NCBI GenBank assembly: GCA_040766525.1
Contig: JAXGQI010000003.1
Coordinates: forward strand, 16,335 to 80,334
Reading direction: 5' to 3'
Source of the DNA: Clostridiales bacterium
Lineage (GTDB): Bacteria > Bacillota > Dehalobacteriia > UBA7702
Length of the DNA: 64,000 nucleotides
In this document: one piece after another, positions 1-64,000 of the stretch
How the letters are laid out: every line of letters begins with the position of its first letter
How positions within the stretch are numbered: position 1 is the stretch's first letter
The notes under the pieces: model-generated
Database searches by the model: none
What the model was told of the DNA's origin: nothing
What the model saw: only the letters and a program-made list of their open reading frames with translations
Made by a program: the position numbers and the translations under genes

Positions 1-76
1 TTACAACGAATACCATAATCTCTAAGCAAATATGTGGCAGTGAACCCATCCTGCTCCTCTCTTATTCAAAGATATT

Positions 77-112
77 GAAGAAGCGGCGCCTCTTTGGAGA
101 CGCCGCTTCTTC
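77..112. terminator. GC-rich stem-loop, possibly the terminator of a gene ending at or before the left window edge
   Basis: 12-nt arms GAAGAAGCGGCG / CGCCGCTTCTTC flank a 12-nt spacer. No clear T-tract. Confidence 0.35.
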
Positions 113-207
113 CAAATTGTTGGCAAAAGACGCTAAAAGCAAATTCTTACATCCATACCGGGAAGCATCATGCGCAAAACTGACCGTCAAGCCGAAGACC
201 AAAGCGC

Positions 208-244
208 ACAAAAAAGGGCATTAGCCTTAAAAAGGCCAATGCCC
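208..244 (-). terminator. rho-independent terminator of the helicase gene
   Basis: The minus strand reads GGGCATTGGCC-loop-GGCTAATGCCC followed by T6, about 50 nt past the stop at 292. Confidence 0.7.
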
Positions 245-291
245 AGCATTTTATAGAGTGGCGCATTACAATATCTTTATCGCAGATACCA

Positions 292-1419
292 TCAAATTGC
301 GTCCATCGTCAAAGGGGCGATCTTGGTTTTCGTATATTTTACAATTTCACCAAGACGCACCGAGTCGGAATGATTGGCAATAAAGGTATAGGCTTCGCCA
401 TGTTTTTTTGCCCGCCCGGTTCTGCCGATCCGATGAACATAATAATCATTTTCCGCAGGGATATCATAATTAAAGACCGTATCCACATTATCAATATCGA
501 TCCCTCTGGCCGCCACGTCCGTCGCCACCAAAATATGCAGCTTTCCTCTACGGAAATTACCCAAAACCTTTTCTCGTGTGCTTTGACGAACTTCTCCGTG
601 GATGCAGTCGGCTAAATAGCCCCGGTCACACAAAGTCGTGGTGAGTTTCTTCACTTTCCGCCGGGTATTACAAAAGACGATGGCACGGCCATACTGTTTC
701 GCATGAATGATGCTATCAATGGCATGGATCTTTTCGTTTTCCGCCGCCTTCAGGCTATACTGCATAATATCAGGCTTATTTTCCCGATTTTCCGGCACTG
801 TAACCCGGATAGGATTTTTCTGATAGTCACGGCTAATCTTCGCCACATCTCCTGAAATCGTTGCCGAAAGCAACGCCAGATTGGTCCGGTTTGTCATTAG
901 ATCCATGATCTTCGTCACATCTTTGTAAAAACCCATATCCACCATGCGATCGGCTTCGTCCAAAACCGCTGTAACAACATTGTTCAACCGGATCGTCCTG
1001 CGATTGATATGATCCAAAAGCCGACCCGGCGTTGCAACAATGATTTGCGGCCGCTTTTTCAGGGCGCGGATCTGCACATCAATAGATTGCCCCCCGTAGA
1101 TGCTCAGGACACGCACGCCCTTTTTATATTGGGCCAGCTCTTTTAGTTCCATGCAGATTTGCAAAGTTAATTCACGGGTAGGAGCAAGAATCAATACTTG
1201 CAGCTTCCCGTCTTCCGTATTGACATGCTCAATCAAAGGGATACCGAAAGCCAAGGTTTTCCCCGTACCTGTCGGCGCTTTCGCGATTACATCTTCCCAA
1301 GCCATTAAGGCAGGGATTGTTTTTGCTTGCACCGGCGTAGCCGTTTCATATTGCTTTTTTTTCAAGGCGTTCATTATCGCCAAAGACAAGTTCATTGTTT
1401 CAAATTTAATATTTTCCAT
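292..1419 (-). CDS. DEAD-box ATP-dependent RNA helicase
   Basis: Motifs present: AKAPTGTGKT (Walker A), DEAD (in LDEADRM), SAT and HRIGRTGR. Start placed at MENIKF (ATG 1419) behind a GAAGG RBS; the track ORF begins 13 codons earlier. Confidence 0.9.
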   Translation of the reverse strand: MENIKFETMNLSLAIMNALKKKQYETATPVQAKTIPALMAWEDVIAKAPTGTGKTLAFGIPLIEHVNTEDGKLQVLILAPTRELTLQICMELKELAQYKKGVRVLSIYGGQSIDVQIRALKKRPQIIVATPGRLLDHINRRTIRLNNVVTAVLDEADRMVDMGFYKDVTKIMDLMTNRTNLALLSATISGDVAKISRDYQKNPIRVTVPENRENKPDIMQYSLKAAENEKIHAIDSIIHAKQYGRAIVFCNTRRKVKKLTTTLCDRGYLADCIHGEVRQSTREKVLGNFRRGKLHILVATDVAARGIDIDNVDTVFNYDIPAENDYYVHRIGRTGRAKKHGEAYTFIANHSDSVRLGEIVKYTKTKIAPLTMDAI

Positions 1420-1716
1420 TTTACCTTCATTTCTTTTTACAAAATAAGGAGAAAGCATTTGGCTCTCTCCTAAAAGTTCACTTTATCTGCTGTTTCTTCT
1501 TTCATATTTTTGCGAATGCCACAGGTTCCCCGCACCCAAGGGACAATTCGGCATTCCCAAAACCGCCACAGATAACGCCAATGATCATCCCGCCGGCCTG
1601 GTTTAGTGCATAAAAAAACCTCTCTATCAAATTTGGACGGTGTCTTTTTGACTTCTCCAAACTTCGTTAAAGAGATTCAACATTCAGAACGATCCATTTG
1701 TTTTCTTAGCTTAGTA

Positions 1717-1745
1717 AGTATAACATAGTGATCCGACAAATGCAA
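1717..1745 (-). promoter_or_regulatory. sigma70-type promoter for the helicase, implying a leader of about 290 nt
   Basis: The minus strand reads TTGCAT, 17 nt, TATACT. Confidence 0.4.
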
Positions 1746-1810
1746 GGCCTTCATTTTCCCGCAGATTCCCGCCGGATAAGGCACTATTAAGATCCCGTTT
1801 CAAAGCAAAG

Positions 1811-1842
1811 GGAAGGCCCAACCCTTCCGTGTCGGGCCTTCC
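1811..1842 (-). terminator. stem-loop downstream of the holin gene
   Basis: GGAAGGCCC ... GGGCCTTCC arms, followed on the minus strand by CTTTGCTTTG. Confidence 0.45.
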
Positions 1843-1891
1843 ATCGGGATACCGTTCAAAATACCCCTACGCTTTCTTAATCTGACTGAAT

Positions 1892-2179
1892 TCACGGATC
1901 ATCAACTTTTGGCAATCGATATCGCAAGGCCCGGCGACTGTCGCTAAACCCCGCGGTGGTTGGATCATTGACCGCAGCCCAAATTCCCGCTAAAATCGCG
2001 ACGACAACAACCGGATTTTTGATACTGTCTAAGACCAACAACCAAAGGATGTGCCATGAAGTGATTTCCCCCCAGGACATTCCAGCTCCTGCCAGCATTG
2101 GTGCTATTATTAAAGTGGCAATTTGCGCCCAAAATACCGGGTTTTTCAGACGCACTTTCCAATTGATCCTCATTTCCAT
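1892..2179 (-). CDS. phage-type holin (phi LC3 holin family-like)
   Basis: N-terminal INWKVRLKN, two hydrophobic segments and C-terminal DPTTAGFSDSRRALRY match my recollection of the phi LC3 holin family. Start set at MEMRINW behind an AAGGA RBS. Confidence 0.75.
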   Translation of the reverse strand: MEMRINWKVRLKNPVFWAQIATLIIAPMLAGAGMSWGEITSWHILWLLVLDSIKNPVVVVAILAGIWAAVNDPTTAGFSDSRRALRYRLPKVDDP

Positions 2180-2506
2180 CACATCCTTTCTCTTTTTGAT
2201 CAAGCTACTTTGCAACTAATCCCATTTAACTGTGCGTAAGCGCCAAATGGCTTTCGCACCCCTTGTCCCGCCCCTATTCTTTCCTAGCCGATGGAACAGC
2301 AAAAGAATATGTACTAGCATATGCGCGATCGCCCCCCAAATGTGCACCTTTAAGGCGGCGGGAAGCGTGAAGAACGGCCCCCCCAATGATAATCTCATAC
2401 CTAAAAACAAAAAAGGGCGGCCGTCATGATCGACGCCACCCAAATTACGCTTCTCCCGATACGCCCCCGCTCCAAAAAGAAGAAGATGGGGCAAAACGGA
2501 ATCGCT

Positions 2507-3457
2507 TTATGCTAATTCTTTAATTAAGTCTTCCAAAAATGCAATCGTCTTCTTCTTGGAAGCCAATCCCTGATTCTCCATAAAGATTTTCTTCAAATAA
2601 TTTTCAAAGGCCACTGTAACATGGCTTTCATCCATAAAAAACACTGCGGTCGAGGACATGACCATGACCCCATACTCTTCTTTTACATAAATCATCATGC
2701 TGTTATCTTCACCGGGATTAAGCTGCACATGGTAATTGTCATATTTTTTCAACATGGAAACGACAGATTCTAAATGCTGACGATATTGCTCCGGCGTATA
2801 GGCTAATCCTTCCACACCGGATAAAGTGACAAAGGGCAACTTCGCTTTCCCTTCTCGGATCGAAGCAAGCTCGGGTAACCGCAGAATCTCCGTAAACTTA
2901 TGATTACGCACACTTTTCTTAAAGTTCTCTTTGCGGATACGATAATAATCCTGTATCCCTTTCTTTTCACGGGGTTCCAGCGACACCGTCATTTGCCGCA
3001 GAACCGTGTTGGGCAAAGTCATGATCGAAAGGCCGTTACACAACATAAAAGAATTAGCCACATTGGCATCTAAACTACTGAATACGGTCAGCAATTCCTG
3101 ACTGTGGGATGCCGGGATCACCTGCATCAACGGACGACAGAGAGCAAAATAATTGGAAAACTCCTTCATGGCCGCCTCTATCCCTTTTTCCTCCCAAATC
3201 ACCGTTATGGCTTCGCATCCTTCCATATCCCCAACGGAATTTGAAACGATGGCGCCAATCTCCGGTGCAATCATCATCGTGCGGCGATAAATCCCGTCTC
3301 GTTTCTTGGGATAATAATACGGTTCGATCTTCCCTGTCATATATAACGGCATCCACCAGGAAATAGACGCCAATACTTCCCCCAAACGGCGGCTGACGGT
3401 ATGAATGATCCGAATGCGATTACCCCGACGGATCACTCTCCTGCTAATAACCGCCAA
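2507..3457 (-). CDS. hypothetical protein (316-aa ORF), probably the body of a regulator whose N-terminal part is frame-disrupted
   Basis: Long clean ORF, but its first codon is TTG with no RBS. A strong RBS+ATG (GAGAGGAGG-N9-ATG at 3486) lies out of frame. Upstream (3740-3990) are broken fragments with a faint XRE-HTH flavour (W.AIGEAMQKIAALL). Confidence 0.5.
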   Translation of the reverse strand: MAVISRRVIRRGNRIRIIHTVSRRLGEVLASISWWMPLYMTGKIEPYYYPKKRDGIYRRTMMIAPEIGAIVSNSVGDMEGCEAITVIWEEKGIEAAMKEFSNYFALCRPLMQVIPASHSQELLTVFSSLDANVANSFMLCNGLSIMTLPNTVLRQMTVSLEPREKKGIQDYYRIRKENFKKSVRNHKFTEILRLPELASIREGKAKLPFVTLSGVEGLAYTPEQYRQHLESVVSMLKKYDNYHVQLNPGEDNSMMIYVKEEYGVMVMSSTAVFFMDESHVTVAFENYLKKIFMENQGLASKKKTIAFLEDLIKELA

Positions 3458-4265
3458 CGGTCATTGGCCACCGTATCCTCCAGCATCTCAATCGACCTCC
3501 TCTCATCACTGTAAAGGCAAATCGTCCGCGGTATCCACATGCAAAAATATGCAAAAGGAAACCACAAGCGCCTCTCTTTTCCCATCATTGCCGTAATAGC
3601 CACGATTCCTCCTTTTTCGGAGGGGCGGCAATAACCGGCTGCCTCTTGGGAACAGCAGTTCGTTTTCTACGGAAGATTGGGATAAAAACCCCAAGAAAGA
3701 TTCTACCGCCTGGTTTTTCTCCGCCGATATCATCGCTGAGCCAATTATAGATCCGCAAGGCCGTCATGCTTCTCTCTCGGCAGAAGTGCGGCGATTTTTT
3801 GCATCGCTTCTCCAATGGCATCCCATTGATGAGGCTCTTGCCATTGCTCTTGCTAAAAGCATTCCGCCATGATACGCGTATTTCTCATTCTTAGCCGAAA
3901 GCGCTTACCGCTGCTACGCAAAAGCGGCTAATATAAAGCATCCAACGATATATAACGCCCAAGGGCACTATTGCTCGTATTTGTAACCGTCATTAAAAAT
4001 CAAGCTTTTCATGAAAACGCATATCTTCACTTCGCTAAACAAATGAACCGTCTTTTTGCGCAGACAATATAGCAGAGTAAAGAAGGATAAGGTAAAATAA
4101 CCCGGACAGTGAAATCAGAAAAATCAATGACAGATTAATGCTGACATCACCATATTGCCGTCATTGACAAGCGCTGAAAAGCAACACGCTCTTGGTTTAG
4201 TCAAGGGCGTGTCATTTTTACACCATTGAAATTTTTTTATTTTACGGGATCACTCCATCGTCAGA

Positions 4266-5350
4266 TCAAATGTATAGAAAGCGTCCACATAATCGGTAAA
4301 AAGAAATGGAAAAATCACCGCCGAGATCTCCGGTGTCAATCATGGCATAGCCGATCCCTTCCTCAAACGGAATTATCTCCCCGATTTCCCACTCATAGCC
4401 GGAATGGGCAAAAGAGACTTCCGGATGATCCAAAAGAACAATCTTCGCCCCGGCCGACACCGGGATCATAGCGTTATAGTGATACCCCATTCCCGTTCCG
4501 TCTTCAGAAAAATCTGCTGGTGAAATGCTTTCCCCATTGATTGTAAAAATCGGCACATCGGTATCTTCCTCCACCTGGACAATTTCGATCACAATATCTT
4601 CCGCTCCAACGATCGGCCGAAAACGTGATATCGATGGGGGTAAACAAAATGGAATCCCCTTCTAAATCCAATGTCTGCCATCTGCCGTCAAACGACACAT
4701 ACCAGGCACCGTCATCTTCAACATACGCACCGTTTTCCCAAACAGCTTCGGAAAAATCCAACAAGCCTGTTTGATTAACCAGCACCTGATGGACCACATT
4801 GTATTCGCTGAAAGTGGTCGCTTATCTGAATAAAACAGCATTGGCGCCGTCAATAATCGTCTTCCCATACAGCTGCTCCCCAGCGGCTCCTCAAAGCCAC
4901 CATAAATACTCACTCACAATTTCATCCCGCCACACCAAGCGAAACGGTTCCAGCCGTTTTGACAAGATCGTGGCGACAAGGGGCGTCTCAAAATAGTCAG
5001 CATATACGCCCAGTTGATAAACGAGCCCAATATAATACGGTTCTTGATCAAAATATGCTTTAACACCGTGACCGATAAACTCATTTCGCAAAGCACCTCG
5101 AAAAATGCGGGCTGCTTCCTGATCCGCACCAGTTGCCTCAGATTTTGACACCATCATCAACACCAGAAGGCTCATCTCCTTCCGTACTTCGGAAGACCTT
5201 AAAGATAAGGCCGTCTACACCGCACCCAAAGAAAGCACCGCAATACAAAGACACACAACTAAGACAATGACCAAGGGCCGCTTCCCCTTTTTCGTCTGCC
5301 TATCCTCACTGATATCATCATGGCTTGGGGCTCCAAGGCTGACCGCAAAA
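4266..5350 (-). pseudogene. membrane-anchored or secreted protein of unknown function, frame-disrupted
   Basis: Signal-anchor KKGKRPLVIVLVVCLCIAVLSLGAV is followed by an in-frame stop. The body is then split over at least 4 overlapping ORFs in different frames (4891-5175, 4662-4913, 4504-4797, 4266-4592). Confidence 0.6.
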
Positions 5351-5567
5351 AGCATCTCCCGGACCAAGATCATACGCATATTTGCAATGCATCATACTGC
5401 CTCCATTCAACCCTATCTTGTCTCCATTATAAAAAAATTGTCGAAAAAACACAAGGGAAATCAGCGCTTCGGGAAAGATTGATATTGACAGCATGCCGCC
5501 GTCTTGCTATACTCAATCTGTATTAAACAAACTAGTGCAGTTGTGACATCGAGAAAGGATAAAACTT

Positions 5568-5947
5568 TATGATCAATCTCGACGATCATCAGGATCGGCG
5601 CCCTCTCTATTTGGCAGGATCATCTCCCAAATTGAAGATCTCGCTTTACACGGCGTGTTAAAGCCCACAACAGCTGCCCTCCCTTCGCAGTTTGGCAATG
5701 GAACTCTCCATTAACCCAAACACCATCCAACGGGCATATAAGGAGCTGGAAAATAAAGTGTCATCTATTCCATACCGGGAAAAGGCTCTTTATCAACCCT
5801 GATTCGGAAAGTCTGTTTACAGGGCAAAGAGAAACTTTATAAAGATTTAGCAGAGCTGATCGCGCTCACGCGAAGGCCAAGCAATAAATCGACAAGGCGG
5901 ATTTTTTATCGGTCTGCGAAAAACTGGCTCTCTACGAAAGCAGGTGA
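5568..5947 (+). pseudogene. GntR/YtrA-type transcriptional regulator, frame-disrupted
   Basis: Fragments PLYLQ..., LPS.RQLAMELSINPNTIQRAYKELE and a C-terminal ...LALYESR* lie in three frames. The stop overlaps the GTG of the next gene. Confidence 0.65.
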
Positions 5948-6850
5948 AGGAATTGATTGATATTATTGATATCAGCAAATCATTCGATGACATCTTATAT
6001 GCTTTAAACCATGTGAGTTTACAGGTAAAAACCGCCTCCATTTTTGGTTTGGTCGGAACGAACGGCGCAGGAAAATCCACGCTGCTTAGGATTTTAGCAG
6101 GGGTATTGAAGCAGGATGCGGGCATATTTCCATTAACGGCAAAGCGCCGTTTGAAAATATCGCCGTGAAATCATCCTTTTTCTATATTTCCGATGAGCAG
6201 TTCTTTTTCCCCTAATGCCACGCCGAAAGATATGCGCAATTATTATGAGATTATTTACCCTCGTTTTGATAAAAAACCATACTTTTGATCATTTGTTTCG
6301 CCACTTCATTTCTTAGAATCGTGAAAAATCACTGATCTTTTCAAAGGTATGAAAAAACAGATCCCCCGCATCATCGCCGCCATTGCCGCCAATGTCGATT
6401 ACAGCATTTTCTGCAGATGAACCTGGACGGCTCGATCCGGTAAATGCGCTGGCGCAAAAAGCCTTTTCGCCGCGGGTTTCGATAGAGCGAGATCTAATCC
6501 AGCCATACGCTTCCCACAACGGCAGGAGTTGAAGACATTTCGGCGATCATATTGGTTTACTCCATGTAAAGAAATACATTCCTTCATCACAGGAATTGGA
6601 CGATATCAAAACCCATATCCACAAGATACAAGCGATCTTTCCCAATAAAGAATTGACGAGGGCGTGCCCCCTGATTCACCTGCGCATGGAAAGAAGGGGT
6701 TCTCTTTACGATCATCGCCCGTGGCGATACGACACGATCTTAGCAACGGTTGAAAAGGAGCACCCTACTTTTATTGAGGCTTTGCCCTTCTTAAAGAGAT
6801 TTTCATCAATGAAACGAGGTAAAGCAGATGTCCCGCAACCTCTCATATAA
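5944..6850 (+). pseudogene. ABC transporter ATP-binding protein, frame-disrupted
   Basis: Intact Walker A region ([19 protein letters not shown]) in ORF 5944-6168; the remainder is scattered over several frames. Confidence 0.75.
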
Positions 6851-8757
6851 AGGAAATCTCGCGTCTAACATGGAAAAGGACAATATGGCTGCCCTTGCAT
6901 TTGCCTTTGGCCTTCTTTTCTTTGCTTGCCGGTTGCCAACAGCATCCAGATCCAAGAAATCCAGAATTATGCCGAGGATTTTACCTTCAATATCGCCCAG
7001 CAAGTCAACAGCATCCTCGTTTTCAGTAACGCGGTATCAAAAGTCCTCTTGATTGCCGCAGCTTTGCTGGCCGGCTGTGTATTTTTCTACTATATGCACA
7101 ATAAACGGCAGGTCGATTTTATCAACAGCCTTCCTGTCAGCCGCACCAGACTCTTTTGAATCAATACATCGCCGGGGCAACCAGCGTCTTGTTTTTCCCT
7201 TTTATTGTGATGTATCTTTATAACCGTCATGTCGTCACCTTGGTTTCTGGCTATGGTTCCACGATTGGACGGCGGTTTGGAGTTCACTTCTATTCCACGC
7301 CCTCTTCTTTCTTGTCATTTACAGTTTTATCGTATTGGCGGGAACTTTAACAGGCAATCTGATCATCCAAATCATCGTTTCAGCGATTTTCTTCGCGATC
7401 CCTTCCGGTATTTCGTCTTTTTGGGAACGATGGATGCCACGGCCAGACCTTTATGCTGCTTTCAGTCATCTGTTGCACGGGCCATCCATCTTTCTCCATA
7501 CTGCTCATATCGTTTACGGCAGCAGCGACTATACGTTTGCCGTATTAGCCTCATGCCTCCTTTCCTCACCTTCTTAGTTGTAACTGGGCTGGCCCCTTCT
7601 CTCTATCGGAAACGGCCTTCGGAAGCTGCGCGCCATCGCCTTTTCTTTCGCAAAACCTCTATTACAATATCCTGTGTCATCGCACCTACGACGGCATGCA
7701 CTTTTCTTCACCAAATCGGCAATTCTGGCGGCTGGATGGTCTTCGGTTTCGTATCCGGCGCCTTCATTTGCAGCCGCATCATTGAAATTATCTATGCTTT
7801 CGACTTGGCGCGCTGCTGCCGCCATTTCCTGAGCCTGGTCATCTTCCTCCTGCTCTTTTCAGGCTTAGTGCAATCCCATTTCGATTTAACAGGGTAGCGA
7901 CCAGCATACGCCCAATGCCGAGGAAGTAACGAAGTCCGGGTCGAATTCGGCGACTATAATGTTTTTCATATACTGAATACGCGGCGAAAACGATTCCTCC
8001 CATTTCGTCATCGCCCCACATTAAACGGAAATCGCGCGAACGGCGGATGCCTATCGCCTGACGGAGAATAGCGTAATGCCGCCAATTGTAATATCGCGAA
8101 ACATGGGAAGAACAAACCAAACCATATTTTTACACGAAATGTTATTCCGCGGATACGCTCTATTTGAATGTTATTTACACCTTAAATAACGGCAAAACTC
8201 AGCACGGCGATATACCCAAGTCTTCGCGCAGGAAAATACTTGACGACTGATCACATCTTAAGCGACCGGGAACATCGGAAAACCAGATCCCCTCCGCCGA
8301 ACAAACCTATGCCGTAAAACTGGAAACTATGAGTTCTATACGATTTATGCCGGTTTTACGAAGAATATCCCTGGGCAAGACTTTGAAGAACGCCTCTTTG
8401 CTGCCTGCCGTGAAGATCTTTGATCCCTGATATCGCAACCACGAAAGAAGAATTGCCCATCGGCATGTTCTCTTCAGCAAGCGCAAAAGACGGCAGCTCT
8501 ATATGGCCAGATTTTGCCCAATCTACCCGTCCTTTGATCGAGTTTTTGCTCTTCTGGAAGAAACAGGCTATGAACAAGACTTCTTTATCCTCGAACCCGA
8601 TGAAGTCAGCTATATTTTGGCTACGACCTATGGAAATGACGACGGTAGTATCCAGTCAGAGAAAAAGATCACCGATCAAGAAGAAATTGCCGCCATTATG
8701 CAAACTACAGCCCCAATCGTGGCAATTAATTACAGTCTGCTCTATCAACGATTATAA
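6828..8757 (+). pseudogene. large ABC-2-type permease / accessory membrane protein of the YtrA-type operon, frame-disrupted
   Basis: A chain of short overlapping ORFs in all three plus frames with hydrophobic segments (e.g. LLIAAALLAGCVFFYYMHNKRQVDFINSLPVSRTRLF and LYRKRPSEAA), then a soluble tail ending at 8757. Confidence 0.55.
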
Positions 8758-8974
8758 TGAACACCTACGAATATAGGCCTACGCCCGACAACCGGGGATC
8801 CGCTACCCAGCATAAAAAAGCTGACTTCCACTATAAACATCCAAACTACCAGACATCTTCTCTCTTTTGGCGTTAATAATCCCCTTTGCCCAAAGCGTGA
8901 GGAGAGAAAATCGGCAATGACGGAACCATATATCGAGACGAAACTGAATGGTGAACAGAAATAAAAAGAGGTTC

Positions 8975-9702
8975 ATGGCGCTTTCATTGAAATCAAAATC
9001 TACGCGCGTCTACCATGTTGGGAACGAAAAAGTCGGGCATTAGGATAAAATCATCTCTCCACGGAAAAGGAGAGATTTGCTGCGTCCTGGCGACCTCCGG
9101 TTCCGAACGACGCCGTTAAATATGCTGGCAGGCTTAGAAACGACAAAAGGCGTCAGCAAATCGACTGAGCAACGCGACATTTCCGCGCTTAGATGAAAAA
9201 AGTCGCCCTTTTTCCACAAAACAACGCTTTGGTTTGAAGCTTCCAATCCACAACTGATGCTTCCATTACAGCCCTGGAAAAGGTTTTACGCGGCCATGAT
9301 TTTCGCGCTCGACAAGGCAAAGGCCTCGGAAAGGAAGCCCGGAAAGATGCTCAAACGTCCGCTCGGACTGAGCAATCACGAAACCACGGAAATGAGCGTG
9401 CAACAAACAGCGGGTGGGATTGCCAGAGCCTTCGTGTCCGCTTTTCAAGCCTATTTTGCCGACGAACCCACCGGTAATTAGATTCCAAAACCAGCAATGA
9501 GGTCATGACTTTGATGGTGCGCATGGCCAAAAAATACCGGCAAACCCTCGTGATTGTGACCCATGATATTGAAATTGCCCGCTATAGCGACCGCATCATC
9601 CATATTCTCGATGGTAAAATCGACGATGACCAACCCAATATTTCCTTACTCGCAAACCAATGTACGGAAGAAATTAATCAAACGGGAGAACGCATGGCAT
9701 GA
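8975..9702 (+). pseudogene. MacB/LolD-type ABC ATPase, frame-disrupted
   Basis: Recognisable pieces: RVYHVGNEKV, a relic of LSGGQQQRVAIARA read as MSVQQTAGGIARA, ADEPTGN, and an intact tail QTLVIVTHDIEIARYSDRIIHILDGKI. Confidence 0.75.
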
Positions 9703-10652
9703 AAAAGAAACGCTTGGCTGCCCTAATCACCATACTGATGCTGCTTTGCGCCGGCTGGACGCCGGTCCTGGCTACAGAAGAAGCCGATACGGAAATACCA
9801 ACTCAAACAGAAACATTGACGACTGCTCTTACCCCCAGCCATCATTAGCGGCTAAGGCTTTGGCGAAAAATTTGCGTCACCAACGGCAAAAATTTACGCT
9901 GAATTATACTTTAAAAAACACCAGTATGAATATGTTTGATCCAAATATGATCGCAAAAGTCAGCGGCGGAGAAAAAGTCTCGACTTCAAAGATACCGATA
10001 CGTTCTATGTGGAGAGCATCGCCTCAACGGAACAAAATCTTTAAGCATCGGCAATACCCTGATGCTGGAAGCAGTGGCGACCTCGTACCCGCATATTGCC
10101 GTATCCTATGAATACTTCGACAATGGGCGTCAAATACCCGGGGGCTGCCGATCTTAACATCAATGGTGCCGCTGCAACAGCAACAAAAAGTCCGTTTACA
10201 GAATATTTTGGCATCAGTGAAAATCCGAAATCATCACTGGGAATGAATATGAATTACAGATAGATCATCAATCGGCTACGGGAAATTTATGTCTTGGAGC
10301 GGCAGCTCAACTCTGCAGGAATCATGATCGCTTCCGCCTATTTAGAAACTTGGCTCCGTCAAGCGAATTGAACAATACAGTGGGCAGCCTTTATCTCAGC
10401 TTTGACGAGCCGGAACAGAAACGCTAAATTTCATCTTAAATTAAGAAGAACGACCATGAAACAGCCAAAGTCTCAGCCAAACATTCGCGATTGAAAATCA
10501 GCGACTACACGCCCCCCATCGAAGAGGAATCGGAGCTTCCGATCGAAGAAACCGAGTGGATTCAGCCCCATTCTCTTCCTTTTGGTCATCACCCCGATCG
10601 CTGCCGGTATCATCACCGCAACGATCCTGTTGGTAAAGAAAAAACGCGCCTA
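9699..10652 (+). pseudogene. secreted, C-terminally anchored protein of unknown function, frame-disrupted
   Basis: Signal peptide MKKKRLAALITILMLLCAGWTPVLA, then premature stops and frame changes. A C-terminal TM segment plus KKKRA* lies at 10563-10652. Confidence 0.5.
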
Positions 10653-10719
10653 AAAAGCTGCCCGCATCTTAGCGGAAGCAGAAGACGATGAGGACGATGA
10701 GGATTTCGATCTGCTTTCT

Positions 10720-12101
10720 ATGTGCTTTAGAAGCCTACTCAGGAGAAAAGTGCGCACAATTTTGACGGTGATGGGTGTCGTCATCGGGACCTGCTCCATC
10801 GTTGTCATGATCTCTCTCGGCGTAGGCCTTAACGAAATGCAGGAAGCCTCTATCAATGAGATGATGGATCTCACCGTGATCGAGGTTTATTATAGCGGCG
10901 GCACATGGAGAACATCATAGAAGAAAATAACAATCCGTCTTTGAACTCAATGATGAGATGCTGAACAGCTCTACGCGCTGGATCATGTCAAGGCGTTACG
11001 CTGGTCCTGAATCTTTACGGGGAAGCGAAAATCACCGCCGGGAAATATCAGCATGTGCAAGCAATCTCAAAGGGATCGACACCGGCAGCCTCGATTTATT
11101 CGGTTATGAACTATTGGAAGGCAATTTGATCGAGGAGAGCGGCAAGCAAAACAAAGTCCTCTTCGGTGAAGATGCTGTCTATAACTTCTTCACCCTCGAC
11201 GCCACCTGAGAACCGATTCATTTCTACCCGGATGAAACCGAGAGAACCCGACGCCGCCCTTTGACCCGATGAGCGCCAGGCTCTCCATCACCGCCGTCAA
11301 TACCAGCAAGGAGTCCACGCAAATTCCCGCCGATCTTTCGGACAGCTATAACAGCGATGGCAGTATCGGCAGCGGAGGCGACCCCGCGCCCGGCGCAGGC
11401 GCAACTGGGAAAACTTATAGCTTCCAAACTGCCGGCATTATCAAAGGCGATTACAGTAAGGACTACGGCGATTCCTATAATGCTATTTATATCGATATCG
11501 AAATGGCCAAAAAGCTCTTAAAAGAATACAATACCTAAATGGAATCAAAACCTCATTCAGCTATTATAATGCCAAGGTCAAAGTCAGCGACGTCGCCTAT
11601 GTGGAAGAGGTGGAGGCGTTCATTCAAGAACAGGGGTCACACTCCACAGCGGCGCATCAATACGGAATCACTCCTAGAAATGACCAGGATCATCCAGTTG
11701 CCTTATGGGATTGGCGCCATCTCCTCTTTAGTTGCCTTAGGCATTACGAACACGATGATCATGTCGATTTACGAGCGAACGAAGGAAATCGGCGTGATGA
11801 AGGTTTTGGCTGCCGTTTTGATGATATTCGAGCCCTCTTCTCTGTGAAGCCGGAGCTATAGGCCTTCTTCGGCGGATGTTTCGGCATCCTGGTAAGTTAT
11901 ATGATCTCTTTATCCTCAACCTGATCGCTTCCGGGATCATGCAGGCGGAAGGCACCGAGGTCACCGGTCATATCTCGGTTATCCCTCTTGGCTGGTCCTG
12001 ATGGGGACTGGCATCGCCCCTGCCATACCTTTAGTCGCCGGGTTCTACCCCGCCAATCGAGCGACGCCATCAGCGCTTTAGCAGCGATCCGCCAGGAATA
12101 A
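10720..12101 (+). pseudogene. FtsX/MacB-type ABC permease, frame-disrupted
   Basis: N-terminal LRRKVRTILTVMGVVIGTCSIV, a MacB periplasmic-domain-like piece, ERTKEIGVMKVL and a final GFYPANRA motif lie in different frames. Confidence 0.75.
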
Positions 12102-12110
12102 AACCACTTA

Positions 12111-12139
12111 AAAACCGCCCGGGTATACCTGGAGCGGTT
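12111..12139 (+). terminator. hairpin A1, a slightly decayed copy of hairpin A2 without a T-tract
   Basis: AAAACCGC-CCGGGtataCCTGGAGCGGTT differs at 3 positions from the hairpin at 12292-12321. Confidence 0.5.
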
Positions 12140-12291
12140 AGATTGTCGACAAAGTCGACAAGATGGGAGACACAAGACGAAAAGCCTAGAGCCAGGAAAA
12201 GCAAAGTCCCTGGAAGCGCAGTGTATATAGAGATACATAAGCGGTCAGGGGCTTTGGTTTGACAACGCTATTGGCTTTTGTCTGCAGTCTC
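12140..12291 (+). repeat. interspersed non-coding element, core copy A (152 nt)
   Basis: About 85-90% identical by hand alignment to 20388-20530. The 5' end is TAGATTGTCGACAAAGTCGACAAGATGGGAGAC and the 3' end is GCTTTGGTTTGACAACGC..GGCTTTTGTCTGCAGTCTC. Confidence 0.85.
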
Positions 12292-12321
12292 AAACCGCTC
12301 CGGGAATACCCGGAGCGGTTT
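12292..12321. terminator. hairpin A2, a bidirectional terminator between the FtsX relic and the MoxR gene
   Basis: Perfect 13-bp stem AAACCGCTCCGGG-aata-CCCGGAGCGGTTT, followed by TAATTTTTAT. Confidence 0.75.
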
Positions 12322-12343
12322 AATTTTTATGTTCTTATAAAAT

Positions 12344-13222
12344 TTAAGCATTATTGGCGGCTAATTTTGCGGCCAGTTCCAAATCCTCTTCATATTTCAA
12401 GAGGAAATTATAGGTAGCAGGGACCTGCTCATCCCCCAAATCCTTTACTTTCAGTTTCGTCAAGACCTTGGCCCAATCGAGAGTTTCGGCAATGGAAGGT
12501 TTTTTCTTCAATTTTTCTTTGCGGAGTTTATGCACAAAATCGGCGATCTGGCGGGAAAGCTCCTTGTCAATCCCGGGCACTTTCGCATCAACAATCACCA
12601 ATTCCCTTTCATAGGTAGGATAGTCGATATAGAAGTGGACACAGCGCCGTTTCAAACCGTCGCTAAAATCCCGGGCGCCATTGCTGGTGAGGATCACGAG
12701 CGGAATCGTCTTCGCCTTGACCGTTCCCCATTCCGGAATCGTCACCGCAAAATCCGAAAGCGCCTCTAAAAGGAAACTTTCAAATTCTTCGTCACTCTTA
12801 TCGATCTCATCGATCAAGAGCACCGCTTGTTTTTCCGACAAAAACGCCTTCAACAAAGGACGGGGCAACAGGAATTCCTCGGAAAAGATATCCTTTTGAA
12901 TCTCATGCCAATGACTGTCCCTCGATTGGCTTTGCAGAAAGAGCAACTGCTTTTGATAATTCCAGTCATAAAGAGCATGATGTTCATCCAGACCTTCATA
13001 GCACTGCAAGCGGATGAAGTCCATATCGAAAGCATTGGCCATCACACGGGCGAGTTCCGTCTTCCCGACCCCAGCAGGGCCTTCCAATAAAATAGGTTTT
13101 TGCAGGAAACTGGCCAAACTTACAATCAAAGCCAAATCATCGGCGGCATAGTAGTTCTCCCTTTGTAATTCCTGTTTAATGATCTCAGCGTCAAACATTT
13201 TCTCAACTCCATGTCTCTTCAA
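12344..13222 (-). CDS. MoxR-family AAA+ ATPase (CoxD/CbbQ-like)
   Basis: Walker A GPAGVGKT and Walker B LLIDEIDK; size 292 aa; divergent partner is a VWA protein. Confidence 0.85.
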   Translation of the reverse strand: MKRHGVEKMFDAEIIKQELQRENYYAADDLALIVSLASFLQKPILLEGPAGVGKTELARVMANAFDMDFIRLQCYEGLDEHHALYDWNYQKQLLFLQSQSRDSHWHEIQKDIFSEEFLLPRPLLKAFLSEKQAVLLIDEIDKSDEEFESFLLEALSDFAVTIPEWGTVKAKTIPLVILTSNGARDFSDGLKRRCVHFYIDYPTYERELVIVDAKVPGIDKELSRQIADFVHKLRKEKLKKKPSIAETLDWAKVLTKLKVKDLGDEQVPATYNFLLKYEEDLELAAKLAANNA

Positions 13223-13307
13223 TTGGGTATGGATTTTCTATCCATAATAGTATATCATATTTATGGAGTTTGCAAATTAAAAATTATTTCAAATTTAGGA
13301 AGAAAAA

Positions 13308-14663
13308 ATGGAACAGCATTTACTGAATTTTGCCCGCTATCTTCGGCAAGCGGGGATGAAGATCGCCTTGAGTGAAATCACCGACGCCATCCAAGCAATT
13401 TCCCGGTATGGGATTGAGGATGAACGACAATTTTATCAATTACTCCGGGCCACCATGCTCAAAGATGAGGTGGACCAGGATATTTTCGATATGGCATACC
13501 GTATCTTTTTTTCCATGGAAACCAAGAAGCCCAATTTTATCCAGGATATGCCGGAAGAAAAACCTTGTGACGGCAAGGATGAGACCGCAAACAGCGACGG
13601 CAGCGGCCAAGGCAAAGCCGGGATGGGGGCGGCTTCGACGGAATTCTATACCGCCTTAAAAAAACGGGATCTGTCCAAACTTTTAGAATTGATGGACAAT
13701 CAATTTGACGATCTGCTTCTCTTAGATTCCGATCTTGAAGAACTTTTAAAAAAGATCAAAGTGCGCATGGAATGGTTCATGGTAGAGAATGCCGTGGAAC
13801 TGGAAGGTTCCGAAGGTTTCGCGGATATGGAAATCCTGGAAGAGATGGAAACCTATATCCGGCAACGCCTGGAAAAACGCATCGTCGAAGAGCGGAAAGA
13901 GGAAGGGATCACCCAGCTTTTGGACGATGAAAACCTCTTGAAAAAAGATTTCACCGCTCTCAATGAGGATCAAGTGCGAGAAATGGAACGGCGCATCACG
14001 CGCCTGGCCAACAAATTGGCAGCCCGCTATTCTTACCGTTTGAAACCCTCCAAAAGCGGGCAAGTCAATATGCGGAAGCTCTTGATGGAAGCCGGGAAAA
14101 AGGGCTATACCCCGGAAAAAATGTTTTATCTTGATAAGGTGAAAAACAAGCCTTCCATCGTTATTTTTTGCGATATCTCCGGTTCCGTATCGGTCTACAG
14201 CGCCTTTTTACTCCAATTGGTCTATTCCATGACGCGCTGCTTCAAAGATATCCGCACCTTCCTCTATGTTGATGAAATCGAGGAAGCCACCGTTGCCTTC
14301 CAGGAAAGCAATGTCCAAGACGCCGTGCGGGAAGCGATCCGTCATGTACGCTGTTCCAGGTTGGGGATCTCCAATTACGGACAAGTCTTTGAACTGTTCC
14401 GCAAACAATATATCGACTGCCTCCATAAAAAAACCACTCTCCTCATCTTGGGAGACGCCAAAAACAATTGGTATCCGCCCCGGGAAGAGGAGTTGGCCCA
14501 TATGCAAAGCCTCGTTGAACGGGTGATTTGGCTCAATCCCGACCCCAAAGAGAATTGGAATAAGGATGACAGCATCATCTCCACTTACGCACCATTTTGC
14601 AATCTCGTACTGGAGTGCCGCAACCTCGACCAGTTTGAGCGCGCCATGAAACAAGTCATCTGA
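13308..14663 (+). CDS. VWA-domain protein (CoxE-like)
   Basis: C-terminal VWA domain with MIDAS motif CDISGSVS. Paired with the MoxR ATPase. Clean 451-aa ORF. Confidence 0.8.
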   Translation: MEQHLLNFARYLRQAGMKIALSEITDAIQAISRYGIEDERQFYQLLRATMLKDEVDQDIFDMAYRIFFSMETKKPNFIQDMPEEKPCDGKDETANSDGSGQGKAGMGAASTEFYTALKKRDLSKLLELMDNQFDDLLLLDSDLEELLKKIKVRMEWFMVENAVELEGSEGFADMEILEEMETYIRQRLEKRIVEERKEEGITQLLDDENLLKKDFTALNEDQVREMERRITRLANKLAARYSYRLKPSKSGQVNMRKLLMEAGKKGYTPEKMFYLDKVKNKPSIVIFCDISGSVSVYSAFLLQLVYSMTRCFKDIRTFLYVDEIEEATVAFQESNVQDAVREAIRHVRCSRLGISNYGQVFELFRKQYIDCLHKKTTLLILGDAKNNWYPPREEELAHMQSLVERVIWLNPDPKENWNKDDSIISTYAPFCNLVLECRNLDQFERAMKQVI

Positions 14664-14696
14664 CCGAAAACCCATACGAAAATTAGGCTCCGACCG

Positions 14697-14753
14697 CACA
14701 GATGGGCTCCGGAGACTTTGGTTTGACAACGCATTCGGCTTTTTGCCGTCGAG
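14697..14753 (+). repeat. interspersed element, shortened copy C
   Basis: CAGATGGGCTCCGGAGACTTTGGTTTGACAACGCATTCGGCTTTTTGCCGTCGAG keeps the 5' (AGATGGG) and 3' (CTTTGGTTTGACAACGC..GGCTTTT) ends of copies A and B but lacks the middle. Confidence 0.65.
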
Positions 14754-14779
14754 AGGCCCCAATGGATTGGGGCCTTTTT
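14752..14779 (+). terminator. rho-independent terminator after the VWA gene and element C
   Basis: GAGGCCCCAatggaTTGGGGCCT followed by T6. Confidence 0.8.
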
Positions 14780-14967
14780 TGAACGGTGTATTTTCGCCAA
14801 TTCGCACAGATAGCAGGCCGCCGGGAGAGCGTAAAATGCCAGGCGAAAATGATCAACAAGGTGATAACTTACACCATATTTCTACCTCTTTCGCTTTAAC
14901 CACCGCCCTTTTCATGTTATAATGATAGGATAGCAACAGCGATACAGGCATCCTCGGAGGAGATTGA

Positions 14968-16338
14968 ATGAAAAACCGCGCCATTGATATGACAAAAGGG
15001 CCCATCACAAAAGAATTGATTGTATTTACTTTGCCCTTTATCGCTTCTAATTTATTACAAGTATTTTATTCTTCGGTAGATGCTTTTTGGCTTGGCCGCT
15101 TCATCGGGAAAGAAGCGGTAGCGGCCGTAACGGTTTCTTTCCCCATTATTTTCCTGCTTTCGGCCTTCTTTATCGGCTTTGGCTTGGCCGCCAATATTAT
15201 GATCTCGCAATATGTCGGTGGGAAAGAATACCATAAACTGAAAGAAACGGCTTATACGTCCCTGGTTTTTTGTCTCATCGGGGGCATCCTTATCGGCGTG
15301 CTCGGCTTCCTTACCGGGGAAAAGCTCTTGGCTCTCATGCAGACGGATGAAAGCATTCTCCCTTTAGCCGGCAATTATCTTCGGATCTATATCAGCGGTG
15401 TTGTTTTCGTCTTCGGCTATAATCTCATCGCCGCTTTCTTTCGTGGCATGGGAGACGCCAATACGCCGATGCGGTTGATCATTCTGGGCACCGTGGCCAA
15501 TATCATTTTAGACCCGATTTTGATTTTTTACTTTGATCTTGGGGTATCCGGTGCGGCCTTCGCTACGATTCTGGCGCAAATGATCGCCTTTTGCTACGCA
15601 CTTTACCTTTTATATAAAGGAGACCATCTTCTGTCCGGAAGCTACCGGGGATACCGTTTTCAGACCGAAATCGCAAAAACCATCCTCAAACTCGGCATTC
15701 CTTCCTCCTTTCAGCAGATTGCCGTTTCATTGACGATGATTTTCATGATGTCCATGGTCAATCTGATGGGGCCCAATGTAACCGCCGCTTATGGCATCGG
15801 CATCATGGTGGAATCCTATGTTTCCATCCATATTATGAGCTTTAATGCGAGTATTTCCACTTTTGTGGGGCAAAATATCGGCGCAGGTCAATTGGAGAGA
15901 GCAAAGGAAGGCGTGAACCGCGCCTTATTATTAACGACTGCTTTTACCGCTTTTTTCGTCCTCTGCATCCAATTGATCCCCGGCAGTCTATTGGGCATTT
16001 TTATCACCGATCCCCATGTCATTACGGAAGGGGTCACCTACCTTCGAATCGGCTCGATCTCTTACTTCTTTTTTGGCACGATGTTTATCTATACCGGCGC
16101 TTACCGGGGGGCGGGAGCAACCATGTCCACTTTGGTCTTGACCGTTTTGTGCGCTTGGGGGATTCGCCTGCCATTATCCTGGCTTTTGGGCATTCGCTTT
16201 GATTGGGGACCCGTTGGATTATGGACGGGGCTGACCGTTGGGTTTGCCCTCGGCGCACTGATCAGTTACGGTTATTATCGTTATGGCAACTGGCACAAGA
16301 AGGGGTTAACAGCACTATCACAACAAAACATCAATTAA
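14968..16338 (+). CDS. MATE-family efflux transporter
   Basis: 456 aa, about 12 hydrophobic segments, typical MATE N-terminus (KELIVFTLPFIASNLLQVFYSSVDAFWLGRF). Confidence 0.85.
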   Translation: MKNRAIDMTKGPITKELIVFTLPFIASNLLQVFYSSVDAFWLGRFIGKEAVAAVTVSFPIIFLLSAFFIGFGLAANIMISQYVGGKEYHKLKETAYTSLVFCLIGGILIGVLGFLTGEKLLALMQTDESILPLAGNYLRIYISGVVFVFGYNLIAAFFRGMGDANTPMRLIILGTVANIILDPILIFYFDLGVSGAAFATILAQMIAFCYALYLLYKGDHLLSGSYRGYRFQTEIAKTILKLGIPSSFQQIAVSLTMIFMMSMVNLMGPNVTAAYGIGIMVESYVSIHIMSFNASISTFVGQNIGAGQLERAKEGVNRALLLTTAFTAFFVLCIQLIPGSLLGIFITDPHVITEGVTYLRIGSISYFFFGTMFIYTGAYRGAGATMSTLVLTVLCAWGIRLPLSWLLGIRFDWGPVGLWTGLTVGFALGALISYGYYRYGNWHKKGLTALSQQNIN

Positions 16339-16351
16339 CCGGAGGTGTATT

Positions 16352-17194
16352 ATGTCGAAACTAACGATCAAGAAAATGCAGGAAATGAAGAAAAACGGGG
16401 ATAAGCTGGTCATGGCAACCGCTTATGATGTACCCACCGCTCGGTTAGCGGCTGCTGCGGGAATCGACATATTGCTGGTAGGAGACTCTTTAGGTCAGGT
16501 CGTCTTAGGATATGACAGTACCGTACCCGTCACGATTGATGAAATGATCCACCATGGGAAAGCCGTCGTCCGCGGAGCGGAAGGCCGCTTTGTCATTCTG
16601 GATATGCCCTATGGTTCCTACCATATTTCCGACGAAGATACATTACGCAATGGGTTAAGGATGATTAAGGAAACCGGCGCCGACGCCCTCAAAATTGAAG
16701 GCCTGCGGGAAATTACCCCCAGAGTCCGAGCTTTGCGCCGTGCCGGCATCCCCATCGTGGGCCATATCGGCCTCACGCCCCAAACCACGACGATCTTAGG
16801 GGGCCACCGGGTGCAAGGCAGGAGCCGGCAGGAAGCGACACGCCTCATTGAAGCGGCCCATGCCTTAGAAGAAGCCGGCGCAATGATGCTGGTACTGGAA
16901 TGCGTGGCGACCGAAGTGGCAACCACCATTACCGAGCAAACCTCCATCCCTATTATCGGCATCGGCGCCGGAAACGGTTGTGATGGCCAAGTTCTGGTTT
17001 TCCACGACCTATTGGGATTGAACGACAGTTTTCAACCGGTCTTTTTGCAAAAATTCGCCGATCTACGCCCGGCAGCAATCGCAGGGCTGGAAGCCTATGC
17101 TGCCGCAGTACGTCAAGGGAGCTTCCCCGATACAGACCATTCCTTCCCGCTGAATGCGGAAGAAAGAAAAGCAATGGGGCCGCTGATAAAATAA
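16352..17194 (+). CDS. panB: 3-methyl-2-oxobutanoate hydroxymethyltransferase
   Basis: LLVGDSLGQVVLGYDSTVPVT and DMPYGSY motifs; 280 aa. Confidence 0.9.
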   Translation: MSKLTIKKMQEMKKNGDKLVMATAYDVPTARLAAAAGIDILLVGDSLGQVVLGYDSTVPVTIDEMIHHGKAVVRGAEGRFVILDMPYGSYHISDEDTLRNGLRMIKETGADALKIEGLREITPRVRALRRAGIPIVGHIGLTPQTTTILGGHRVQGRSRQEATRLIEAAHALEEAGAMMLVLECVATEVATTITEQTSIPIIGIGAGNGCDGQVLVFHDLLGLNDSFQPVFLQKFADLRPAAIAGLEAYAAAVRQGSFPDTDHSFPLNAEERKAMGPLIK

Positions 17195-17212
17195 AAGAGA
17201 GAAGGACGAACA

Positions 17213-18136
17213 ATGAAGATCCTGGTCTTGGGAGCCGGGTCCATGGGGCTGTTTTTTGGCGCCCGCTTGGGAAAAGAGATGCCCGCCTTCCTGGAACGAG
17301 ATGAAGAAAAATGCGCTTATATTGCCGAAAAGGGCTATCGCCTGGAAATGGAGGGGGAAGAAACTTGGATCCACCCCCAGATTTCCTCAAAACCCGGCGA
17401 TTTCACCCCTCCGGATTTATTACTTTTGATGGTAAAAACCTATGATACCATTGAGGCCTTAACTTCCGCCCAAAGCTTAATCGGGCCGGATACCTATGTG
17501 ATGACCCTCCAAAACGGTTTGGGGAATGTGGAAAAAATCGCCGGATTCGCGAAGAAAGATCACATCATTGCGGGGACAACGACCCACGGCGCTTATGCCT
17601 ACGAAAAAAATCAGCTGCGCTATACCGGTGGCGGAGAGATCATCGCAGGTTATCCCTGCGGTGGAGATGATGCGTTTCTCGCCAAAGTTGCAAAGATTTT
17701 TTCAGACTGTGGCCTCCCCATCAAACCGGAACAGCAGATCAATCATGCACTCTGGACAAAAACGCTTGTCAACGCTGCCATCAATCCCTTAACTGCCCTG
17801 ATGGGGATCAAAAACGGCGCTCTCCTCCAGGATCCGGAGCTCCTCTTTTTCATGGAAAAAATTCTCGAAGAAGGGGCATATGTGGCTGAAAGGGAAGGCG
17901 TTACGCTCCTCCACCCCGATATTTTTTCCTATACCAAAACGGTCGCCGCGAAAACCGGGGCCAATTATTCATCGATGCTGATGGATATTCAGAGAGGAAA
18001 CCCCACGGAAATTTGCGCCATCAACGGGGAAATTTGCCGCAGAGGGGTTCGGCTCGGAATAAATCTTCCTTATAATATGTTAATGCAAGATTTAATCCTT
18101 GCCTTGGAAGGGAAAAAATGTTATACTTCTGATTAA
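17213..18136 (+). CDS. panE: 2-dehydropantoate 2-reductase
   Basis: N-terminal KILVLGAGSMG Rossmann motif and C-terminal SSMLMDIQRGNPTEICAINGEI; directly follows panB. Confidence 0.85.
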   Translation: MKILVLGAGSMGLFFGARLGKEMPAFLERDEEKCAYIAEKGYRLEMEGEETWIHPQISSKPGDFTPPDLLLLMVKTYDTIEALTSAQSLIGPDTYVMTLQNGLGNVEKIAGFAKKDHIIAGTTTHGAYAYEKNQLRYTGGGEIIAGYPCGGDDAFLAKVAKIFSDCGLPIKPEQQINHALWTKTLVNAAINPLTALMGIKNGALLQDPELLFFMEKILEEGAYVAEREGVTLLHPDIFSYTKTVAAKTGANYSSMLMDIQRGNPTEICAINGEICRRGVRLGINLPYNMLMQDLILALEGKKCYTSD

Positions 18137-18162
18137 ATATTTTCAGAGTAGGAGGATGACGC

Positions 18163-19831
18163 ATGAATGGATCCCAAGCCATTGTGGCAGTTTTAGAAAA
18201 GGAAGGCGTTGATACCATTTTCGGCTATCCCGGCGGAACTGCCTTGCCTTTATATGACGCTTTATATAACGCCAATATAAAGCATATCCTTACCCGGCAT
18301 GAACAAGGTGCGGCCCATGCCGCCGATGGTTATGCCCGGGCAACAGGGAGAGTCGGCGTATGCATTTCCACCTCCGGCCCCGGTGCCACCAATTTGATTA
18401 CCGGGATCGCCACCGGCTATATGGATTCTTCACCCATCGTTTTTATTACCTGCCAGGTCGCTAGAAATATGATCGGGAAAGACTCCTTTCAGGAAGCGGA
18501 TATTCGCGGCATCACAACGCCGATAACGAAGCATAATTACTTAATTAAAAAACCACAAGATCTCATTCGCTGCTTACACCAGGCATTTTATATTGCCGCA
18601 ACCGGCAGACCGGGCCCTGTGGTGGTGGATGTACCGAAAGATATCTTAATGATGGAATTGGAACCGGGCTTTGAAGAAGAAATTTATCTCCCCGGTTATA
18701 AACCCTTGTATGAAGGTAAAATCGAAGAGGTGCAAAAAGCGGCGGATATGATTGCCGCTGCTAAAAAGCCCCTGTTCTTTATCGGTGGCGGCACACGGAA
18801 CCAAGAAAAGTCCGATCTCGTCAAAGAGCTCGTCGCCAAAACCAATATCCCGGTGATTTCCAGCATGATGGGGCTGGGGGTATACCCCGGAGATGCGGAT
18901 CTCCACCTCGGCATGGTCGGCATGCACGGCACTTATGCTGCGAACCGGGCCGTTACCGACTGCGATCTTTTGATCGGTTTGGGCGTGCGTTTCGATGACC
19001 GGGTCACCGGATCAGTCTCCGGTTTTGCCCCCAATGCCAAAATCATTCATTTTGAAATCGACGCTGCGGAAATCAACAAGAACGTTCGCGTCCATCATAA
19101 AGTCTTGGCTGATTTATCCTGGTCCTTAAAACTGATCAAATTGTGGCAAAACCGGACAGCGATGACTGGACGAAACAAGTTTTGACCTGAAGAGGAAAAA
19201 CCGATCGCTTTTCCCCTGCGCGGGAGATGAGATCAAGCCACAACGGGTGATCCAAAAGATCAATGAACTGACAAAGGGCAATGCGACCATCGTGACGGAT
19301 ACCGGCCAGCATCAAATGTGGTCGGCCCAGCTCTTCCAGCCGAAAAAGCCGTTTTTCCTTTATCTCTTCCGGCGGTTTAGGCACCACAGGCTTTGGCTTA
19401 CCGGCTGCAATCGGCGCTCAATTCGGCAAAGAGAATGAAGTTTGGGCAATTGTCGGGGATGGCGGCGTTTTAATGAACTGCCAGAAATTGGCTACCGCGT
19501 CGTCGAACACAAACTCCCCCTCAAAATCATCGTCATGAACAATCGCTGCCTAGGCATGGTCTGCCAATGGCAACGCCTCTTCTATGACAAACGCTATAGC
19601 GGCTCTCTCTATGAAATAGATACCAATCTGGCGAAAATTGCCGAAGCCTTTGGCGCTAAAGGCGTGCGGGTGACGAAGCTGAAAGATCTTGCCCCCGCTT
19701 TGGAAAAAGCCAAAGGCAGCAAGAAACCCATTTTAGTAGAAATCATGGTCACACAGGAAGAAAACGTTCTGCCCATGGTACCCGCCGGGGCAGGTCTAGA
19801 TGAAATGATAGAATGGAGTGGCGAAAAATGA
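18163..19831 (+). pseudogene. ilvB: acetolactate synthase large subunit, frame-disrupted
   Basis: The first 340 aa are intact and TPP-enzyme-like. After that at least 4 frame changes occur (pieces [30 protein letters not shown] and [20 protein letters not shown] lie in different frames). Total length 1669 nt is not a multiple of 3. Confidence 0.85.
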
Positions 19832-20336
19832 TGAAAAGAACCCTCGCGGTTTTGGTGGAAGACAGACCCGGTGTTCTCACCCATGTTTCCGGCTTGATCT
19901 CCCGCCGCGCCTTCAACATCGTCAGCATCAATGCCGGCTATTCCGAAGATATCGGTTTAACCAGGATCACCGTGGTCGTAGATGTTGCCAATGAAGATGA
20001 ATTGGAACAAGTCATCAATCAGATCTCCAAATTGGTCGATGTAATCGCCGTCGTGGATCTCACCGGCGTATCTTCCATTAATCGGGAACTGGCCTTGATC
20101 AAGGTCAAAGCTTCTCCGGCAGATCGACTGGCCTCGTCGATATCGTCAATATTTTCCGGGCCAAGATCGTCGATTAATGCATCCCGACAGCATGGTCATC
20201 GAAATGACGGGAAGAAGATAAAATCGATGCGATGTGCCTGCTCGCGGGCGAAATGGGAATCATTGAAATCGTCCGCACCGGCAGAATCGCTATTTCCAGA
20301 GCGAATAAATCCGTCAAAGACTTAGCCGAAGAATAA
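19828..20336 (+). pseudogene. ilvN: acetolactate synthase small subunit, frame-disrupted
   Basis: The ACT domain (LAVLVEDRPGVLTHVSGLISRRAFNI) is intact for about 100 aa, then at least 3 frame changes within about 200 nt (VDIVNIFRAKIVD / DSMVIEMTG / DKIDAM..IVRTGRIAISR). Confidence 0.85.
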
Positions 20337-20356
20337 AACGAACAAAACAAAACAAC

Positions 20357-20387
20357 ACGCCCCGCAGGGTTCATCCTTGCGGGGCGT
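20357..20387 (+). terminator. hairpin B1, a duplicate of B2 without a T-tract
   Basis: ACGCCCCGCAGGGtTCATCCTTGCGGGGCGT differs from B2 at one loop nucleotide. Confidence 0.55.
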
Positions 20388-20530
20388 CAGATTATCGACA
20401 AAGTCGACAAGATGGGAAACATAAGACAAAAGCCTAGAGCTAGGAAAAGCAAAGGCCCTGGACGCGCAGTGTATTGAGATACATAAGCAGTCAGGCTTTG
20501 GTTTATTTATCGGCTTTGGGCTGCAGTTTC
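20388..20530 (+). repeat. interspersed non-coding element, core copy B (143 nt)
   Basis: Aligns end to end with 12140-12291, with the same GTCGACAAAGTCGAC palindrome region and the same 3' GCTTTGG...CTGCAGT.TC. Confidence 0.85.
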
Positions 20531-20566
20531 ACGCCCCGCAGGGATCATCCTTGCGGGGCGTTTTTT
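20531..20566. terminator. hairpin B2 plus T6, the functional-looking terminator between ilvN and the convergent kinase gene
   Basis: 13-bp stem (one G.T pair), 5-nt loop, then TTTTTT. Confidence 0.8.
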
Positions 20567-20645
20567 GATTCATTTTTATTCCCAATACACTACCGGGAAA
20601 CCCACTTCATCCGGGTATGATAGGGTTTGCCCTACGCAGCAAAGA

Positions 20646-22307
20646 TTACTCGGTAAAAATGGAGCCGCCGAGAAATTCACGCAGCAGCGAATTACTGGGC
20701 ACCAATTCCGTCGGAATCGGCAAGATATAATCAAGAAAATCCACGAGCCAGCGAGCGGTATAATACACCGGTTGCTCCGTGTTGACTTCCAATAGGCGGG
20801 GCATGATAATCGGCTTCAACGCCGCCAATTCATAAAGCAACGAAGAATTAAAAAAGAAATCCGCATTCTCCTGATAAGGGAAAATATTCCGCTCCTCTCC
20901 CCTTTGCACCGAGGCCCAACGGATGATCGTTTCCACCGGAGAAGTCCCTCTAAACTGCATATCCCGGGTCATCCGCCTGATTAAACGGCTATCCGAACTG
21001 GAGATGGGATTAAAATCGTCAATGTTGAGCTGGGTCAAAGTGCTGATATAAATATGGCGCTTATTCTTTTTATCAATACCGGGGGTGATATTGGGATTTA
21101 AGCCGTGGATCCCTTCAATAATCAAGATTTGGTCTTTCCGCATCCGCATGGGCCGAGTCCGCTCCATACGCCTGCCGGCATGGAAATCGTAAATCGGTGT
21201 TTCCACCGTTTCCCCGGCAATCAGCGCTTTCAGATGGCTGCCGAACAGTGGCAAGTCAACCGCCTCAATCGATTCAAAATCATAATTGCCCCAGGCATCC
21301 CGCACATTCTTCTCGCGATCAACAAAATAGTCATCCATCGCAATGGTCAGAGGTTCGATCCCATTGATGCGAAACTGAATACTCAGACGATGAGAAAAGG
21401 TCGTTTTCCCCGATGAAGACGGGCCGGCGATCAAAACCAAACGGATATTATTGATATCTTCCAAAATATCATGGCAAATCCGATAAATGCTTTGGCTTTG
21501 CAACCCTTCCCCCAGTTCGATCAAATCTTGGATCTTTCCGGCTTGGATTACCCTGTTAAGCTGGGCAATCGTATTTACGCCCTGCACCTCCGCCCAACGG
21601 TCGCTGCGGTTAAACAAGAGGCCAATCTTTTCCACCGGCACATATTTGGGCACCTGTTTGGGGCTATAGCAACTTGGCGCTCTGAGAATGAAACCAACGT
21701 CAAAAGGTTCCAACTCAAAACAAGGCAAGTAGCGGCAATTGGGCACCTTTAAACCGTGAAATACTTCTAAGCTTTGGGCAATCTCGCAAAAGGGAATCTT
21801 GGTGCGGCTGCCGGTAGAAAGCAAAACTTCATGTTCCTTATCATTCCGCTGGCGATAAAAACGCTTGGCGTCTTCAACAAAGGCCCACAGGCGATGAATC
21901 GGCGTTTCTTCCCGAATCAACTTTTGCATCTCAAGTTCCAATTGATCCCGCATTTCGGCGGAAAAGGGGATCTCCCCTTGGGATTCCCAATAGGTACCGT
22001 TCTCCAAGGTATGGCGTATACGCAAGCGCCGCTCGGGAAACAAATTCTCGTGGGCCGCAAGAAGCAAGAGCCTTTGGCTCCTACGATAAATGCGTACCCC
22101 CAACTGCTCGGTCAAATCGATCCATTCGATCTTACTATCTGCGATTAAACGATAATTCAATTCTTGCAAATGACCATTGACATAAGCCGCCACAACCGGA
22201 ATATCATTCTTGGGCAAATTGGACAAAACTTCCTCCAAGCTGATACCGGGAGGAAATTGATGAGTGCCTTTGCCAATCTGCACTTTAACCTGTTTCTTCT
22301 TGTGCAC
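20646..22307 (-). CDS. TGS-domain / uridine-kinase (PRK-family) nucleoside kinase-like protein
   Basis: 553 aa. Walker A GPSSSGKTT in the C-terminal half with PRK/uridine-kinase-like context; the N-terminal region resembles the ThrRS-type TGS domain. Confidence 0.7.
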   Translation of the reverse strand: MHKKKQVKVQIGKGTHQFPPGISLEEVLSNLPKNDIPVVAAYVNGHLQELNYRLIADSKIEWIDLTEQLGVRIYRRSQRLLLLAAHENLFPERRLRIRHTLENGTYWESQGEIPFSAEMRDQLELEMQKLIREETPIHRLWAFVEDAKRFYRQRNDKEHEVLLSTGSRTKIPFCEIAQSLEVFHGLKVPNCRYLPCFELEPFDVGFILRAPSCYSPKQVPKYVPVEKIGLLFNRSDRWAEVQGVNTIAQLNRVIQAGKIQDLIELGEGLQSQSIYRICHDILEDINNIRLVLIAGPSSSGKTTFSHRLSIQFRINGIEPLTIAMDDYFVDREKNVRDAWGNYDFESIEAVDLPLFGSHLKALIAGETVETPIYDFHAGRRMERTRPMRMRKDQILIIEGIHGLNPNITPGIDKKNKRHIYISTLTQLNIDDFNPISSSDSRLIRRMTRDMQFRGTSPVETIIRWASVQRGEERNIFPYQENADFFFNSSLLYELAALKPIIMPRLLEVNTEQPVYYTARWLVDFLDYILPIPTELVPSNSLLREFLGGSIFTE

Positions 22308-22324
22308 AAGCGTTCCTCTCCTTC

Positions 22325-23421
22325 TTAGGGATTTAAGGGTAATAAAGCATCCAAGGTAAACATCCCGTCTTTACGAATGAGCTTTCCATCAAAATAAATT
22401 TCTCCGCCGCCATAGGCAGGGGTTTGACATAGGACGAGATCCCAATGGGTCGCACTTTGATTGCCATTGGGAGCTTCTTCATAGCAGGCTCCCGGCGTAA
22501 GATGAATGGAGCCCGCAATCTTTTCATCGAAAAGAATATCCCCCATGGGATCTTTGATCTCAGGATTGAGACCAAAGGCAAATTCTCCCACATAACGAGC
22601 GCCTTCATCCGTATCAAACAGCGCATTGATCCTTGCGGTATCATTGGCTTTGGCGTCAACGATCTTCCCGTCCTTAAACGTAAGAACGATATCTTTAAAG
22701 GTGAAACCCTGATTGGGGGAAGGGGTATTATAACTGATCACCCCATTGATCGAATCCCGCACCGGCGCGGTAAACACTTCCCCATCGGGGATATTGCGCT
22801 GCCCGTCACACTTGATGGCGGGAATATCCTTGATCGAAAAACTAAGATCGGTTCCGGGCCCTTTGATTTCAACCCGATCTGTCCGATTCATCAATTCCAC
22901 CAAGGGTTCCATCGCCTTCGACATCTTGCCATAATCCAAATTACAGACTCTAAAATAAAAGTCTTCAAATTCCTCCGTTGGCATCGACGCTTGCTGCGCC
23001 ATAGAATCATTGGGATAACGCAAAATCACCCACTTTGTTTTCGGTACCCGAATTTTACCATGAACCGGCTCCCAAAGCAATTTCATTTTTTGTTCTTGGC
23101 GATCATTGGGAACATTTTTTGCCATATACGGTTCTCACAACAGCGGATCCCCATATGCGTCCATCTGGCCATACGCGCTTCTTCCCATTGCCGCCGCATC
23201 GTAAAATGCTGATCCGGCGCTTCTTTCATCAAGGCCGCTTCCAAACAGGGATTTTCCAAATGCAGAAAGGGATCGCTCCAACAGCGTAAGCCTTTTCGAT
23301 CAACTCCAAAGCGAGGGCTTCGGTATTGCCGATGGCTTCGATCAGGATCTTTCCCCGGCTGCAATTGTGTAGAATACTCAATCAGATTTTTCGCCAATTC
23401 CTTCATGCGTAAATCTCTCAT
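22325..23421 (-). pseudogene. M29-family (AmpS/PepS-type) aminopeptidase, frame-disrupted near the N-terminus
   Basis: The C-terminal 266 aa are intact ([11 protein letters not shown]..., [13 protein letters not shown]). The N-terminal 100 aa (MRDLRMKELAKNLIEYS...) change frame at least twice. Length 1097 nt is not a multiple of 3. Confidence 0.75.
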
Positions 23422-23455
23422 ATAGACTCCTTCTTTCTTTTGTCCTAACCTCACA

Positions 23456-23957
23456 TCAGCGTAAGAATACCATTGCAGAAAACATCCCCATCAAAGCGCC
23501 GATAAAAACATCGGAAGGATAATGAACGCCCAAATAAATACGGGAAAGCCCCACCAAAAATGCGATCGGATAAAAAATATAGCCAATCCCCAAAAGTCCG
23601 TGGCGACGGCGGCCATCGTAAAGGCCGTAGTGGTGTGCCCGAGGGAAAGAAAAATCCCGGCATAAACTTTTCCCAAACTCGGGCCATATCTTTAGCATCG
23701 AAAGGCCGTTCTCGACGAATCAACTTCTTCCCCAATTGCACTAAAACTGGCAAAAGCAATACCGCGAAAAGCATCGTACGACCGAAAGCCGGGTCCAAAG
23801 CAAAGGACAGCAAAATATAAACAATCGTAAACGTTATACCAGCGATATAAGTAAATATAGGGAAGAAACGATCAAAGAGACGGCAATGCATCGATTGATT
23901 GATCAAGTAGAATAGATAACCATCCATCGTATGGAAAGTGCGCATACCCACCTCCAA
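23456..23957 (-). pseudogene. PAP2-family phosphatase (BcrC-like), frame-disrupted
   Basis: The three PAP2 motifs lie in three frames: RRERPF (ORF 23451-23957), SLGHTTTAF (ORF 23491-23676) and SRIYLGVHYPSDV (ORF 23456-23698). Confidence 0.75.
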
Positions 23958-24092
23958 AGCGGCTGGGATTTATTTTTATTATGGTTATTTTATCATATTC
24001 CCCGAAAAAATAACACGCCGGACGCAAGGTTTTTTATCATTTTTCCACATTCGCTACATAAGATACAAAAGAAATCGAAGGAGCAACCGTTC

Positions 24093-24743
24093 ATGAAGAA
24101 AATCATCTTCTTAATTTTGTTATTGGTTACTCTCCTTTTGATTGGTACAAGAGAAGGTCTTTGGAGCACAGAAACCAACCCTTTTTACATCGAGATCAAT
24201 CTTGACCAGCGACTCCTTTATGTATATGACAACGCCGAGCAAGTAGCTTCCTATCAAGTCGCTGTCGGCAAACCATCAACCCCGACGCCGATTGGAGAAT
24301 ACCGCATCATCAATAAGCAAATCAACTGGGGAGACGGTTTCGGGACACGCTGGTTAGGGTTAAATGTGCCTTGGGGCATTTACGGCATCCACGGCACCAA
24401 TAAACCCGCTTCCATTTCTGGGGCAGTTTCCCATGGCTGCATTCGCATGTATAACTCAGATGTGGAAGAATTGTATGCGCTGGTGCCGATGGGGACACGA
24501 GTCAAAATCACCGGGCAAGCCTGGCGTATCACACCGCCGTCCCTAGGCGCCAAACGAGGAGACAGCGGCCAAACCATCGTCTTCCTGCAACAAAAACTAA
24601 ATGACTTGGGGTTTTGGAGTGGCTTTGCCGACGGTTATTTTGGGGAAACAACAGAAAGCGCCTTACGATATTTCCAAGCCTACCACTATCTGCCGCAAAC
24701 CGGAATCGTCGATGAAGCTTCGCTCCTTTTACTTTTTCCCTAA
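24093..24743 (+). CDS. L,D-transpeptidase (YkuD) with C-terminal peptidoglycan-binding domain
   Basis: Signal/anchor MKKIIFLILLLV, catalytic HGT...SHGCIRM motif, PG_binding_1-like tail (GYFGETTESALRYFQ). Start moved to ATG 24093 behind a GAAGGAG RBS. Confidence 0.85.
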   Translation: MKKIIFLILLLVTLLLIGTREGLWSTETNPFYIEINLDQRLLYVYDNAEQVASYQVAVGKPSTPTPIGEYRIINKQINWGDGFGTRWLGLNVPWGIYGIHGTNKPASISGAVSHGCIRMYNSDVEELYALVPMGTRVKITGQAWRITPPSLGAKRGDSGQTIVFLQQKLNDLGFWSGFADGYFGETTESALRYFQAYHYLPQTGIVDEASLLLLFP

Positions 24744-24810
24744 AAAAAGGGGCAGAACAAAAACGCCTTGGCCTTTTTGACAAAAATATGATAGAATAGG
24801 AGGAGATAGA

Positions 24811-25092
24811 ATGACATCTCGTTTATTTTTTCGACTTTTAGCCGATGTGCTCTTCGTTTTCCCCTCTTTGGAACTTGCTTTGGAGGCGGAAAATACCTTA
24901 CATGCCAAGGGCTTCCAACCCGTATTGTTTTCTCTCCCTATGGAAATCGGGCTGGGCTGCGGCACCGGCATCAAACTGACGGCCGCAAAAGCAGAAAGCG
25001 CCCGCATCCTTTTGGAGCGGGAACAGATCGCCATCCATTCAATCTGGCAAGGAACAGAAAGCGGGGAAACCTGGCAAAAGATTTGGGGGTAA
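24811..25092 (+). CDS. DUF3343-like small protein
   Basis: 93 aa. The pattern F.S...A...E..L...G....L..P.EI...CG..I.L fits my recollection of DUF3343. Good RBS (AGGAGGAG). Confidence 0.55.
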   Translation: MTSRLFFRLLADVLFVFPSLELALEAENTLHAKGFQPVLFSLPMEIGLGCGTGIKLTAAKAESARILLEREQIAIHSIWQGTESGETWQKIWG

Positions 25093-25094
25093 AG

Positions 25095-26169
25095 ATGAAT
25101 AAAAAGCAACTCTTTTCAATCCTCATCAGCGCAACCATATTGATACTACTTTGGAATACAAGCCTTTTCGCGGCGATCACAATTAAAGTCGACGGAGAGA
25201 CTTTGATTACCGATGTGCCGCCCCAGAATATTGACGGGCGGGTCCTGATCCCGCTCAGAGCGGTTAGCGATGCTTTCAACGCCAATACCCAATACCTTTC
25301 CGAAAGTAAAACCGCCGTCGTTACCTATGACGGATCGGAGATCCGCGTTCAACATCTCAATGTTTTAGCCCGTATCGATGGACAAGTTGTCACTTTGGAT
25401 GTCCCGGCACAAATTATCGATAACCGTATGATGGTTCCTTTACGCTTCGTCGGGGAAGCTTTGGGCGCCGAAGTCGAATGGATCGGTAGTAGTAAAACCG
25501 TGGTCATCACCAATCCGGCCGGCAAAAGCTCAAAGGAAGAATTGATCATTAAGGGGATCAACCAGGCCAGAGCCAATAAAGGCCTCGCTCTTTTAGAAGA
25601 GATCCCCAACTATCCGTTATGGCCAAAGTCCAGTAATGTCGATGTGGAGCAACACCTTCTTCAACCATATTTCTCCATCTGATGGCGATTTATCGGCTAG
25701 AGCCTCCGCCTACGGCTACAGCGATATAGGAGAAATCCTGGCCGCGGGATATGACGATCCCGCCCAAATCGTCGCGGCTTGGCTCGATGATGACAACCAC
25801 AAAACCATCTTGCTCGACCCCGATTATATCTATATCGGCGTCGGCTTTATCGATCAGACCAATGGTTTAGATCCCTTCGGCGGCACCTATGTAGACGTCT
25901 GCCTTTTGGGAAAAACGACGGTAATCACCGCGCCGGAAAACGGGGCTACGCTCACCGGAACGAATTTAACCATCAGTGGTTATTCCGGGTTAAGCAGCGA
26001 TACAATCACAATTTTCAAGATGAAAGACACGAGAACCTATGTGAACCGGATGAGTGTTGCAATCACGCCAGAAGACAATGCCTTTAGCGTCAGGGTGACC
26101 TTACCGGGTTCCGGTAATTATAAAATCGTCTACGGGGGCAATCAAGCGATCGACGTCACTCTTCCGTAA
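25095..26169 (+). pseudogene. copper-amine-oxidase-N-domain / CAP (SCP) domain secreted protein with one frameshift
   Basis: The stalk-domain repeats (DGRVLIPLRAVSDAF; NRMMVPLRFVGEALGA) and the CAP part (..YFSI | SPSDG..GEILAAGYDD..VAAWL) are split between ORFs 25083-25682 and 25636-26169. Confidence 0.65.
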
Positions 26170-26239
26170 GAAGACGCCATATTTCGCTGCTCACCAAAAA
26201 TCATAAAGTAACTTCAGAAAAAGGTGCGAGGTGACATAT

Positions 26240-27463
26240 ATGGATCGAAGCCACTGGCAAAACCTCTTGCTTTATCGTTCTTTGTCATTGGATCCCGTCA
26301 TCATCAGCTTGATGAAAGGCGAAAATCAAGCGGATGCCCTCCATTCCCTTCTGCTTTGGGCAGAAAAAGAAGGGGTCAGCGGAAATATCTGGCAAAAATA
26401 TCTGCTCTATCTGCTTCTAATGGCAGACAATCCTTTGAGTCGCGGCGCATTGCGGGGGGAAAAGCTGGAAAAAACCGGCCTTTTCGCAATCGCAACCGGG
26501 GAATTTGCCATCATCCAAGACCTCTTATCCCGCGATATCCCGGGGCAAAGACCATTAAAAGATTATCAACCGGCTCAAGAGAATCCGGTTTGGCAAACGG
26601 AAGAAAATGCACTCTTTGACGCTTTGCTCCATCAAGAACCGGCGGAATTTGCCAGAAAGATCCTCGCCTATTATCAAAAATTCGGTTTCGGTGAATTGGC
26701 TTTTCACCCGTTTTTTTACTGGGACAACGGACTGATTCCCGTTAATAATTCCGATTTGGTGGATTTGGACAGCCTCTTAGGATACGAAAAGCAAAAAACC
26801 CTGATCATCCGCAATACGGAAGCTTTTCTCCAAGGGTATAAAGCCAATAATGTGCTGCTCTACGGAGAACGGGGCACCGGGAAATCTTCCACCGTGAAAG
26901 GGCTCGGCGCCCGCTATTGGAAACAGGGCTTGCGCATCATTGAGCTGAACCCCCGCGATATATCGCAATTATATGAGCTGGGCCGTTATTTAGACGGCGT
27001 CGCCCTTCATTTTATCGTGTATATCGACGACCTGTCTTTTGAGGACTTTGAGACGGAATATAAAGAATTTAAAGCTATCCTTGAAGGCGGTCTCTGCCTT
27101 AGACCGGATCATATCCTGATCTATGCCACTTCTAATCGGCGCCATTTGATCAACGAAAAATGGCAGGATCGAGAAGGCGGCGAAATCAATACGCGGGAAG
27201 TCTTAAATGAAAAACTCTCCCTCGCAGATCGATTTGGCCTCACAATCTCTTATTTAAGCCCCGATCAAGAAAAGTTCCTTGCGATCGTCACCGATATCGC
27301 GGAAAAACGGGGCCTTGAAATCAATCGAGACCGATTGGAACAAGAAGCTTTACTATGGGAAAAATGGCAACACGGTCTTTCGGGCCGCAGTGCCGTTCAA
27401 TTTGTGAATGATATGGAGATACGCCTGAGACAGGAAAGGAGTAATGAGAATGATTCCGAATAA
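26240..27463 (+). CDS. DUF815-type AAA ATPase
   Basis: Walker A LLYGERGTGKSS and Walker B-like IVYIDDLSF. Start set at ATG 26240, 6 nt after GAGGTG. Confidence 0.75.
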   Translation: MDRSHWQNLLLYRSLSLDPVIISLMKGENQADALHSLLLWAEKEGVSGNIWQKYLLYLLLMADNPLSRGALRGEKLEKTGLFAIATGEFAIIQDLLSRDIPGQRPLKDYQPAQENPVWQTEENALFDALLHQEPAEFARKILAYYQKFGFGELAFHPFFYWDNGLIPVNNSDLVDLDSLLGYEKQKTLIIRNTEAFLQGYKANNVLLYGERGTGKSSTVKGLGARYWKQGLRIIELNPRDISQLYELGRYLDGVALHFIVYIDDLSFEDFETEYKEFKAILEGGLCLRPDHILIYATSNRRHLINEKWQDREGGEINTREVLNEKLSLADRFGLTISYLSPDQEKFLAIVTDIAEKRGLEINRDRLEQEALLWEKWQHGLSGRSAVQFVNDMEIRLRQERSNENDSE

Positions 27464-28070
27464 AATCAGTGAAGTTTTACAACATCTGGAGAAAAATGGC
27501 TTTGAGGCCCTCTACTTCGAAAAACGCCAAGAAGCCGAGGATTATATCCTTGACCAAATCGAACCCGGAATGAAAGTGGGACTCGGCGGTTCCATGACTT
27601 TGAAAACCATGGATCTGCTCAATAAAGTAGAAGAAAAGGGCGCGATCGGCCTTGACCACAACCGACTTGGCCTCACAAAAGAGGAAGCTGCCGAAATCAC
27701 GCGGCAACAAAGCGAAAGCGACATTTTCCTCACCTCCACCAATGCCTTGACCCAGAAGGGGTATTTGGTGAATTGCGACGCACGGGGGAACCGCGTGGCC
27801 AATATGATTTTCGGACCGAAAAGAGCCATCATCGTTACCGGAAAAAATAAGATTTGTGCCGATGTGGAAGACGCTATGGACCGGATCGCCAATGTTGCGG
27901 CGCCCCCCAACAGTAAGCGCCTGAAACTGAACAATCCCTGTGTGGAAACGGGCCGCTGCATGGATTGCAATTCCCCCACCAGGATTTGCAGAGCCTACAC
28001 AATTCTCAAAAGAAAACCCCTGGCCATCGCAATGACCGTCGTCATCATCGGGGAAAATTTGGGTTTTTAA
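27444..28070 (+). CDS. LUD-domain (lactate-utilisation LutB/C-like, DUF162) protein
   Basis: 208 aa with typical ...GGSMTL..., ...TSTNALT..G.LVN.D..GNRV.. and a C-terminal Cys cluster (CVETGRCMDCNSPTRIC). ATG 27450 is an alternative start. Confidence 0.65.
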   Translation: MRMIPNKISEVLQHLEKNGFEALYFEKRQEAEDYILDQIEPGMKVGLGGSMTLKTMDLLNKVEEKGAIGLDHNRLGLTKEEAAEITRQQSESDIFLTSTNALTQKGYLVNCDARGNRVANMIFGPKRAIIVTGKNKICADVEDAMDRIANVAAPPNSKRLKLNNPCVETGRCMDCNSPTRICRAYTILKRKPLAIAMTVVIIGENLGF

Positions 28071-28247
28071 AAATCCCACGCAAAAAGATAAAATCCGCAG
28101 GCGTCTCATCAACAGCCCGGCGGATTTTTTGTTTGGGAAGTTGACGCATTGGAGGAAACGACCCATTTCTACACCATAAGAAAATAAAGAATACCGGTTT
28201 TGCCTTTACGCTTGTAGCAAAACCGGTATTTTCTCTTATTTCTTTTT

Positions 28248-28694
28248 TCATCTTCCTTGACAAAACCCAAGCATATCCTCAAGGATATGGGCATGGCGCT
28301 GTTCATCGGCGATAATACTGCGAACGATATTTTTGTATTCGTCACACGAAAGTTTAGCGAGAATTTCTTTATAGAACCGTATGGCGTCATATTCATCGGC
28401 AATGGCTTTGGCCACGGCGACATCAAACCGTTCGATCCGCTGCGGATAAACCCGTACTTTCGGGATCGGCCCGCCAAAAAGCCCTCGATAGATATGGGAC
28501 AAAAGACGAAAATGGCGCGCTTCGTCATCGGCAATAGCAAAAATCCGCTTTCTGTCTCTAAAGTAATTGGCTTCCCTAGCCAGGCGGCGATAGTGCACAT
28601 TGGCATTCTTCTCATCTTCCATTGCAACCTTCAACATCTCTCTCAAGACCCATTCCCCATCGGGAAGACCTTGGTTGCACTTACTTTTCCCCAC
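28248..28694 (-). CDS. ferritin-like / rubrerythrin-like domain protein
   Basis: Two E..H-type helices (DEARHFRLL and ADEQRHAHIL); 148 aa. Confidence 0.6.
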   Translation of the reverse strand: MGKSKCNQGLPDGEWVLREMLKVAMEDEKNANVHYRRLAREANYFRDRKRIFAIADDEARHFRLLSHIYRGLFGGPIPKVRVYPQRIERFDVAVAKAIADEYDAIRFYKEILAKLSCDEYKNIVRSIIADEQRHAHILEDMLGFCQGR

Positions 28695-28828
28695 TTAGAT
28701 GCCCCCCATCCTAAATTTAATCTCAGCGAAAAATGGCCAAATACCAAAATTGGCGGATTCTTCTGTCCTTATGATTTCGTCAGAGGTTGCTCCCGCTTCT
28801 TTCGGTATTTGACCATTCTATCACTGTT

Positions 28829-28969
28829 TTACGGGAATTCATCCCAAAATTCGTCCTCCTCTTTCTCATCCTCCCGGTTTACAAAGAGTGCAATGGCAAT
28901 AAAAAGCAAAAAAATAAGGGTTACCAGAAACAACATGCGCAACACCCCTTTGTTCCAGTACCCTATCAT
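28829..28969 (-). CDS. possible 46-aa membrane peptide downstream of panC
   Basis: MIGYWNKGVLRMLFLVTLIFLLFIAIALFVNREDEKEEDEFWDEFP: one TM segment plus an acidic tail. No convincing RBS. Below the ORF-track cutoff. Confidence 0.25.
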   Translation of the reverse strand: MIGYWNKGVLRMLFLVTLIFLLFIAIALFVNREDEKEEDEFWDEFP

Positions 28970-28990
28970 ATGCAAATATTTTTCTTGTGG

Positions 28991-29833
28991 TTACACTTTC
29001 AACATAATATTATCGATCAGCCGCGTCTTGCCGAAAAATACCGCCATCGCCAAAAGGATCTCTCCACTGATTTTTTCGATTGGCGCTAACGCCGGTAAGC
29101 TGACCATTTCGATATAATCGACCTGACCGGAAGTGTCATCCACCATCTTGGTCATCGCAGAAATGACCGTTCGGGCATCAAGTTCCCCTGCCGCGATCAT
29201 TTTCTCCGCAGCCAAGAGCGATTGCCGCAAAACGACCGCTTCTTGTCTTTCCTCAGGGGTCAAATACACATTGCGGGAACTCTTGGCAAGGCCATCTTCT
29301 TCCCGAACAATGGGACAACCGATAATCTCCAGCGGCTGACAAAGATCTTTCACCATTTGGCGAACGATAAACAACTGCTGCGCATCTTTCTCACCAAAAA
29401 ATGCCCATTGGGGACGCACCAGATTGAAGAGTTTATTTAACACCGTCGTCACACCGGCAAAATGATGGGGGCGACTTCTCCCGCAAAGGGGCTGATCCAA
29501 ATTGGCCACCTTGACTTGGGTCACAAAATCCGGGGGATACATTTCCTCCGGTTGGGGATGGAAAACAAGGTCGCCACCTTCTTCGGCAATCAAGCGGCAA
29601 TCCCGCTCAAAATCTCGCGGATAGACCGCCAAATCCTCATTGGGAGCGAATTGGATGGGGTTCACAAAAACGCTCACCACAACGAAATCCGCCTTTTGCC
29701 GTGCGGCTCTGATCAAGGAACAATGCCCTTCATGAAGGTACCCCATCGTAGGGACAAACCCAATGGTTTTCCCCTCTTTTTCCACCCGGGCAATCGCATT
29801 TTTCAAATCGTCAATTTTTGTAATGATCTGCAT
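28991..29833 (-). CDS. panC: pantoate--beta-alanine ligase
   Basis: GFVPTMGYLHEGHCSLI and VSVFVNPIQF motifs; 280 aa. Confidence 0.92.
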   Translation of the reverse strand: MQIITKIDDLKNAIARVEKEGKTIGFVPTMGYLHEGHCSLIRAARQKADFVVVSVFVNPIQFAPNEDLAVYPRDFERDCRLIAEEGGDLVFHPQPEEMYPPDFVTQVKVANLDQPLCGRSRPHHFAGVTTVLNKLFNLVRPQWAFFGEKDAQQLFIVRQMVKDLCQPLEIIGCPIVREEDGLAKSSRNVYLTPEERQEAVVLRQSLLAAEKMIAAGELDARTVISAMTKMVDDTSGQVDYIEMVSLPALAPIEKISGEILLAMAVFFGKTRLIDNIMLKV

Positions 29834-29834
29834 T

Positions 29835-30323
29835 TTACCAAATTCCCTCTGTATAGAACATAATTTTTTCTTCTCCGCTATAAGCGGCCAATACTTCCGC
29901 CACCGTACCTTGGCCCGGGATCAACCCCGTAGGCCAAATATCCGCCAAAGGTTGCAAAACAAAAAGGCGCTCATGCAACCGGGGATGAGGAACTTCTAAA
30001 CGGGGCAAAGAAATCTTTTCTTCTCCATAAAGTAAGAGATCAAGATCAATATTGCGGGGACCCCAACGAATGAGCCGCTCCCGACCCATTTCCGCTTCGA
30101 TCCCCTGACAAAGATCGAGCAAAGCCAAGGGAGAAAGTGCTGTTTCAATCAGAACAGCGCCGTTTAAAAACCAATCTTGATCGGTATATCCCACCGGTTC
30201 CGTTTGATAAAGGCGGCTTTTTTCTACTATCGTACAGTGTTTTTCTAAATGGGATATGGCCCTTTGCAGATTGGCCAATTTATCCCCCATATTGCTGCCG
30301 AAAGCGATCGCTGCTTTCACCAT
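29835..30323 (-). CDS. folK: 2-amino-4-hydroxy-6-hydroxymethyldihydropteridine diphosphokinase
   Basis: AFGSNMGD..., YQTEPVG and RWGPRNIDLDLL motifs. Confidence 0.9.
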   Translation of the reverse strand: MVKAAIAFGSNMGDKLANLQRAISHLEKHCTIVEKSRLYQTEPVGYTDQDWFLNGAVLIETALSPLALLDLCQGIEAEMGRERLIRWGPRNIDLDLLLYGEEKISLPRLEVPHPRLHERLFVLQPLADIWPTGLIPGQGTVAEVLAAYSGEEKIMFYTEGIW

Positions 30324-30679
30324 TATTTTGTCCTCTCAATTTCCACCGCCGCGGGAAAATAAGCGCTCTTCCCCGGCGCCTTCGGTTTATCCACCCGCAC
30401 CTTGACCTTGTTAACCGCAAATGCTGCCAAAATTGCGGCAGCGATCGTTTCCGCCAAAGTTTCTATCAGGTCGAAACGCCGTTCCAGCGTAATCTCTCTC
30501 ACCATTTCATAGACTGCGCCGTAATCAACGGTATCGAGTAAATCATCGCTTTTCCCCGCCGGGGCCAAATCAAGATCGAGAACAAGGGAGACATAAAAAT
30601 CCTGGCCCTCTTCCTTTTCCTGCGGTAAGACCCCGTGATAAGCGTAAAAATGAAGCTGCTCCAAATAAATTTTATCCAT
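30323..30679 (-). CDS. folB: dihydroneopterin aldolase
   Basis: MDKIYLEQLHFYAYHGVLPQEKEEGQ... and DTVDYGAVYE. Start trimmed to ATG 30679 (the track ORF runs 38 codons further into folP). Confidence 0.88.
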   Translation of the reverse strand: MDKIYLEQLHFYAYHGVLPQEKEEGQDFYVSLVLDLDLAPAGKSDDLLDTVDYGAVYEMVREITLERRFDLIETLAETIAAAILAAFAVNKVKVRVDKPKAPGKSAYFPAAVEIERTK

Positions 30680-31871
30680 TGTAAACGCCCCGAACGATCG
30701 CATCCGACATCTTGGCAATCCGCACCATTTCCTTAACATCGTGAACACGCACCATATCGGCGCCGCGGGCGATACCCAAAGCGACGGTAGCACCGGTGCC
30801 TTCTACCCGCTCTTCCGGGGGCAGATCCAAAACATGGCCGATCGTCCGTTTTCTGGAACTGGCCAATAAAAGCGGCATGCCAAAGCATTTGAAATCCGCC
30901 AGTTTATTCATAATCGCTAAATTATGATCCACATCCTTCCCAAAACCGATCCCCGGATCAAGGATGATCTGCTCCCGGCGGCAACCGCCGGCGAGGGCCA
31001 AATCGATACTCTTTTGGAAGAACTGGTACATCTCGCTGAACAGGTCTTCGTAAACCGCTTCCGTCTTATTGTGCATTAAGATGAGGGGGCAATCATACTT
31101 TGCCGCCACCGTGGCCATCTGATCATCCGCCTGGCAACCCCACACATCATTGATGATTTGCGCACCGGCCGCCATGGCGGCGTCCGCTGTGGCCGCCTTA
31201 TAGGAATCAATGGAAACCGGGATCTTCAATTTCCCGGCTAAGGCTTCAATCACCGGCAATACCCGGCGCATCTCCTCATCCGCATCCACCGGATCATGAC
31301 CGGGCCGGGTCGATTCCCCGCCCACATCGATGATATCTGCTCCGTCTTCTTCCATCTGCAAAGCATGGGCAATGGCTTTTTCCGTATCAAACCAGGTGCC
31401 GCCATCAGAAAAGGAATCAGGGGTAACATTCAAAATCCCCATGATCAGCGTTTTCTTCCCGAATTCCATTTCCCCGCCCCGATAGGTCATCACCCTTTCC
31501 CGGGGGAGCACCGCTTGCATCAATTGGATCAACTCTTCGGAAAACTTCGGCAGCCCAAAAGGCTGCAGCTTCATTTTCTTCGCCAAGGCTTTTAACTGGA
31601 GCCGGTTTCCCATGAGCAAAACATTCGTAGGCCCGGCATTGTCCATCAAGGCGTCACGATGGGTAGCCGCGTCGCCGCCCAAAGAAAGCATCGTCTCCTT
31701 CAAAATATGTACAGCAGGGTTTTTTACATTTTCCACCAAAACATTATAATGCTGGGTCTTTTGTCCCATATACCCGGACCCGAAATCTTCGCTCTTCACA
31801 AACTGAGCGATAAATTCTCGCGCCTCCGTTGGCGTGCGCAGGTCTACCATGCGTAAATTAAAACGGCCCAT
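30672..31871 (-). CDS. folP: dihydropteroate synthase with an N-terminal extension of about 130 aa
   Basis: GILNVTPDSFSDGG and DIIDVGGESTRPG motifs begin near residue 140. Start at ATG 31871 behind a GGGAGG RBS. Confidence 0.88.
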   Translation of the reverse strand: MGRFNLRMVDLRTPTEAREFIAQFVKSEDFGSGYMGQKTQHYNVLVENVKNPAVHILKETMLSLGGDAATHRDALMDNAGPTNVLLMGNRLQLKALAKKMKLQPFGLPKFSEELIQLMQAVLPRERVMTYRGGEMEFGKKTLIMGILNVTPDSFSDGGTWFDTEKAIAHALQMEEDGADIIDVGGESTRPGHDPVDADEEMRRVLPVIEALAGKLKIPVSIDSYKAATADAAMAAGAQIINDVWGCQADDQMATVAAKYDCPLILMHNKTEAVYEDLFSEMYQFFQKSIDLALAGGCRREQIILDPGIGFGKDVDHNLAIMNKLADFKCFGMPLLLASSRKRTIGHVLDLPPEERVEGTGATVALGIARGADMVRVHDVKEMVRIAKMSDAIVRGVYNG

Positions 31872-31891
31872 TTCCCTACCTCCCAATCAAT

Positions 31892-32401
31892 TCAATATCT
31901 CACCTCGGGTCTCTTTTCCCGGTCGAACTTTTTACAGCGATCCAGCACAGGGCAAGTTGAACAGGGGCGCGACTCCTTATCGGCTTGATAAAGCAGACGG
32001 GAAAGCCCGGCATGTCCCTGTTCTCGATGGTTTTTGATCGCTTCCAAGATCAAATTGATCTCACCTGCGGGAAAGCCCGCCGCAAGTAGCAATGGGCGGG
32101 CTAAAACCGCGCTTTCCGCGGCATGATCCAATGTAGGATATTCATATTCTTTGAAACGCCCAATATCATGGAGCAAAGCTGCGGCGTAAAGCAGCTCCTT
32201 GATGTTGTCAAGGTGGGGCAAAGACAAATCATCGTCCTTACTCTCCAAATAGAGAATATATGCGACCCTGGCAGTCTGCCAAAAATGCTCCATATCATGT
32301 TTGCAGAAAACCCGCGTCTGTTCCCATTTTGTATTTTGGGCACAATACTCCTGATAAATGGGATCAGACAAGATCTTCTCTATTCTTTCCATCCGCACCA
32401 T
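31892..32401 (-). CDS. HD-domain phosphohydrolase
   Basis: H...HDIGR motif; 166-169 aa; lies between ftsH and folP. Confidence 0.7.
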
Positions 32402-34333
32402 AAGTGAAATTTAAGTTGATGCCGGGCTGGAGATCCGTCTTTTCCGATCTCGGCTCCCGTACCGGCGTCTCCTTTTCCCCTTCATTATCGTCATCATTGC
32501 GAAGATCTTCTACCGGTTCGCTCTGTTCTTTCAGTTTTTCGCCTGTCATCAAAGCGATAAACTCTTCTGCTTCGATGGTTTCCTGTTCATAGAGGGTCTG
32601 CGCAACGAGATGCAGTTTATCCATATGGGTTTCTAAAAGCTCTCGGCATTTCTCATAGGCGGCGTCGATCATCTTCCGGGCTTCTTTATCGATCGCCCAG
32701 GCAACCTCTTCGGAATAGGCTTTGTCTTGGGTCAATTCACGGCCTAAAAAGACCTGGTCTTGGCTCTTCCCGAAGGACATGGGCCCCAACTCTTTCGACA
32801 TACCGTAACGGGTGATCATCTTCCGTACCGTTGCTGTTGCCCGTTCTAAGTCATTTTGGGCGCCGGTGCTGATATCCTTCAAGACAAGTTCTTCCGACAA
32901 ACGACCGGCCAACAGAACCACGATCTCATCTTCCATATGGGATTTGGTGACATAATTCCGATCTTCCTTGGGCAACATTAAGGTATAGCCGCCGGCCTGT
33001 CCCCGCGGAATGATGGAAATCTTATGGACAGGGTCTGTATTGGGGGTAAAATACGCCGCCACAGCATGACCCGCCTCATGATATGATACAAGCTTACGCT
33101 CGCTCTGACTGATCACTTTACTCTTCTTTTCCGGGCCTGCAATCACGCGTTCACTGGCTTCTTCCATTTCCGCCATATGGATCTTCCGCAAATTGCGCCG
33201 GGCGGAAAGCAAGGCCGCTTCATTAACCATATTGGCCAAATCGGCCCCGGTAAAACCGGGGGTTCTCCGGGCCAAGATTTCCAAATTAACATCATCGGCC
33301 AAGGGTTTCCCTTTGATATGGACACGCAAGATCTCTTCCCGGCCTTTGACATCAGGAATGCCGACAGAAATCTGCCGATCAAAACGACCGGGGCGTAAGA
33401 GCGCCGGATCCAAAATATCGGGCCGGTTGGTGGCTGCAATCACGATGATACCGGAATTTTCGGCGAAACCATCCATTTCCACCAAAAGCTGATTCAATGT
33501 CTGCTCTCTTTCATCATGGCCACCGCCGACGCCGGCACCGCGCTGGCGGCCGACCGCGTCGATTTCATCGATGAAAATGATACAGGGAACATTCTTTTTC
33601 GCCTGTTCGAACAAATCACGCACCCGGGAAGCCCCGACCCCGACGAACATTTCCACAAAGTCGGAACCGCTGATGGAGAAGAAGGGAACCCCCGCTTCCC
33701 CGCTACAGCTTTGGCTAAAAGCGTTTTCCCGGTACCGGGATAGCCGAAGAGCAAAACGCCTTTGGGGATCTTCGCTCCCAGCATATTGTATTTGCGATTA
33801 TCTTTCAAAAAGTCAACGACTTCCTGCAATTCTTCCCGTACTTCATCAACGCCGGCAACATCGGCAAAGGTGATCTTCTGGGCATCAGCGGACTGTAATT
33901 TCGCTCGGCTTTTCCCGAATTGCATCACCTTTGAACCGCCGCCCTGGCTTTGGTTCATCAGGAAGAAAAAGAGCCCGACCAAGAGCAAGATCGGCAATAC
34001 GGTCCCCAACAAACTAAGCCACCAGGGACTGCCCGCCGCCTGTTCAAAAGAAAAGCTCCCGCCGTTCTCTTCGACCAAAGTCCGAAGACCGGAATCCGGT
34101 TCAATCGTGGCGGCATACAGGCTGTTTTCACTGTCCTCTCCTTGTACTGTCCAGGCATTTTCATCTGCAACGGCCGTTACTTTGGAGAAATCACCCGCTT
34201 CTACTTTTGTGTAAAACTCAGATGAAGTTAACTCCGTGATCTCTGTACCGGAGCCGCCTCCGATGAATTGAAAAAAAGTGATGACCAAAAATACAATCAG
34301 TATATAAATGGTGAGATTCTTAAAGAACTTCAA
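32364..34333 (-). pseudogene. ftsH: ATP-dependent zinc metalloprotease FtsH, interrupted by a single 1-nt frameshift
   Basis: N-terminal ORF 33494-34333 reads through [16 protein letters not shown] and then goes out of frame. ORF 32364-33656 continues (F)[16 protein letters not shown]...HEAGH. Adding one G to the G4 run (C4 at 33698-33701 on the plus strand) restores [18 protein letters not shown]. Confidence 0.9.
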
Positions 34334-34934
34334 AGTAGTCCTCCCTTCAAAAAACGCTTCCTAAACAAAAGTTTATCTCTCTATTATGTCTGCTTACGGC
34401 TATTTTATCTGTTTATTATAGCATAGTAATCCGTCTTTTCAAAGTCTTTCACCGGGAATTCTCAAAATATTACATCCTCCTGCAATCGGTGCTCCCAGCG
34501 AATTTTAGACTCGCGGTAACCAGTTGAGAGAAACTGGCAGAGGCAATATGCAAAAAAGTCCTGCCATTTTCCCCCGGCTTTGCCCAGCGTTTCTTCATCT
34601 TCGTACTTTGGTGATCAATCAAAAAAACTCTGTATTTACACAAAAGGATCCTGTTGCTGCAAGCTACAAAGGAGCGTATTTAGGAAGAGCGCCCTGCAAT
34701 CGCCCCGAAGGGTCTGCTGGCCGTTACAATCGCCTCTTGAATGATTTTATGCCCCAGCTGCATTTTTTATTTTAATATTGTTTTAAAATTTGGGCAAGTA
34801 CCTGTCCGGCCACGCGAGGGCAAAAGCCGCTACCAAATGTTATTGATAAAATAATCTGATTCTTTGACAGTACCATCCCTTTTCTGATAAAATATAAATG
34901 TTTAGGTTATTAAGTGAGATAGGAGTTGAACACC

Positions 34935-36465
34935 GTGAGTATCGTAGAGCAAAAACTTGCTGAATTAAAAGAAAAGCAAGCCATCAATGGTTTGGGCGGC
35001 GGAGAAAAGAGAATTGCCGCGCAACATGAGAAAGGGAAACTAACCGCTGATGAAAGGATAGAAGCACTCTTTGATAAAGGCACCTTTGTGGAAGTCGACA
35101 GTTTCGTCAGCCACCGCTGCCATGAATTCGGAATGGAAGGGGCGACAATGCCGCGTGACGGGATCGTGACCGGCTATGGCCAGATTGATGGTCGCATCGT
35201 CTATGCCTATGCCCAAGACTTCACGGTATCGGCGGGGTCTTTAGGGGAAATGCACGCACAAAAAATCTGCAAAGTCATGGACTTGGCAATGAAAGCGGGC
35301 GCTCCCTGCATCGGCATCAATGATTCCGGCGGCGCCAGAATCCAGGAAGGCGTCGACGGCTTGAACGGTTATGGCGAGATTTTCAAGAGAAATTCTCTCG
35401 CATCCGGCGTAATCCCCCAAATCTCCGTGATCATGGGGCCTTGTGCCGGCGGCGCTGTTTACTCTCCCGCATTGACCGACTTCATCTTCATGGTTGATAA
35501 GACAAGCCAAATGTTCTTGCAGCCACAACGTCGTCAAACGGTTACCGGAAGCGTCAGCGCGGTGAAGCGGGCGCCAGACCCACAATAAAGAGCAGAATGC
35601 GCTTCTATGCTAAAAATGAAGGTTGCATCCCGCGCAGATCAAGCAACTTCCGGTAAGCTATATCCTCAATAATGAGGGAACCGGCCCCGGCCAATCAATC
35701 AATCGATCCCATCGATCAGGCGGAAAAATCTTTTGCGCAAATTGATCCCCGATCAAATGAACGGGCTTTATGACATGATGGGCGCAATCAAGGCCATCGC
35801 CGATGATGGCGAGTTCTTCCCAGTACAACTGTCTATCACTAAAAATATCATTACCGGTTTCTGTACTTGGGCGGCAGCTTCCGTTAGGGTCATCGCCAAT
35901 CAACCCAAATTCTTTGCCCGGCGCCCTCGATATCAATTGCTCCGATAAGGCCGCTCGTTTCATTCGTTTCTGTGACGCCTTCAATATCCCCATCGTCACC
36001 TTCGTCGACACCCCGGGATATCTCCCCGGTGTTAAGCGAAAGAGGGCGGCATCCTCCGCCATGGGGCAAAATTACTCTATGCATATTCAACAAATGTGCC
36101 GAAGATGACCGTCATCACCAAAAGCTTTGTGGGCATATGCCTGCCATGTGCTCCCAAAGCTGCTGAACGCCGACACAGTTATCGCCTGGCCGACTGCGGA
36201 AATCGCCGTCATGAGGGGCACAAGGCGCTGCCAATATCGTTTTCGAAAAGAAATCCAGAAACGCCGAAGACAAGACGCCAAGCGCCAGAAGAAAAATCGC
36301 CGAATATGAAACGGCACCGTATCCCTATTGCTGCGCTTCCCGCGGTTTTTTGTCGACATGACCAATCGATCCTGCCGAAACCCGCTATTATCTGATTCGC
36401 TCGCCCGAAACGATAAGCAGATCGAAGACCGTCCGGAAAAAACACGGCGTATGCCGCCGCTTTAA
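34935..36465 (+). pseudogene. acyl-CoA carboxylase carboxyltransferase (propionyl-/methylmalonyl-CoA type beta subunit), heavily frame-disrupted
   Basis: The first ~195 aa are intact ([11 protein letters not shown]..., [23 protein letters not shown]). After that there are many frame changes, but motifs stay readable ([49 protein letters not shown], terminal MPPL*). Confidence 0.85.
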
Positions 36466-37644
36466 TCATAATATCATTATCATAACCGCACGTCAAACGA
36501 GTGGTTGCTTCAATTCCTGCTTCAGGATTTTGCGACCAGCGTCACCCGCTGGGCGCTGGCGCTCTGTTGATCGAAATTTCAAACCCATTTCACAATTTAT
36601 GGACATTTTGATCATAGTGACCCGAAAAAACACATACATTATATAATAAACATTTTTTAAAGAGCACCGAATTATTTTTTCGCTATATTCACGCTACGCT
36701 TTCGCTATCGCTGAGCTCATATCAAAACACACCCCATATGATAACCATACTATATGTTTCCTTTCAATCGCACCGCCATATAATCAATAATCATCAATAT
36801 GCCCGTCTCTCATGCGCAGTCGAAGGCAAAATGCATCGCTAAAAGAGAACCCCAACACTCCTTCTTCCGGTACAGTATGTCCTAACTCCTAGTGATTCTA
36901 CATTCCCTACTTCTAAGTCACAAAACCATGTGGGAAATATCTCAATAATTCGACTTTGTTCGTTCACAAATAATGCAAATACGATCCGAAGAATCCAGCC
37001 AAACTTTTCAAACCGCTCCCATTTTCTCTTTCCTATATAGATCGTACAAAAAAAATGAGCCTCCGAGAAGAAAATAATTCTAAAATAAATTCAACACTCG
37101 CTACATTCGATGTCCCAAAACACGGCAACAAAATCTTTTTCTTGCTTAATTTCGCGCAAATTTTCTACGAATTCACCGGCATATTTTTGCGTTATTTTGC
37201 AGAGCTGGCCCGAGCAATCATTGCATTAAAACCGCCAAAAATTTTTCATTTATCCTATTCAATATTTATAATCGACATTTTGATTCTGCCGGTATTTTTG
37301 TCGGCCCAGTTTTTGTAACAAAAAAATATGATATAAAAATATTGCGATCTCCTGCGAGATCGAGCATAATTTTGCTCCAAAACCATATCAAACTGCCTTT
37401 TTCAGAGCTTTCCAATAAAATTTGAGGGTAAAATTTTTGTTTTTCCCCAGCACCCCTGGGGCTACGCCAAAATTTCACTATAAAATTTTCGATTTATTGA
37501 ATAATGGTATAATTCGCTAAAACATCCAGTAGTACGCCGCAAAATTTTTGTAAACATTTGTTTTGCGCAAAAGGCATAACTTTTGTGCATCCAGATCAAT
37601 ATGAAGATTTATGTTCGGCAAAAATGAAAGGAGTCATCAAACCT

Positions 37645-39286
37645 ATGGTTAAGGAAAAAGTCGTTATAAAAAAATCCGTGTTTTTCCCTCCGGCGATATT
37701 GATTTTGGCTTTCGTGATGATTGGATTGCTTTTCCCTCTCAATTTGCAACAGGTGCTTCGGCAACATTGAGTTTGATTCTGAAAAATTTCACTTGGTTTT
37801 ATGCATAGGTGCTACACTACTATTAGCCTTTTGTATGGGCCGGTTTCAGTAAATATGGGAAGATCAAACTTGGAGGACCAAATGCAAAACCAGAATTATC
37901 CACTCCTTCCTGGTTTTTCATTTCTCTTTGCGCCGGTATTGCTACCGGGATCGTCTGGGGTGTTGCGGAACCATGACCCACTTCATGAGTCCTCCTGCTT
38001 TCTTAGGGATTAGAGGGATTTTCTGAAAGACCGGAGAAATCGCCGTTCTCTTTCAGCCTTCCACTAGACCTTTCATACATATGGTATTTATGTAAGCGTC
38101 GCACTTTGTATGGCATTTTTCTACTACAACTGCAAAAAACCGTTCCTCTGTTCTTCCGGCATGTATGGCCTGCTTGGCGATCGAATCAACGGCGCTTGGG
38201 GTCGTGCGATTGATGCGATTGCGATTTTTGCAATTCTTGGCGGGATCGGCACCTCCTATGGTTTCGGAATTATGCAAATCGGCAGCGGTTTGAATTTCCT
38301 TTGGGGCATTCCTATTAGTAATATCCTTTATATAGGTATCGTTGTCGTAATCACTGCCTGCTATGTGATTTCCAGCTACACAGGATTATATAAAGGTATC
38401 CGATACTTAAGCAATTTCAATGTTGGACTCTATTTCTTTTTACTCTTGTTCCTAATCATTCTTGGGCCCACTATTTTTGTTCTTGATGGTACGATACAAG
38501 CGATCGGCCAATACTTCTCCAGTCTGGTTAAAATGTCATTCACAACTGACTTCATGTTTGCCACGGGTTGGTCCGGCGGCTGGTCCATTTTCTATTGGGC
38601 CTGGTGGCTTGCGTATGCTCCTATCGTCGGCCTATTCTTCGTTCGCTGTGCTTATGGCCGTACCATACGGCAATTTGTCGTTGTCAACCTTTTATTGCCA
38701 TCCCTCTTCGGCCTCATTTGGTTCGGCGTATTCGGAAATGCGGCTATTTACATCGATTTCTTCCAAAATGGCGGCATTGCCAATTTGATTGCAGAAAGAG
38801 GCAATGAAGTGTCCATGTTTGCCCTCTTCAACGAGTTCCCGCTCTCTGGGTTGACTTGCACCGTCGCCATGTTGGCAGTAGCAATCTCATTCATCACCCT
38901 TTCCGATTCCATGACTTCAACCATCGCCATGATGACCGTTGAAAAAGACTTTACAATGAATGAGGGCGACACGGCAGCAGAGAAAATGGAAGCTCCAGCT
39001 GCATCAAAGATTTTCTGGGGTATTCTCATGGGAGCTTTGGCATATGTGCTGCTAACAACAGGAGGTGCTTCAGCCTTACAATCAAGTGTTATTGCCTGCG
39101 GCCTACCAATTCCTGGTTATCCAACTGCTAATGGCAGCCGGTTATATCAAAGCAATGCTGCACGTTGACGAATATGATGTCGTCTCTTCTCGTGGATTCC
39201 TTGCTAAGTTAAGACATGGCGGTGATGAAAAGACGCCAGAGCTGGAAGAAATCAAATCAGGCGCCACCGCAACAGAAAATATCTAA
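37645..39286 (+). pseudogene. BCCT-family (betaine/carnitine/choline) transporter, frame-disrupted
   Basis: The central 352-aa ORF carries the BCCT signature (WSIFYWAWWLAYAPIVGLFFVRCAYGRTIRQF). The N-terminal ~150 aa and C-terminal ~70 aa are in other frames. Length 1642 nt is not a multiple of 3. Confidence 0.85.
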
Positions 39287-39375
39287 ACAATCATCATGCA
39301 AAAAAATAAATATTCATGCGACGAATTGCATAATTTTCTGCTATATAAAAATTTTAATTTCTCATTGGATTAAAG

Positions 39376-39391
39376 TGGCATGTGGATTGCT
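39376..39391 (+). promoter_or_regulatory. sigma54 (-24/-12) promoter
   Basis: TGGCATgtggaTTGCT: GG and GC are exactly 12 nt apart. It lies 71 nt upstream of the ATG at 39462, and a sigma54 activator gene is in the same cluster. Confidence 0.7.
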
Positions 39392-39461
39392 ATAACGTAA
39401 AACAAAATGATGAACCTTGCAAACGCAAGTTTCTTAGCAAAAAGGAGGATATCATAACAAA

Positions 39462-40902
39462 ATGAGAACAACCAATTATGTGACGAATCAGGGAACCTAT
39501 TTCAAAATGTTTACCAAGGAACAATGCCAAGAATTGCATTTTGCCGCTCTGGAAGTTTTGGAATCCGTAGGCGTAGAGATGCATAGCGAAAAAGCTTTGG
39601 AGCTTATTAAAAAAGCTGGTGCTTTAGTGGATGGTAAAAGAGTAAAAATACCTGCCTCCATGGTAGAAAAAGCTCTGCGCAGCGCTCCATCTCGCGTCGT
39701 ATTGGCTAACCGTGACGGAGAAAGAACCGTCTTTCTTGAAGGACACAAATTCTATTATGGCCCCGGACCTACCACCACCTTCATTATGGATCCGATTACC
39801 GGAGAAAGAAGATTTGGCCAATATTCCGATACCAAAAGAGCAGCTCGGGTCATGGATGCTCTACCCAACATCGATTTCTTGATGGACTTTGGAACGATCT
39901 ATGATGTCCCTGAAGAACTGATTGACGTCTACACATTTGAGGCCATGCTCACCAGTTCCAAGAAACCTATCGTTCACTGGGCTTACAATACCAAAAACTG
40001 CAAGGCAATGATTGATATGGCTTCTGAAATTTTTGGCGGCCTGGAATATCTCCAACGCAATCCGAACTTTGCTATTTACACCGAACCGATCACTCCCTTA
40101 GTACATGAATTCGATGCTCTTGATATCTCCATGCTGATGGCGGAACATGGACTTCCCAGCATTTACACACCCGCACCCCAGGCAGGGGTTACGGCACCCG
40201 CTACCATGGCCGGCACCATTGTTATCGCCCTTTGCGAATCTCTTAGCGGCCTAGTCTTGAACCAATTGGTCCGTGAAGGCGCGCCCTTCATCATGGGCGG
40301 CGTTATCACCATGATGGATCCAAGAAGCATGCAAATCACGTACGGCTCCCCCGAATTTAATATCTTGGCTGCAGGACTTTCCGAAATGGCACATTTTTAC
40401 AATATTCCCATGTTCAGCACAGCTGGTTGTGTTGATTCCAAAGCCGAGGATCAACAATCCGGCGCCGAAATGGCCACCAGTCTCTTGATGGCCGCCTTAA
40501 GCGGTGGAAATCTCATCCATGACGTTGGTTATTTTGAAAGCGGCATGAGCACCTCTTTGGTTAACTTGGTCATGGCGGATGAAATCCTTGGCTCCGTTAA
40601 ACGGATCGTTAAGGGAATCGAAGTCAATAAAGGGAAACCCTGGCTATTGATGTAATCAAAGCGTTGGCCCCGATGGAAACTTTATGGCAGAAGAACACAC
40701 CTTCAACAACTTCAAAAAAGAATGGTGGCTGCCTCAGATGTATAACAGAGAACGTCATGCAATATGGACCGCAAACGGCAGCAAAACCTTTGGTGATGCC
40801 GCCAAAGAACGTCTCATGGGTATCATCAATGATTACACCGTAGAAGAATTACCCCGCGCCACCACCGATAAATTCCAAAAAATTATCAATGATCTAAAAT
40901 AA
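39462..40902 (+). pseudogene. MttB-superfamily (non-pyrrolysine) methyltransferase with two 1-nt deletions near the 3' end
   Basis: 397 aa read cleanly with no internal TAG (so not Pyl-type). The frame goes 0->2 at AAAGGGAAA (about 40628-40637) and 2->1 at TTGGCCCC (about 40665-40670). The corrected reading is ...VNKEETLAIDVIKALGPDGNFMAEEHTF.... Confidence 0.85.
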
Positions 40903-40923
40903 GTACCATCCATAAATATACCC

Positions 40924-40945
40924 GGGCGGCGTTAAAACGCCGCCC
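40924..40945 (+). terminator. stem-loop after the first mttB-like gene
   Basis: GGGCGGCGttaaaaCGCCGCCC; no T-tract. Confidence 0.4.
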
Positions 40946-40990
40946 AACCCCCACACATTACGAAACTATACAATCACTAGGAGGCACAAT

Positions 40991-42031
40991 ATGGATAATG
41001 TAAAAACCGTTGAACTTGATTTAACTGACCGCAAATGGATCCAAAAATATCTGGACATCAACAATGAGATCTGGTATATGACCAGAGAAGATGTTGTCAA
41101 TGTAGGCCTTACCCGTGACGATATTTTAAAACTTACGGAAGATGCTATGATCGCCCATGGGAAAAAAGCTTATGAAATGCCTGCTAAAATCGGCGTACAT
41201 CCTCTTCCGGAAGTGTTCTTCCATGCCATGCCCGCCTATGTGCCGGGAAAAAATGCCGTCGGCTGCAAATGGATCGAATGCTATCCATTAAATAAAGAAC
41301 GTTTCAACTTAGACCAAACAACCGGTCTCTTGATTATAAACGACGTATATTCCGGTTGTCCCATTGCCATCATGGATTGTGCTTGGGTAACCGCTATGCG
41401 TACTCCTGCCGTTACGGTTCTCGCCGCTGCCGCCCTTCACCCGGATGCCACCACATATGGCCAATTCGGTTGCGGCGTTCAAGGCATCGAACATGTTCGT
41501 TTTGTTGTACGCACTTTAAAGAAACTGAAAGAGATCTATGTTTACGATATCAACGAAGCAGCAATGGATCATCTTATCAGTTTAGTACAACCGGAAATCG
41601 AAGCAACGATCATCAAAGCAAAAAGCGCTGAAGAGGTCACCAAATCCTGCGAAGTCCTCAGTTCCGCCACAATCATCGTAAAAGATACATTTAAAGCCAT
41701 AAAAGATGAATGGGTATCGGCAGGACAAACGATTTTGCCTTGCGATCTCAATACCTACCTTGATCCTGCCACCACCATGCGTGCCGATAAATACATTGTC
41801 GACAGTATCGACGAACATGAACTCTTCGCCGGCATGGGCTATTTCCCCGGGGGATTACCGAAAATCACATGCGAAACCGGTGAAATTTTGGCGGGTGAAA
41901 CCGGCAGAGAAAGCAAAGACAGGCTGATCGTTTGCAGCAATATTGGCATCTCCGTTAATGACGTTGTTGTTGGCAGAGAATTATTCAACCGTGCTATCGC
42001 CAATGGCATCGGACGGAAACTGCCATTATAA
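40991..42031 (+). CDS. ornithine cyclodeaminase / mu-crystallin family NAD(P) dehydrogenase
   Basis: 346 aa. VTAMRTPAVTVLAAAAL followed by GCGVQG Rossmann motif. Good RBS (TAGGAGG). Confidence 0.8.
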   Translation: MDNVKTVELDLTDRKWIQKYLDINNEIWYMTREDVVNVGLTRDDILKLTEDAMIAHGKKAYEMPAKIGVHPLPEVFFHAMPAYVPGKNAVGCKWIECYPLNKERFNLDQTTGLLIINDVYSGCPIAIMDCAWVTAMRTPAVTVLAAAALHPDATTYGQFGCGVQGIEHVRFVVRTLKKLKEIYVYDINEAAMDHLISLVQPEIEATIIKAKSAEEVTKSCEVLSSATIIVKDTFKAIKDEWVSAGQTILPCDLNTYLDPATTMRADKYIVDSIDEHELFAGMGYFPGGLPKITCETGEILAGETGRESKDRLIVCSNIGISVNDVVVGRELFNRAIANGIGRKLPL

Positions 42032-42068
42032 AGTAAATCTCCGCCTATCGCATAAAACAAAGAACCTC

Positions 42069-42127
42069 GTATACCGAGGGGAATCCACCCTCGGTATACC
42101 CCCCGCGGGGTTCGAAACTAATTTTTT
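42069..42127 (+). terminator. double stem-loop plus T-tract after the OCD-family gene
   Basis: 12-bp perfect stem GTATACCGAGGG/CCCTCGGTATAC, then CCCCGCGGGG, then ...AATTTTTTG. Confidence 0.55.
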
Positions 42128-42157
42128 GTTTTATTTAGAAGTGAAAGGAGTATATAT

Positions 42158-42946
42158 ATGATCTATTTACCCAGAGATCCCGGCATCAGCACGATTTACG
42201 CACGCAAAAAAACGGTTGCCTATGGAATGGGGCTGGGCATTATGCTTCTTGATGAAGTATATCCTGGTTTTCCCGGGGATGTTCGCAATGCCAGCGCTTT
42301 TCCTTATCCCATCCAGTATGATGTCGTTCGCGATATCAGCATCAAAAAGCTTGTTTATGATGAGGATAAGACACCTTGTCGTCAACCGATCCTTGATGCC
42401 GCAAAACGCCTGGAAACGCTGGGTTGCCGTGCAATTGCCGCCGAATGCGGATACTTTGCCTATTTCCAAAAAGACGTTGCCGGTTATGTTGATATACCCG
42501 TTTTCATGTCCAGCCTTTTACAGGTTCCCATGATTCAACAATGTATTGGCCCCAACAAAACTGTAGCCATTTATTGTGCCGTCAAAAACTCTTTAACCGA
42601 TAACCATCTTAAGGCCGTTGGCATCGATCCCAATAGCAATATTGTAATCGGCGGCGGTATGGATGAATACAAAAACTCCGAATTTATCAGCTTATGGAAC
42701 GAAGAATTACGCCCTGAAGTTCCCATGGCCAATTACGAAAAATCGGAAAAAGATATTATTGCCGCCATCAAAGACATGATCAGCAAAAATCCAAGCATAG
42801 GTGCGATTATGCTAGAATGCACCGGCATGCAACCCTTTGGCAGAGCCATTCAAAGAGCTGTCGATTTGCCCGTTTATGACTGGGGGACATTGTTAGATTA
42901 TGCCTATTCTGTTATCAACCACAGAGATTATTATGGTCATGTATAA
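42158..42946 (+). CDS. Asp/Glu/hydantoin-racemase-superfamily protein
   Basis: 262 aa with two Cys-containing motifs (AAECGYF and MLECTGM) spaced as in two-Cys racemase/isomerase folds. Assigned from memory of the family only. Confidence 0.5.
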   Translation: MIYLPRDPGISTIYARKKTVAYGMGLGIMLLDEVYPGFPGDVRNASAFPYPIQYDVVRDISIKKLVYDEDKTPCRQPILDAAKRLETLGCRAIAAECGYFAYFQKDVAGYVDIPVFMSSLLQVPMIQQCIGPNKTVAIYCAVKNSLTDNHLKAVGIDPNSNIVIGGGMDEYKNSEFISLWNEELRPEVPMANYEKSEKDIIAAIKDMISKNPSIGAIMLECTGMQPFGRAIQRAVDLPVYDWGTLLDYAYSVINHRDYYGHV

Positions 42947-43185
42947 TGGGTCTTGGTGCTAAACGCACCATCATCACCATTATAAAAGGCCGCAGTAAAG
43001 CTCTTTCTCATCTCCATATTTTTACTCTCAAACGATCTATTGATCGGTACATCTCTCTTCTTTTTTTTATTCCGCCGTTAAGGCGGAGTTCCTTTATTCG
43101 GCACTTTGCGAAAGGACATTGGAAACCGCTCAAGATCCAATTGTAGCAAAACTTGTCATATGTGCAAAAATCTGCTACGATTGAA

Positions 43186-43223
43186 TTGCAAATCTATTTG
43201 CAATATTTTGCACTTTGGTTGCA
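43186..43223 (+). promoter_or_regulatory. phased TTGCA repeats upstream of the activator gene (operator and/or degenerate sigma54 promoter)
   Basis: TTGCA at 43186, 43198, 43208 and 43219 (spacing 12/10/11). TGCAAATctATTTGCA is a 7-bp-arm palindrome. TTGCACtttggTTGCA differs from TGGCAC-N5-TTGCA only at the first G of the -24 GG. Confidence 0.4.
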
Positions 43224-43244
43224 ATCAAAAGGGAGTGACAAAAA

Positions 43245-44960
43245 ATGAAAGAGCGAAGATTATTACAAAATTATTTCGAAACCATTTATCGAAATAAAGA
43301 AGAATGCTTAGTGGTTTGTAACGCGCAAGGGGATATCACATATCATAATCCATCGTTTTCCCTGCATTTTGGCAACTATGATTCCATTTTTGATCTATTC
43401 CCGGACTTTCCTCACTTCCCCCATACTTTGCCTATGTTGGAAGATGAAAAAATTGAAAGTGATGTAACCCATATCAAACTTGATGGTGAAACCTTTTATG
43501 TTGCCTTTTTGCGCATTGTTCCTGAATGGGAGATTCCTTCTCCCCTTTTGGTTCATGCATTAAAGACCGTTCTCAATACGGTGGAAGATGGAATATCCGT
43601 CATTGATGATACCGGACATTTTATTTTTTATAATGCTGCTTTGGAAAACTTGGAAGGATATCGCGCACAAGACGTTATCGGAAAACATGTGTCGGATCTC
43701 TATAATGTTAACCCGCAAACCAGCCAATTATTGCATGCCCTGGAAAGCAAACAAATGATACGAGAATACCGACAACATTATTCGATGAAAAATAACCGGG
43801 ATTTTGAGGTGATTATTGAAGCGCATCCCCTCTTTAGAAATAATAAAGCTGTCGGCGCCATCTGTATTTACAAAGACAAAACAATGTTGGAAAAACTTAC
43901 ACGCAAATATTATTTTCTCCAAGAGAGTAAAGCGGATTCCATCCACTATGTCAATACAAATTTAGCAACAAAAGATACAAACCCCCAGCTCATTGGCAAT
44001 AATGTGAATTTCTTGGAAAGCTTGCAAATGATGCAAACAGCTGCCGCCAGTAATTCTCCCGTCATGATTTATGGCGAGACCGGTACCGGCAAAGAGCTTT
44101 TTGCCCGAGAAATCCATAGTTTAAGCAACCGCGCAGAACACCCATTTATCGCTATTAACTGCGCCGCCATTCCCGAATCATTATTGGAAGGATTGCTTTT
44201 CGGCACAGTCAAAGGGGCTTTCACCGGCGCATCCCAAATGGAAGGCCTTTTTGAGCAAGCCAACGGGGGAACCATCTTTCTGGATGAGTTAAACTCAATG
44301 CCCCTTGCTTTACAGGCAAAAATATTGCGTGCCATAGAAGAAAAATCTATTCGTCGATTAGGGGATAAAAAATGCATCCCCATTGATATCCGCATTGTTA
44401 GCAGCACAAATCATGATCCTATTGCCGCCATAAATGAAGGGTTAATGCGCTCAGACCTTTTTTATCGTCTAGCTGTCTTTTTTATTAAAATTCCTCCGCT
44501 TAGGGAAAGGATTGACGATATTGAATTACTGGTTTCCTACTTCATAAAAGTATTCAATAAAGAATCCAAGAAAAAAATCATCGGTGTACATCCAGATGTG
44601 ATTCAGGGATTTAAGGCCTATGCATGGCCAGGGAATATCCGGCAACTACGCAATATTATCGAATGTGCTATGAATTTTGTTGGCGATAAAGACACGATCC
44701 TCCATAAAATCCATGCCCCGTTATGCCAATATCTTTGATAATGAATGGAAGGCCTTGGAATTATCCAATAATCCCCATGCGAATGAAGATAATGACTAAG
44801 GAACGCAACATTATATCGGAGATCAAGGAGAGGAAAAAGCAGAGATTATCCGAGATATTAAAAAGGACACAAGAGCAATATTACGCAAGCTGCTAAACGC
44901 ATGGGCATTAGCCGCCAATCTCTCCAATATAAAATGAAAAAAAATAATCTATCTAGTAGT
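43245..44960 (+). pseudogene. sigma54-dependent transcriptional activator (PAS-PAS-AAA+-HTH) with its C-terminal HTH out of frame
   Basis: [21 protein letters not shown] and ...[15 protein letters not shown] are intact in the 497-aa ORF. The Fis-type HTH (NITQAAKRMGISRQSLQYKMKKNNL) lies in another frame after the stop at 44738. Confidence 0.8.
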
Positions 44961-44972
44961 AAGTGCCAAATT

Positions 44973-46363
44973 ATGATCGATAGACTGCAAAAAATACACG
45001 AAGCAAGCATGGCTATGCTCAAAAACACCGGGATGAAATTTCATCATCCCGAAGCAATAACAATTCTGAAAGAAAATGGCATCACCACCAAAGGCAATAT
45101 TGCTTATTTCACGGAAGAGCAATTGATGTACTGGGTGAAAAAAGCCCCATCCTCCTTTTCTTTATGCTCAATCCCCAGCATAACATTGTAATCGGCGGAA
45201 ACAATGTTCATATGGCGCCTTGTTATGGTGCGCCTCGTATGGACAAGGATGGGAACAAACGGTCTGCCTCCATAAAAGACTATGTCAAACTGGCAAAACT
45301 TTTTCAAACCAATGATGATTATCATGTAAATGGCGGTTTGATGGTCAACCCAATGATATCCCCATCAAAAACAGTCCGCTCTATTTATTCTATGCCGCAT
45401 GCACCCATTCCGATAAATGTATGATGGTGTCATCGGGCGCAAAAGACCAAATGGAAATGCTCATGGATATTACCGCTCTCGCATTTGGAGGTAAAAGACT
45501 CTCGCCAAATATCCTCGTATTCTAACGATTGTAAATGCCAATACACCTTTACAACTCGATATTACTATGACCGATGTACTCTTAACCTTCCGCAAAACAC
45601 GGGCAACCTTTTGTCGTCGCTTCTGCAGCCGCTGCTTGACCCATCTCCGTAACCTTAGCCGGCACCATTGCGATGACCAATGCGGAAGTTTTGGCCACAT
45701 CGCCTTAGCACAGATGGTCAATCCCGGCACACCGGTAATTTACGCCTCCCAATCCACCACCGCCGATATGCGTACCGGAAGCATCGCAATCAGGTCTCCC
45801 GAGGAGCGCTGTTATAAGTATTGCGCCCAATTAGCCAAGTTCTATCAACTCCCCTGCCGTGGCAGCGGGACGCTGACCGACAGCAAAACGATTGATGCCC
45901 AAGCCGGATATGAATCCTTGCTCACGTTCTAGCTTGTTGTCAAAATAAAGTAAGATTTCATCATTCATTCTGCCGGCATCCTTGACGGATATGCCTGTAT
46001 CTCCTACGAAAAAGTCATTATGATTTTGAAGTTAACCGTTATGTCCTTCGCTATCTACGTGAATTTGAAATCAATCAAGATACGATTCCTTTAGATCTCA
46101 TCAATGAAGTGGGTCATACAGGGGAATACCTTGCAAAGACCATACCTTCCAGTATTTATGTGAACCATTAACACGATTAGTTCCCGAGGTCTTGTCGCTG
46201 ATCCTCTGGGTCAAATGGGCCATAGAATCGACGAACAGATGAACAAGTTGTGGATGCATATACGGTTCCCGCTCAAGATCATAATATCACCTCTTCCATA
46301 AAGGCATATCTTGAGGCAAAGGGATTGGATATAAACTTACTGGAAGCCATCGAACAATATTGA
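44973..46363 (+). pseudogene. second MttB-superfamily methyltransferase, heavily frame-disrupted
   Basis: N-terminus MIDRLQKIHEASMAMLKNTGMKFHHPEA..., then at least 6 frame changes and stops. The C-terminal ...VDAYTVPAQDHNITSSIKAYLEAKGLDINLLEAIEQY* is still readable. Confidence 0.8.
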
Positions 46364-46390
46364 GGACACCATTTCCCAAAGGAGGGAAAT

Positions 46391-47677
46391 ATGCTCAAAT
46401 CAACAAAATATGAAAAAGATATGTTAGCAGGTGCTCATGGCAAATTAAAACAACAGGCTATAAAAAAGGTTGTCGATTATGCCAAAATCCTGAACGCCAC
46501 AGAATTATGTGAGGTAACCATGGCACACCTTTTTTGCGGAGGCCATCATTATCTTGATGCGGCTGGTAGCGACAACATTGCGGAAACCATCGCACAAATG
46601 CACTATTGCACTCATGATATTTTGCCCCAAGAAGAATTTGTTTGCTATTGCCAAGCAGACTCGGGGCCTTTGGATCCAGCTCATTATTTAAAAATGAATG
46701 CAACTGAAGAAGAGGCCCAACACAATAACGATTTCCTCACCTACTTTCAAAAACAGGGTGTCAACCTTACAGGAACCTGCGTCCCCTATCTTTGTGGTTT
46801 TGTTCCTCTCAGGGGAGAACATTTTGTATCCAGTGAATCTCATGCCGTAACTTTAATGAACTCACTATGGGGCGCTGCCGGCAATGCCGACGGGCTGGAG
46901 GCAGGCTTTTGGGCTGCCGCCTGTGGGAGGATACCCAAATGGGGGAATCATATCGCAGAAAACCGCAAAGGTACCCATGTATTCAATATTTGTTGCACGA
47001 TGAAATCAAGCAGGGATTGGGATCTTCTCGGTTATACCATCGGCCGGTTTCTCCCCACCCATAGCATACCCGTAATAACAGGCTTATCGGATCGCCCCGA
47101 TATCGTTAAGCTCAAATATTTCTTTGCGGCCATGGCAACTACGGCCGGTCCAGAAATGTGCCATATCGTTGGGATCACACCGGAAGCCACCCAAATTGAA
47201 GCCGCTTTGGGTGGGGAAAAACCCAAAGCAATTCGGGATATTTCATCCATCGATATAGAAAAATCATATGATATTCTCAATAGCAAACAACAAAACGGTA
47301 AACTGGACTATGTAAGTCTTGGCTGCCCTCATTACAGCATTGAAGAATTACGCAAGATCGCTAAATTGCTTAGAGGGAAAAAAATAGCAAAAAATACCAT
47401 TTTGCACATTTGGACTGCCGGCCCGATAAAGGAAACCGCTGATCGTTCCGGCTATACGAAGGATATCGAGGCTTCAGGCGCCCATCTTCTTACCAGTACC
47501 TGCCCATTGTTAAGCGGGAAAATGCCCAAAGGATGCCAAACAGCGGCTTTTGATTCAGCCAAGCAAGCGCATTATTTAAAGGCAGAGGGTAAAGCCAATA
47601 TATGTTATGGCACAATGGAAAAATGCATCCAAAGTGCCATATCGGGGAAATGGGAGGTAGCACCATGGGAAGAATAA
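46391..47677 (+). CDS. aconitase X large subunit (DUF521)
   Basis: 428 aa; N-terminal EKDMLAGAHGKLKQQAIKKVVDYAKILNATELCEVTMAH.. resembles DUF521. Followed by an overlapping DUF126 gene. Strong RBS (AAAGGAGGG). Confidence 0.75.
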   Translation: MLKSTKYEKDMLAGAHGKLKQQAIKKVVDYAKILNATELCEVTMAHLFCGGHHYLDAAGSDNIAETIAQMHYCTHDILPQEEFVCYCQADSGPLDPAHYLKMNATEEEAQHNNDFLTYFQKQGVNLTGTCVPYLCGFVPLRGEHFVSSESHAVTLMNSLWGAAGNADGLEAGFWAAACGRIPKWGNHIAENRKGTHVFNICCTMKSSRDWDLLGYTIGRFLPTHSIPVITGLSDRPDIVKLKYFFAAMATTAGPEMCHIVGITPEATQIEAALGGEKPKAIRDISSIDIEKSYDILNSKQQNGKLDYVSLGCPHYSIEELRKIAKLLRGKKIAKNTILHIWTAGPIKETADRSGYTKDIEASGAHLLTSTCPLLSGKMPKGCQTAAFDSAKQAHYLKAEGKANICYGTMEKCIQSAISGKWEVAPWEE

Positions 47678-48096
47678 TCCAGGGGCGAGGAGCTGTAGGC
47701 GGTATTTGCAAAGGTATTGCAATGGTCAGCCGGGAAACCATTCAAGGTTGGTCGGGAATAGACGAAAAGACCGGGGTCATCTTGGAAGAAAACCATCCTT
47801 TTCAAAGGAAATCTCTAAAAGATTCCATCTTGATTATCTCAGGAGGCAAAGGTTCCAATGGCTGGTCTTGCCACTTCCATGCAGCAAAGCTTAAAGGGGT
47901 TGCTCCCGGCGCCCTAGTTTTCCCCAAAATGGATTCACGCACCGGCGTTGCTGCTGCAGTGATGGGCGTACCCGTCGTTACAGATTTAAAAGAAGATATT
48001 TTTGCTCTGGTAAAAACAGGTGATACTGTCATCGTTCATGGTGATGACGGATATATTGAAATAATCGATCCTGCAAAAAATGATAACGTGAGGTAA
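47665..48096 (+). CDS. aconitase X small (swivel) subunit (DUF126)
   Basis: 143 aa from ATG 47665 (13-nt overlap with the large subunit). ISGGKGSNGWS...GVAPGALVF...GVPVV pattern typical of DUF126. Confidence 0.75.
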   Translation: MGRIIQGRGAVGGICKGIAMVSRETIQGWSGIDEKTGVILEENHPFQRKSLKDSILIISGGKGSNGWSCHFHAAKLKGVAPGALVFPKMDSRTGVAAAVMGVPVVTDLKEDIFALVKTGDTVIVHGDDGYIEIIDPAKNDNVR

Positions 48097-48100
48097 GGCC

Positions 48101-49027
48101 ATGACAAGACAAAGAGCGGTGATCTATACCATCTCAGCTTCGCTTTTGTTTGGGCTCATCCCCTTCATTGTAGCAAAAGCCTATGAAACAGGAATGAATG
48201 CCTTTGACGTATTGTTTTTCCGTTTCTTCTTTGCGGGCATCCTCTTCTATTTCATTTTACGCCTACGAAAAGAGACCCTGGCTATAACTTGGTTGCAAAT
48301 GCGGATTTTGCTTATTATGGGCATTGTGGGTTATGTCATGATGAACGCCACCTTGTTCCTGTCCTATAATTATCTATCCATCGGTCTAGCAACAACGATT
48401 CACTTTGCCTATCCTATCGTGGTCACCATTCTTGCCTATTTTTTTTATAAGCAAAAATTGAGACGTATTGGCATAATAGCGTTGTTTCTGGCCACTTTGG
48501 GGATTATTCTCCTTTCTGCCGACGATTATTCGATTAACAGCATATTAGGACTCGTACTCTCCTTTTCATCGGCGGTGTTTTTTGCAGCCTATGTCCTTTT
48601 AATCGCTCATCCTGAAATCAAAAGCATGAGCCCATGGAAAATTCTGTTTTATGTATCTTTGCTGACAACCGTTTTACTTTTTGTCGGTGAACTATGTTTT
48701 GGGACAACGCCCTTTGTCCGCCTCACCGGCATGGGTTGCCTTTATATGCTGATACTCTCAGTAGGGTGCACAGTGGTTTCTCTTGCCCTGTTTACTCTAG
48801 GGATAAAAAGGATGGGGCCTGCCACGGCTTGCATTTTAGCCACTCTAGAACCGATTACCAGCATTCTATTGGGCGCACTGTTTTTAGGCGAACAATTTAA
48901 TTTACAAATCGGCGTTGGTTGTGTTTTCGTTATTGTTGCCGTAGTGCTCATCTCTTTACCCAGTAAAGGCGAAGCGGAAGCACAGCAACCACAAACAACG
49001 GAAGTACAAAATCATGAATCATATTAG
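48101..49027 (+). CDS. EamA/DMT-family transporter
   Basis: 308 aa, 10 hydrophobic segments in two EamA-like halves. Confidence 0.8.
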   Translation: MTRQRAVIYTISASLLFGLIPFIVAKAYETGMNAFDVLFFRFFFAGILFYFILRLRKETLAITWLQMRILLIMGIVGYVMMNATLFLSYNYLSIGLATTIHFAYPIVVTILAYFFYKQKLRRIGIIALFLATLGIILLSADDYSINSILGLVLSFSSAVFFAAYVLLIAHPEIKSMSPWKILFYVSLLTTVLLFVGELCFGTTPFVRLTGMGCLYMLILSVGCTVVSLALFTLGIKRMGPATACILATLEPITSILLGALFLGEQFNLQIGVGCVFVIVAVVLISLPSKGEAEAQQPQTTEVQNHESY

Positions 49028-49046
49028 GGGGAAAAGGGCAAATACA

Positions 49047-49265
49047 ATGACCAAAATAAGTCCGCGGCGGATATCTCTATGCGTTTCGGAAGTGGCGGCC
49101 GCCGCTCCATCACGCCGGGCAGAATATGGCGATGAACGGAGCGTTAATGATAAAGAAAAACTTTTCGGCCAAAGCATCAACATTGTGGAAATGGCGTCGG
49201 AAGCGGGCGCAGCCGACGCCAAAGTCCGCAATCTTTCTACCAAGAAAAAGCAGAGAGACCTCTAA
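49047..49265 (+). CDS. hypothetical 72-aa protein (uncertain)
   Basis: ATG behind GGGGGAAAAGGG; ends 16 nt before a strong terminator. No recognisable family; Ala/Ser/Arg-rich. Confidence 0.25.
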   Translation: MTKISPRRISLCVSEVAAAAPSRRAEYGDERSVNDKEKLFGQSINIVEMASEAGAADAKVRNLSTKKKQRDL

Positions 49266-49281
49266 TAAGGCAAAAACAGAT

Positions 49282-49316
49282 AAAACCCCGCTGCGGTCGA
49301 ACCGCAGCGGGGTTTT
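49282..49316. terminator. bidirectional rho-independent terminator
   Basis: AAAACCCCGCTGCGGtcgaaCCGCAGCGGGGTTTT. A second hairpin, AAGACCACCCGtcaaCGGGTGGTCTT, lies at 49338-49363 next to the rubrerythrin stop. Confidence 0.8.
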
Positions 49317-49367
49317 ATGATTGCCATCGCCTTAATCAAGACCACCCGTCAACGGGTGGTCTTAATC

Positions 49368-49904
49368 TTATTTTTTTCTTACGAAATGGGCTTGCGGATG
49401 GTCGCAAACCGGGCAAACCTCCGGCGCTTTAACGCCCCGGTGGATATGACCGCAATTCAAGCAGATCCAAAGAACTTCTTCCGTATCCGTAAAGACCGTA
49501 TCGCATTCCAAGGCTTCCAAAAGGGATTGATAGCGTTCTTCATGATGCTTTTCAATAGCCGCAACCAGTTCAAACAGGGTCGCAAGCTCATCAAAGCCTT
49601 CTTCTTTCGCTTCTTTCGCCATGCGGGGATACATTTCGGTCCATTCTTCTTTTTCGCCGCCGGCAGCAGCCTTCAGGTTCGCTTTCGTATCGCCGATCCC
49701 TTCAAGCTTTTTGAACCAGATCTTGGCGTGTTCTCTTTCATTATTAGCGGTTTCTTCGAAAATCGAAGAGATGCCGACATAGCCTTCTTTTTTGGCAACA
49801 GAAGCAAAATAGGTGTATTTATTTCTGGCCATGGATTCCCCACCAAAGGCCTCCCACAAATTAGCTTCCGTTTTCGTCCCCGCTAATTTCTTGTCACTAC
49901 TCAT
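49368..49904 (-). CDS. rubrerythrin
   Basis: Ferritin-like N-domain (E..A..Y......A...G) and C-terminal rubredoxin-like C..C...C..C (CLNCGH...CPVCDH). Start at ATG 49904 behind a GGAGGG RBS. Confidence 0.88.
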
Positions 49905-49935
49905 ATTGTCCCTCCGTTCCATTCTTCTTTATCTA

Positions 49936-51096
49936 TTACAAGATCGCAATAATTTTCTCTTTCAACGCTTCCAAGTCTTCTTCCGATGCTTCATACTGGA
50001 TCCGGGCCATTTCAATGGTTTCCCATTTCATCTCCTTCATGAAGTCCGTGATGATTCCGGGGCTTTGCCCGCTCCAACCGTAGGAACCAAAACCCAGTCC
50101 AATCCGGCCGGTAGGATTTAAGCCTTTGATATATGTCAATAAGCTGCCCACCGTAGGCATAATCCCGTTATTGAGGGTGGGAGAACCGATGGCAATGTAT
50201 TTTGCCTCCAAGATCTCGGCCATCACATCGGAAATATGGTCCGCTTTCAATGACATCCTTTTGACGGGAATGCCTTTTGCCATAAAAGCATCGCTAATCG
50301 TAGCTGCCATTTTTTCCGTTACGCCCCACATAGAGTCATAAACCACCACGGCTTTTTCCATCACCGTATTGGTAGACCACTTCTGATATGCCTCTAAGAT
50401 GGCGGGAATATGTTTCCCCCAAATCAAGCCATGGCTCGGACAAATATACTCAATGTCCAAACCGCCGACAGCTTCCAGCGCCTTTTGCACCTGTTTCCCG
50501 AAGGGAAGAACGATATTGGCATAGTACTTCCCTGCTTCTTGCATCAGGGTATCGAAGGGCACTTCTTCATCAAAACGCGCGGATGCAGCATAATGCTGGC
50601 CAAAAGCATCATTGGGAAAGAGGATTTTTTCTTTGGCTAAATAAGTCACCATATTATCAGGCCAATGAACCATCGGCGTCTGCACAAAGGTCAGTTCATA
50701 CTGGCCTAGAGACAAAGTATCACCGCTTTTCACGAGCTCGGTATCCCATTCGCCAGTATAATGCTGGTGAAGACCTTTATCCCCTTGGGCATTGGTAATC
50801 ACCTTCGCTTTGGGGCATGCCGCCAAAACCGCCGGCAATGCGCTGGAATGATCTCTTTCCACATGGTTTACAATGATATAATCGATCTCGGCAGGGTCAA
50901 TCACGCTCTTAATCCTGGATAGAAGCTCTCCTTCAAAACCCTTTTTTGCCGTATCGATCAAGGTAACCTTTTCATCGATCACCAAATACGCATTGTAGGT
51001 TGCGCCTCTCTGGGTAAGATAACCATGAAAGTTGCGTATGTTCCAATCGATCACTCCGACCCAATAAATGTTATCTTTAATTTTTACAGCTTCCAT
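49936..51096 (-). CDS. flavodiiron protein (FprA-type, metallo-beta-lactamase plus flavodoxin domains)
   Basis: HVERDH di-iron motif and a C-terminal flavodoxin-like domain (VVVYDSMWGVTEKMA); 386 aa. Confidence 0.88.
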   Translation of the reverse strand: MEAVKIKDNIYWVGVIDWNIRNFHGYLTQRGATYNAYLVIDEKVTLIDTAKKGFEGELLSRIKSVIDPAEIDYIIVNHVERDHSSALPAVLAACPKAKVITNAQGDKGLHQHYTGEWDTELVKSGDTLSLGQYELTFVQTPMVHWPDNMVTYLAKEKILFPNDAFGQHYAASARFDEEVPFDTLMQEAGKYYANIVLPFGKQVQKALEAVGGLDIEYICPSHGLIWGKHIPAILEAYQKWSTNTVMEKAVVVYDSMWGVTEKMAATISDAFMAKGIPVKRMSLKADHISDVMAEILEAKYIAIGSPTLNNGIMPTVGSLLTYIKGLNPTGRIGLGFGSYGWSGQSPGIITDFMKEMKWETIEMARIQYEASEEDLEALKEKIIAIL

Positions 51097-51111
51097 GATA
51101 GCACACCATCC

Positions 51112-51249
51112 TTAGTCTTCTTCGGAGAACTCGTCTTTCCCTACGCCACAAACCGGGCAAGTCCAATCTTCCGGCAAATCAGCGAAAAGAACGCCTTCTT
51201 CTTCTTCGTCATAAACATAACCACAGACACCACATACAAATTTTGCCAT
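51112..51249 (-). CDS. rubredoxin (45 aa; missing from the ORF track because it is under 60 aa)
   Basis: [45 protein letters not shown] with two CxxC pairs. Strong RBS (AAGGAGGA). Confidence 0.9.
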
Positions 51250-51453
51250 TTTTATCTTCCTCCTTAATTTCCATATATTATCTGCCAACTATGGCTCCAT
51301 TATAAACAATATTTGACTTCCTGTCATCAGAAATCTCATATAATCTTAAAAAAATCACAAACCGTCAAATGATTTTAATATATTATCCCGCTTCCGTATA
51401 GGAAAAACAAAACGCCCCGCATCTGCCTAACAGTGGCAAAACGAGGCGTTTTT

Positions 51454-52044
51454 TTACTTATCTAAATTATGTCCCATCAAAACAGGATAATCCTCAGAGA
51501 AACTAAAATGGGTATATACACCGTGGAGAAAGGTGAAGTGCCAGCAATCTTTGGCTTCCATCCCCAAAAGGAGCGCCATCAAAACGGTAAGAAAGCCATG
51601 ATGTCCAACGACGGCCACCGCATCTTTCTCCGCCGCAAACAGCGTCTCTTTAAAAGCCTCGGCCCGTTTGGAAAGATCGTGAAAAGATTCCCCTCCCGGC
51701 GGTGCGATATGAAAATAATCTGCCGCCCATGCTTGCCAATGGGGATCTCCTTCCAATTCGGAATAATGTTTCCCTTCCCAAGCGCCGAAATTAAGCTCCC
51801 GTAGATCGTCGTCTCGGCAAAAGAAATCCGCTTCCCTTAAGGGGAAAATCCGTTTTGCGGTATCCCCAGCCCGCTTCAAAGGGCTTACAAAGCAAAGATC
51901 CACCGGGATCTCAGCAAAAACAGGGCGAAGCTTGTCCGCATCCGTTTCCCCTTTGGAGGTAAGCGCACAATCGGTAGCGCCATAGTAGACCTTTTTCAGG
52001 TTCAATTCCGTCTCGCCGTGGCGAAAGAGATAAAGATTTTTCAC
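51454..52044 (-). CDS. cobC: histidine-phosphatase family protein, probable alpha-ribazole phosphatase
   Basis: LYLFRHGETELN (RHG motif) and a later H in GHHGFL; sits after cobT-cobU. Confidence 0.7.
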   Translation of the reverse strand: MKNLYLFRHGETELNLKKVYYGATDCALTSKGETDADKLRPVFAEIPVDLCFVSPLKRAGDTAKRIFPLREADFFCRDDDLRELNFGAWEGKHYSELEGDPHWQAWAADYFHIAPPGGESFHDLSKRAEAFKETLFAAEKDAVAVVGHHGFLTVLMALLLGMEAKDCWHFTFLHGVYTHFSFSEDYPVLMGHNLDK

Positions 52045-52050
52045 GCTATT

Positions 52051-52614
52051 CTACCCTTTCAATTTGACGGTTAAACCGGAGACCACAAGATATGCCTCAT
52101 CGGCAGCGGCAGCCAGCCGTTGATTGACCCGCCCTAAAACATCACGGAAAAACCGGGCCAAAGGATATTCCGGCACAAGGCCGAAGCCCACTTCATTGCT
52201 GACCATGATCAAATCTGCTTGTAACCGAGAAAACGATGCGATAAAACGGTCGATTTCCGCCATCACTTCCGCTTCCGCCGCATTCATCTCCTCAATCGAG
52301 ATCTCCTCTTTTGCCAACGCCGGATGATCAAAAAGCAGATTGGTACTCATAATGGTAACGCAATCCAAAAGCATCCCCTGGTATTGGCCGCTTCTCTCCG
52401 GCAGGACTTCCCCCAGCCCCCGATAGGATTCCAAAGTATCCCACTCGGCGGGGCGGTTATTCTGATGCCGCCGAATGCGTTCCACCATCTCTTCATCAAT
52501 GGCTTTCGCAGTCGCAATATAAAGGATCCGCTCCCCTTTTTCCCGCACAAGATTTTCCGCAAAAGTGCTTTTGCCGCTGCGGGCGCCACCGGTGACAAAT
52601 GTGATTTTCGCCAT
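52051..52614 (-). CDS. cobU: adenosylcobinamide kinase / adenosylcobinamide-phosphate guanylyltransferase
   Basis: P-loop TGGARSGKS; 187 aa; cob context. Confidence 0.85.
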   Translation of the reverse strand: MAKITFVTGGARSGKSTFAENLVREKGERILYIATAKAIDEEMVERIRRHQNNRPAEWDTLESYRGLGEVLPERSGQYQGMLLDCVTIMSTNLLFDHPALAKEEISIEEMNAAEAEVMAEIDRFIASFSRLQADLIMVSNEVGFGLVPEYPLARFFRDVLGRVNQRLAAAADEAYLVVSGLTVKLKG

Positions 52615-52617
52615 TTT

Positions 52618-53691
52618 TTACTCCCGAATATCTACCAAAGTTTCATTGCTCACCGTTGCTTCCGCAAAAGTGGCCATATGATTCATGATCGCCAATGCGC
52701 AATCGACCACATGGAAGGCCAACGGGCAACCGCTCCCTTCGCCCAAACGCATGTCAAGATTTAAGATCGGCTCCATATCGATCTGGGCCATCATCGCCAA
52801 AAATCCCGGTTCAGCCGAACTGTGGGAAGGGATCATATATTGGCGGCTGAGCGGGTTCATCCGATAGGCGACCAGCGCCGCAGCAGCGGAAATGAACCCG
52901 TCCACCACGACCGGAACCTTATGGGCAGCCGCAGCCAAGAAAACCCCGGTTAAACCGGCAATATCAAAACCGCCGACCTTGGCAACAACATCGATGGGAT
53001 CATCCTTATCCGGCTGGTTCAACTCCAGCGCCTTTTTCAACACTGATTTTTTATAATTATGGGCTTCATCGGTGAGGCCTGCGCCTTTCCCGACCGCTAT
53101 ATCAATTTCAACGCCTCCCAAAGCAGCCAAGATACAACTGCTGGAGCTGGTGTTGCCAATGCCCATTTCGCCCGTGCCGATCAGATCATAGCCTTGTTCG
53201 ATCAAGCTTTCCGCTACTTCGATACCGATTTCCATCGCCTTGACCGCATCCTCTCTGGACATTGCGGGGCCTTTGGCAAAATTGGCGGTACCATTGGCGA
53301 TCTTTTTCTGAAGAACACCGGGAAAAGCCGAGGTATCCCCATTAACACCAATATCAACGACGGTAAGATCCGCTCCTGCTTCCTTCGCCAACACCGCTAC
53401 GCCGGTAACCCCTTTCATAAAATTACCGGTCATAATCAAAGTTACCACCTGGGGCGCAGCAGCAACGCCTTCTTCAACGATGCCATTGTCCGCCGACATG
53501 ACGATAATCCCTTTTTTCTTGATTTCATTTTTCACTTGGCCGGTAATCCCGGCGATCTGTGCGGAAATGGCCTCTAAGCGGCCAAGACTGCCAATCGGTT
53601 TTACCAAGTCGTCCAAACGGGCGCGGGCGGCAGCCACCGCAGTTTCATCAATAGGGGTAATTTGGGCCAGGGTTTTTTGTAGTAACTCCAT
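52618..53691 (-). CDS. cobT: nicotinate-nucleotide--dimethylbenzimidazole phosphoribosyltransferase
   Basis: GEMGIGNTSSSS and GEGSG motifs. Start set at ATG 53691 (MELLQ), 8 nt after AAGGAG; the track start GTG 53700 abuts the RBS. Confidence 0.88.
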   Translation of the reverse strand: MELLQKTLAQITPIDETAVAAARARLDDLVKPIGSLGRLEAISAQIAGITGQVKNEIKKKGIIVMSADNGIVEEGVAAAPQVVTLIMTGNFMKGVTGVAVLAKEAGADLTVVDIGVNGDTSAFPGVLQKKIANGTANFAKGPAMSREDAVKAMEIGIEVAESLIEQGYDLIGTGEMGIGNTSSSSCILAALGGVEIDIAVGKGAGLTDEAHNYKKSVLKKALELNQPDKDDPIDVVAKVGGFDIAGLTGVFLAAAAHKVPVVVDGFISAAAALVAYRMNPLSRQYMIPSHSSAEPGFLAMMAQIDMEPILNLDMRLGEGSGCPLAFHVVDCALAIMNHMATFAEATVSNETLVDIRE

Positions 53692-53711
53692 CTTGTTCAC
53701 TCCTTAAAATA

Positions 53712-53948
53712 AATAATCCGCACCTATGGAGGTGCGGATATGAGACAATGCAACCCGCAACCTTCCCTCCCGAGGTTGAGGCAAATAATTTGGCAGGTTT
53801 CCTGACTCGAGGATCTCCTTACTTTCCGGCCTTCTCAGCGTTAGCCAATGGCGATTCGGATTTCATCCCCTCTTACAGTAGCGGGTGCTGTAACGGCATT
53901 GAACCGTTTTCCCTTTTACCCAAAAATTTGGCACCGTTCCCATATTCT
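53712..53948 (-). promoter_or_regulatory. cobalamin (B12) riboswitch with terminator expression platform
   Basis: The minus strand contains GGGAACGGTGCC..., CAGCACCCGCTACTGTAAGAGG and the B12-box-like AGTCAGGAAACCTGCC. It ends in hairpin ATCCGCACCTccatAGGTGCGGAT plus a T-rich tract just before the cobT RBS. Confidence 0.85.
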
Positions 53949-53958
53949 ACTAACAACA

Positions 53959-53986
53959 AGTATAACAAAAAAATTCTACTTGTCAA
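53959..53986 (-). promoter_or_regulatory. sigma70-type promoter of the riboswitch-cobTUC unit
   Basis: The minus strand reads TTGACA, 16 nt, TATACT. Confidence 0.5.
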
Positions 53987-54001
53987 TGGCAAAATCCGTC
54001 A

Positions 54002-54353
54002 AGACCAAATCTATAAGCCGAGTTCTGTTTCGATCATCATCTATCTAGTCTTATAGTCGCCTATAAGCTCATGCAACCTAACCCGGAAGCGGAGCGGGCA
54101 ACTCCACATGCTTCCCTATTCGGTCTTGCACCAGGTGGGGTTTACCTGGCCAGCCTGTTACCAGGCTGCCGGTGCGCTCTTACCGCACCGTTCCACCCTT
54201 ACCTTCAACCGAAGCGGTCAAAGGCGGTTTATTTCTGTGGCACTATCCTTAAGGTCGCCCTCACCGGCCGTTAGCCGGCACCCTGCCCTATGGTGCTCGG
54301 ACTTTCCTCAGGAAAGGCAAAATGCCTCTCCCGCGATGATCCAATTTGCTCTA
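54002..54353 (-). ncRNA. rnpB: RNase P RNA
   Basis: The minus strand contains GAGGAAAGTCCGAGC (P4 5' strand), GGTAAGGGTG.AACGGTGCGGTAAGAGCGCACC and ACAGAACTCGGCTTATAG (P4 3' strand). Ends are approximate (+/-10 nt). Track ORFs 54071-54359 are spurious. Confidence 0.88.
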
Positions 54354-54420
54354 TCTTGAATTTTGCTTTTATAGTATAGCGTCTCTGCTATAAAAAAGCA
54401 AGCTGTAATCTCTTCCAGTT

Positions 54421-55125
54421 TTACCCGCAGAGGAAGCGGCCGCAAAAATCGCAGCGAACGGCACGGTAATCGACCACTGCTTTTTCCACAGATAATTGGG
54501 GGTTCCGCCGATGGCAGCCAGTGCAAATATTGCCGTCCGTAACGAGGGCCAAAGGCTTCCCTTGAAAGCGGTCCCTTTCCACCAAAAACCACTCCATATC
54601 GGTTTCGCTGATCTTTTCCGCCAGTGCCTCCAATTCTTCCGTAAAAACGGCAATCTTTTCCTCATATTCCGTTCTCATCGAGCTGATACTATCCTTGACT
54701 TCCCCGAATTGCTGCTGCCGCTGTTTGATGGCGGTGCTTCTTTTCACCAGTTCTTCCCGTTCTTTTTCCAAGCCCTCCTGGATCCTACTGATCTCGTTTT
54801 CCGCCCGCTCCTGTTCAAGGCGCAGATTTTTCCCTTTTTCCTCCATGGCAGAAAGCTCTCGTCCATTGGTGATCGTACCGCTATACATTTTTTCTTCGAT
54901 CGTGGCAATCCTTTCTATGAGCATCGCCTTTTCCCCATCTTTTAAGTGCAATTCCCGTTTGAGTTCCGTGCTGTTTTTCTGGCTTTGCAGATAACCGGCC
55001 TTCTCCACCTCGAACTCTGCTTTCAGCCGTTTCAAATCCGACAGGGGCAATGACTGTTCCATTTCCCGTTGCAACTTTTCTTTGCCCAACAGTTTTTCCT
55101 GGTATTCATAAAGGGTAGGGATCAT
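54421..55125 (-). CDS. coiled-coil zinc-ribbon protein (COG1579-like)
   Basis: Long heptad-like Glu/Lys-rich body and a C-terminal CTGC...CDFCGR zinc ribbon. Conserved neighbour of Nif3-family genes. Confidence 0.75.
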   Translation of the reverse strand: MIPTLYEYQEKLLGKEKLQREMEQSLPLSDLKRLKAEFEVEKAGYLQSQKNSTELKRELHLKDGEKAMLIERIATIEEKMYSGTITNGRELSAMEEKGKNLRLEQERAENEISRIQEGLEKEREELVKRSTAIKQRQQQFGEVKDSISSMRTEYEEKIAVFTEELEALAEKISETDMEWFLVERDRFQGKPLALVTDGNICTGCHRRNPQLSVEKAVVDYRAVRCDFCGRFLCG

Positions 55126-55174
55126 ATTGCACCTCCAATAAATAGAGGACAGCCCACATCGTCTGTCCTTCTGC

Positions 55175-55984
55175 TTAATGATACGCCCAAATATCTTTAC
55201 ATTTCTTACTAATCAAAATTTCCATACCGGTAATCACACGGAGCTTTTCCGCCAGCGGTTCCAATACGCCGACTTCTGTTCCGTAATGACCGGCGTCGAT
55301 TAAAGCCAGCCCCAATTCGGCGGCTTTGTCTCCATCATGGTATTTAAAATCGCCGCTGACAAAGGCGTCCGCCCCCATTTTCGCAGCTTCCTCCATCATC
55401 GAGGCGCCACTACCGCCCAAAACCGCTACGGAGGAGATCCGTTTCTCCGCGTTACCCGTATATTTGATGACCGGCAACAGTAAGGTTTCTTTCACTTTGT
55501 CCGCAAAATCCGCTAAGTGTTGCGGCTCCTCCAAGCGACCCAAACAGCCCAAACCGACGCGATGTTCGGTCTCTTCCGGCGGACTCGTATCCTCTTCGGG
55601 GCAAAGGATTTCCCTGTCAATCAGGCCCAGCCGATCGGCAAGCGCCACATTGACGCCAAAAGGCGCTTTATCCAAATTGGTATGCAGGGAAAGCAGCGCT
55701 AACCCCTTCTCGATCAAATCATAGATCAGGCGGCCCTTCCCCTTGCTGCCATCAATGGAGTGCAAGGGCTGGAATAAAAGGGGATGATGGGTAATGATCA
55801 GATCCGCCTGCTCCTCGATGGCTTCGGCTAAAACATCCTCCCGAAAATCAAGGGCCAATAAAATCTTATGACAAGAGGATTCCGGATTGCCGATCTGCAA
55901 ACCGCTATTATCATACGACTCCTGTAAGGACTTGGGGCAAATGGTTTCAATTATCGCCAGGATCTCCTTCAACTTTGCCATCAT
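55175..55984 (-). CDS. Nif3-family dinuclear metal centre protein
   Basis: DNSGLQIG near the N-terminus, ITHHPL, GHY..E near the C-terminus; 269 aa. Confidence 0.85.
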   Translation of the reverse strand: MMAKLKEILAIIETICPKSLQESYDNSGLQIGNPESSCHKILLALDFREDVLAEAIEEQADLIITHHPLLFQPLHSIDGSKGKGRLIYDLIEKGLALLSLHTNLDKAPFGVNVALADRLGLIDREILCPEEDTSPPEETEHRVGLGCLGRLEEPQHLADFADKVKETLLLPVIKYTGNAEKRISSVAVLGGSGASMMEEAAKMGADAFVSGDFKYHDGDKAAELGLALIDAGHYGTEVGVLEPLAEKLRVITGMEILISKKCKDIWAYH

Positions 55985-56652
55985 TCCAACTCCTTTAAAA
56001 ACTGCAACTCTTGCTTCAATAATGCTCTGCGATCTTGCCCCTGGTTATTTTGGGTTAATTGCCGCAAGATTGACTCACGGCGTTCGATTTGTTCTTGTAA
56101 GAATTCTGCGAGGATCGGTTCACGCCGCGCCAATAGCAACGGCCCTAAAAGCGCCTCTTCCCATGTTAAGGTCATGGTGCCTTTTTCCGCCTTGATGACG
56201 GTATAAAAAATACCGTCCTCCCGAATCAGCGTTTCTGCGCTGATCCGCATCCCATGCTCGGTCAAATACTGCCGAATTTGATCCGTATCCCGCATCGCCT
56301 GAATCAAAAGGGTATCAAAACTTTGGAAAAGCTCAGGACTCGCCGAAAAAATCTTGATGATCGTACCGCCTCCCATGCCGGCCAAGACCGCCGTTTGGGC
56401 TTCTCCCGGCTCCAGCACGGAAAACCCGGCTCCACAGCGAAAAACGATCCGATCCTTATAAGGAGAAGTCTTAAAAAACTGCCGCGCCCGATTTAAAGAA
56501 AGGGGAGATAGATCCGTCAAAATAATCTTTTTGGCGATCCCCCTTTGCAAAAGCGCATAGGATAATTCACCGCGATCGCCGCCAATATCCGCGACGATGC
56601 CGCCGGGAGGGATCAAAGCGACAATTTCTTCTAATCTTCGGGACAGTTGCAA
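55981..56652 (-). CDS. trmK: tRNA (adenine22-N1)-methyltransferase
   Basis: (M)QLSRRLEEIVALIPPGGIVADIGGDRGEL.. matches the TrmK N-terminus. Start reassigned to TTG 56652, 7 nt after AGGAGA; the track ORF extends 118 codons further through the divergent promoter region. Confidence 0.75.
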   Translation of the reverse strand: MQLSRRLEEIVALIPPGGIVADIGGDRGELSYALLQRGIAKKIILTDLSPLSLNRARQFFKTSPYKDRIVFRCGAGFSVLEPGEAQTAVLAGMGGGTIIKIFSASPELFQSFDTLLIQAMRDTDQIRQYLTEHGMRISAETLIREDGIFYTVIKAEKGTMTLTWEEALLGPLLLARREPILAEFLQEQIERRESILRQLTQNNQGQDRRALLKQELQFLKELE

Positions 56653-56790
56653 AACTATTCTCCTTTCATAGCTCCAGTATAACATAAATGAAAAAAGTAT
56701 TGCAATGACAAAAAAAACACGGTAGAATGGACATGATTTTTCAGTTTTGTTTATTGATCGAAAACCTGAAATAATTGGGAGGATGAGAAG

Positions 56791-57681
56791 ATGGAAAAAA
56801 TCACTATCTACGGCGCCGGAGTGCAGGGATCGATGTTGGCTTATCGTTGTGCCGTCTACGGCAAAAGCGTTGCCCTCTTCGACATTAATGAGGCAGTCTT
56901 GACCAAGGCAAAAGAAAAAATTACAAACTGGCTGGAAAAATATGCCGCCCAAGGCCGCTACACTTTTAAGGAAGCCGAGGCTTATGCCGCTGCTATCAGT
57001 TATCACAAAGACATGGCGTCTGCTTTGGACGAAGCAGATTTAGCCATCGAATGCGTACCGGAGAACCTGGAATTAAAACAACGGGTTTGGGCCGAGATCG
57101 ACCAAGCTGCTCCCGAAAAAACCTTTCTGACCACCAACAGTTCTTCCCTAAAATCATCGGAAATCGGTCGGGATGTCGCAAGAAAGGGTAAAACCTTCAA
57201 TGTCAACTTCATGACGCCGACCGAAGACGATCTGGTTGAGGTCATGTGGAATCAATACACCACGGAAGAAACCAAGAAATACGCGCTTGATTTTCTCCAC
57301 AGTATTGATTGCGTACCTACAGTAACGACGAAAGAAATCAAAGGATTTTCCTTAAACCGCGTTTGGCGGGCCATTAAAAAGGAATGTTTAAAACTTTGGG
57401 CAGAAGGCTATATCCAACCGGAAGATTTAGACCGTGCTTTTATGCTGGAATGGGATACCGCCGACGGACCTTTCGGCCGCATGGATAAAGTGGGGCTTGA
57501 TGTGATCCGCGATATCGAACTAAGCTATTATCGGGAAAGCGGCGATCCCACGGATTTGCCCCCCCAAGCCCTGGAAGATTTGGTCGCCCAGGGGAAACTG
57601 GGAGAAAAAAGCGGGGAAGGATTTTACACCTATCCCAATCCCAGCTATCTGGCAGAAGATTTTTTGAAAGGCAAAAAATAA
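56791..57681 (+). CDS. 3-hydroxyacyl-CoA dehydrogenase family protein
   Basis: N-terminal IYGAGVQGS Rossmann motif and a C-terminal 3HCDH-type domain (GPFGRMDKVGLDV). Confidence 0.75.
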   Translation: MEKITIYGAGVQGSMLAYRCAVYGKSVALFDINEAVLTKAKEKITNWLEKYAAQGRYTFKEAEAYAAAISYHKDMASALDEADLAIECVPENLELKQRVWAEIDQAAPEKTFLTTNSSSLKSSEIGRDVARKGKTFNVNFMTPTEDDLVEVMWNQYTTEETKKYALDFLHSIDCVPTVTTKEIKGFSLNRVWRAIKKECLKLWAEGYIQPEDLDRAFMLEWDTADGPFGRMDKVGLDVIRDIELSYYRESGDPTDLPPQALEDLVAQGKLGEKSGEGFYTYPNPSYLAEDFLKGKK

Positions 57682-57691
57682 GGAGGGCAAC

Positions 57692-58636
57692 ATGAAAAAA
57701 GTAAGCGACATCAAAAAAGTAGCCGTTTTGGGCTGCGGTTTTATCGGATTTAGTTGGGCTGTTGTTTTTTCCCGCAATGGCATCGAGGTCAACCTCTATA
57801 ATCGGCCGGGGAAAAGTTATGATATGGCTTTAGAAAAAGTACGGGGCGGATTGGAATTTTTAGCCACCGAAGGCATGATCACGCAGGAAACAGTGGAAGA
57901 AGCAATGGGCCGGGTCCATCTCTTCGATACTTTAGAAGCTGCCTTGGAAGGCGCCGATTATGTGCAGGAATGCTTCCCGGAAGACCTCGCATTAAAACAG
58001 GATTCCTATAAAAAGATCAGCGACCTTACCGCTGCCGATGTGGCCATCGGTTCCAGCTGCTCGGGGCTTCGCATCTCGGATATCGCCGCCAAAGTAACCA
58101 ACTATCCCGAACGCTGCATCGTTGCCCATCCTACCAACCCTCCTCATTTGATCCCCTTTATGGAAATCTCCGGGGACAATGCCGCAATGGAAGTGAAAGA
58201 AGGCGTTTATCAATTCATGGAAGCCGTGGGCCAAAAACCCATTCTCTGCAAAGAAGTCTACGCTTATGTATTGAACCGCTTGCAGCTGGCATTGATTCAA
58301 GAAGCGCTCTATCTCGTCAAAGAGGATATCTGTACAGTTGAAGGCGTAGAACGCGCCATCACCGACGGTCTTGGCTTACGCTGGGCTTTCACCGGACCCT
58401 ATGGCGTAGAAGAATTAAATTCCGCTACCCTGGAAGAAGGCCTCAAAAAATATAAGGAATATATGCTCTTGGGCTTCCCGCAATTAGGGAAAATCAGTGA
58501 ATATGACGATGGCTTTGTGGAAAAAGCCGTCGCCGGTTTCAAACCGCAGATGAAAGGGAAAACCCACGAAGAATATCTGCTCTGGCGGGACCAAATGGTC
58601 ACCCGCACGCGGATTCTAAAAAATAATAATCAGTAA
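57692..58636 (+). CDS. 3-hydroxyacyl-CoA dehydrogenase family protein (lambda-crystallin / L-carnitine-dehydrogenase-like)
   Basis: VAVLGCGFIGFSWA Rossmann motif, HPTNPPHLIP, LNRLQLALIQEA. Confidence 0.7.
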   Translation: MKKVSDIKKVAVLGCGFIGFSWAVVFSRNGIEVNLYNRPGKSYDMALEKVRGGLEFLATEGMITQETVEEAMGRVHLFDTLEAALEGADYVQECFPEDLALKQDSYKKISDLTAADVAIGSSCSGLRISDIAAKVTNYPERCIVAHPTNPPHLIPFMEISGDNAAMEVKEGVYQFMEAVGQKPILCKEVYAYVLNRLQLALIQEALYLVKEDICTVEGVERAITDGLGLRWAFTGPYGVEELNSATLEEGLKKYKEYMLLGFPQLGKISEYDDGFVEKAVAGFKPQMKGKTHEEYLLWRDQMVTRTRILKNNNQ

Positions 58637-58901
58637 ACATATGCCGAGTTCATCTTGCTTGGCGCATCCTGATTCGTGATTCTTGCACACAAGATGATCG
58701 CCTATTGCGTAATCTAAAGAGCAAATCATAAACAAAAGGCCAGGACCGTATGTACATTTCAGTACATAGCGGAACTGGCCTTATAGCGTGTACGGTTAAT
58801 CAGTAATCTACAATTGACTTCCTATTATTTTGTATAACACACCTTGCAATCACGGCTACATAAGAGTACAATACATTCAATGAACTTTCCAGGGGGCGCT
58901 G

Positions 58902-60038
58902 ATGAAAAAGAATCCGGATCAAACAATAATAGAACCATTGTGGACGAAAAATTTCCTCCTCATCATGGCAACCAATCTTGTGGTTTTTTTGGGCTTTCAG
59001 ATCATTATGCCCATTATGCCTCTCTATATCCAATCTCTCGGCGTCAACGAGAGCCTGATCGGCATCGTGACCGGGGCTTTCACCTTGACCGGAGTTTTTA
59101 TCTGTCCCTTCGCCGGGCGGATCTTAGATGAGCGTGGGCGGCTCCCCATCTACATGCTGGGGCTTGCTATCTGCGCACTGTCCATTTTTTCTTATTCCCT
59201 GGCCAATACGGTTTTTCTCCTCCTCATGTTTCGGCTGATCCATGGCTTGGGCTGGGGTGTTGCTACCACCGGTGCCGGCACAATCGCCAGCGATTTGATT
59301 CCCCGCCCTCGGCTGGGGGAAGGGATGGGCTACTATGGTTTGACAACCGTCTTTGCCATGGCAATCGCCCCTTCCATTGGCTTACAACTGATCCATTATA
59401 CCAGTTATCATAACATATTCTTATTGTCGGGAACCATCACCATCGGCGCTCTTTTGCTCGCATTGCCGATTCGCATACCACCAATGGAGAAAAAACCGGA
59501 ACAAAAAGGCAGTCTCTTTGAGAAAACCGCTTATCGTCCCGCAGTCGCCATCTTTTTTATCACCCTCACCTATGGCGCCGTCGTAACCTTTTTAGCCATC
59601 TATACAACCCAGCTGGGAATCGCCAATATCGGCCCCTTCTTTACCGTCTATGCCATCACCCTCTTAGCAGTGCGGCCTTTAAGCGGAAAGTTAGCCGATA
59701 AAAAAGGAGATTCCATCGTCATCATCCCCGGGATCCTCGCCCTGATCATCGCCATGCTCCTTTTGGCATTCGCCAAAACGCTTCCCGTTTTCTTGCTGGC
59801 CGGCTTTGTCTACGGCGTAGGTTTCGGCGCCACGAATCCGGCGCTTCAAGCACTGGCGGTACGAAAAGTGGATCCAAGCCGCCGCGGAGCTGCCAACAGC
59901 ACCTATATGAACGGCTTTGATCTTGGCATCGGCTTAGGCGCCGTCATTTGGGGATTGATCAGTTCCGCGACCAGCTACTCTTTTATGTATGTGCTGACGG
60001 TGATTCCTTGCTTTTCTCCCTTTTCTTCTATCTATTGA
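58902..60038 (+). CDS. MFS transporter
   Basis: 378 aa, about 12 TM segments, loop motif GRILDERGR between TM2 and TM3. Confidence 0.85.
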   Translation: MKKNPDQTIIEPLWTKNFLLIMATNLVVFLGFQIIMPIMPLYIQSLGVNESLIGIVTGAFTLTGVFICPFAGRILDERGRLPIYMLGLAICALSIFSYSLANTVFLLLMFRLIHGLGWGVATTGAGTIASDLIPRPRLGEGMGYYGLTTVFAMAIAPSIGLQLIHYTSYHNIFLLSGTITIGALLLALPIRIPPMEKKPEQKGSLFEKTAYRPAVAIFFITLTYGAVVTFLAIYTTQLGIANIGPFFTVYAITLLAVRPLSGKLADKKGDSIVIIPGILALIIAMLLLAFAKTLPVFLLAGFVYGVGFGATNPALQALAVRKVDPSRRGAANSTYMNGFDLGIGLGAVIWGLISSATSYSFMYVLTVIPCFSPFSSIY

Positions 60039-60068
60039 TCGGAAAAGGGAATCAAAATCCAAGGAAGT

Positions 60069-60098
60069 TTTGCATAAATAGCGTAGATTTGCTATACT
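60069..60098 (+). promoter_or_regulatory. sigma70-type promoter for the small membrane protein gene
   Basis: TTGCAT, 18 nt, TATACT. Confidence 0.35.
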
Positions 60099-60140
60099 AA
60101 TGGCAAGTATTTTCATGAAATCGGATAAGGAGGTACGACC

Positions 60141-60311
60141 ATGGAAATCGGCGTTTCCGAAATCATCATGTCACTGTTGAATATTACTCTCTTACTGGGC
60201 AGCATTGCCGTTGTTGGTCTTATTTTGTACCTCGTTTATAAAGCGAAGGGCCATCAAAAGAGGATCAATGAACTGGAAGATCGGATTAAAGATCTGGAAG
60301 ACAAATCATAA
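60141..60311 (+). CDS. 56-aa single-TM protein with a coiled-coil-like tail (missing from the ORF track)
   Basis: MEIGVSEIIMSLLNITLLLGSIAVVGLILYLVYKAKGHQKRINELEDRIKDLEDKS. Strong RBS (AAGGAGG, 9 nt upstream) and a terminator follows. Confidence 0.6.
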   Translation: MEIGVSEIIMSLLNITLLLGSIAVVGLILYLVYKAKGHQKRINELEDRIKDLEDKS

Positions 60312-60343
60312 CAAACGAATAATAACCCTATAAACATAAAAAA

Positions 60344-60369
60344 ATGACACATTTTCGTGTCATTTTTTA
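60344..60369. terminator. bidirectional terminator between the small ORF and the end of the rRNA operon
   Basis: ATGACACattttcGTGTCAT flanked by A7 and T6. Confidence 0.75.
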
Positions 60370-60442
60370 TGGCTCCGAGCTGGACTCGAACCAGCAACAT
60401 CTCGGTTAACAGCCGAGTGCTCTACCATTGAGCTATCGAGGA
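60370..60442 (-). tRNA. tRNA-Asn (GUU), with an apparently defective acceptor stem
   Basis: Minus strand: TCCTCGA-TA-GCTCAATGGTAGAGC-A-CTCGGCTGTTAACCGAG-ATGTT-GCTGGTTCGAGTCCAGC-TCGGAGCCA. The D, anticodon and T arms are canonical. The 3' acceptor strand reads TCGGA where TCGAGGA is needed. Length is 73 nt including CCA. Confidence 0.75.
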
Positions 60443-60451
60443 TTATTTAAT

Positions 60452-60568
60452 CCTGGCGACGACCTCCTCTCCCGCGGACCGACGTCCGAAGTACCCAAGG
60501 CGCAGGAGAGCTTAACTACTGTGTTCGGGATGGAAACAGGTGTGGCCTCTCCGCTATAGTCACCAGGA
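60452..60568 (-). rRNA. rrf: 5S ribosomal RNA
   Basis: The minus strand reads TCCTGGTGACTATAGCGGAGAGGCCACACCTGTTTCCATCCCGAACACAG...GTCGTCGCCAGG. Confidence 0.92.
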
Positions 60569-60658
60569 AAACTAACTTTATATAAGGTTTTGAGTTCTTT
60601 AAAAATTGTATAGAGAAAGCAGGGATCCAAAATACTTTAGTTTAATCAAAGGCTAAAA

Positions 60659-63744
<3,086 letters not shown>

Positions 63745-63833
63745 TCTTCTTCGCCTTTGATTCTTTCTTTCGAATCCTAAAGCATTTTTTTCTTCTGCTT
63801 TATGTTTCTCTATACAATTTTCAAAGAACTCTT

Positions 63834-63909
63834 TGGTGGAGATGAGCGGAATCGAACCGCTGACCCCCTGCTTGCAAGGCAGGTGCTCTCCCAGCTGAGC
63901 TACACCCCC
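63834..63909 (-). tRNA. tRNA-Ala (UGC) in the 16S-23S spacer
   Basis: Minus strand GGGGGTGTAGCTCAGCTGGGAGAGCACCTGCCTTGCAAGCAGGGGGTCAGCGGTTCGATTCCGCTCATCTCCACCA. G3:U70 is present and the cloverleaf is intact. Confidence 0.92.
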
Positions 63910-63952
63910 GTCATAAACTAGGCCCCGGCTCTTTCCTCCGCGGCCACCTTTT

Positions 63953-64000
63953 TGGTGGGCCTGGATGGACTCGAACCATCGACCTCACGCTTATCAGGCG
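63953..64000 (-). tRNA. tRNA-Ile (GAU), 3' part only (cut by the window edge)
   Basis: The minus strand ends ...CGCCTGATAAGCGTGAGGTCGATGGTTCGAGTCCATCCAGGCCCACCA; anticodon loop CTGATAA. Confidence 0.8.

Follow-up and report, generated by a model that had tools for sequence, protein, structure and literature searches.

A small non-coding DNA element is found at intrinsic terminators in this genome, in two full copies with matching termini (A and B) and one fragment (C), all lying within 8.5 kb and in one orientation. Judged from comparison with related sequences, copy A is an insertion that duplicated an entire terminator stem-loop. The explanation that best accounts for the observations, to which we give a probability of roughly 60%, is a small, non-autonomous, MITE-like DNA transposon that inserts at the hairpins of intrinsic terminators, the whole stem-loop forming the target-site duplication. 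The positions of the features are collected in Table 1 and refer to the window, by which is meant the whole 64-kb stretch of DNA that was analysed.

Table 1. Element copies, flanking stem-loops and apparently truncated genes, with their positions in the window.
Feature	Position	Strand	Sequence or basis
A1, left copy of the duplicated terminator stem-loop	12112-12139 (or from 12111)	+	AAA(A)CCGC-CCGGGtataCCTGGAGCGGTT / AAACCGC-CCGGGTATACCTGGAGCGGTT
Core of copy A, 152-nt inserted non-coding element	12140-12291	+	homology to core B; absent in relatives
P1, palindrome with perfect 8-bp arms	12143-12161	+	TTGTCGAC-AAA-GTCGACAA
Long imperfect hairpin, 125 nt	12167-12291	+	arms match at 44/63; apex GTGTAT-ATAGAG-ATACAT
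A2, right copy of the duplicated terminator stem-loop	12292-12320	+	terminator scan; alignment to relatives
Last stem base and original T-tract of the native terminator	12321-12331	+	TAATTTTTATG (T-tract); aligns with orthologous T-tracts
C1, decayed remnant of the 5' half of the native VWA-gene terminator	14676-14698	+	aligns to GGAAAATAGGCCCTC in L001, L002 and L003
Copy C, internally deleted fragment of the element	~14699-14752	+	(C)AGATGGG then CTTTGGTTTGACAACGCATTCGGCTTTT; blastn, nhmmer
C2, terminator stem-loop to the right of fragment C	14753-14781	+	GGCCCCAAT..ATTGGGGCC + TTTTTT
B1, left copy of another duplicated terminator stem-loop, downstream of ilvN	20357-20387	+	30/31 identical to B2
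Core of copy B, 143 nt	20388-20530	+	alignment, blastn, nhmmer
B2, right stem-loop copy (20531-20561) + TTTTTT	20531-20567	+	terminator scan
Truncated carboxyl transferase gene	34926-35588		
Truncated BCCT transporter gene	38110-39168		
Truncated MttB-family methyltransferase gene	39462-40655		
Second MttB fragment	45567-45932		

Copy A lies between a degraded FtsX-type gene upstream, recognizable as tblastn fragments in several frames, and an intact MoxR-type AAA ATPase gene on the minus strand downstream. These are the neighbours named in a sequence-only reading of the same DNA, which had laid out the copy as a left hairpin, a 152-nt core that begins with a palindrome, and a right hairpin; its coordinates and sequences were all correct on re-inspection. 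Taken with its last stem base (12292-12321), A2 has a perfect 13-bp stem and a 4-nt loop and is followed by AATTTTTATG. The imperfect left copy differs from it at three points, namely one deleted T, one C>T change in the stem and one A>T change in the loop, which reproduces the deleted stem base, stem change and loop change described earlier. Both A2 and the 31-nt hairpin B2 consist of a GC-rich stem-loop followed by a T-tract, as is characteristic of intrinsic terminators; the T-tract is present after A2 and after B2 only, and A1 and B1 have none on the plus strand. On the minus strand, A1 is followed by TTTTT. In a terminator scan, A2 was the sole terminator-like site in 11900-12500 and B2 the sole one in 20200-20750, and a scan of the whole window for further duplicated hairpins found none besides those at A and B.

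The cores of copies A and B are highly similar. The proposal that they are the same element passes the computed global alignment that had been named as its check: 12140-12291 and 20388-20530 align with 129 matches, 13 mismatches and 11 gap columns, giving 91% identity when only aligned bases are counted and 84% when all columns are. This alignment scores 100, while 300 shuffles gave -6.8 +/- 5.0 with a maximum of 8.5; the same pair is found by blastn at E = 1e-39 and by nhmmer at E = 1e-25. Since the base composition of the core is balanced (entropy 1.97 bits), the similarity is not one of low complexity. Shared blocks of 25 and 23 nt occur in the window at A and B alone, with 0 expected by chance. 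Copy C retains 25 of the 28 positions of the 3' block, plus AGATGGG, and is recovered by blastn (93% over 29 nt, E = 2e-6) and by nhmmer (E = 0.008). The orientation relative to the upstream plus-strand gene is identical in the three copies, as had also been claimed.

The bracketing hairpins, by contrast with the cores, are particular to each locus. The bracket sequences of A and B share nothing, and the hairpin is 28/29 nt long at A and 31 nt at B. At locus B the same G.T wobble is retained in both hairpins, and there is one mismatch between them when they are compared as direct repeats but, by a hand count, four when they are compared as inverted repeats; the brackets are therefore direct repeats, and an inverted pair was rejected.

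The insertion itself is seen by comparison with relatives that lack it. Three were compared at locus A (L001, L002 and L011), with 89-90% amino-acid identity in MoxR and 77-80% identity at the DNA level. The gene order of L001 and L002 matches that of the window across ~16 kb, and L011 is a 1.9-kb contig that covers the VWA-MoxR-FtsX junction only. In all three, the convergent FtsX and MoxR genes lie ~90 bp apart, with one terminator, AAAAAATCCGCTCCCGG-loop-CCGGGAGCGGATTTTT, and no core between them, and A1 aligns to this single terminator. A version of the window from which A1 and the core have been taken out aligns base for base with the empty sites, from the A-tract across stem and T-tract and into the ends of both genes. 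The single terminator and the missing core thus bear out the claim that copy A is an insertion, and identify the bracket as a duplicate of a terminator that was already in place. With 29 bp duplicated at A and 31 bp at B, the target duplication has no set length but varies with the hairpin.

For site C, L001-L003 have a single VWA-gene terminator, whose two halves align to the left and to the right of the fragment; judged from these alignments, the site is consistent with the same insertion process, too decayed as it is for proof. Locus B is rearranged relative to the relatives, so that there is no empty site for copy B and the empty-site comparison is that of locus A. In the relatives, a gene for a 264-aa alpha/beta-hydrolase lies between the PRK-family kinase gene and ilvN (L001 1946-3020), with an unrelated terminator there; in the window this gene is missing, and just 85 bp (20562-20646) follow copy B. 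The nearest relative found, at 91% nucleotide identity, is a contig of run ERR14964773 (L012). It ends (1611-1636) 26 nt after the MoxR stop codon, where the element would start, and is therefore uninformative on the element; the break could have been caused by a repeat.

The copies appear to be old. Divergence between the cores has reached 9%, and decay has set in at the duplicated hairpins, which suggests that the element is probably inactive as well. It had been proposed from the state of the left hairpin that copy A is older than copy B. The numbers of bracket differences, three at A and one at B, agree with this order, but the single-base deletion in A1 may be a sequencing error, which makes the order unreliable in view of the assembly frameshifts at homopolymer-like sites. 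Such frameshifts split ilvB (two to three shifts), ilvN (one, GGG>GG), an M29 peptidase gene and ftsH into overlapping frames (18163-20336, 22325-23454 and 32364-34333), and at least some of them are at short homopolymers. The interruption of the essential ftsH, together with the shifts at homopolymers, suggests that the split genes reflect indel errors of the assembly and not pseudogenes only; with many such frameshifts, single-base details of the sequence are unreliable.

Several other features of the window were recorded. The nearest named homologues of MoxR, at ~70% amino-acid identity, are from Dehalobacterium and Peptococcaceae-type MAGs (Bacillota). Beside copy A, at 4200-12100, lies a degraded syntenic operon for a Zn-ribbon protein, a GntR regulator, two ABC ATPases, a DUF6449 protein, a CARDB protein and an FtsX/MacB permease. 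It is recovered as tblastn fragments only, in several frames and at 28-65% identity, whereas identity to the same relative is 73-90% in the flanking genes; the operon appears to have undergone genuine decay. Four further genes appear truncated (Table 1): the carboxyl transferase gene covers the first 181 of 493 profile positions, the BCCT transporter gene positions 146-467 of 485, and one MttB-family methyltransferase gene positions 21-407 of 500, and the fourth is another MttB fragment. Frameshifts, gene decay to pseudogenes or in-frame stops could account for them. At 49280-49318 there is a perfect 18-bp stem-loop, ATAAAACCCCGCTGCGGT-cga-ACCGCAGCGGGGTTTTAT, flanked on either side by A- and T-tracts; this strong bidirectional terminator is neither duplicated nor occupied by the element. 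The RNase P RNA gene (53998-54352, minus strand) is followed 50 nt downstream by a cobalamin riboswitch (53775-53948, minus strand), which directly precedes the cobT/cobU genes, and a partial rRNA operon on the minus strand, with 23S, 5S and flanking tRNA genes, occupies 60371-64000, the window ending inside a tRNA gene.

The core contains neither a conserved ORF nor a sigma-70-type promoter match common to A and B. The ATG-initiated frames have 8 codons in A and 21 in B, the difference being due to an indel. The core folds into a small hairpin formed by the palindrome P1 and the long imperfect hairpin that extends to its right end. On the plus strand, core A has a folding energy of -66.1 kcal/mol (z = -8.4), compared with -52.0 on the minus strand, and core B has -44.7 kcal/mol (z = -4.0); the plus-strand fold is the stronger one in both cores.

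It is conceivable, but unlikely, that the core is a functional structured RNA, either a 3'-UTR module or an sRNA that read-through transcripts yield by processing, whose paralogues have been kept by selection and are insulated by the double terminators, mobility being secondary or absent. Such an RNA would agree with the strong folds of both cores and their preference for the plus strand, with the common orientation of the copies relative to the upstream gene, and with the T-tract that follows the second hairpin alone. The sequence-only reading had asked whether the differences between the two cores are compensatory. One double change is of this kind (G-C to A-U), located at the foot of the long stem, but this is too few for a selected RNA structure: with two sequences and one compensatory change, a selected RNA structure and a DNA palindrome cannot be separated. 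Further, the excess of G.U pairs on the plus strand is slight (2-3 vs 1), and pairs of the long stem have been lost in copy B through indels. The core has no promoter of its own, and Rfam 15 gave no match to it at the gathering threshold in the whole window or at E <= 10 at the locus, the best matches (E = 0.4-0.5) being generic and confined to the terminator hairpin. The element is also absent in relatives that keep the neighbouring genes and in every collection scanned. Finally, a role as RNA leaves unexplained why the bracket exactly copies whichever terminator pre-existed at the site.

The ends of the core carry features of another kind. A motif of ~16 nt, AGAYNNNNGAC(N)AAA(A)G, was read by eye three times in core A: at the left tip (AGATTGTCGACAAAG, 12140-12154), 28 nt inward (AGACACAAGACGAAAAG), and inverted at the right tip (AGACTGCAGACAAAAG). 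The first overlaps P1, which lies inside a 23-nt run identical in cores A and B; the other two, one the reverse complement of the other in orientation, form the left and right feet of the long hairpin. In copy A, the left and right tips agree at 12 of 16 positions and the right tip and the inner left site at 13 of 16; in copy B the terminal match is ~8/16, the inverted repeats having largely decayed. The score of the local alignment between the ends was reached by 50 of 500 shuffles and is not significant alone. By their arrangement, the tip motifs resemble terminal and sub-terminal transposase-binding sites and may putatively be such sites. Elsewhere in the window, ATTGTCGACAGTATCGACGAACA at 41795-41817, inside an ornithine cyclodeaminase-family gene, shares 16 of 23 positions with ATTGTCGACAAAGTCGACAAGAT, the element's left end; this is probably a chance match.

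Several of the properties that define a MITE are present: the element is small and non-coding, it is flanked by a target duplication, and there are three empty sites for locus A. A parent insertion sequence with the same ends was not found among the window ORFs and the collections that were scanned. For a transposon of this kind, the following mechanism can be proposed. A transposase encoded elsewhere in the genome would recognize the palindromic terminator by its shape, not its sequence, the shape being an extruded cruciform or a single-strand hairpin. The enzyme would join the element's two 3' ends to the stem-loop at its outer feet, one on each strand, and gap repair would then copy the stem-loop to both sides, producing a duplication as long as the hairpin. 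Candidates for the enzyme would be one like that of IS1630/ISMhom-1 (IS30 family) or one of the IS1182 family.

Such an insertion would strip the T-tract from the upstream hairpin (A1, B1). The transcript of the upstream gene would read through A1 or B1, gain a structured 3' extension of ~180 nt and stop at A2 or B2. For copy A, read-through at the first hairpin and termination at the second fit the sequence, since the T-tract follows A2 only. Transcription of the convergent MoxR gene would run through A2 and end at A1, the hairpin with a T-tract on that strand.

The closest precedents are insertion sequences of mycoplasmas. A 1999 study of IS1630 reportedly found that its targets derive from rho-independent terminators of neighbouring genes. 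IS1630 of Mycoplasma fermentans has target duplications of 19-26 bp (PMC2853133); in strain M64 they measure 16-26 bp (PMC3317919). ISMhom-1, from M. hominis, is described as producing 'insertion site-specific inverted repeats' (PMC7648426). The likeness to the present element is that an inverted repeat serves as the target and is duplicated whole, giving a direct repeat that is long, palindromic and variable in length and sequence (PMC2853133, PMC3317919, PMC7648426); here, too, the target is duplicated whole and with variable length, and it is the local terminator. IS1630 and ISMhom-1 are, however, autonomous elements of Mollicutes, 1.26-1.38 kb in length, that encode a transposase and have terminal inverted repeats of 27 bp, while the element described here is 152 nt long, non-coding, with weak terminal repeats and in a Bacillota host. 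From its sequence, it appears to behave as IS1630-type insertions do. It cannot be assigned to the IS30 family, however, as neither the transposase that defines the family, among the window ORFs scanned, nor its 27-bp terminal repeats were detected.

A second precedent is found in the IS1182 family of staphylococci, where IS1272 and TnSha1 target terminator hairpins regardless of sequence (PMC4923244, PMC5678879), a targeting by structure like that proposed here. In addition, the left end of IS1272L, including IRL, is duplicated in tandem, which recalls the doubled left-end motif of the present element. Yet both IS1272 and TnSha1 delete the hairpin (PMC4923244), and IS1272, which deletes or replaces the stem-loop, makes no target duplication, whereas the stem-loop here is on both sides of the core, and an insertion of the IS1272 type was rejected. 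Duplication of the stem-loop corresponds to pathway b of the cruciform model that has been drawn for IS1272 (PMC5678879). The bacterial small repeats Correia, RUP, BOX, SPRITE and QMITE resemble the element in being short, non-coding, strongly folding, intergenic and multi-copy, and are often co-transcribed with their neighbours (PMC10969869, PMC3184786). They differ in that their target duplications are short and fixed, or absent, and duplication of a whole terminator hairpin is not described for bacterial MITEs or small repeats in the reviews consulted (PMC10969869, PMC3184786).

A more far-reaching proposal, which we regard as quite unlikely, is that this is the first known member of a class of miniature elements outside Mollicutes that use intrinsic terminators as a structure-defined landing pad, perhaps with an enzyme unrelated to IS30 and IS1182 or by an RNA-level route tied to read-through. 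If this were true, each insertion would make two terminators from one and add a structured 3' UTR, and as the element spread, gene 3' ends would be rewritten systematically.

Searches for further copies of the MITE-like element, and for a parent of it, gave no additional member. The left-end 23-mer and the right block have 0 exact matches in 185,579 species genomes. The central block has five matches in JGI metagenomes, which are chance matches since the agreement is limited to a 21-nt pattern, and the three core blocks have 0, 0 and 1 matches in IMG/VR, the single one again by chance. The core was not matched by blastn in plasmids and phages, and a covariance model built from A and B found only A and B in the window and the orthologous loci. 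A Pfam scan covered 46 window ORFs of at least 110 aa, nine ORFs already identified by synteny being left out; among the 46 there was no match to a transposase, an integrase or Cas1, and no IS30-type gene. Nor was an autonomous relative found in the genome and viral collections scanned.

The lack of a transposase among the scanned ORFs of the window, and the clustering of the copies, would also be expected if the insertion had occurred without a dedicated enzyme, a hairpin-induced break or a template switch during replication having captured stray DNA and repair synthesis having duplicated the hairpin. [quoted passage not shown] This course of events is nevertheless decidedly unlikely here: the same sequence of ~150 nt, with the same ends and orientation, is bracketed at two loci by hairpins that differ from locus to locus yet are precisely duplicated at each, and a fragment of it is found at a third terminator too. 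Random capture is not expected to repeat one fragment with base-precise junctions.

Other classes of elements are associated with hairpins. Group IIC introns insert directly beside terminator stem-loops, just past them and in an orientation fixed relative to the hairpin, and the ends of IS200/IS605 elements carry similar hairpins in direct orientation. To our knowledge, group IIC introns, IS200/IS605, IS110 and REP/REPIN elements make no target duplication. That the element is a remnant of such a class, whether a group IIC intron, an IS200/IS605 element with omega/HEARO RNA, an IS110 bridge-RNA end or a REP/REPIN unit, is very improbable, the duplicated hairpin here being a native terminator that is single in relatives. 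The hairpins also differ between A and B and are therefore not ends carried by the element. Moreover, group IIC introns are ribozymes that possess domains V and VI and measure at least several hundred nt, as against 152 nt here, and this candidate was rejected in the absence of an Intron_gpII or other significant Rfam match at E <= 10, the same search giving no HEARO match. The readings as group II intron, IS200/605, IS110, attC, dif and CRISPR were likewise rejected, since no RNA model matches and the terminator that forms the bracket is native and specific to its locus. Cas1-Cas2 offers an analogy only: its staggered attacks at the borders of a palindromic unit of ~30 bp duplicate the unit around the insert, but it is a different enzyme, its inserts are of ~30-40 bp and the same repeat is used in each event; no CRISPR or Cas feature was seen here. 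One general observation in favour of a hairpin-associated remnant is that terminator-like sequences are over-represented upstream of IS elements, and most so for IS200/IS605 (PMC13548323).

Transposition that duplicates a whole hairpin is a little-studied form of target choice, on record for only a few full-size insertion sequences of mycoplasmas. What is new here is a miniature, non-coding element with duplication of a whole terminator, in a Bacillota lineage far from the mycoplasmas, and the presence of the same signature in so distant a lineage suggests that the mechanism is more widespread than thought. It also suggests that terminators serve as safe insertion sites, defined by structure, that spare genes. 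For annotation, the tandem identical terminators and long structured 3' UTRs that may result could be mistaken for sRNA genes or attenuators. The partner enzyme, if found, would be a transposase that reads the shape of DNA and not its sequence, with potential as a tool.

Follow-up and report, generated by a model that had tools for sequence, protein, structure and literature searches.

The 64-kb window analysed here, by which is meant the whole stretch of DNA, contains two full copies and one fragment of a short insertion without coding potential, and each full copy is flanked on both sides by the same complete stem-loop. The stem-loop is different at each locus, its duplication is bounded by the feet of the stem, the insertion has inverted-repeat ends, clear in one copy and weak in the other, and related genomes carry single hairpins. 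The reading that we prefer, and to which we give a probability of roughly 0.6, is that these are copies of a MITE-like, non-autonomous element of 145–153 bp, which would integrate at GC-rich terminator stem-loops by recognition of their structure, with the help of an enzyme supplied in trans. The conclusions drawn below rest on the two full copies and one fragment in the window, taken together with the single hairpins of the relatives.

Insertions at duplicated terminator hairpins

Copy B lies between ilvN and a convergent gene that was assigned to the PRK family by Pfam. The stop codon of ilvN (20334–20336; the gene is reached only via at least two frameshifts) is followed by an A-rich tract at 20337–20356, read from the sequence and assigned to neither strand, which stands 5' of the first hairpin. 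This hairpin, the stem-loop of the ilvN terminator and the first copy of the target duplication, occupies 20357–20387 on the plus strand (sequence, with repeat and terminator scans). It is a GC-rich sequence of 31 nt, ACGCCCCGCAGGG-TTCAT-CCTTGCGGGGCGT, forming a 13-bp stem with one G.T pair and a 5-nt loop, and no T-run follows it. Next comes the element itself, a non-coding core of 143 nt at 20388–20530 of the plus strand (sequence, alignment, fold and reading frames), and then, at 20531–20561 on the same strand, the second copy of the target duplication (sequence, repeat finder and terminator scan), which differs from the first in a single loop base (T to A). The arrangement ends with a T6 run on the plus strand at 20561–20566, the tail of the original terminator (sequence and terminator scan), which is made up of the last T of the hairpin and five further T.

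When the preceding C is included, the repeat finder gives the direct repeat of copy B as 31/32 identical, at a spacing of 174 nt. The duplication spans the first to the last paired base of the stem, and the asymmetric position of the G.T pair, together with the loop, shows it to be direct; an inverted duplication of the hairpin was ruled out on the same evidence. Only the second hairpin was called as a terminator in the plus-strand scan, and while the T-run is kept by the second hairpin only, the A-rich tract is kept only by the first. Read on the minus strand, this tract would give the PRK-family gene a U-rich tail (GTTGTTTTGTTTTG...). Since an A-tract precedes the first hairpin and a T-run follows the second, the original site probably served ilvN and the PRK-family gene, which converge on it, as a bidirectional terminator. 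A sequence-only reading of this stretch had described the layout of hairpin, 143-nt core and second hairpin, with the T-run on the second only, at 20357–20566, and the sequence and the scans bear it out.

Copy A sits between convergent genes for an FtsX-type permease and an AAA/MoxR protein, and its core, of 152–153 nt, occupies 12140–12291 of the plus strand (sequence, alignment, fold and inverted-repeat test). The first copy of its target duplication, on the FtsX side, is degraded and lies at 12112–12139 on the plus strand (sequence, repeat finder and alignment with relatives), where it reads AAACCGC-CCGGGTATACCTGGAGCGGTT; it differs by one indel and two substitutions from the second copy, at 12292–12321 of the plus strand (sequence, with terminator and hairpin scans), which reads AAACCGCTCCGGGAATACCCGGAGCGGTTT, forms 13 stem pairs without mismatch around a loop of 4 nt, and continues into AATTTTT. 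The direct repeats are about 27/30 identical, and the two versions can be merged as AAACCGC(T)CCGGG-(T/A)ATA-CC(T/C)GGAGCGGTT, a hairpin unrelated to that of copy B. Single-base differences between hairpin copies are not to be relied upon, because frameshifts interrupt ilvN, ilvB and the FtsX gene in this assembly. The duplication of copy A starts at the first paired A and stops 1–2 bases before the last possible pair. Its length tracks the size of the hairpin, at 28–30 nt for a hairpin of 30 nt in A and 31–32 nt for one of 31 nt in B, and in both copies the edges fall within 1–2 nt of the stem feet. Two further proposals of the sequence-only reading, that copy A is likewise bracketed by a different, locus-specific hairpin and that the duplication is of about 30 bp and covers a whole stem-loop, accordingly stand.

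Aligned over 152 columns, the cores of A and B show 83.6% identity when gaps are counted, and 88.8% over ungapped columns (16 substitutions), close to the 85–90% that had been estimated for the core of B against 12140–12291. A 24-nt motif from the 5' part of the element is found twice in the window and not at all in 100 shuffles, and the nhmmer E-values of the two full copies are 7e-54 and 6e-47, so that a chance origin of their similarity is excluded.

The third occurrence, copy C, is a 3' fragment of the element at about 14712–14752 on the plus strand (repeat finder; blastn E 5e-5; nhmmer E 0.0095). It reads CTTTGGTTTGACAACGC...GGCTTTT, is 89% identical to copy A over 28 nt, and adjoins a third terminator, at 14754–14775, 3' of a VWA gene. 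No duplicated hairpin is recognisable at this fragment. Just 5' of it, at 14683–14715, a 7-nt direct repeat, GGCTCCG, is placed around 12 nt beside the palindrome CTCCGGAG, and this may be the decayed remnant of the first hairpin copy at that site.

All three copies (two full ones and the fragment) abut strong terminator hairpins of unrelated sequence. The 64 kb contain ten perfect hairpins of at least 9 bp, two of which are abutted by copies A and C; the hairpin of copy B, with its G.T pair, is of the same kind. Each of the duplicated hairpins is present at its own locus only in repeat scans of the 64 kb, and the repeat scan found no duplicated-hairpin pairs in the window besides A and B. The longest perfect hairpin of the window, at 49280–49318 (18-bp stem and 3-nt loop, ATAAAACCCCGCTGCGGT-CGA-ACCGCAGCGGGGTTTTAT), is without an element, and 20 nt 3' of it comes another hairpin, whose stem has 11 bp, at 49338–49363.

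Ends of the element and single hairpins in relatives

Both copies begin with (T/C)AGATT(G/A)TCGACAAAGTCGACAAGATGG, a left extension of 28 nt that holds a small hairpin, GTCGAC-AAA-GTCGAC at 12145–12159 in copy A and TCGAC-AAA-GTCGA at about 20395–20407 in copy B. The extension is followed by an imperfect palindrome of about 115–125 nt, which in copy B forms the long hairpin 20416–20530, and the closing pairs of this palindrome are GAGAC...GTCTC in A and GAAAC...GTTTC in B, that is, they differ by one compensatory change. The long hairpin of copy A is closed by the inner inverted repeats 12167–12192 and 12266–12291. Comparison of the inner repeat, which begins at element position 29, with the right end gave a score of 18 in copy A, where shuffles gave 7.7 ± 1.5 and 1/2000 scored as high; the inverted repeat of copy B is weak, 61/2000 shuffles doing as well. 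The extreme left end lies outside the best inverted repeat and matches the right end at 13/20 positions in A and at 8/20 in B. Given this resemblance in A, the 28-nt extension could have arisen as a tandem copy of the left repeat that has since degenerated. The ends common to both copies, (T/C)AGATT...CTGCAGTYTC, occur at two unrelated hairpins, and precise ends shared in this way point to their being defined by the element itself. No conserved ORF is present in the element: the six-frame translations are interrupted differently in A and B, in keeping with the earlier description of the core as non-coding.

Syntenic contigs of the nearest relatives, which are 80–90% identical at the protein level, were found via homologues of the PRK and AAA proteins encoded next to the element; some of the matches are labelled Clostridia or Peptococcaceae-like MAGs, and the loci are numbered L001–L015. 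The FtsX/AAA intergenic region of L001, L009 and L012 is about 89 nt long and holds one hairpin with conserved flanks, for example AAATCCGCTCCCGGT-CACTGC-ACCGGGAGCGGATTT. This hairpin aligns with both of the copies in the window, and its flanks match those in the window, left with left and right with right. The FtsX/AAA site of L010 likewise has one hairpin only, as have the sites after ilvN and after the VWA gene in L001 and L012; at the ilvN site the relatives possess a further gene, for a hydrolase, so that this empty site is not strictly orthologous. With blastn, loci L001–L015 gave no copy of the element. Because the relatives have one hairpin without the element at these sites, the flanking hairpins are best read as duplicated target DNA, which is what the sequence-only reading had concluded from their locus-specific sequence. 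The element is, as far as comparison of genomes can show, a lineage-specific insertion that brought about the duplication of the hairpin.

The extra gene of the relatives encodes an alpha/beta-hydrolase of 264 aa and lies between the PRK-family gene and ilvN in L001 (11663–12737), L002, L003 and L012. It is missing in the window genome (20562–20645), which leaves ilvN and the PRK gene directly convergent.

Scans of L001, L007 and L008 for analogous duplicated hairpins reported none. By eye and by alignment, a pair of similar stem-loops of about 50 nt was spotted in L008 (GCA_040766505.1, a GC-rich relative) at 9935–10115, 3' of the FtsX orthologue. The two are about 120 nt apart and align with a score of 19, where shuffles give 9.1 ± 1.6 and 0/2000 are as good, and the sequence between them is unrelated to the element of the window. 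The pair may reflect an older, analogous hairpin-duplicating insertion at the FtsX site, or may simply be tandem terminators.

A profile of A and B detected no further copies with nhmmer, either in the window or in L001–L008. Two conserved blocks had no exact match in the GTDB representative genomes, among which the source genome is not included, and three conserved blocks had none in viral contigs. One block had three matches in metagenome contigs, again a set without the source genome, and blastn showed these to be chance matches of 19–22 nt. Plasmids and phages gave no match to the element by blastn, and the concatenated six-frame peptides of both copies, with which spurious ORFs in other copies were sought, gave no match in a collection of 5.8 billion proteins.

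Known hairpin-targeting elements and a proposed mechanism

The sequence-only reading found that a duplication of this sort matches none of the classes with which it was compared; that no known class fits is, however, not supported. IS1272 and TnSha1, members of the IS1182 family from staphylococci, are documented to insert at stem-loops of unrelated sequence, including terminators confirmed by RNA-seq, with the base of the hairpin as the point of insertion (Furi et al. PMC4923244; Wan et al. PMC5678879); both papers cite Siguier et al. for palindrome-targeting members of the family. Targeting of terminator stem-loops without primary-sequence specificity is shared with all three copies described here, and the left end of IS1272, about 25 bp of which are tandemly duplicated (PMC5678879), is reminiscent of the 28-nt left extension. 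There are also two differences. The observed events of IS1272 and TnSha1 delete or replace the stem-loop and make no target duplication (PMC4923244, PMC5678879), whereas here the stem-loop is duplicated, an outcome that fits only pathway b in Fig 13 of Wan et al., in which the ends are joined at the 5' feet and the element comes to lie between two complete stem-loops (PMC5678879). Further, IS1272 and TnSha1 are autonomous, transposase-bearing and about 1.9 kb or more in length, whereas the present element is non-coding and of 145–153 bp. The link to the IS1182 family is to be understood as an analogy of mechanism, not as demonstrated membership. Direct repeats listed for this family in ISfinder reportedly range from 0 to 60 bp.

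It is proposed that the target palindrome would be recognised as a structure, either an extruded cruciform or a hairpin, and not by its sequence. Each end of the element would be joined to one of the target strands, one at either foot of the stem, so that the joints would be offset by the full length of the stem-loop, and repair of the gaps would then leave a complete stem-loop on each side of the insertion. Such a stagger, of some 30 bp, far exceeds the span of a transpososome on B-form DNA, but in an extruded cruciform both feet are adjacent. The enzyme, which like the cruciform intermediate and the effect on transcription is something that we infer, would be supplied in trans, the most plausible source being a gene in another part of the genome for a DDE transposase of the IS1272/IS1182 type that targets hairpins; a scan of 17 window ORFs against Pfam revealed neither an autonomous element nor a transposase. 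The sequence-only reading had speculated that a nuclease cut at the base of a cruciform. This idea is essentially the published IS1272 model (PMC5678879), in which a DDE transposase, and not a nuclease, acts.

If a bidirectional terminator were split in this way, the upstream copy, with the A-tract, would terminate the minus-strand gene only, and the downstream copy, with the T-tract, the plus-strand gene only, so transcription from either side would run on across the element and the convergent transcripts would share about 200 nt. An element that restored a terminator on each side would be nearly harmless to its neighbours, which would explain its persistence between convergent genes, and suggests a route by which overlapping 3'UTRs and antisense pairs might originate. 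Hairpin targeting by insertion sequences is already known; the duplicative outcome and the MITE form are not documented in the searchable literature. Duplication of the whole hairpin is predicted for hairpin-targeting insertion sequences and has rarely been shown, and the duplication pathway would gain direct genomic evidence from two natural insertions at which about 30 bp, delimited by the feet of the stem, are present twice, especially given the single hairpins of the relatives. Copies A and B would also support a stagger in strand transfer that is defined by structure over one that is defined by a ruler.

The same duplications could be credited to an undescribed type of structure-directed element, which would attack both feet of the cruciform, perhaps with an enzyme other than a DDE transposase of the IS1182 type, and duplicate the full hairpin at each insertion. 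We judge a new type to be unlikely. Were it real, each insertion would turn one bidirectional terminator into two unidirectional ones and force convergent genes into overlapping 3'UTRs that contain the element, which would then be a transcriptionally neutral selfish element that brings antisense coupling with it.

The form of the element resembles that of bacterial MITEs such as Correia, ERIC, RUP and Nezha, which are multi-copy, have inverted-repeat ends and are likewise small, non-coding and intergenic, with a direct target duplication and a fold into a long hairpin; the present element has two copies and a fragment in the 64 kb, and its inverted repeat is clear in copy A. The small size, the lack of coding capacity and the flanking direct duplication with an empty site are all as in a MITE, the length of the duplication being atypical: known MITEs duplicate 2–10 bp of a short motif such as TA, whereas here about 30 bp, a complete stem-loop, is duplicated. 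No passage on terminators, target sites, TSDs or IS1182 in a 2024 review of prokaryotic MITEs (PMC10969869) reports a duplicated terminator. Intrinsic terminators are also the homing sites of group IIC introns, which come to lie directly behind the stem-loop, but these introns are ribozymes with a length of about 700 nt or more that do not duplicate the hairpin, and Rfam, by which they would be detected, found none here. Insertion sequences that target REP sequences (IS1397/ISKpn1, and IS110/IS1111-type elements, for example ISPpu10) share the use of extragenic palindromes as targets; for these the target is recognised as a member of a repeated family or by pairing with an RNA, and 0–4 bp are duplicated, whereas the hairpins targeted here are single-copy and unrelated to each other, and each palindrome is duplicated in full.

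Two further classes were considered and rejected. For REP, BIME or REPIN sequences the palindrome itself should be a repeated family, and each hairpin is present at its own locus only. For PATEs derived from IS200/IS605, no duplication and a fixed tetra- or pentanucleotide would be expected, in place of the duplication of about 30 nt that is found; the bases before the left end of the element are GCGGT in A and GGCGT in B, which also speaks against a fixed target of the IS200/IS605 type.

Fold, sequence quality and other origins

An improbable account dispenses with a transposase altogether and supposes that a break or a replication stall at the palindrome was repaired by template switching or by ectopic copying of the core. 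Palindromes are known fragile sites, and the window ORFs that were checked include no transposase. Template switching, however, needs microhomology and would give variable junctions, whereas A and B start and end at the same nucleotides of the element, between flanks that have no mutual homology; the element has inverted-repeat ends, clear in copy A, and the third, fragmentary copy also stands at a terminator. The alternative of template switching, which had been raised in the sequence-only reading, finds no support, the same precise ends recurring at two unrelated hairpins.

The element is predicted to fold stably, at -65.6 kcal/mol for copy A and with z-scores for the region of -9.4 and -11.9, and the fold of minimum energy has one hairpin copy paired with the other, the core being enclosed between them. 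Together with the compensatory change in the closing pairs, and with the fact that most substitutions between A and B avoid consensus pairs, this might be taken to mean that the core is a functional structured RNA, derived from a 3'UTR or acting as an antisense sRNA, whose flanking palindromes were selected to pair and whose mobility is secondary or absent. We think this very unlikely. Where the structure was predicted independently from each single copy and then applied to the other one, the excess of preserved pairs was not significant (P ~0.06–0.09, for two sequences). No promoter was found in common between the copies, A having zero matches and B one 9/12 match on the minus strand, no more than shuffles give. 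No Rfam family matches the element at gathering thresholds, the best sub-threshold matches falling on the hairpin and terminator and not on the core. Moreover, the element is missing from all relatives examined, orthologous sites included; long hairpins are typical of MITEs; and the asymmetric position of the G.T pair in copy B marks a direct and not an inverted duplication. The case for a functional RNA from covariation was dropped as underpowered, two sequences being too few to establish a conserved RNA.

The size of the duplication, about 30 bp and palindromic, brings to mind a Cas1-type integrase, a casposase or a CRISPR adaptation complex acting off target, which would measure across the palindrome as a ruler and duplicate the site. 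Cas1-Cas2 is well known to duplicate a palindromic CRISPR repeat of about 30 bp by staggered attack around it. Casposases make target duplications and recapitulate spacer integration (PMC5137440). The hairpin also has a weak match to the Rfam family CRISPR-DR10, at 22.6 bits where the gathering score is 39; a match so far under threshold is expected for any GC-rich palindrome. The insert here has defined, shared ends and measures 143–153 bp, not the 30 bp or so of a spacer, and the repeat scans of the window show no CRISPR array, nor is there a cas gene among the 17 ORFs scanned against Pfam. Casposon target duplications, for their part, are of 14–15 bp. An origin of this kind seems to us very unlikely indeed. 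That the arrangement is an artefact of an error-prone metagenome-assembled genome is scarcely credible, for although the frameshifts in ilvN, ilvB and the FtsX gene cast doubt on the local sequence quality, indel errors cannot create a shared insert of 143 nt with locus-specific flanks of 30 nt at two loci 8 kb apart, and copies that are 16% diverged are not a collapsed or duplicated read artefact.

The frameshifts are an observation in their own right. The genes for ilvB and ilvN (18163–20336) and for the FtsX-type permease (11111–12101) each have at least two frameshifts relative to intact orthologues, while the neighbouring MatE, VWA, panB, ApbA, AAA and PRK genes are intact, and the frameshifted genes are those immediately upstream of copies A and B. 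They could be real pseudogenes, the result of local assembly error, or a coincidence.

Elsewhere in the window, Rfam identifies a cobalamin riboswitch on the minus strand at 53775–53948, upstream of a cobT-like phosphoribosyltransferase gene, an RNase P RNA at 53998–54352, and the end of an rRNA operon at 60371–64000, with 23S, 5S, tRNA-Asn, tRNA-Ala and a tRNA truncated at the window edge. Finally, at 38110–40655, an ORF for a BCCT-family transporter, apparently truncated at its N-terminus, adjoins a gene for an MttB-family methyltransferase, and this pair suggests quaternary-amine (betaine-type) methylotrophy in this Clostridia-like organism.

Follow-up and report, generated by a model that had tools for sequence, protein, structure and literature searches.

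The single-base deficit in ftsH of a draft Clostridiales genome is most likely an assembly or consensus error

We find that the ftsH gene in the window (the whole 64,000-nt stretch of DNA analysed here) is broken once, at a run of four Gs, and that the gene itself is most likely intact, with the deficit at 33698-33701 resulting from an indel error made in base calling or in the assembly consensus. A consensus error is favoured because frameshifts are in excess throughout the genome, and an artefact is also favoured because ftsH is otherwise perfect, its relatives are intact and no backup copy was seen. According to this explanation, the genome, a low-quality draft or a metagenome-assembled genome, would bear many 1-nt insertions and deletions, some isolated and some in dense patches, and these errors would break conserved, indispensable genes at random. 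ftsH would have received one such error, in its short G run, and the true DNA would have the extra base. Low sequencing depth, incomplete polishing or a noisy long-read platform may lie behind such errors. The interruption would then be biologically minor, since what lies underneath it is most likely an ordinary ftsH.

One gene in two open reading frames

The complete ftsH coding region lies on the minus strand at 32364..34333 and would consist of 656 codons and a stop if one base were added; as written, this one gene appears as two ORFs. The 5' ORF (33494..34333, minus strand, 279 aa) encodes TM1, FtsH_ext, TM2 and Walker A (GYPGTGKT); it then continues out of frame for 67 codons before reaching a stop. 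The hydrophobic stretches are visible in its translation, and PF06480 (FtsH_ext) matches residues 8-92. The 3' ORF (32364..33656, minus strand) is 430 aa long when read from its first GTG start and contains the rest of the AAA+ domain, the AAA lid and the M41 peptidase, with Pfam matches to PF00004, PF17862 and PF01434 (E = 2.9e-70). Walker B (IIFIDEIDA), the second region of homology (SRH) and the HEAGH zinc site are all found in this 3' ORF. The frame switches at the G4 run (plus-strand C4, 33698..33701), which is one base short in comparison with relatives; here, at 33720-33660, the minus-strand sequence is GCC AAA GCT GTA GCG GGG AAG CGG GGG TTC CCT TCT, and the context of the site on that strand is GCGGGGAAGCGGGGG.

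Frame-aware alignment with the closest intact FtsH (P0002, 656 aa) gave 569 of 655 identical residues, or ~87-88% at the amino acid level, and identity was 87% on either side of the shift. Over the full 656 aa, the alignment contains one 1-nt deficit as the sole lesion and no in-frame stops, with the deficit placed by the aligner at ~33703, at residue 211. An earlier note on this DNA, made from its sequence, had described a gene split by one missing base after Walker A, with this as the only defect in 656 codons and with the second region of homology and HEAGH carried by a 430-aa downstream ORF, and all of this was confirmed by the alignment and the ORFs.

Both pieces are collinear on TIGR01241 (the FtsH equivalog), with the 5' piece covering model positions 5-222 (176 bits) and the 3' piece positions 232-598, so that about 10 model positions are lost at the shift. 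The 3' piece alone scores 623.6 bits, exceeding the curated cut-off of 600. Like known FtsH proteins (TIGR01241; PF06480 + PF00004 + PF17862 + PF01434), the gene has the full architecture with Walker A, Walker B, SRH and HEAGH; it differs from them in that the frame is broken once, after residue ~211, in the assembly as written. Judged on its sequence, the gene is thus an ordinary FtsH in every family feature except the uninterrupted single frame, which in the assembly as given is prevented by the one 1-nt deficit.

Relatives have one more base at the shift site

In a DNA alignment of the shift site, all 14 of the aligned family- and class-level relatives were one base longer than the window. 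P0002, the closest intact homologue, reads GCGGGGGAAGCG, with a G5 run at the position of the shift, and the two sites can be written as GCGGGGGAAGCGGGGG for P0002 and GCGGGG-AAGCGGGGG for the window. This agrees with the suggestion in the earlier note that the missing base is a G. A loss from the third position of the Ala codon just before it (GCN GGG GAA) would explain the deficit equally well, without a G5 run; another relative (L014) reads GCC GGG GAA at the same site. An uninterrupted FtsH frame was found in 12 of 12 high-quality relatives with a profile match.

Two further searches were directed at closer sequences. Among 5.8 billion proteins, no non-self protein was more than 88% identical to the window FtsH, and a pattern scan of metagenome contigs gave 0 matches to a same-species contig with either G4 or G5 at the site.

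The operon around ftsH is clean and the divergent neighbour is not

As had been proposed from the sequence, ftsH heads an operon with the order HD-folP-folB-folK-panC, which we confirmed by ORFs and by Pfam labels on a syntenic contig. The part downstream of ftsH (28994..32401, minus strand) consists entirely of uninterrupted ORFs: the HD gene (31892-32401, 169 aa), followed by folP (30672-31886), folB (30326-30664), folK (29838-30323) and panC (28994-29833), the last four with 0 frameshifts and 0 stops each. The arrangement carboxyltransferase / ftsH-HD-folP-folB-folK-panC is identical in L038, the Logan contig that carries P0002, as judged by ORFs and Pfam labels. The 6.3 kb around ftsH are otherwise clean, with 0 events in folP, folB, folK, panC and a rubrerythrin-like gene, and because of this the ftsH event, taken as an error, is an isolated one, outside any dense patch.

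The divergent gene that adjoins ftsH upstream encodes a carboxyltransferase (PF01039-type; 34926..36468, plus strand) and is broken into at least four ORF pieces by 11 single-base frameshifts (5 deficits and 6 excesses). These span from ~35562 to 36410, while the first ~210 codons are clean. Once frame-corrected, the protein shares 79% identity with its intact L038 orthologue of 517 aa, with 0 in-frame stops, a pattern that looks like a dense patch of errors and not like decay.

One irregularity was seen in L038, a locus that is otherwise intact. Its HD gene (L038 7934-8338) is called at only 134 aa, whereas the window HD ORF has 169 aa and that of L039 has 167 aa; the window HD ORF matches L038 in two frames, with the switch at residue 91. 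Because of this change of frame, the L038 HD gene may itself be frameshifted.

Frameshifts are in excess throughout the genome

The assembly to which the window belongs is a 1.58-Mb draft of 52 contigs, estimated at 67% completeness. As a reference we used a genome of the same family that is 97% complete (G006), taking 400 kb of it and searching its non-overlapping ORFs of at least 200 aa against the draft. By tblastn, 14 of the 92 orthologue-like genes were split between two frames (~12 after discounting two tandem-paralogue cases), compared to 0 of 103 frame-switched in the reciprocal control, where ORFs of the draft were searched against G006 DNA. A frame-aware protein-to-DNA aligner, which was written for this analysis and has some false-positive rate at ~60% identity, called 91 events, which fall in 29 of the 92 genes. 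The reverse control of the aligner, again with ORFs of the draft against G006 DNA, gave 27 mostly single calls but is confounded by out-of-frame extensions of stop-to-stop ORFs, and the tblastn result of 0/103 serves as the control instead. A raw blastn indel count was discarded, as at 77% identity it over-counts (45 gap openings in the carboxyltransferase, compared to 11 by the frame-aware method).

The called events cluster strongly (dispersion index 5.8), and the counts for single genes are 13, 12, 9, 8, 7, 6 and then smaller numbers. Genes affected include those for MurJ, the lipid II flippase (12 events), an ECF-type ABC ATPase (9), an IspH(LytB)-S1 fusion (8), a PBP transpeptidase (7), UvrC (6) and, inside the window, IlvB, the acetolactate synthase large subunit (~4 called events). 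Since a viable cell cannot have lost MurJ, IspH, S1 and other indispensable genes together, these breaks are in all likelihood not real. In genes that had truly decayed as far as 6-13 frameshifts each, numerous substitutions and nonsense codons would be expected too. We observed neither: in the corrected frame, the median identity to G006 is 58.4% for broken genes and 58.8% for unbroken ones, and the 14 multiply frameshifted genes have 0 in-frame stop codons between them. The equal identity and the lack of nonsense codons lead us to reject true genome decay and point to indel noise, since sequence error characteristically leaves indels without substitutions.

Genes with at most one event have an event rate of 0.17 per kb, which probably includes some false aligner calls. 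For a gene of 1.97 kb, this rate corresponds to an expectation of ~0.3 events, or roughly half of that if the tblastn-level count is used, so that a single event in ftsH would be unremarkable and would need no special explanation.

Not every observation fits an error equally well. The clean 6.3 kb around ftsH count against it, as does the presence of the same GGGGAA in the only congener (see below). The proportion near homopolymers of at least 4 bases is 0.48 for the events, compared to 0.36, a weak enrichment that also counts against the error reading; a model of pure homopolymer undercalling accordingly finds weak support only and cannot explain all of the noise.

In such assemblies, indel errors are known to give rise to spurious frameshifted pseudogenes; they are more severe at low coverage, and completeness estimates stay depressed until a frameshift-aware correction is made (Cooley & Wright 2024, PMC11017572; Cusco et al. 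2021, PMC8103633). As in those draft, low-coverage or long-read assemblies, we see single-base indels that fragment conserved and essential genes, a depressed completeness and no excess of substitutions or nonsense codons in the broken genes. What differs here is that the errors are patchy and tied weakly to homopolymers, and that the artefact is deduced by comparison. The low completeness estimate may partly reflect broken marker genes.

Alternative explanations

The earlier note had listed a consensus error, a recent or phase-variable slippage event, a loss tolerated through a paralogue and translational frameshifting, and had not chosen among them. The genome-wide burden, which had gone unnoticed despite the 11 frameshifts next door, now strongly favours the first. 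If the frameshift were real, the cell would depend on recoding or on some unknown bypass, as the cut lies in the ATPase core of an essential protease present in a single copy.

Next in order comes a genuine mutation, which we consider unlikely: ftsH would have been inactivated by a slipped-strand deletion that arose recently within the G run, whether in a recent or minority lineage or in cells that tolerate it through an unassembled paralogue or a suppressor. The G4/G5 run is a plausible slippage site and the clean surroundings would suit a real event, but given the indel load across the genome an artefact is the simpler explanation, and ftsH carries no other sign of decay. As for a paralogue, a profile search found no second ftsH in the assembled part of this 67% complete genome, returning only the two halves of one gene, and each of the four relatives of genus g2 that were searched has a single FtsH above the cut-off, which is intact. 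Tolerated loss with a paralogue is thus unsupported by the search, although a third of the genome is unassembled, leaving room for another copy, and some relatives of genus g3 do have two FtsH genes.

It is very improbable that the shift is real and is bypassed by recoding, either through a -1 slip of tRNA-Gly on G_GGG or through polymerase slippage, perhaps as a regulatory device. Such a reading, under which an essential housekeeping protease would be made by recoding, would fit with the perfect conservation of the rest of ftsH on both sides of the shift. Geometrically, a -1 shift is possible on GCG GGG A, where GGG in the P site can re-pair with G-GG, but G GGG AAG does not fit the X XXY YYZ heptamer pattern, and AAG in the A site cannot re-pair with GAA. 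In E. coli dnaX, programmed -1 frameshifting makes use of an A AAA AAG heptamer, an upstream SD-like element and a downstream hairpin. ftsH would likewise need a -1 shift to restore the protein, but it has no tandem-slippery heptamer, no significant structure and no conserved shift. The 113 nt from the shift site onward fold with an MFE of -43.6 kcal/mol, compared to a shuffle mean of -39.1 (z = -1.24), and 23 of 200 shuffles were as stable; relatives outside the genus are all in frame (14 of 14 aligned at the site, and 12 of 12 high-quality relatives with a profile match); and the many other frameshifts in this genome cannot all be programmed. Known transcriptional slippage uses A/T runs of ~7-9 bases or more. 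The G4 run is far shorter, and because of this transcriptional slippage at ftsH is unlikely. The heptamer, fold and conservation results all support the opinion, already given from the sequence, that translational frameshifting is unlikely. A variant in which the deficit is real in a sole-copy ftsH, maybe common to the sister species, and is read by a -1 P-site slip or by polymerase slippage appears just as improbable.

A genuinely split gene, whose two polypeptides would assemble into a functional FtsH, is scarcely credible: both ORFs are long and conserved, but the break falls within the AAA+ alpha/beta core, leaving Walker A on the 5' piece and Walker B on the 3' piece. The last 67 residues of the 5' piece are out of frame, the 3' piece lacks a membrane anchor and has only an internal GTG as its start, and no relative is split.

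The congener carries the same kind of noise

Only one other genome of the genus is present in our collection (G001, 75% complete). Its ftsH has 12 frameshift events, all within the first 280 codons (the 5' half of the gene), and its carboxyltransferase has 8. The homologous site of G001 also reads GGGGAA, which could be taken as a lesion common to both genomes and hence as evidence that the lesion is real. We rejected this argument, as G001 is short by two bases and not by one, and the site sits amid the densest noise of that genome. For these same two reasons G001 gives no independent support for a real lesion, even if a shared one would, strictly speaking, still be compatible with the sequences. 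In G001, the locus (L009 / L040-L041; G001:C16, ~29800-32550) consists of patchy noise with clean sequence after it.

Because G001 carries the same patchy noise, both genomes of the genus are, from these comparisons, unreliable for calling pseudogenes. The heavy and patchy load of 1-nt indels in the window genome and in its congener means that broken genes, pseudogenes, decayed islands and split proteins in either of them are to be presumed artefacts pending reads.

Further irregularities in the window and genome

Other parts of the window also show irregular reading frames. The IlvB gene (~17863-20119, plus strand), whose G006 orthologue contains TPP enzyme N, M and C domains, has called events near 19141, 19170, 19349 and 19500, while tblastn places a frame switch at ~19212-19223. 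At ~22028-23467 on the minus strand, 3 frameshift events were called in the gene orthologous to that of a 367-aa G006 protein. Two stretches of the window, 4001-12000 and 60001-64000, are poor in ORFs: the longest ORF over any given base averages ~100-137 aa there, compared to 250-430 aa elsewhere; these could be further indel-dense patches, or non-coding or mobile DNA. Elsewhere in the same genome, on contig C8, the orthologue of one G006 ORF (r167_322) has 7 in-frame stops and 0 frameshifts, unlike all other genes tested; it may be a true pseudogene, or else the G006 ORF may be a shadow ORF.

Follow-up and report, generated by a model that had tools for sequence, protein, structure and literature searches.

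What metabolic task joins transporter, methyltransferase, dehydratase and racemase-fold genes is the question raised by an island of ~11 kb in the 64,000-nt stretch of a Clostridiales genome analysed here (the window). The island is one copy, partly broken, of an anaerobic gene cluster that is recurrent but uncharacterised. The reading slightly favoured here is that the cluster imports a betaine-like compound and couples its B12-dependent N-demethylation to an Fe-S dehydratase, a racemase and an imine-type dehydrogenase.

Table 1. Features of the island and its 3' flank, in window coordinates.
Feature	Coordinates	Strand	State	Match or remark
BCCT-family transporter gene	37645..39286	+	broken	PF02028, 340 bits on a 352-aa ORF
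Sigma54 -24/-12 promoter element TGGCATGTGGATTGCT	39376..39391	+		70 nt 5' of the MttB1 ATG
MttB1, non-pyrrolysine MttB-superfamily methyltransferase	39462..40902	+		PF06253, 260 bits
OCD/mu-crystallin-family NAD(P) oxidoreductase	40991..42031	+	intact, 346 aa	PF02423, 127 bits
Asp/Glu/hydantoin-racemase-superfamily protein	42158..42946	+	intact, 262 aa	NCBIfam PRK07475
Terminator-like hairpin 3' of the racemase-fold gene	43069..43089	+		consensus scan only
PAS/AAA+ sigma54 enhancer-binding protein gene	43245..44954	+		PF00158, 209 bits; PAS_9, 59 bits
MttB2, R-type MttB-superfamily gene	about 44967-46360	+	heavily degraded	fragments match PF06253
AcnX large subunit (DUF521 family)	46391..47677	+	intact, 428 aa	PF04412, 350 bits
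AcnX small (swivel) subunit (DUF126 family)	47665..48096	+	intact	PF01989, 81 bits
EamA/DMT-family transporter	48101..49027	+	intact, 308 aa	PF00892, 108 bits
Terminator-like hairpin 3' of EamA	49338..49363	+		consensus scan only

The gene content and order described in the first-pass annotation are real: family profile matches recover nine genes, all on the plus strand, in the order of Table 1, and the 13-nt overlap of the AcnX subunit genes recurs identically in loci L001 and L006. That annotation had also called the island AT-rich, and at 43.7% GC it is the lowest 11.4-kb stretch of the window, but the difference from the remainder (47.8%) is modest. Five genes are full length as claimed (OCD, racemase-fold, AcnX large, AcnX small and EamA), but they are not all downstream, since the OCD and racemase-fold genes lie mid-island. 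The first hairpin may mark the end of an MttB1-OCD-racemase transcription unit. A tblastn search of the whole 64-kb window finds no homologue of a corrinoid protein or MT2, again as noted earlier. Such an absence is normal for these systems, as E. limosum encodes MttB-family genes away from mtqC/mtqA (PMC8604678).

The window contains four sigma54-type elements against 1.9 expected by chance. Sigma54 control, proposed from the island promoter, is upheld by perfect -24/-12 elements at the equivalent position 5' of the MttB1 orthologues in L084, L087, L173 and L175. The activator had been described as PAS-PAS-AAA+ with its HTH out of frame. Both domain types are present, but a confident match supports just a single PAS domain (residues 107-215). 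The ORF stops at 44738, and frameshift-aware alignment with L084 places three +1 insertions near 44715, 44791 and 44870, which cut it off from its HTH_8 segment (GISRQSLQYKMKK). The HTH is thus separated by three 5' frameshifts, but its helix has returned to the original frame, which continues with no stop codon into the MttB2 N-terminus.

Other genomes conserve the linkage of AcnX to genes of the MttB, BCCT and OCD types; the first-pass annotation had made such conservation the test of its own proposal. Of 78 genome loci with related AcnX pairs, 29 carry an MttB gene and 17 a BCCT gene no more than 8 kb away, across at least four AcnX subclades. In the metagenome set, 58 loci have flanks of 4 kb or more; of these, 9 contain MttB, 17 OCD and 18 an opine dehydrogenase. 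Against a functional link, accidental proximity to AcnX is likelier in genomes rich in MttB paralogues. The imine-reductase families beside AcnX alternate among three unrelated ones (OCD, Octopine_DH and Ldh_2). The full set occurs in a Eubacteriaceae MAG (L006), where AcnX large is 65% identical to that of the window and the order is MttB, MttB, racemase (62% identical), BCCT, Octopine_DH, PanB, corrinoid protein, AcnX large, AcnX small, a second racemase and EamA, the last likewise 3' of AcnX. At least five other genomes carry MttB1, OCD, BCCT and the activator as an intact unit, with sigma54 promoters at equivalent positions: L084 (MttB1, a 480-aa protein, 82% identical; OCD 85%), Ca. Formimonas warabiya (L087), and abundant Lachnospiraceae-type contigs (L173-L176) that also carry a corrinoid protein, an RACo activase and a URO-D MT2 gene. 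Given these loci, the combination is not a chance neighbourhood. The first unit occurs without AcnX in L084, L087 and L173-L176, and AcnX with a racemase gene occurs without MttB in L001, L003 and L005, so the two units can function independently.

The most specific pathway, put forward in the first-pass annotation, begins with a hydroxyproline-type betaine (e.g. 3-hydroxystachydrine) or N-methyl-3-hydroxyproline, which would be imported, fully demethylated by both MttBs, epimerised, converted by AcnX to delta1-pyrroline-2-carboxylate (Pyr2C) and reduced by OCD to proline. Taken as a whole, this route is possible but doubtful. Its linkage and sigma54 control stand, and proline-type betaines bear two N-methyl groups, as many as there are MttB genes. 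The activator is much nearer to the proline-responsive PrdR, its best NCBIfam match (356 bits, cutoff 795), than to other enhancer-binding-protein models (at most 263 bits). However, a literature search found no paper joining these gene families, and three of the enzymes speak against the route in part.

AcnX does so through its clade and its substrate contacts. The protein shares 27% identity with AtAcnX and 31.5% with TkAcnX, and its assignment as cis-3-hydroxy-L-proline (C3LHyp) dehydratase is not supported: it falls outside the C3LHyp dehydratase clade and scores 196 bits on that model (cutoff 700). The large subunit has a three-cysteine pattern (C130, C312, C371) and catalytic residues E149, S150 and K391; PDB alignments place the catalytic Ser of the small subunit within a K-G-S-N-G motif. 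This core and the cysteines are invariant across 81 sequences. AtAcnX, the sole characterised AcnX that dehydrates an amino acid, holds the ring nitrogen through Asp203 and the Ser-Cys-Thr residues and is inactive when these are lost. In the window AcnX, Asp203 is replaced by Gly and Ser-Cys-Thr (with Thr72) by Ser-Asn-Gly, whereas the counterpart of AtAcnX Trp35, a Trp that lies against the pyrrolidine ring, is conserved. Judged by alignment, therefore, AcnX retains the catalytic core and lacks the proline-nitrogen-binding residues. Watanabe et al. list AcnX subclasses of this kind (Type-IIc to IIf) with no assigned function. In a neighbour-joining tree, every member of the window subclade has an adjacent PRK07475-type racemase gene. 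Sister loci in this subclade (L007-L009 and L094) have a gene of the Pro_racemase family for which trans-3-hydroxy-L-proline dehydratase is the top match (373.8 bits, cutoff 550), a finding that keeps a hydroxyproline-type substrate under consideration.

The methyltransferases divide by one residue. As reported earlier, MttB1 lacks an internal amber codon (there is no in-frame TAG, and the pyrrolysine-equivalent position is Cys323). It has Phe318 at the position of MtgB Arg312 (F-type), as do its orthologues, whereas Arg312 is kept (R-type) in MttB2, with signature residues YRHY, and in L084 MttBx, L087 and L006_b. L006_a and L091_a have Tyr at this position, like pyrrolysine-containing MttB. 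The Arg contacts the substrate carboxylate and is present in all characterised betaine methyltransferases, MtpB included (PMC13080624), so that its loss from MttB1 weighs against the hydroxyproline route. On the TMA-methyltransferase model, an F-type orthologue scores 422.6 bits versus 278.5 for R-type. Seven of the 11 two-MttB loci pair one F-type-like gene with one R-type gene. However, in L173-L176 BCCT is accompanied by an F-type MttB alone, and demethylation in a strict R-then-F sequence is therefore not a general rule.

The OCD protein fits a Pyr2C reductase poorly: models of that activity give 35-59 bits and none matches, and SbnB (148 bits) and archaeal AlaDH (113 bits) are its best NCBIfam matches, both under cutoff. 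Among its nearer PDB relatives, however, is the T. litoralis Pyr2C reductase (6t3e, 78 bits), and a gene of the same subfamily (53% identical in L026) lies directly 5' of AcnX in Synergistales loci. Its orthologues in L087 (73% identical) and L173/L175 (63-67%) adjoin MttB1 orthologues, as in L084, with no AcnX nearby; the OCD substrate need not be the AcnX product. The racemase-fold protein scores 267.6 bits on PRK07475 (cutoff 231) and 29.3 bits on Pfam Asp_Glu_race (cutoff 31), and has two invariant cysteines, C97 and C221. Its AF2 model (pLDDT 79.7) finds aspartate racemase 1jfl and hydantoin racemase 2eq5 as top PDB folds. More than 120 clusters are related to it at 63-73% identity, and the subfamily is found with MttB clusters in L089, Sporomusa termitida (L091) and Dehalobacterium (L092); the AcnX-adjacent racemases of the closest relatives are only 33-37% identical to it.

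Together, the AcnX, MttB1 and OCD evidence leaves the hydroxyproline-betaine route plausible but unproven. The broader reading, held with a little more confidence than doubt, is a composite catabolic island, at least partly sigma54-controlled, for a BCCT-imported N-methylated betaine or amino-acid-type compound, built from two recurrent units. The first would comprise BCCT, the Arg-less F-type MttB1, OCD and the PAS-sigma54 activator, with R-type MttB2 and EamA (51% identical to EamA of the L084 module); the second, the Type-II AcnX Fe-S dehydratase (large and small subunits) and the two-cysteine racemase-fold enzyme. After import by BCCT, N-methyl groups would pass singly to a corrinoid protein whose gene lies elsewhere in the genome, MttB2 taking the quaternary carboxylate-bearing form and MttB1 a form bound without the Arg-carboxylate contact, as with trimethylamine. 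The racemase-fold enzyme may then invert the alpha-carbon, and AcnX would strip the C2 proton and C3 hydroxyl to give an enamine/imine. OCD with NAD(P)H could interconvert this imine and the saturated (N-alkyl or cyclic) amino acid, and EamA would export a product. The gene families, lesions, linkage, promoters and residue signatures are observed, whereas each catalytic step and the substrate are inferred from context and analogy, with a 3-hydroxyproline-type betaine as the best single candidate substrate.

Whether the island works in this organism depends on how its lesions arose. Broken genes were mapped by frameshift-aware alignment with the intact L084 orthologues. BCCT has six frameshifts and two stop codons (373 of 549 residues matched); codons 1-150 contain seven of these eight lesions. 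MttB1 has exactly the two 1-nt deletions reported earlier (near 40629 and 40661), and MttB2, rightly called badly broken, has ~12 lesions (~11 frameshifts and at least one stop; 224 of 466 residues matched to L084 MttBx). With ~25 lesions in 6.2 kb of uptake, demethylase and activator genes, the pathway is probably non-functional in this genome, unless the damage is partly assembly error. That the breaks are largely such artefacts, with indels from an unpolished long-read consensus in paralogue-rich regions and an island intact and functional in the living organism, is rather unlikely. Frameshifts do extend beyond the island: essential ftsH is interrupted by one missing nucleotide in a G homopolymer, a typical sequencing error, ilvB and the genes of a carboxyltransferase and an M29 peptidase are also split, and the window from 3.5 to 12.3 kb is full of ORF fragments. 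The island breaks fall in genes of multi-copy families (MttB, BCCT, enhancer-binding proteins), to which polishing reads map ambiguously, and the two MttB1 indels are separated by only 32 nt. Given the ftsH and ilvB breaks, some island breaks may be assembly errors, and the pseudogene status of MttB1 and the activator is uncertain. However, lesion density varies more than tenfold, from ~9/kb in MttB2 to none in 4.5 kb of neighbouring intact genes and at least ~0.2/kb in the core region at 13-34 kb; the contrast between broken and intact genes has P ~3e-5 under a uniform rate. The BCCT stop at 38065 is a clean TGG-to-TAG (Trp-to-stop) substitution, and homopolymer enrichment is absent (10 of 22 indels lie near a run of at least 4 nt, against an expected fraction of ~0.44). 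The intact copies in other bacteria make the substrate question testable.

It is improbable that two unrelated pathways lie side by side, a demethylation unit (BCCT, MttB1, MttB2, OCD, activator, EamA) and an independent hydroxy-acid/amino-acid unit (AcnX, racemase) with no common metabolite. The units do occur singly (for the second, also in L010), AcnX relatives are linked to TRAP/ABC transporters more often than to BCCT, and the demethylation unit alone is broken while the AcnX and racemase genes are intact, as independent selection would yield. Nevertheless, AcnX sits inside the MttB2-EamA operon of the L084 layout, not alongside it, the whole set recurs in L006, and the window racemase belongs to an MttB-associated subfamily. 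Moreover, in many loci of separate AcnX subclades the AcnX small, BCCT and MttB genes are immediate neighbours with the same orientation. Carnitine-like substrates (3-hydroxy, 4-ammonio acids), N-demethylated by the MttBs and with AcnX dehydrating carnitine, norcarnitine or a similar beta-hydroxy acid lacking an alpha-amino group, are very improbable: AcnX chemistry requires just a carboxylate with a hydrogen at C2 and a hydroxyl at C3, which suits the kept core and missing alpha-nitrogen contacts, BCCT carriers include carnitine transporters (CaiT model, 183 bits) and MtcB is a known MttB-family carnitine demethylase, but the alpha-carbon racemase and OCD-type C-N oxidoreductase would have no role, the AcnX-linked locus L039 is not matched by the primers for E. 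limosum mtcB, and RidA, Pro_racemase and serine-dehydratase-like neighbours at related loci indicate alpha-amino/imino acids.

The island lies on the + strand and comprises, in order, genes for a BCCT transporter, the MttB-superfamily protein MttB1, an OCD/mu-crystallin-family protein, an Asp/Glu-racemase-superfamily protein (PRK07475), a PAS/AAA+ sigma54 activator, a second MttB-superfamily protein (MttB2), the large and small subunits of AcnX, and an EamA transporter (Pfam and NCBIfam). This content and order agree with the first-pass annotation apart from small points. Of the two PAS domains it placed in the AAA+ activator, a single one is confidently detected, and the activator helix-turn-helix (HTH), described as out of frame, is separated from the rest of the protein by upstream frameshifts but is itself in the original frame. 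The higher AT content that it noted also holds, as a modest difference (43.7% GC versus 47.8% in the rest of the window). The OCD, racemase-fold, AcnX large, AcnX small and EamA genes are full length, and the two AcnX genes overlap by 13 nt, as had been noted and as is also seen in two comparison loci (L001 and L006). MttB1 has no TAG codon, Cys323 occupying the pyrrolysine-equivalent position, and no homologue of a corrinoid protein or MT2 methyltransferase is found within the 64-kb window, both as previously reported. No integrase, transposase or tRNA gene lies beside the island among the flanking window ORFs examined. The spacers between MttB1 and OCD and between OCD and the racemase gene contain strong GC-rich hairpins.

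Coordinates of features in the window and in comparison loci
Sequence	Feature	Position	Strand
Window	Short ORF fragments only (~9 kb)	3500-12300	
Window	ilvB; peptidase M29; carboxyltransferase genes	18163-19831; 22325-23125; 34926-36108	
Window	folP/folB/folK/panC	28991-31886	
Window	ftsH	32364-34333	-
Window	Island, BCCT to EamA	37645-49027	+
Window	sigma54 element upstream of MttB1	39376-39391	
Window	MttB1	39462-40902	+
Window	Hairpin, MttB1-OCD spacer	40922-40947	
Window	Hairpin, OCD-racemase spacer	42069-42099	
Window	Activator HTH segment and activator-MttB2 junction	44890-45000	
Window	MttB2	44967-46360	+
Window	cobT-like phosphoribosyltransferase gene	52618-53700	-
Window	Cobalamin riboswitch	53775-53948	-
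Window	RNase P RNA gene	53998-54352	
Window	5S-23S rRNA operon	60371-63909	
L006	panB	8261-9115	
L084	Phage-type integrase and HTH_17 genes	19708-21372	
L091	panB	10534-11385	
L173	panB	1-275	
L173-L176 type	Arg-less MttB (with flanks)	8001-9455	

The broken genes were aligned by a frameshift-aware method to intact orthologues in locus L084. The BCCT gene has six frameshifts and two stops (one a clean Trp-to-TAG substitution), MttB1 exactly the two 1-nt deletions already reported, the activator gene three +1 insertions immediately ahead of the HTH, and MttB2 about 11 frameshifts and at least one stop. About 25 lesions thus fall in the 6.2 kb of these four genes versus none in the 4.5 kb of the five interleaved ones, a skew with a probability of ~3e-5 under a uniform lesion rate (calculated from the alignment lesion counts). 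The indels show no homopolymer enrichment of the kind expected from sequencing error (10/22 versus an expected fraction of about 0.44, with breakpoints located to within a few nt). MttB2 and BCCT are read as genuinely degraded, while the damage to MttB1 (two indels) and to the activator gene (three) may stem either from recent inactivation or from assembly error. The island copy is therefore probably degraded and likely defunct, although possibly mis-assembled, and its worth is that of a pointer to a cluster type, not a working system. Elsewhere in the window, loss of 1 nt within a G-run (GCGGGGAAGCGGGGG) breaks the essential ftsH gene into a pair of overlapping ORFs, which suggests indel errors in the assembly. 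The ilvB gene (TPP enzyme, upstream of an intact ilvN) and the carboxyltransferase gene are fragmented and the peptidase M29 gene is truncated; the folP/folB/folK/panC genes are intact. The stretch of short ORF fragments near the window start includes parts of genes for ABC-transporter ATPases and permeases, and is either a pseudogene graveyard or a badly polished piece of assembly. At the activator-MttB2 junction, the HTH segment (GISRQSLQYKMKKNNL) meets no stop before reading into the MttB2 N-terminus, the original stop and intergenic region being missing or altered.

The promoter proposed in the first-pass annotation upstream of MttB1 (TGGCAT-N5-TTGCT) is strongly supported by perfect sigma54 -24/-12 elements upstream of MttB1 orthologues in four loci (L084, L087, L173 and L175), two of which (L173 and L175) have a second element oriented toward OCD. 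An AAA+ enhancer-binding protein and a promoter with -24 GG and -12 GC, the marks of a sigma54-dependent regulon, are thus both present. With up to one mismatch allowed, no such element is found upstream of MttB2 or AcnX, and the window has no rpoN gene.

MtgB, MtpB, MtcB and MtyB are the methyltransferases for glycine betaine, proline betaine, carnitine and gamma-butyrobetaine, respectively. The island shares with the systems of MtgB (D. hafniense) and of MtpB, MtcB and MtyB (E. limosum) its non-pyrrolysine MttB-superfamily MT1 genes and BCCT importer. In E. limosum, the genes for the cognate corrinoid protein and for MT2 lie apart from the MttB-family genes (PMC8604678), and their location outside the island is the normal arrangement for such systems. 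The known systems, however, go no further than a single demethylation, and no OCD, racemase or AcnX partners are described for them. Both island proteins belong to the superfamily (PF06253; 260 bits for MttB1, 41 and 76 bits for the MttB2 fragments). The pyrrolysine MttB model TIGR02369 (cutoff 525) gives 337 bits for the truncated MttB1 and 422.6 for its intact L084 orthologue. In MtgB, Tyr97, Arg312, His348 and Phe356 contact glycine betaine, and all characterised members, MtpB, MtcB, MtyB and MthB among them, conserve Arg312, which forms a salt bridge with the carboxylate of the substrate (PMC13080624). MttB2 retains the Arg312 and His348 carboxylate contacts (Y-R-H-Y at the four positions; Y/S-R-H-Y/F including its counterparts) and thus carries the acidic quaternary-amine signature of these R-type proteins. 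Unlike them, MttB1 is F-type, with Phe318 at Arg312, Pro and Gly at Tyr97 and Phe356, and the His kept; it shares P-F-H-G and the motif P-x-F-S/T-T-A-G-C-x-D-S-K with its orthologues. It is closer to the trimethylamine methyltransferase model than R-type proteins are (422.6 bits for the intact F-type orthologue versus 278.5). Two further proteins, L006_a and L091_a, carry Tyr in place of Arg312, like the pyrrolysine-containing MttB of M. barkeri. One F-type and one R-type protein are paired in 7 of 11 two-MttB loci; strictly sequential R-type then F-type demethylation is set aside as a general rule, since F-type occurs alone with BCCT in L173-L176.

The AcnX subunits, encoded by adjacent genes, fall clearly within their families (large, PF04412, 350 bits against a threshold of 31.5; small, PF01989, 81 against 27). 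Their catalytic core is kept: the swivel Ser lies in K-G-S-N-G, and the large subunit has E149, S150, K391 and Y395 (equivalent to Glu292, Ser293, Lys530 and Tyr534 of AtAcnX, a cis-3-hydroxy-L-proline, C3LHyp, dehydratase) as well as cysteines C130, C312 and C371. The large-subunit residues are invariant in 81 sequences except Tyr395 (Tyr in 60/81), and the Ser is invariant in 70 small subunits. The AcnX fold, the swivel Ser and the genomic pairing with an NAD(P)H imine-reductase-type enzyme are shared with the bacterial C3LHyp pathway (AcnX Type-I/IIa; Watanabe et al., 2016, 2021), but the window protein has 26.8% identity to AtAcnX, a three-cysteine (4Fe-4S-type) ligand set in place of the [2Fe-2S] set Cys273/Cys508/Cys510, and an anaerobic Firmicutes context with MttB genes. 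In AtAcnX, the ring nitrogen is bound by Asp203 and Thr72, and the D203A mutant is inactive. Both contacts are replaced by Gly in the window protein: Ser-Asn-Gly stands for Ser70-Cys71-Thr72, and Gly50, present in 79/81 clade members, for Asp203 (a mapping from the HMMER alignment; MAFFT left the N-terminal loops of AtAcnX and TkAcnX unaligned with the clade). These replacements, together with scores of 196 bits (large) and 42 bits (small) on the C3LHyp dehydratase model (cutoff 700), argue against the earlier suggestion of that activity. By sequence, the window AcnX is nearest among solved structures to TkAcnX (131 bits, 31.5% identity), an archaeal phosphomevalonate dehydratase (Type-IIb, PDB 7cnr) with two subunits and the same three cysteine ligands. 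Type-IIb is defined by the phosphate loop Gly48-Val49-Ser50, Asn53 and Asn79, small-subunit Leu27(S) and Val64(S), and a mevalonate-pathway context; the large-subunit N-terminal loop is not reliably aligned to TkAcnX by HMMER. Unlike TkAcnX, the window AcnX is bacterial, has Trp and Gly at Leu27(S) and Val64(S) (Ser-Asn-Gly for Ser-Thr-Val), and lies in a catabolic context, with no mevalonate-pathway genes in the window. Since the catalytic residues are kept but the AtAcnX nitrogen contacts are replaced, it is predicted to dehydrate a 3-hydroxy acid, with a different pocket for recognition of C2 and C4. Type-IIa is reported to conserve the C3LHyp-binding sites in full; they are absent from Type-IIc to IIf, whose function is stated as unknown; within Type-II, functions are known for IIa and IIb alone (PMC8184944).

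The OCD protein belongs to PF02423 (127 bits against 24) but was previously proposed to be a delta1-pyrroline-2-carboxylate (Pyr2C) reductase, an identity at odds with its scores on NF045512 (LhpI, 35 bits, cutoff 400), NF004793 (59, cutoff 322) and NF005603 (42, cutoff 266). Its best NCBIfam matches are SbnB (148 bits, cutoff 327) and archaeal AlaDH (113, cutoff 409), and in the PDB it is again closest to AlaDH and SbnB, followed by the Pyr2C reductase of T. litoralis. The racemase-fold protein scores 267.6 bits on PRK07475 (threshold 231); having no PDB relative by sequence, it is placed by fold comparison of the predicted model, which has the aspartate/hydantoin racemase fold (Foldseek returns 1jfl and 2eq5 first, with TM-scores of 0.6-0.68). 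Such racemases use two catalytic cysteines, one per pseudo-symmetric domain, and C97 and C221, the candidates for these, are invariant in 21 homologues. Its subfamily comprises more than 120 database clusters at 63-73% identity.

The survey covered 80 genome and 80 metagenome loci with relatives of the AcnX large subunit (40-70% identity), giving 78 non-redundant genome loci; neighbouring ORFs were clustered and the clusters named by Pfam and NCBIfam. Within 8 kb of AcnX, MttB occurs in 29/78 genome loci, a TRAP transporter in about 20, RidA in 19, BCCT in 17, DUF1904 in 14, the PRK07475 racemase in 13, a serine-dehydratase-like Fe-S enzyme in 11, Octopine_DH in 10, a corrinoid protein in 8, a Pro_racemase-family protein in 6 and OCD in at least 5. 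The MttB proximity counts are raw with respect to copy number, and proximity by chance is likelier in genomes that have dozens of MttB paralogues. Of the metagenome loci, 58 retain 4 kb or more of flanking sequence; among these, opine dehydrogenase occurs in 18, OCD in 17 and MttB in 9. MttB-linked AcnX pairs fall in at least four separate subclades of a neighbour-joining tree. In L006, from a Eubacteriaceae MAG, one cluster holds two MttB genes, a racemase (62%), BCCT, Octopine_DH, PanB, a corrinoid protein, AcnX large/small (65%), a second racemase, EamA and a PocR/AraC regulator. By predicted gene content this is the closest analogue of the island, with the same functional set, opine dehydrogenase for OCD and a different regulator. 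The linkage of AcnX with MttB, BCCT and OCD anticipated in the first-pass annotation is therefore conserved, given the recurrence of MttB, BCCT and reductase genes near AcnX and the full set in L006.

Several cluster types recur. One operon runs XRE-cupin, RidA, AcnX large, AcnX small, DUF1904, BCCT, R-type MttB (L017, L019, L030, L038, L047, L056 and, from an E. limosum MAG, L039), sometimes with four 2-oxoacid:ferredoxin oxidoreductase subunits 3' of it; its composition suggests that dehydration gives an imine which is then hydrolysed to a 2-oxo acid. The AcnX-linked MttB of L039 was considered as the carnitine demethylase MtcB and rejected, the published mtcB primers having no match in L039 (the left-end MttB starts no more than about 80 nt from the contig end, so that its upstream region is uncovered). 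Other loci combine an aromatic-amino-acid-lyase homologue with BCCT, MttB and AcnX (L067, L073, L074/L077 from Dethiosulfatibacter and L082/L083 from Blautia), and these clusters include three molybdenum-hydroxylase subunits (L067, L082/L083), Ldh_2 (L073, L082/L083) or two AcnX pairs (L074, L082/L083). A panB gene is found within MttB clusters of L006, L091 and L173; the L006 protein is a bona fide equivalog (316 bits, cutoff 208), and the other two copies have the Pfam Pantoate_transf domain only. PanB is a THF-dependent hydroxymethyl transferase, here in a methylotrophic cluster.

The island is modular. In L084, intact MttBx-EamA is followed by BCCT-MttB1-OCD-activator, and the locus lacks AcnX and racemase genes; its proteins match those of the window at 82% (MttB1), 85% (OCD), 57% (BCCT), 55% (activator) and 51% (EamA) identity. 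Compared with L084, the window carries two additions, the racemase gene 3' of OCD and the AcnX genes inserted between MttB2 and EamA. In Ca. Formimonas warabiya (L087), the order is activator, corrinoid protein, MttB1 orthologue, OCD, BCCT, second MttB; in abundant Lachnospiraceae-type contigs (L173-L176), a corrinoid protein and OCD diverge from MttB1, BCCT and activator, and RACo activase and URO-D MT2 genes lie near the module. The Arg-less MttB of L173-L176, L084 and L087 belongs to a self-contained, widely sampled module with OCD, BCCT, PAS-sigma54 activator and corrinoid protein, in some cases joined by RACo and URO-D MT2 genes, with divergent perfect sigma54 promoters between OCD and MttB. 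The window racemase subfamily accompanies MttB clusters in L089, Sporomusa termitida (L091) and Dehalobacterium (L092), and the AcnX-adjacent racemases of L001, L003 and L005 form another PRK07475 branch, 33-37% identical to the window protein. In L084, phage-type integrase and HTH_17 genes lie ~5 kb from the MttB-OCD module, which hints at mobility.

By analogy with these systems, a general model in which an imported N-methylated compound passes through MttB demethylation and racemase, AcnX and OCD steps is somewhat favoured. BCCT would take up an onium-type substrate, two MttB enzymes would hand its N-methyl groups to a corrinoid protein encoded elsewhere, and the racemase-fold enzyme would invert C2. 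AcnX would then eliminate water across C2-C3 to give an enamine/imine, OCD may reduce this imine or oxidise the corresponding amine, and EamA would export the product. Among the arguments from gene context, the best one for AcnX forming an imine on which a reductase acts is that Octopine_DH or Ldh_2 takes the place of OCD in other AcnX clades, the three unrelated families all performing NAD(P)-linked C-N redox chemistry. Further clades have RidA, DUF1904 and 2-oxoacid:ferredoxin oxidoreductase where the reductase would be, which suggests that there the imine is instead hydrolysed to a 2-oxo acid. The beta-hydroxyaspartate cycle follows a similar logic, in that BhcB dehydrates a beta-hydroxy amino acid and the resulting imine is reduced by the OCD-family iminosuccinate reductase BhcD; however, BhcB is PLP-dependent, and the window OCD scores 31.5 bits on the BhcD model (cutoff 500).

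A narrower route, in which a 3-hydroxyproline-type betaine is converted to proline, had been proposed for the island and seems doubtful. The two N-methyl groups of proline-type betaines match the two MttB genes, the AtAcnX Trp35 equivalent is conserved, and sister loci carry a Pro_racemase-family gene with trans-3-hydroxy-L-proline dehydratase as best match. The activator (PF00158, 209 bits) also resembles the proline reductase regulator PrdR, its best match, although it scores 356 bits (382 for the intact L084 orthologue) on the PrdR model NF041552 (cutoff 795). Against this route, AcnX and OCD fall outside the C3LHyp dehydratase and Pyr2C-reductase families, MttB1 lacks the carboxylate-binding Arg, and the MttB1-OCD pair is found where AcnX is absent. 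Aerobic (hydroxy)proline betaine catabolism in Paracoccus and Rhodobacter employs the HpbD 2-epimerase and Rieske-type demethylases. Its logic is the same (import of a proline-type betaine, C2 epimerisation, N-demethylation and entry to proline/hydroxyproline metabolism), but the families differ wholly: an enolase-superfamily epimerase and oxygen-dependent demethylases there, a racemase-fold protein and oxygen-independent corrinoid methyltransferases in the island.

The general model can be extended, tentatively and with the odds against it, to a widespread anaerobic pathway class in which MttB/corrinoid N-demethylation, an Fe-S AcnX subclass (a new, PLP-independent Type-II subclass), a two-cysteine racemase and interchangeable reductases (OCD, opine dehydrogenase or Ldh_2) might yield proline or 2-oxo acids from hydroxylated N-methyl amino acids or betaines, for example 3-hydroxyproline betaine. 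This class might include the Arg-less MttB proteins, with a binding-site signature like that of trimethylamine methyltransferase. If true, it would provide the first function for AcnX Type-IIc to IIf and for the MttB1-OCD module abundant in Lachnospiraceae-type contigs. The component families and MttB-based betaine demethylation are all known, but the coupling to a Type-II AcnX dehydratase, racemase and imine reductase, and the OCD-paired Arg-less MttB class, appear to be new. No paper linking AcnX/DUF521 with MttB, N-methylproline with corrinoid, or the MttB superfamily with hydroxyproline was found in the literature searched, which omits most subscription journals. To our knowledge, most of the dozens of MttB paralogues of acetogens lack a known substrate. 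Quaternary-amine demethylation is in competition with the formation of trimethylamine, a compound associated with cardiovascular risk. The repeated AcnX-MttB-BCCT-reductase linkage and the conserved MttB1-OCD-BCCT-sigma54 module point to concrete enzymes and substrates as candidates, and to clusters that are intact in hosts amenable to cultivation (E. limosum, Sporomusa termitida, Ca. Formimonas).

Downstream of the island, the window also contains an RNase P RNA gene, a 5S-23S rRNA operon with tRNA-Asn and tRNA-Ala, and a cobalamin riboswitch (104 bits) upstream of the cobT-like gene.
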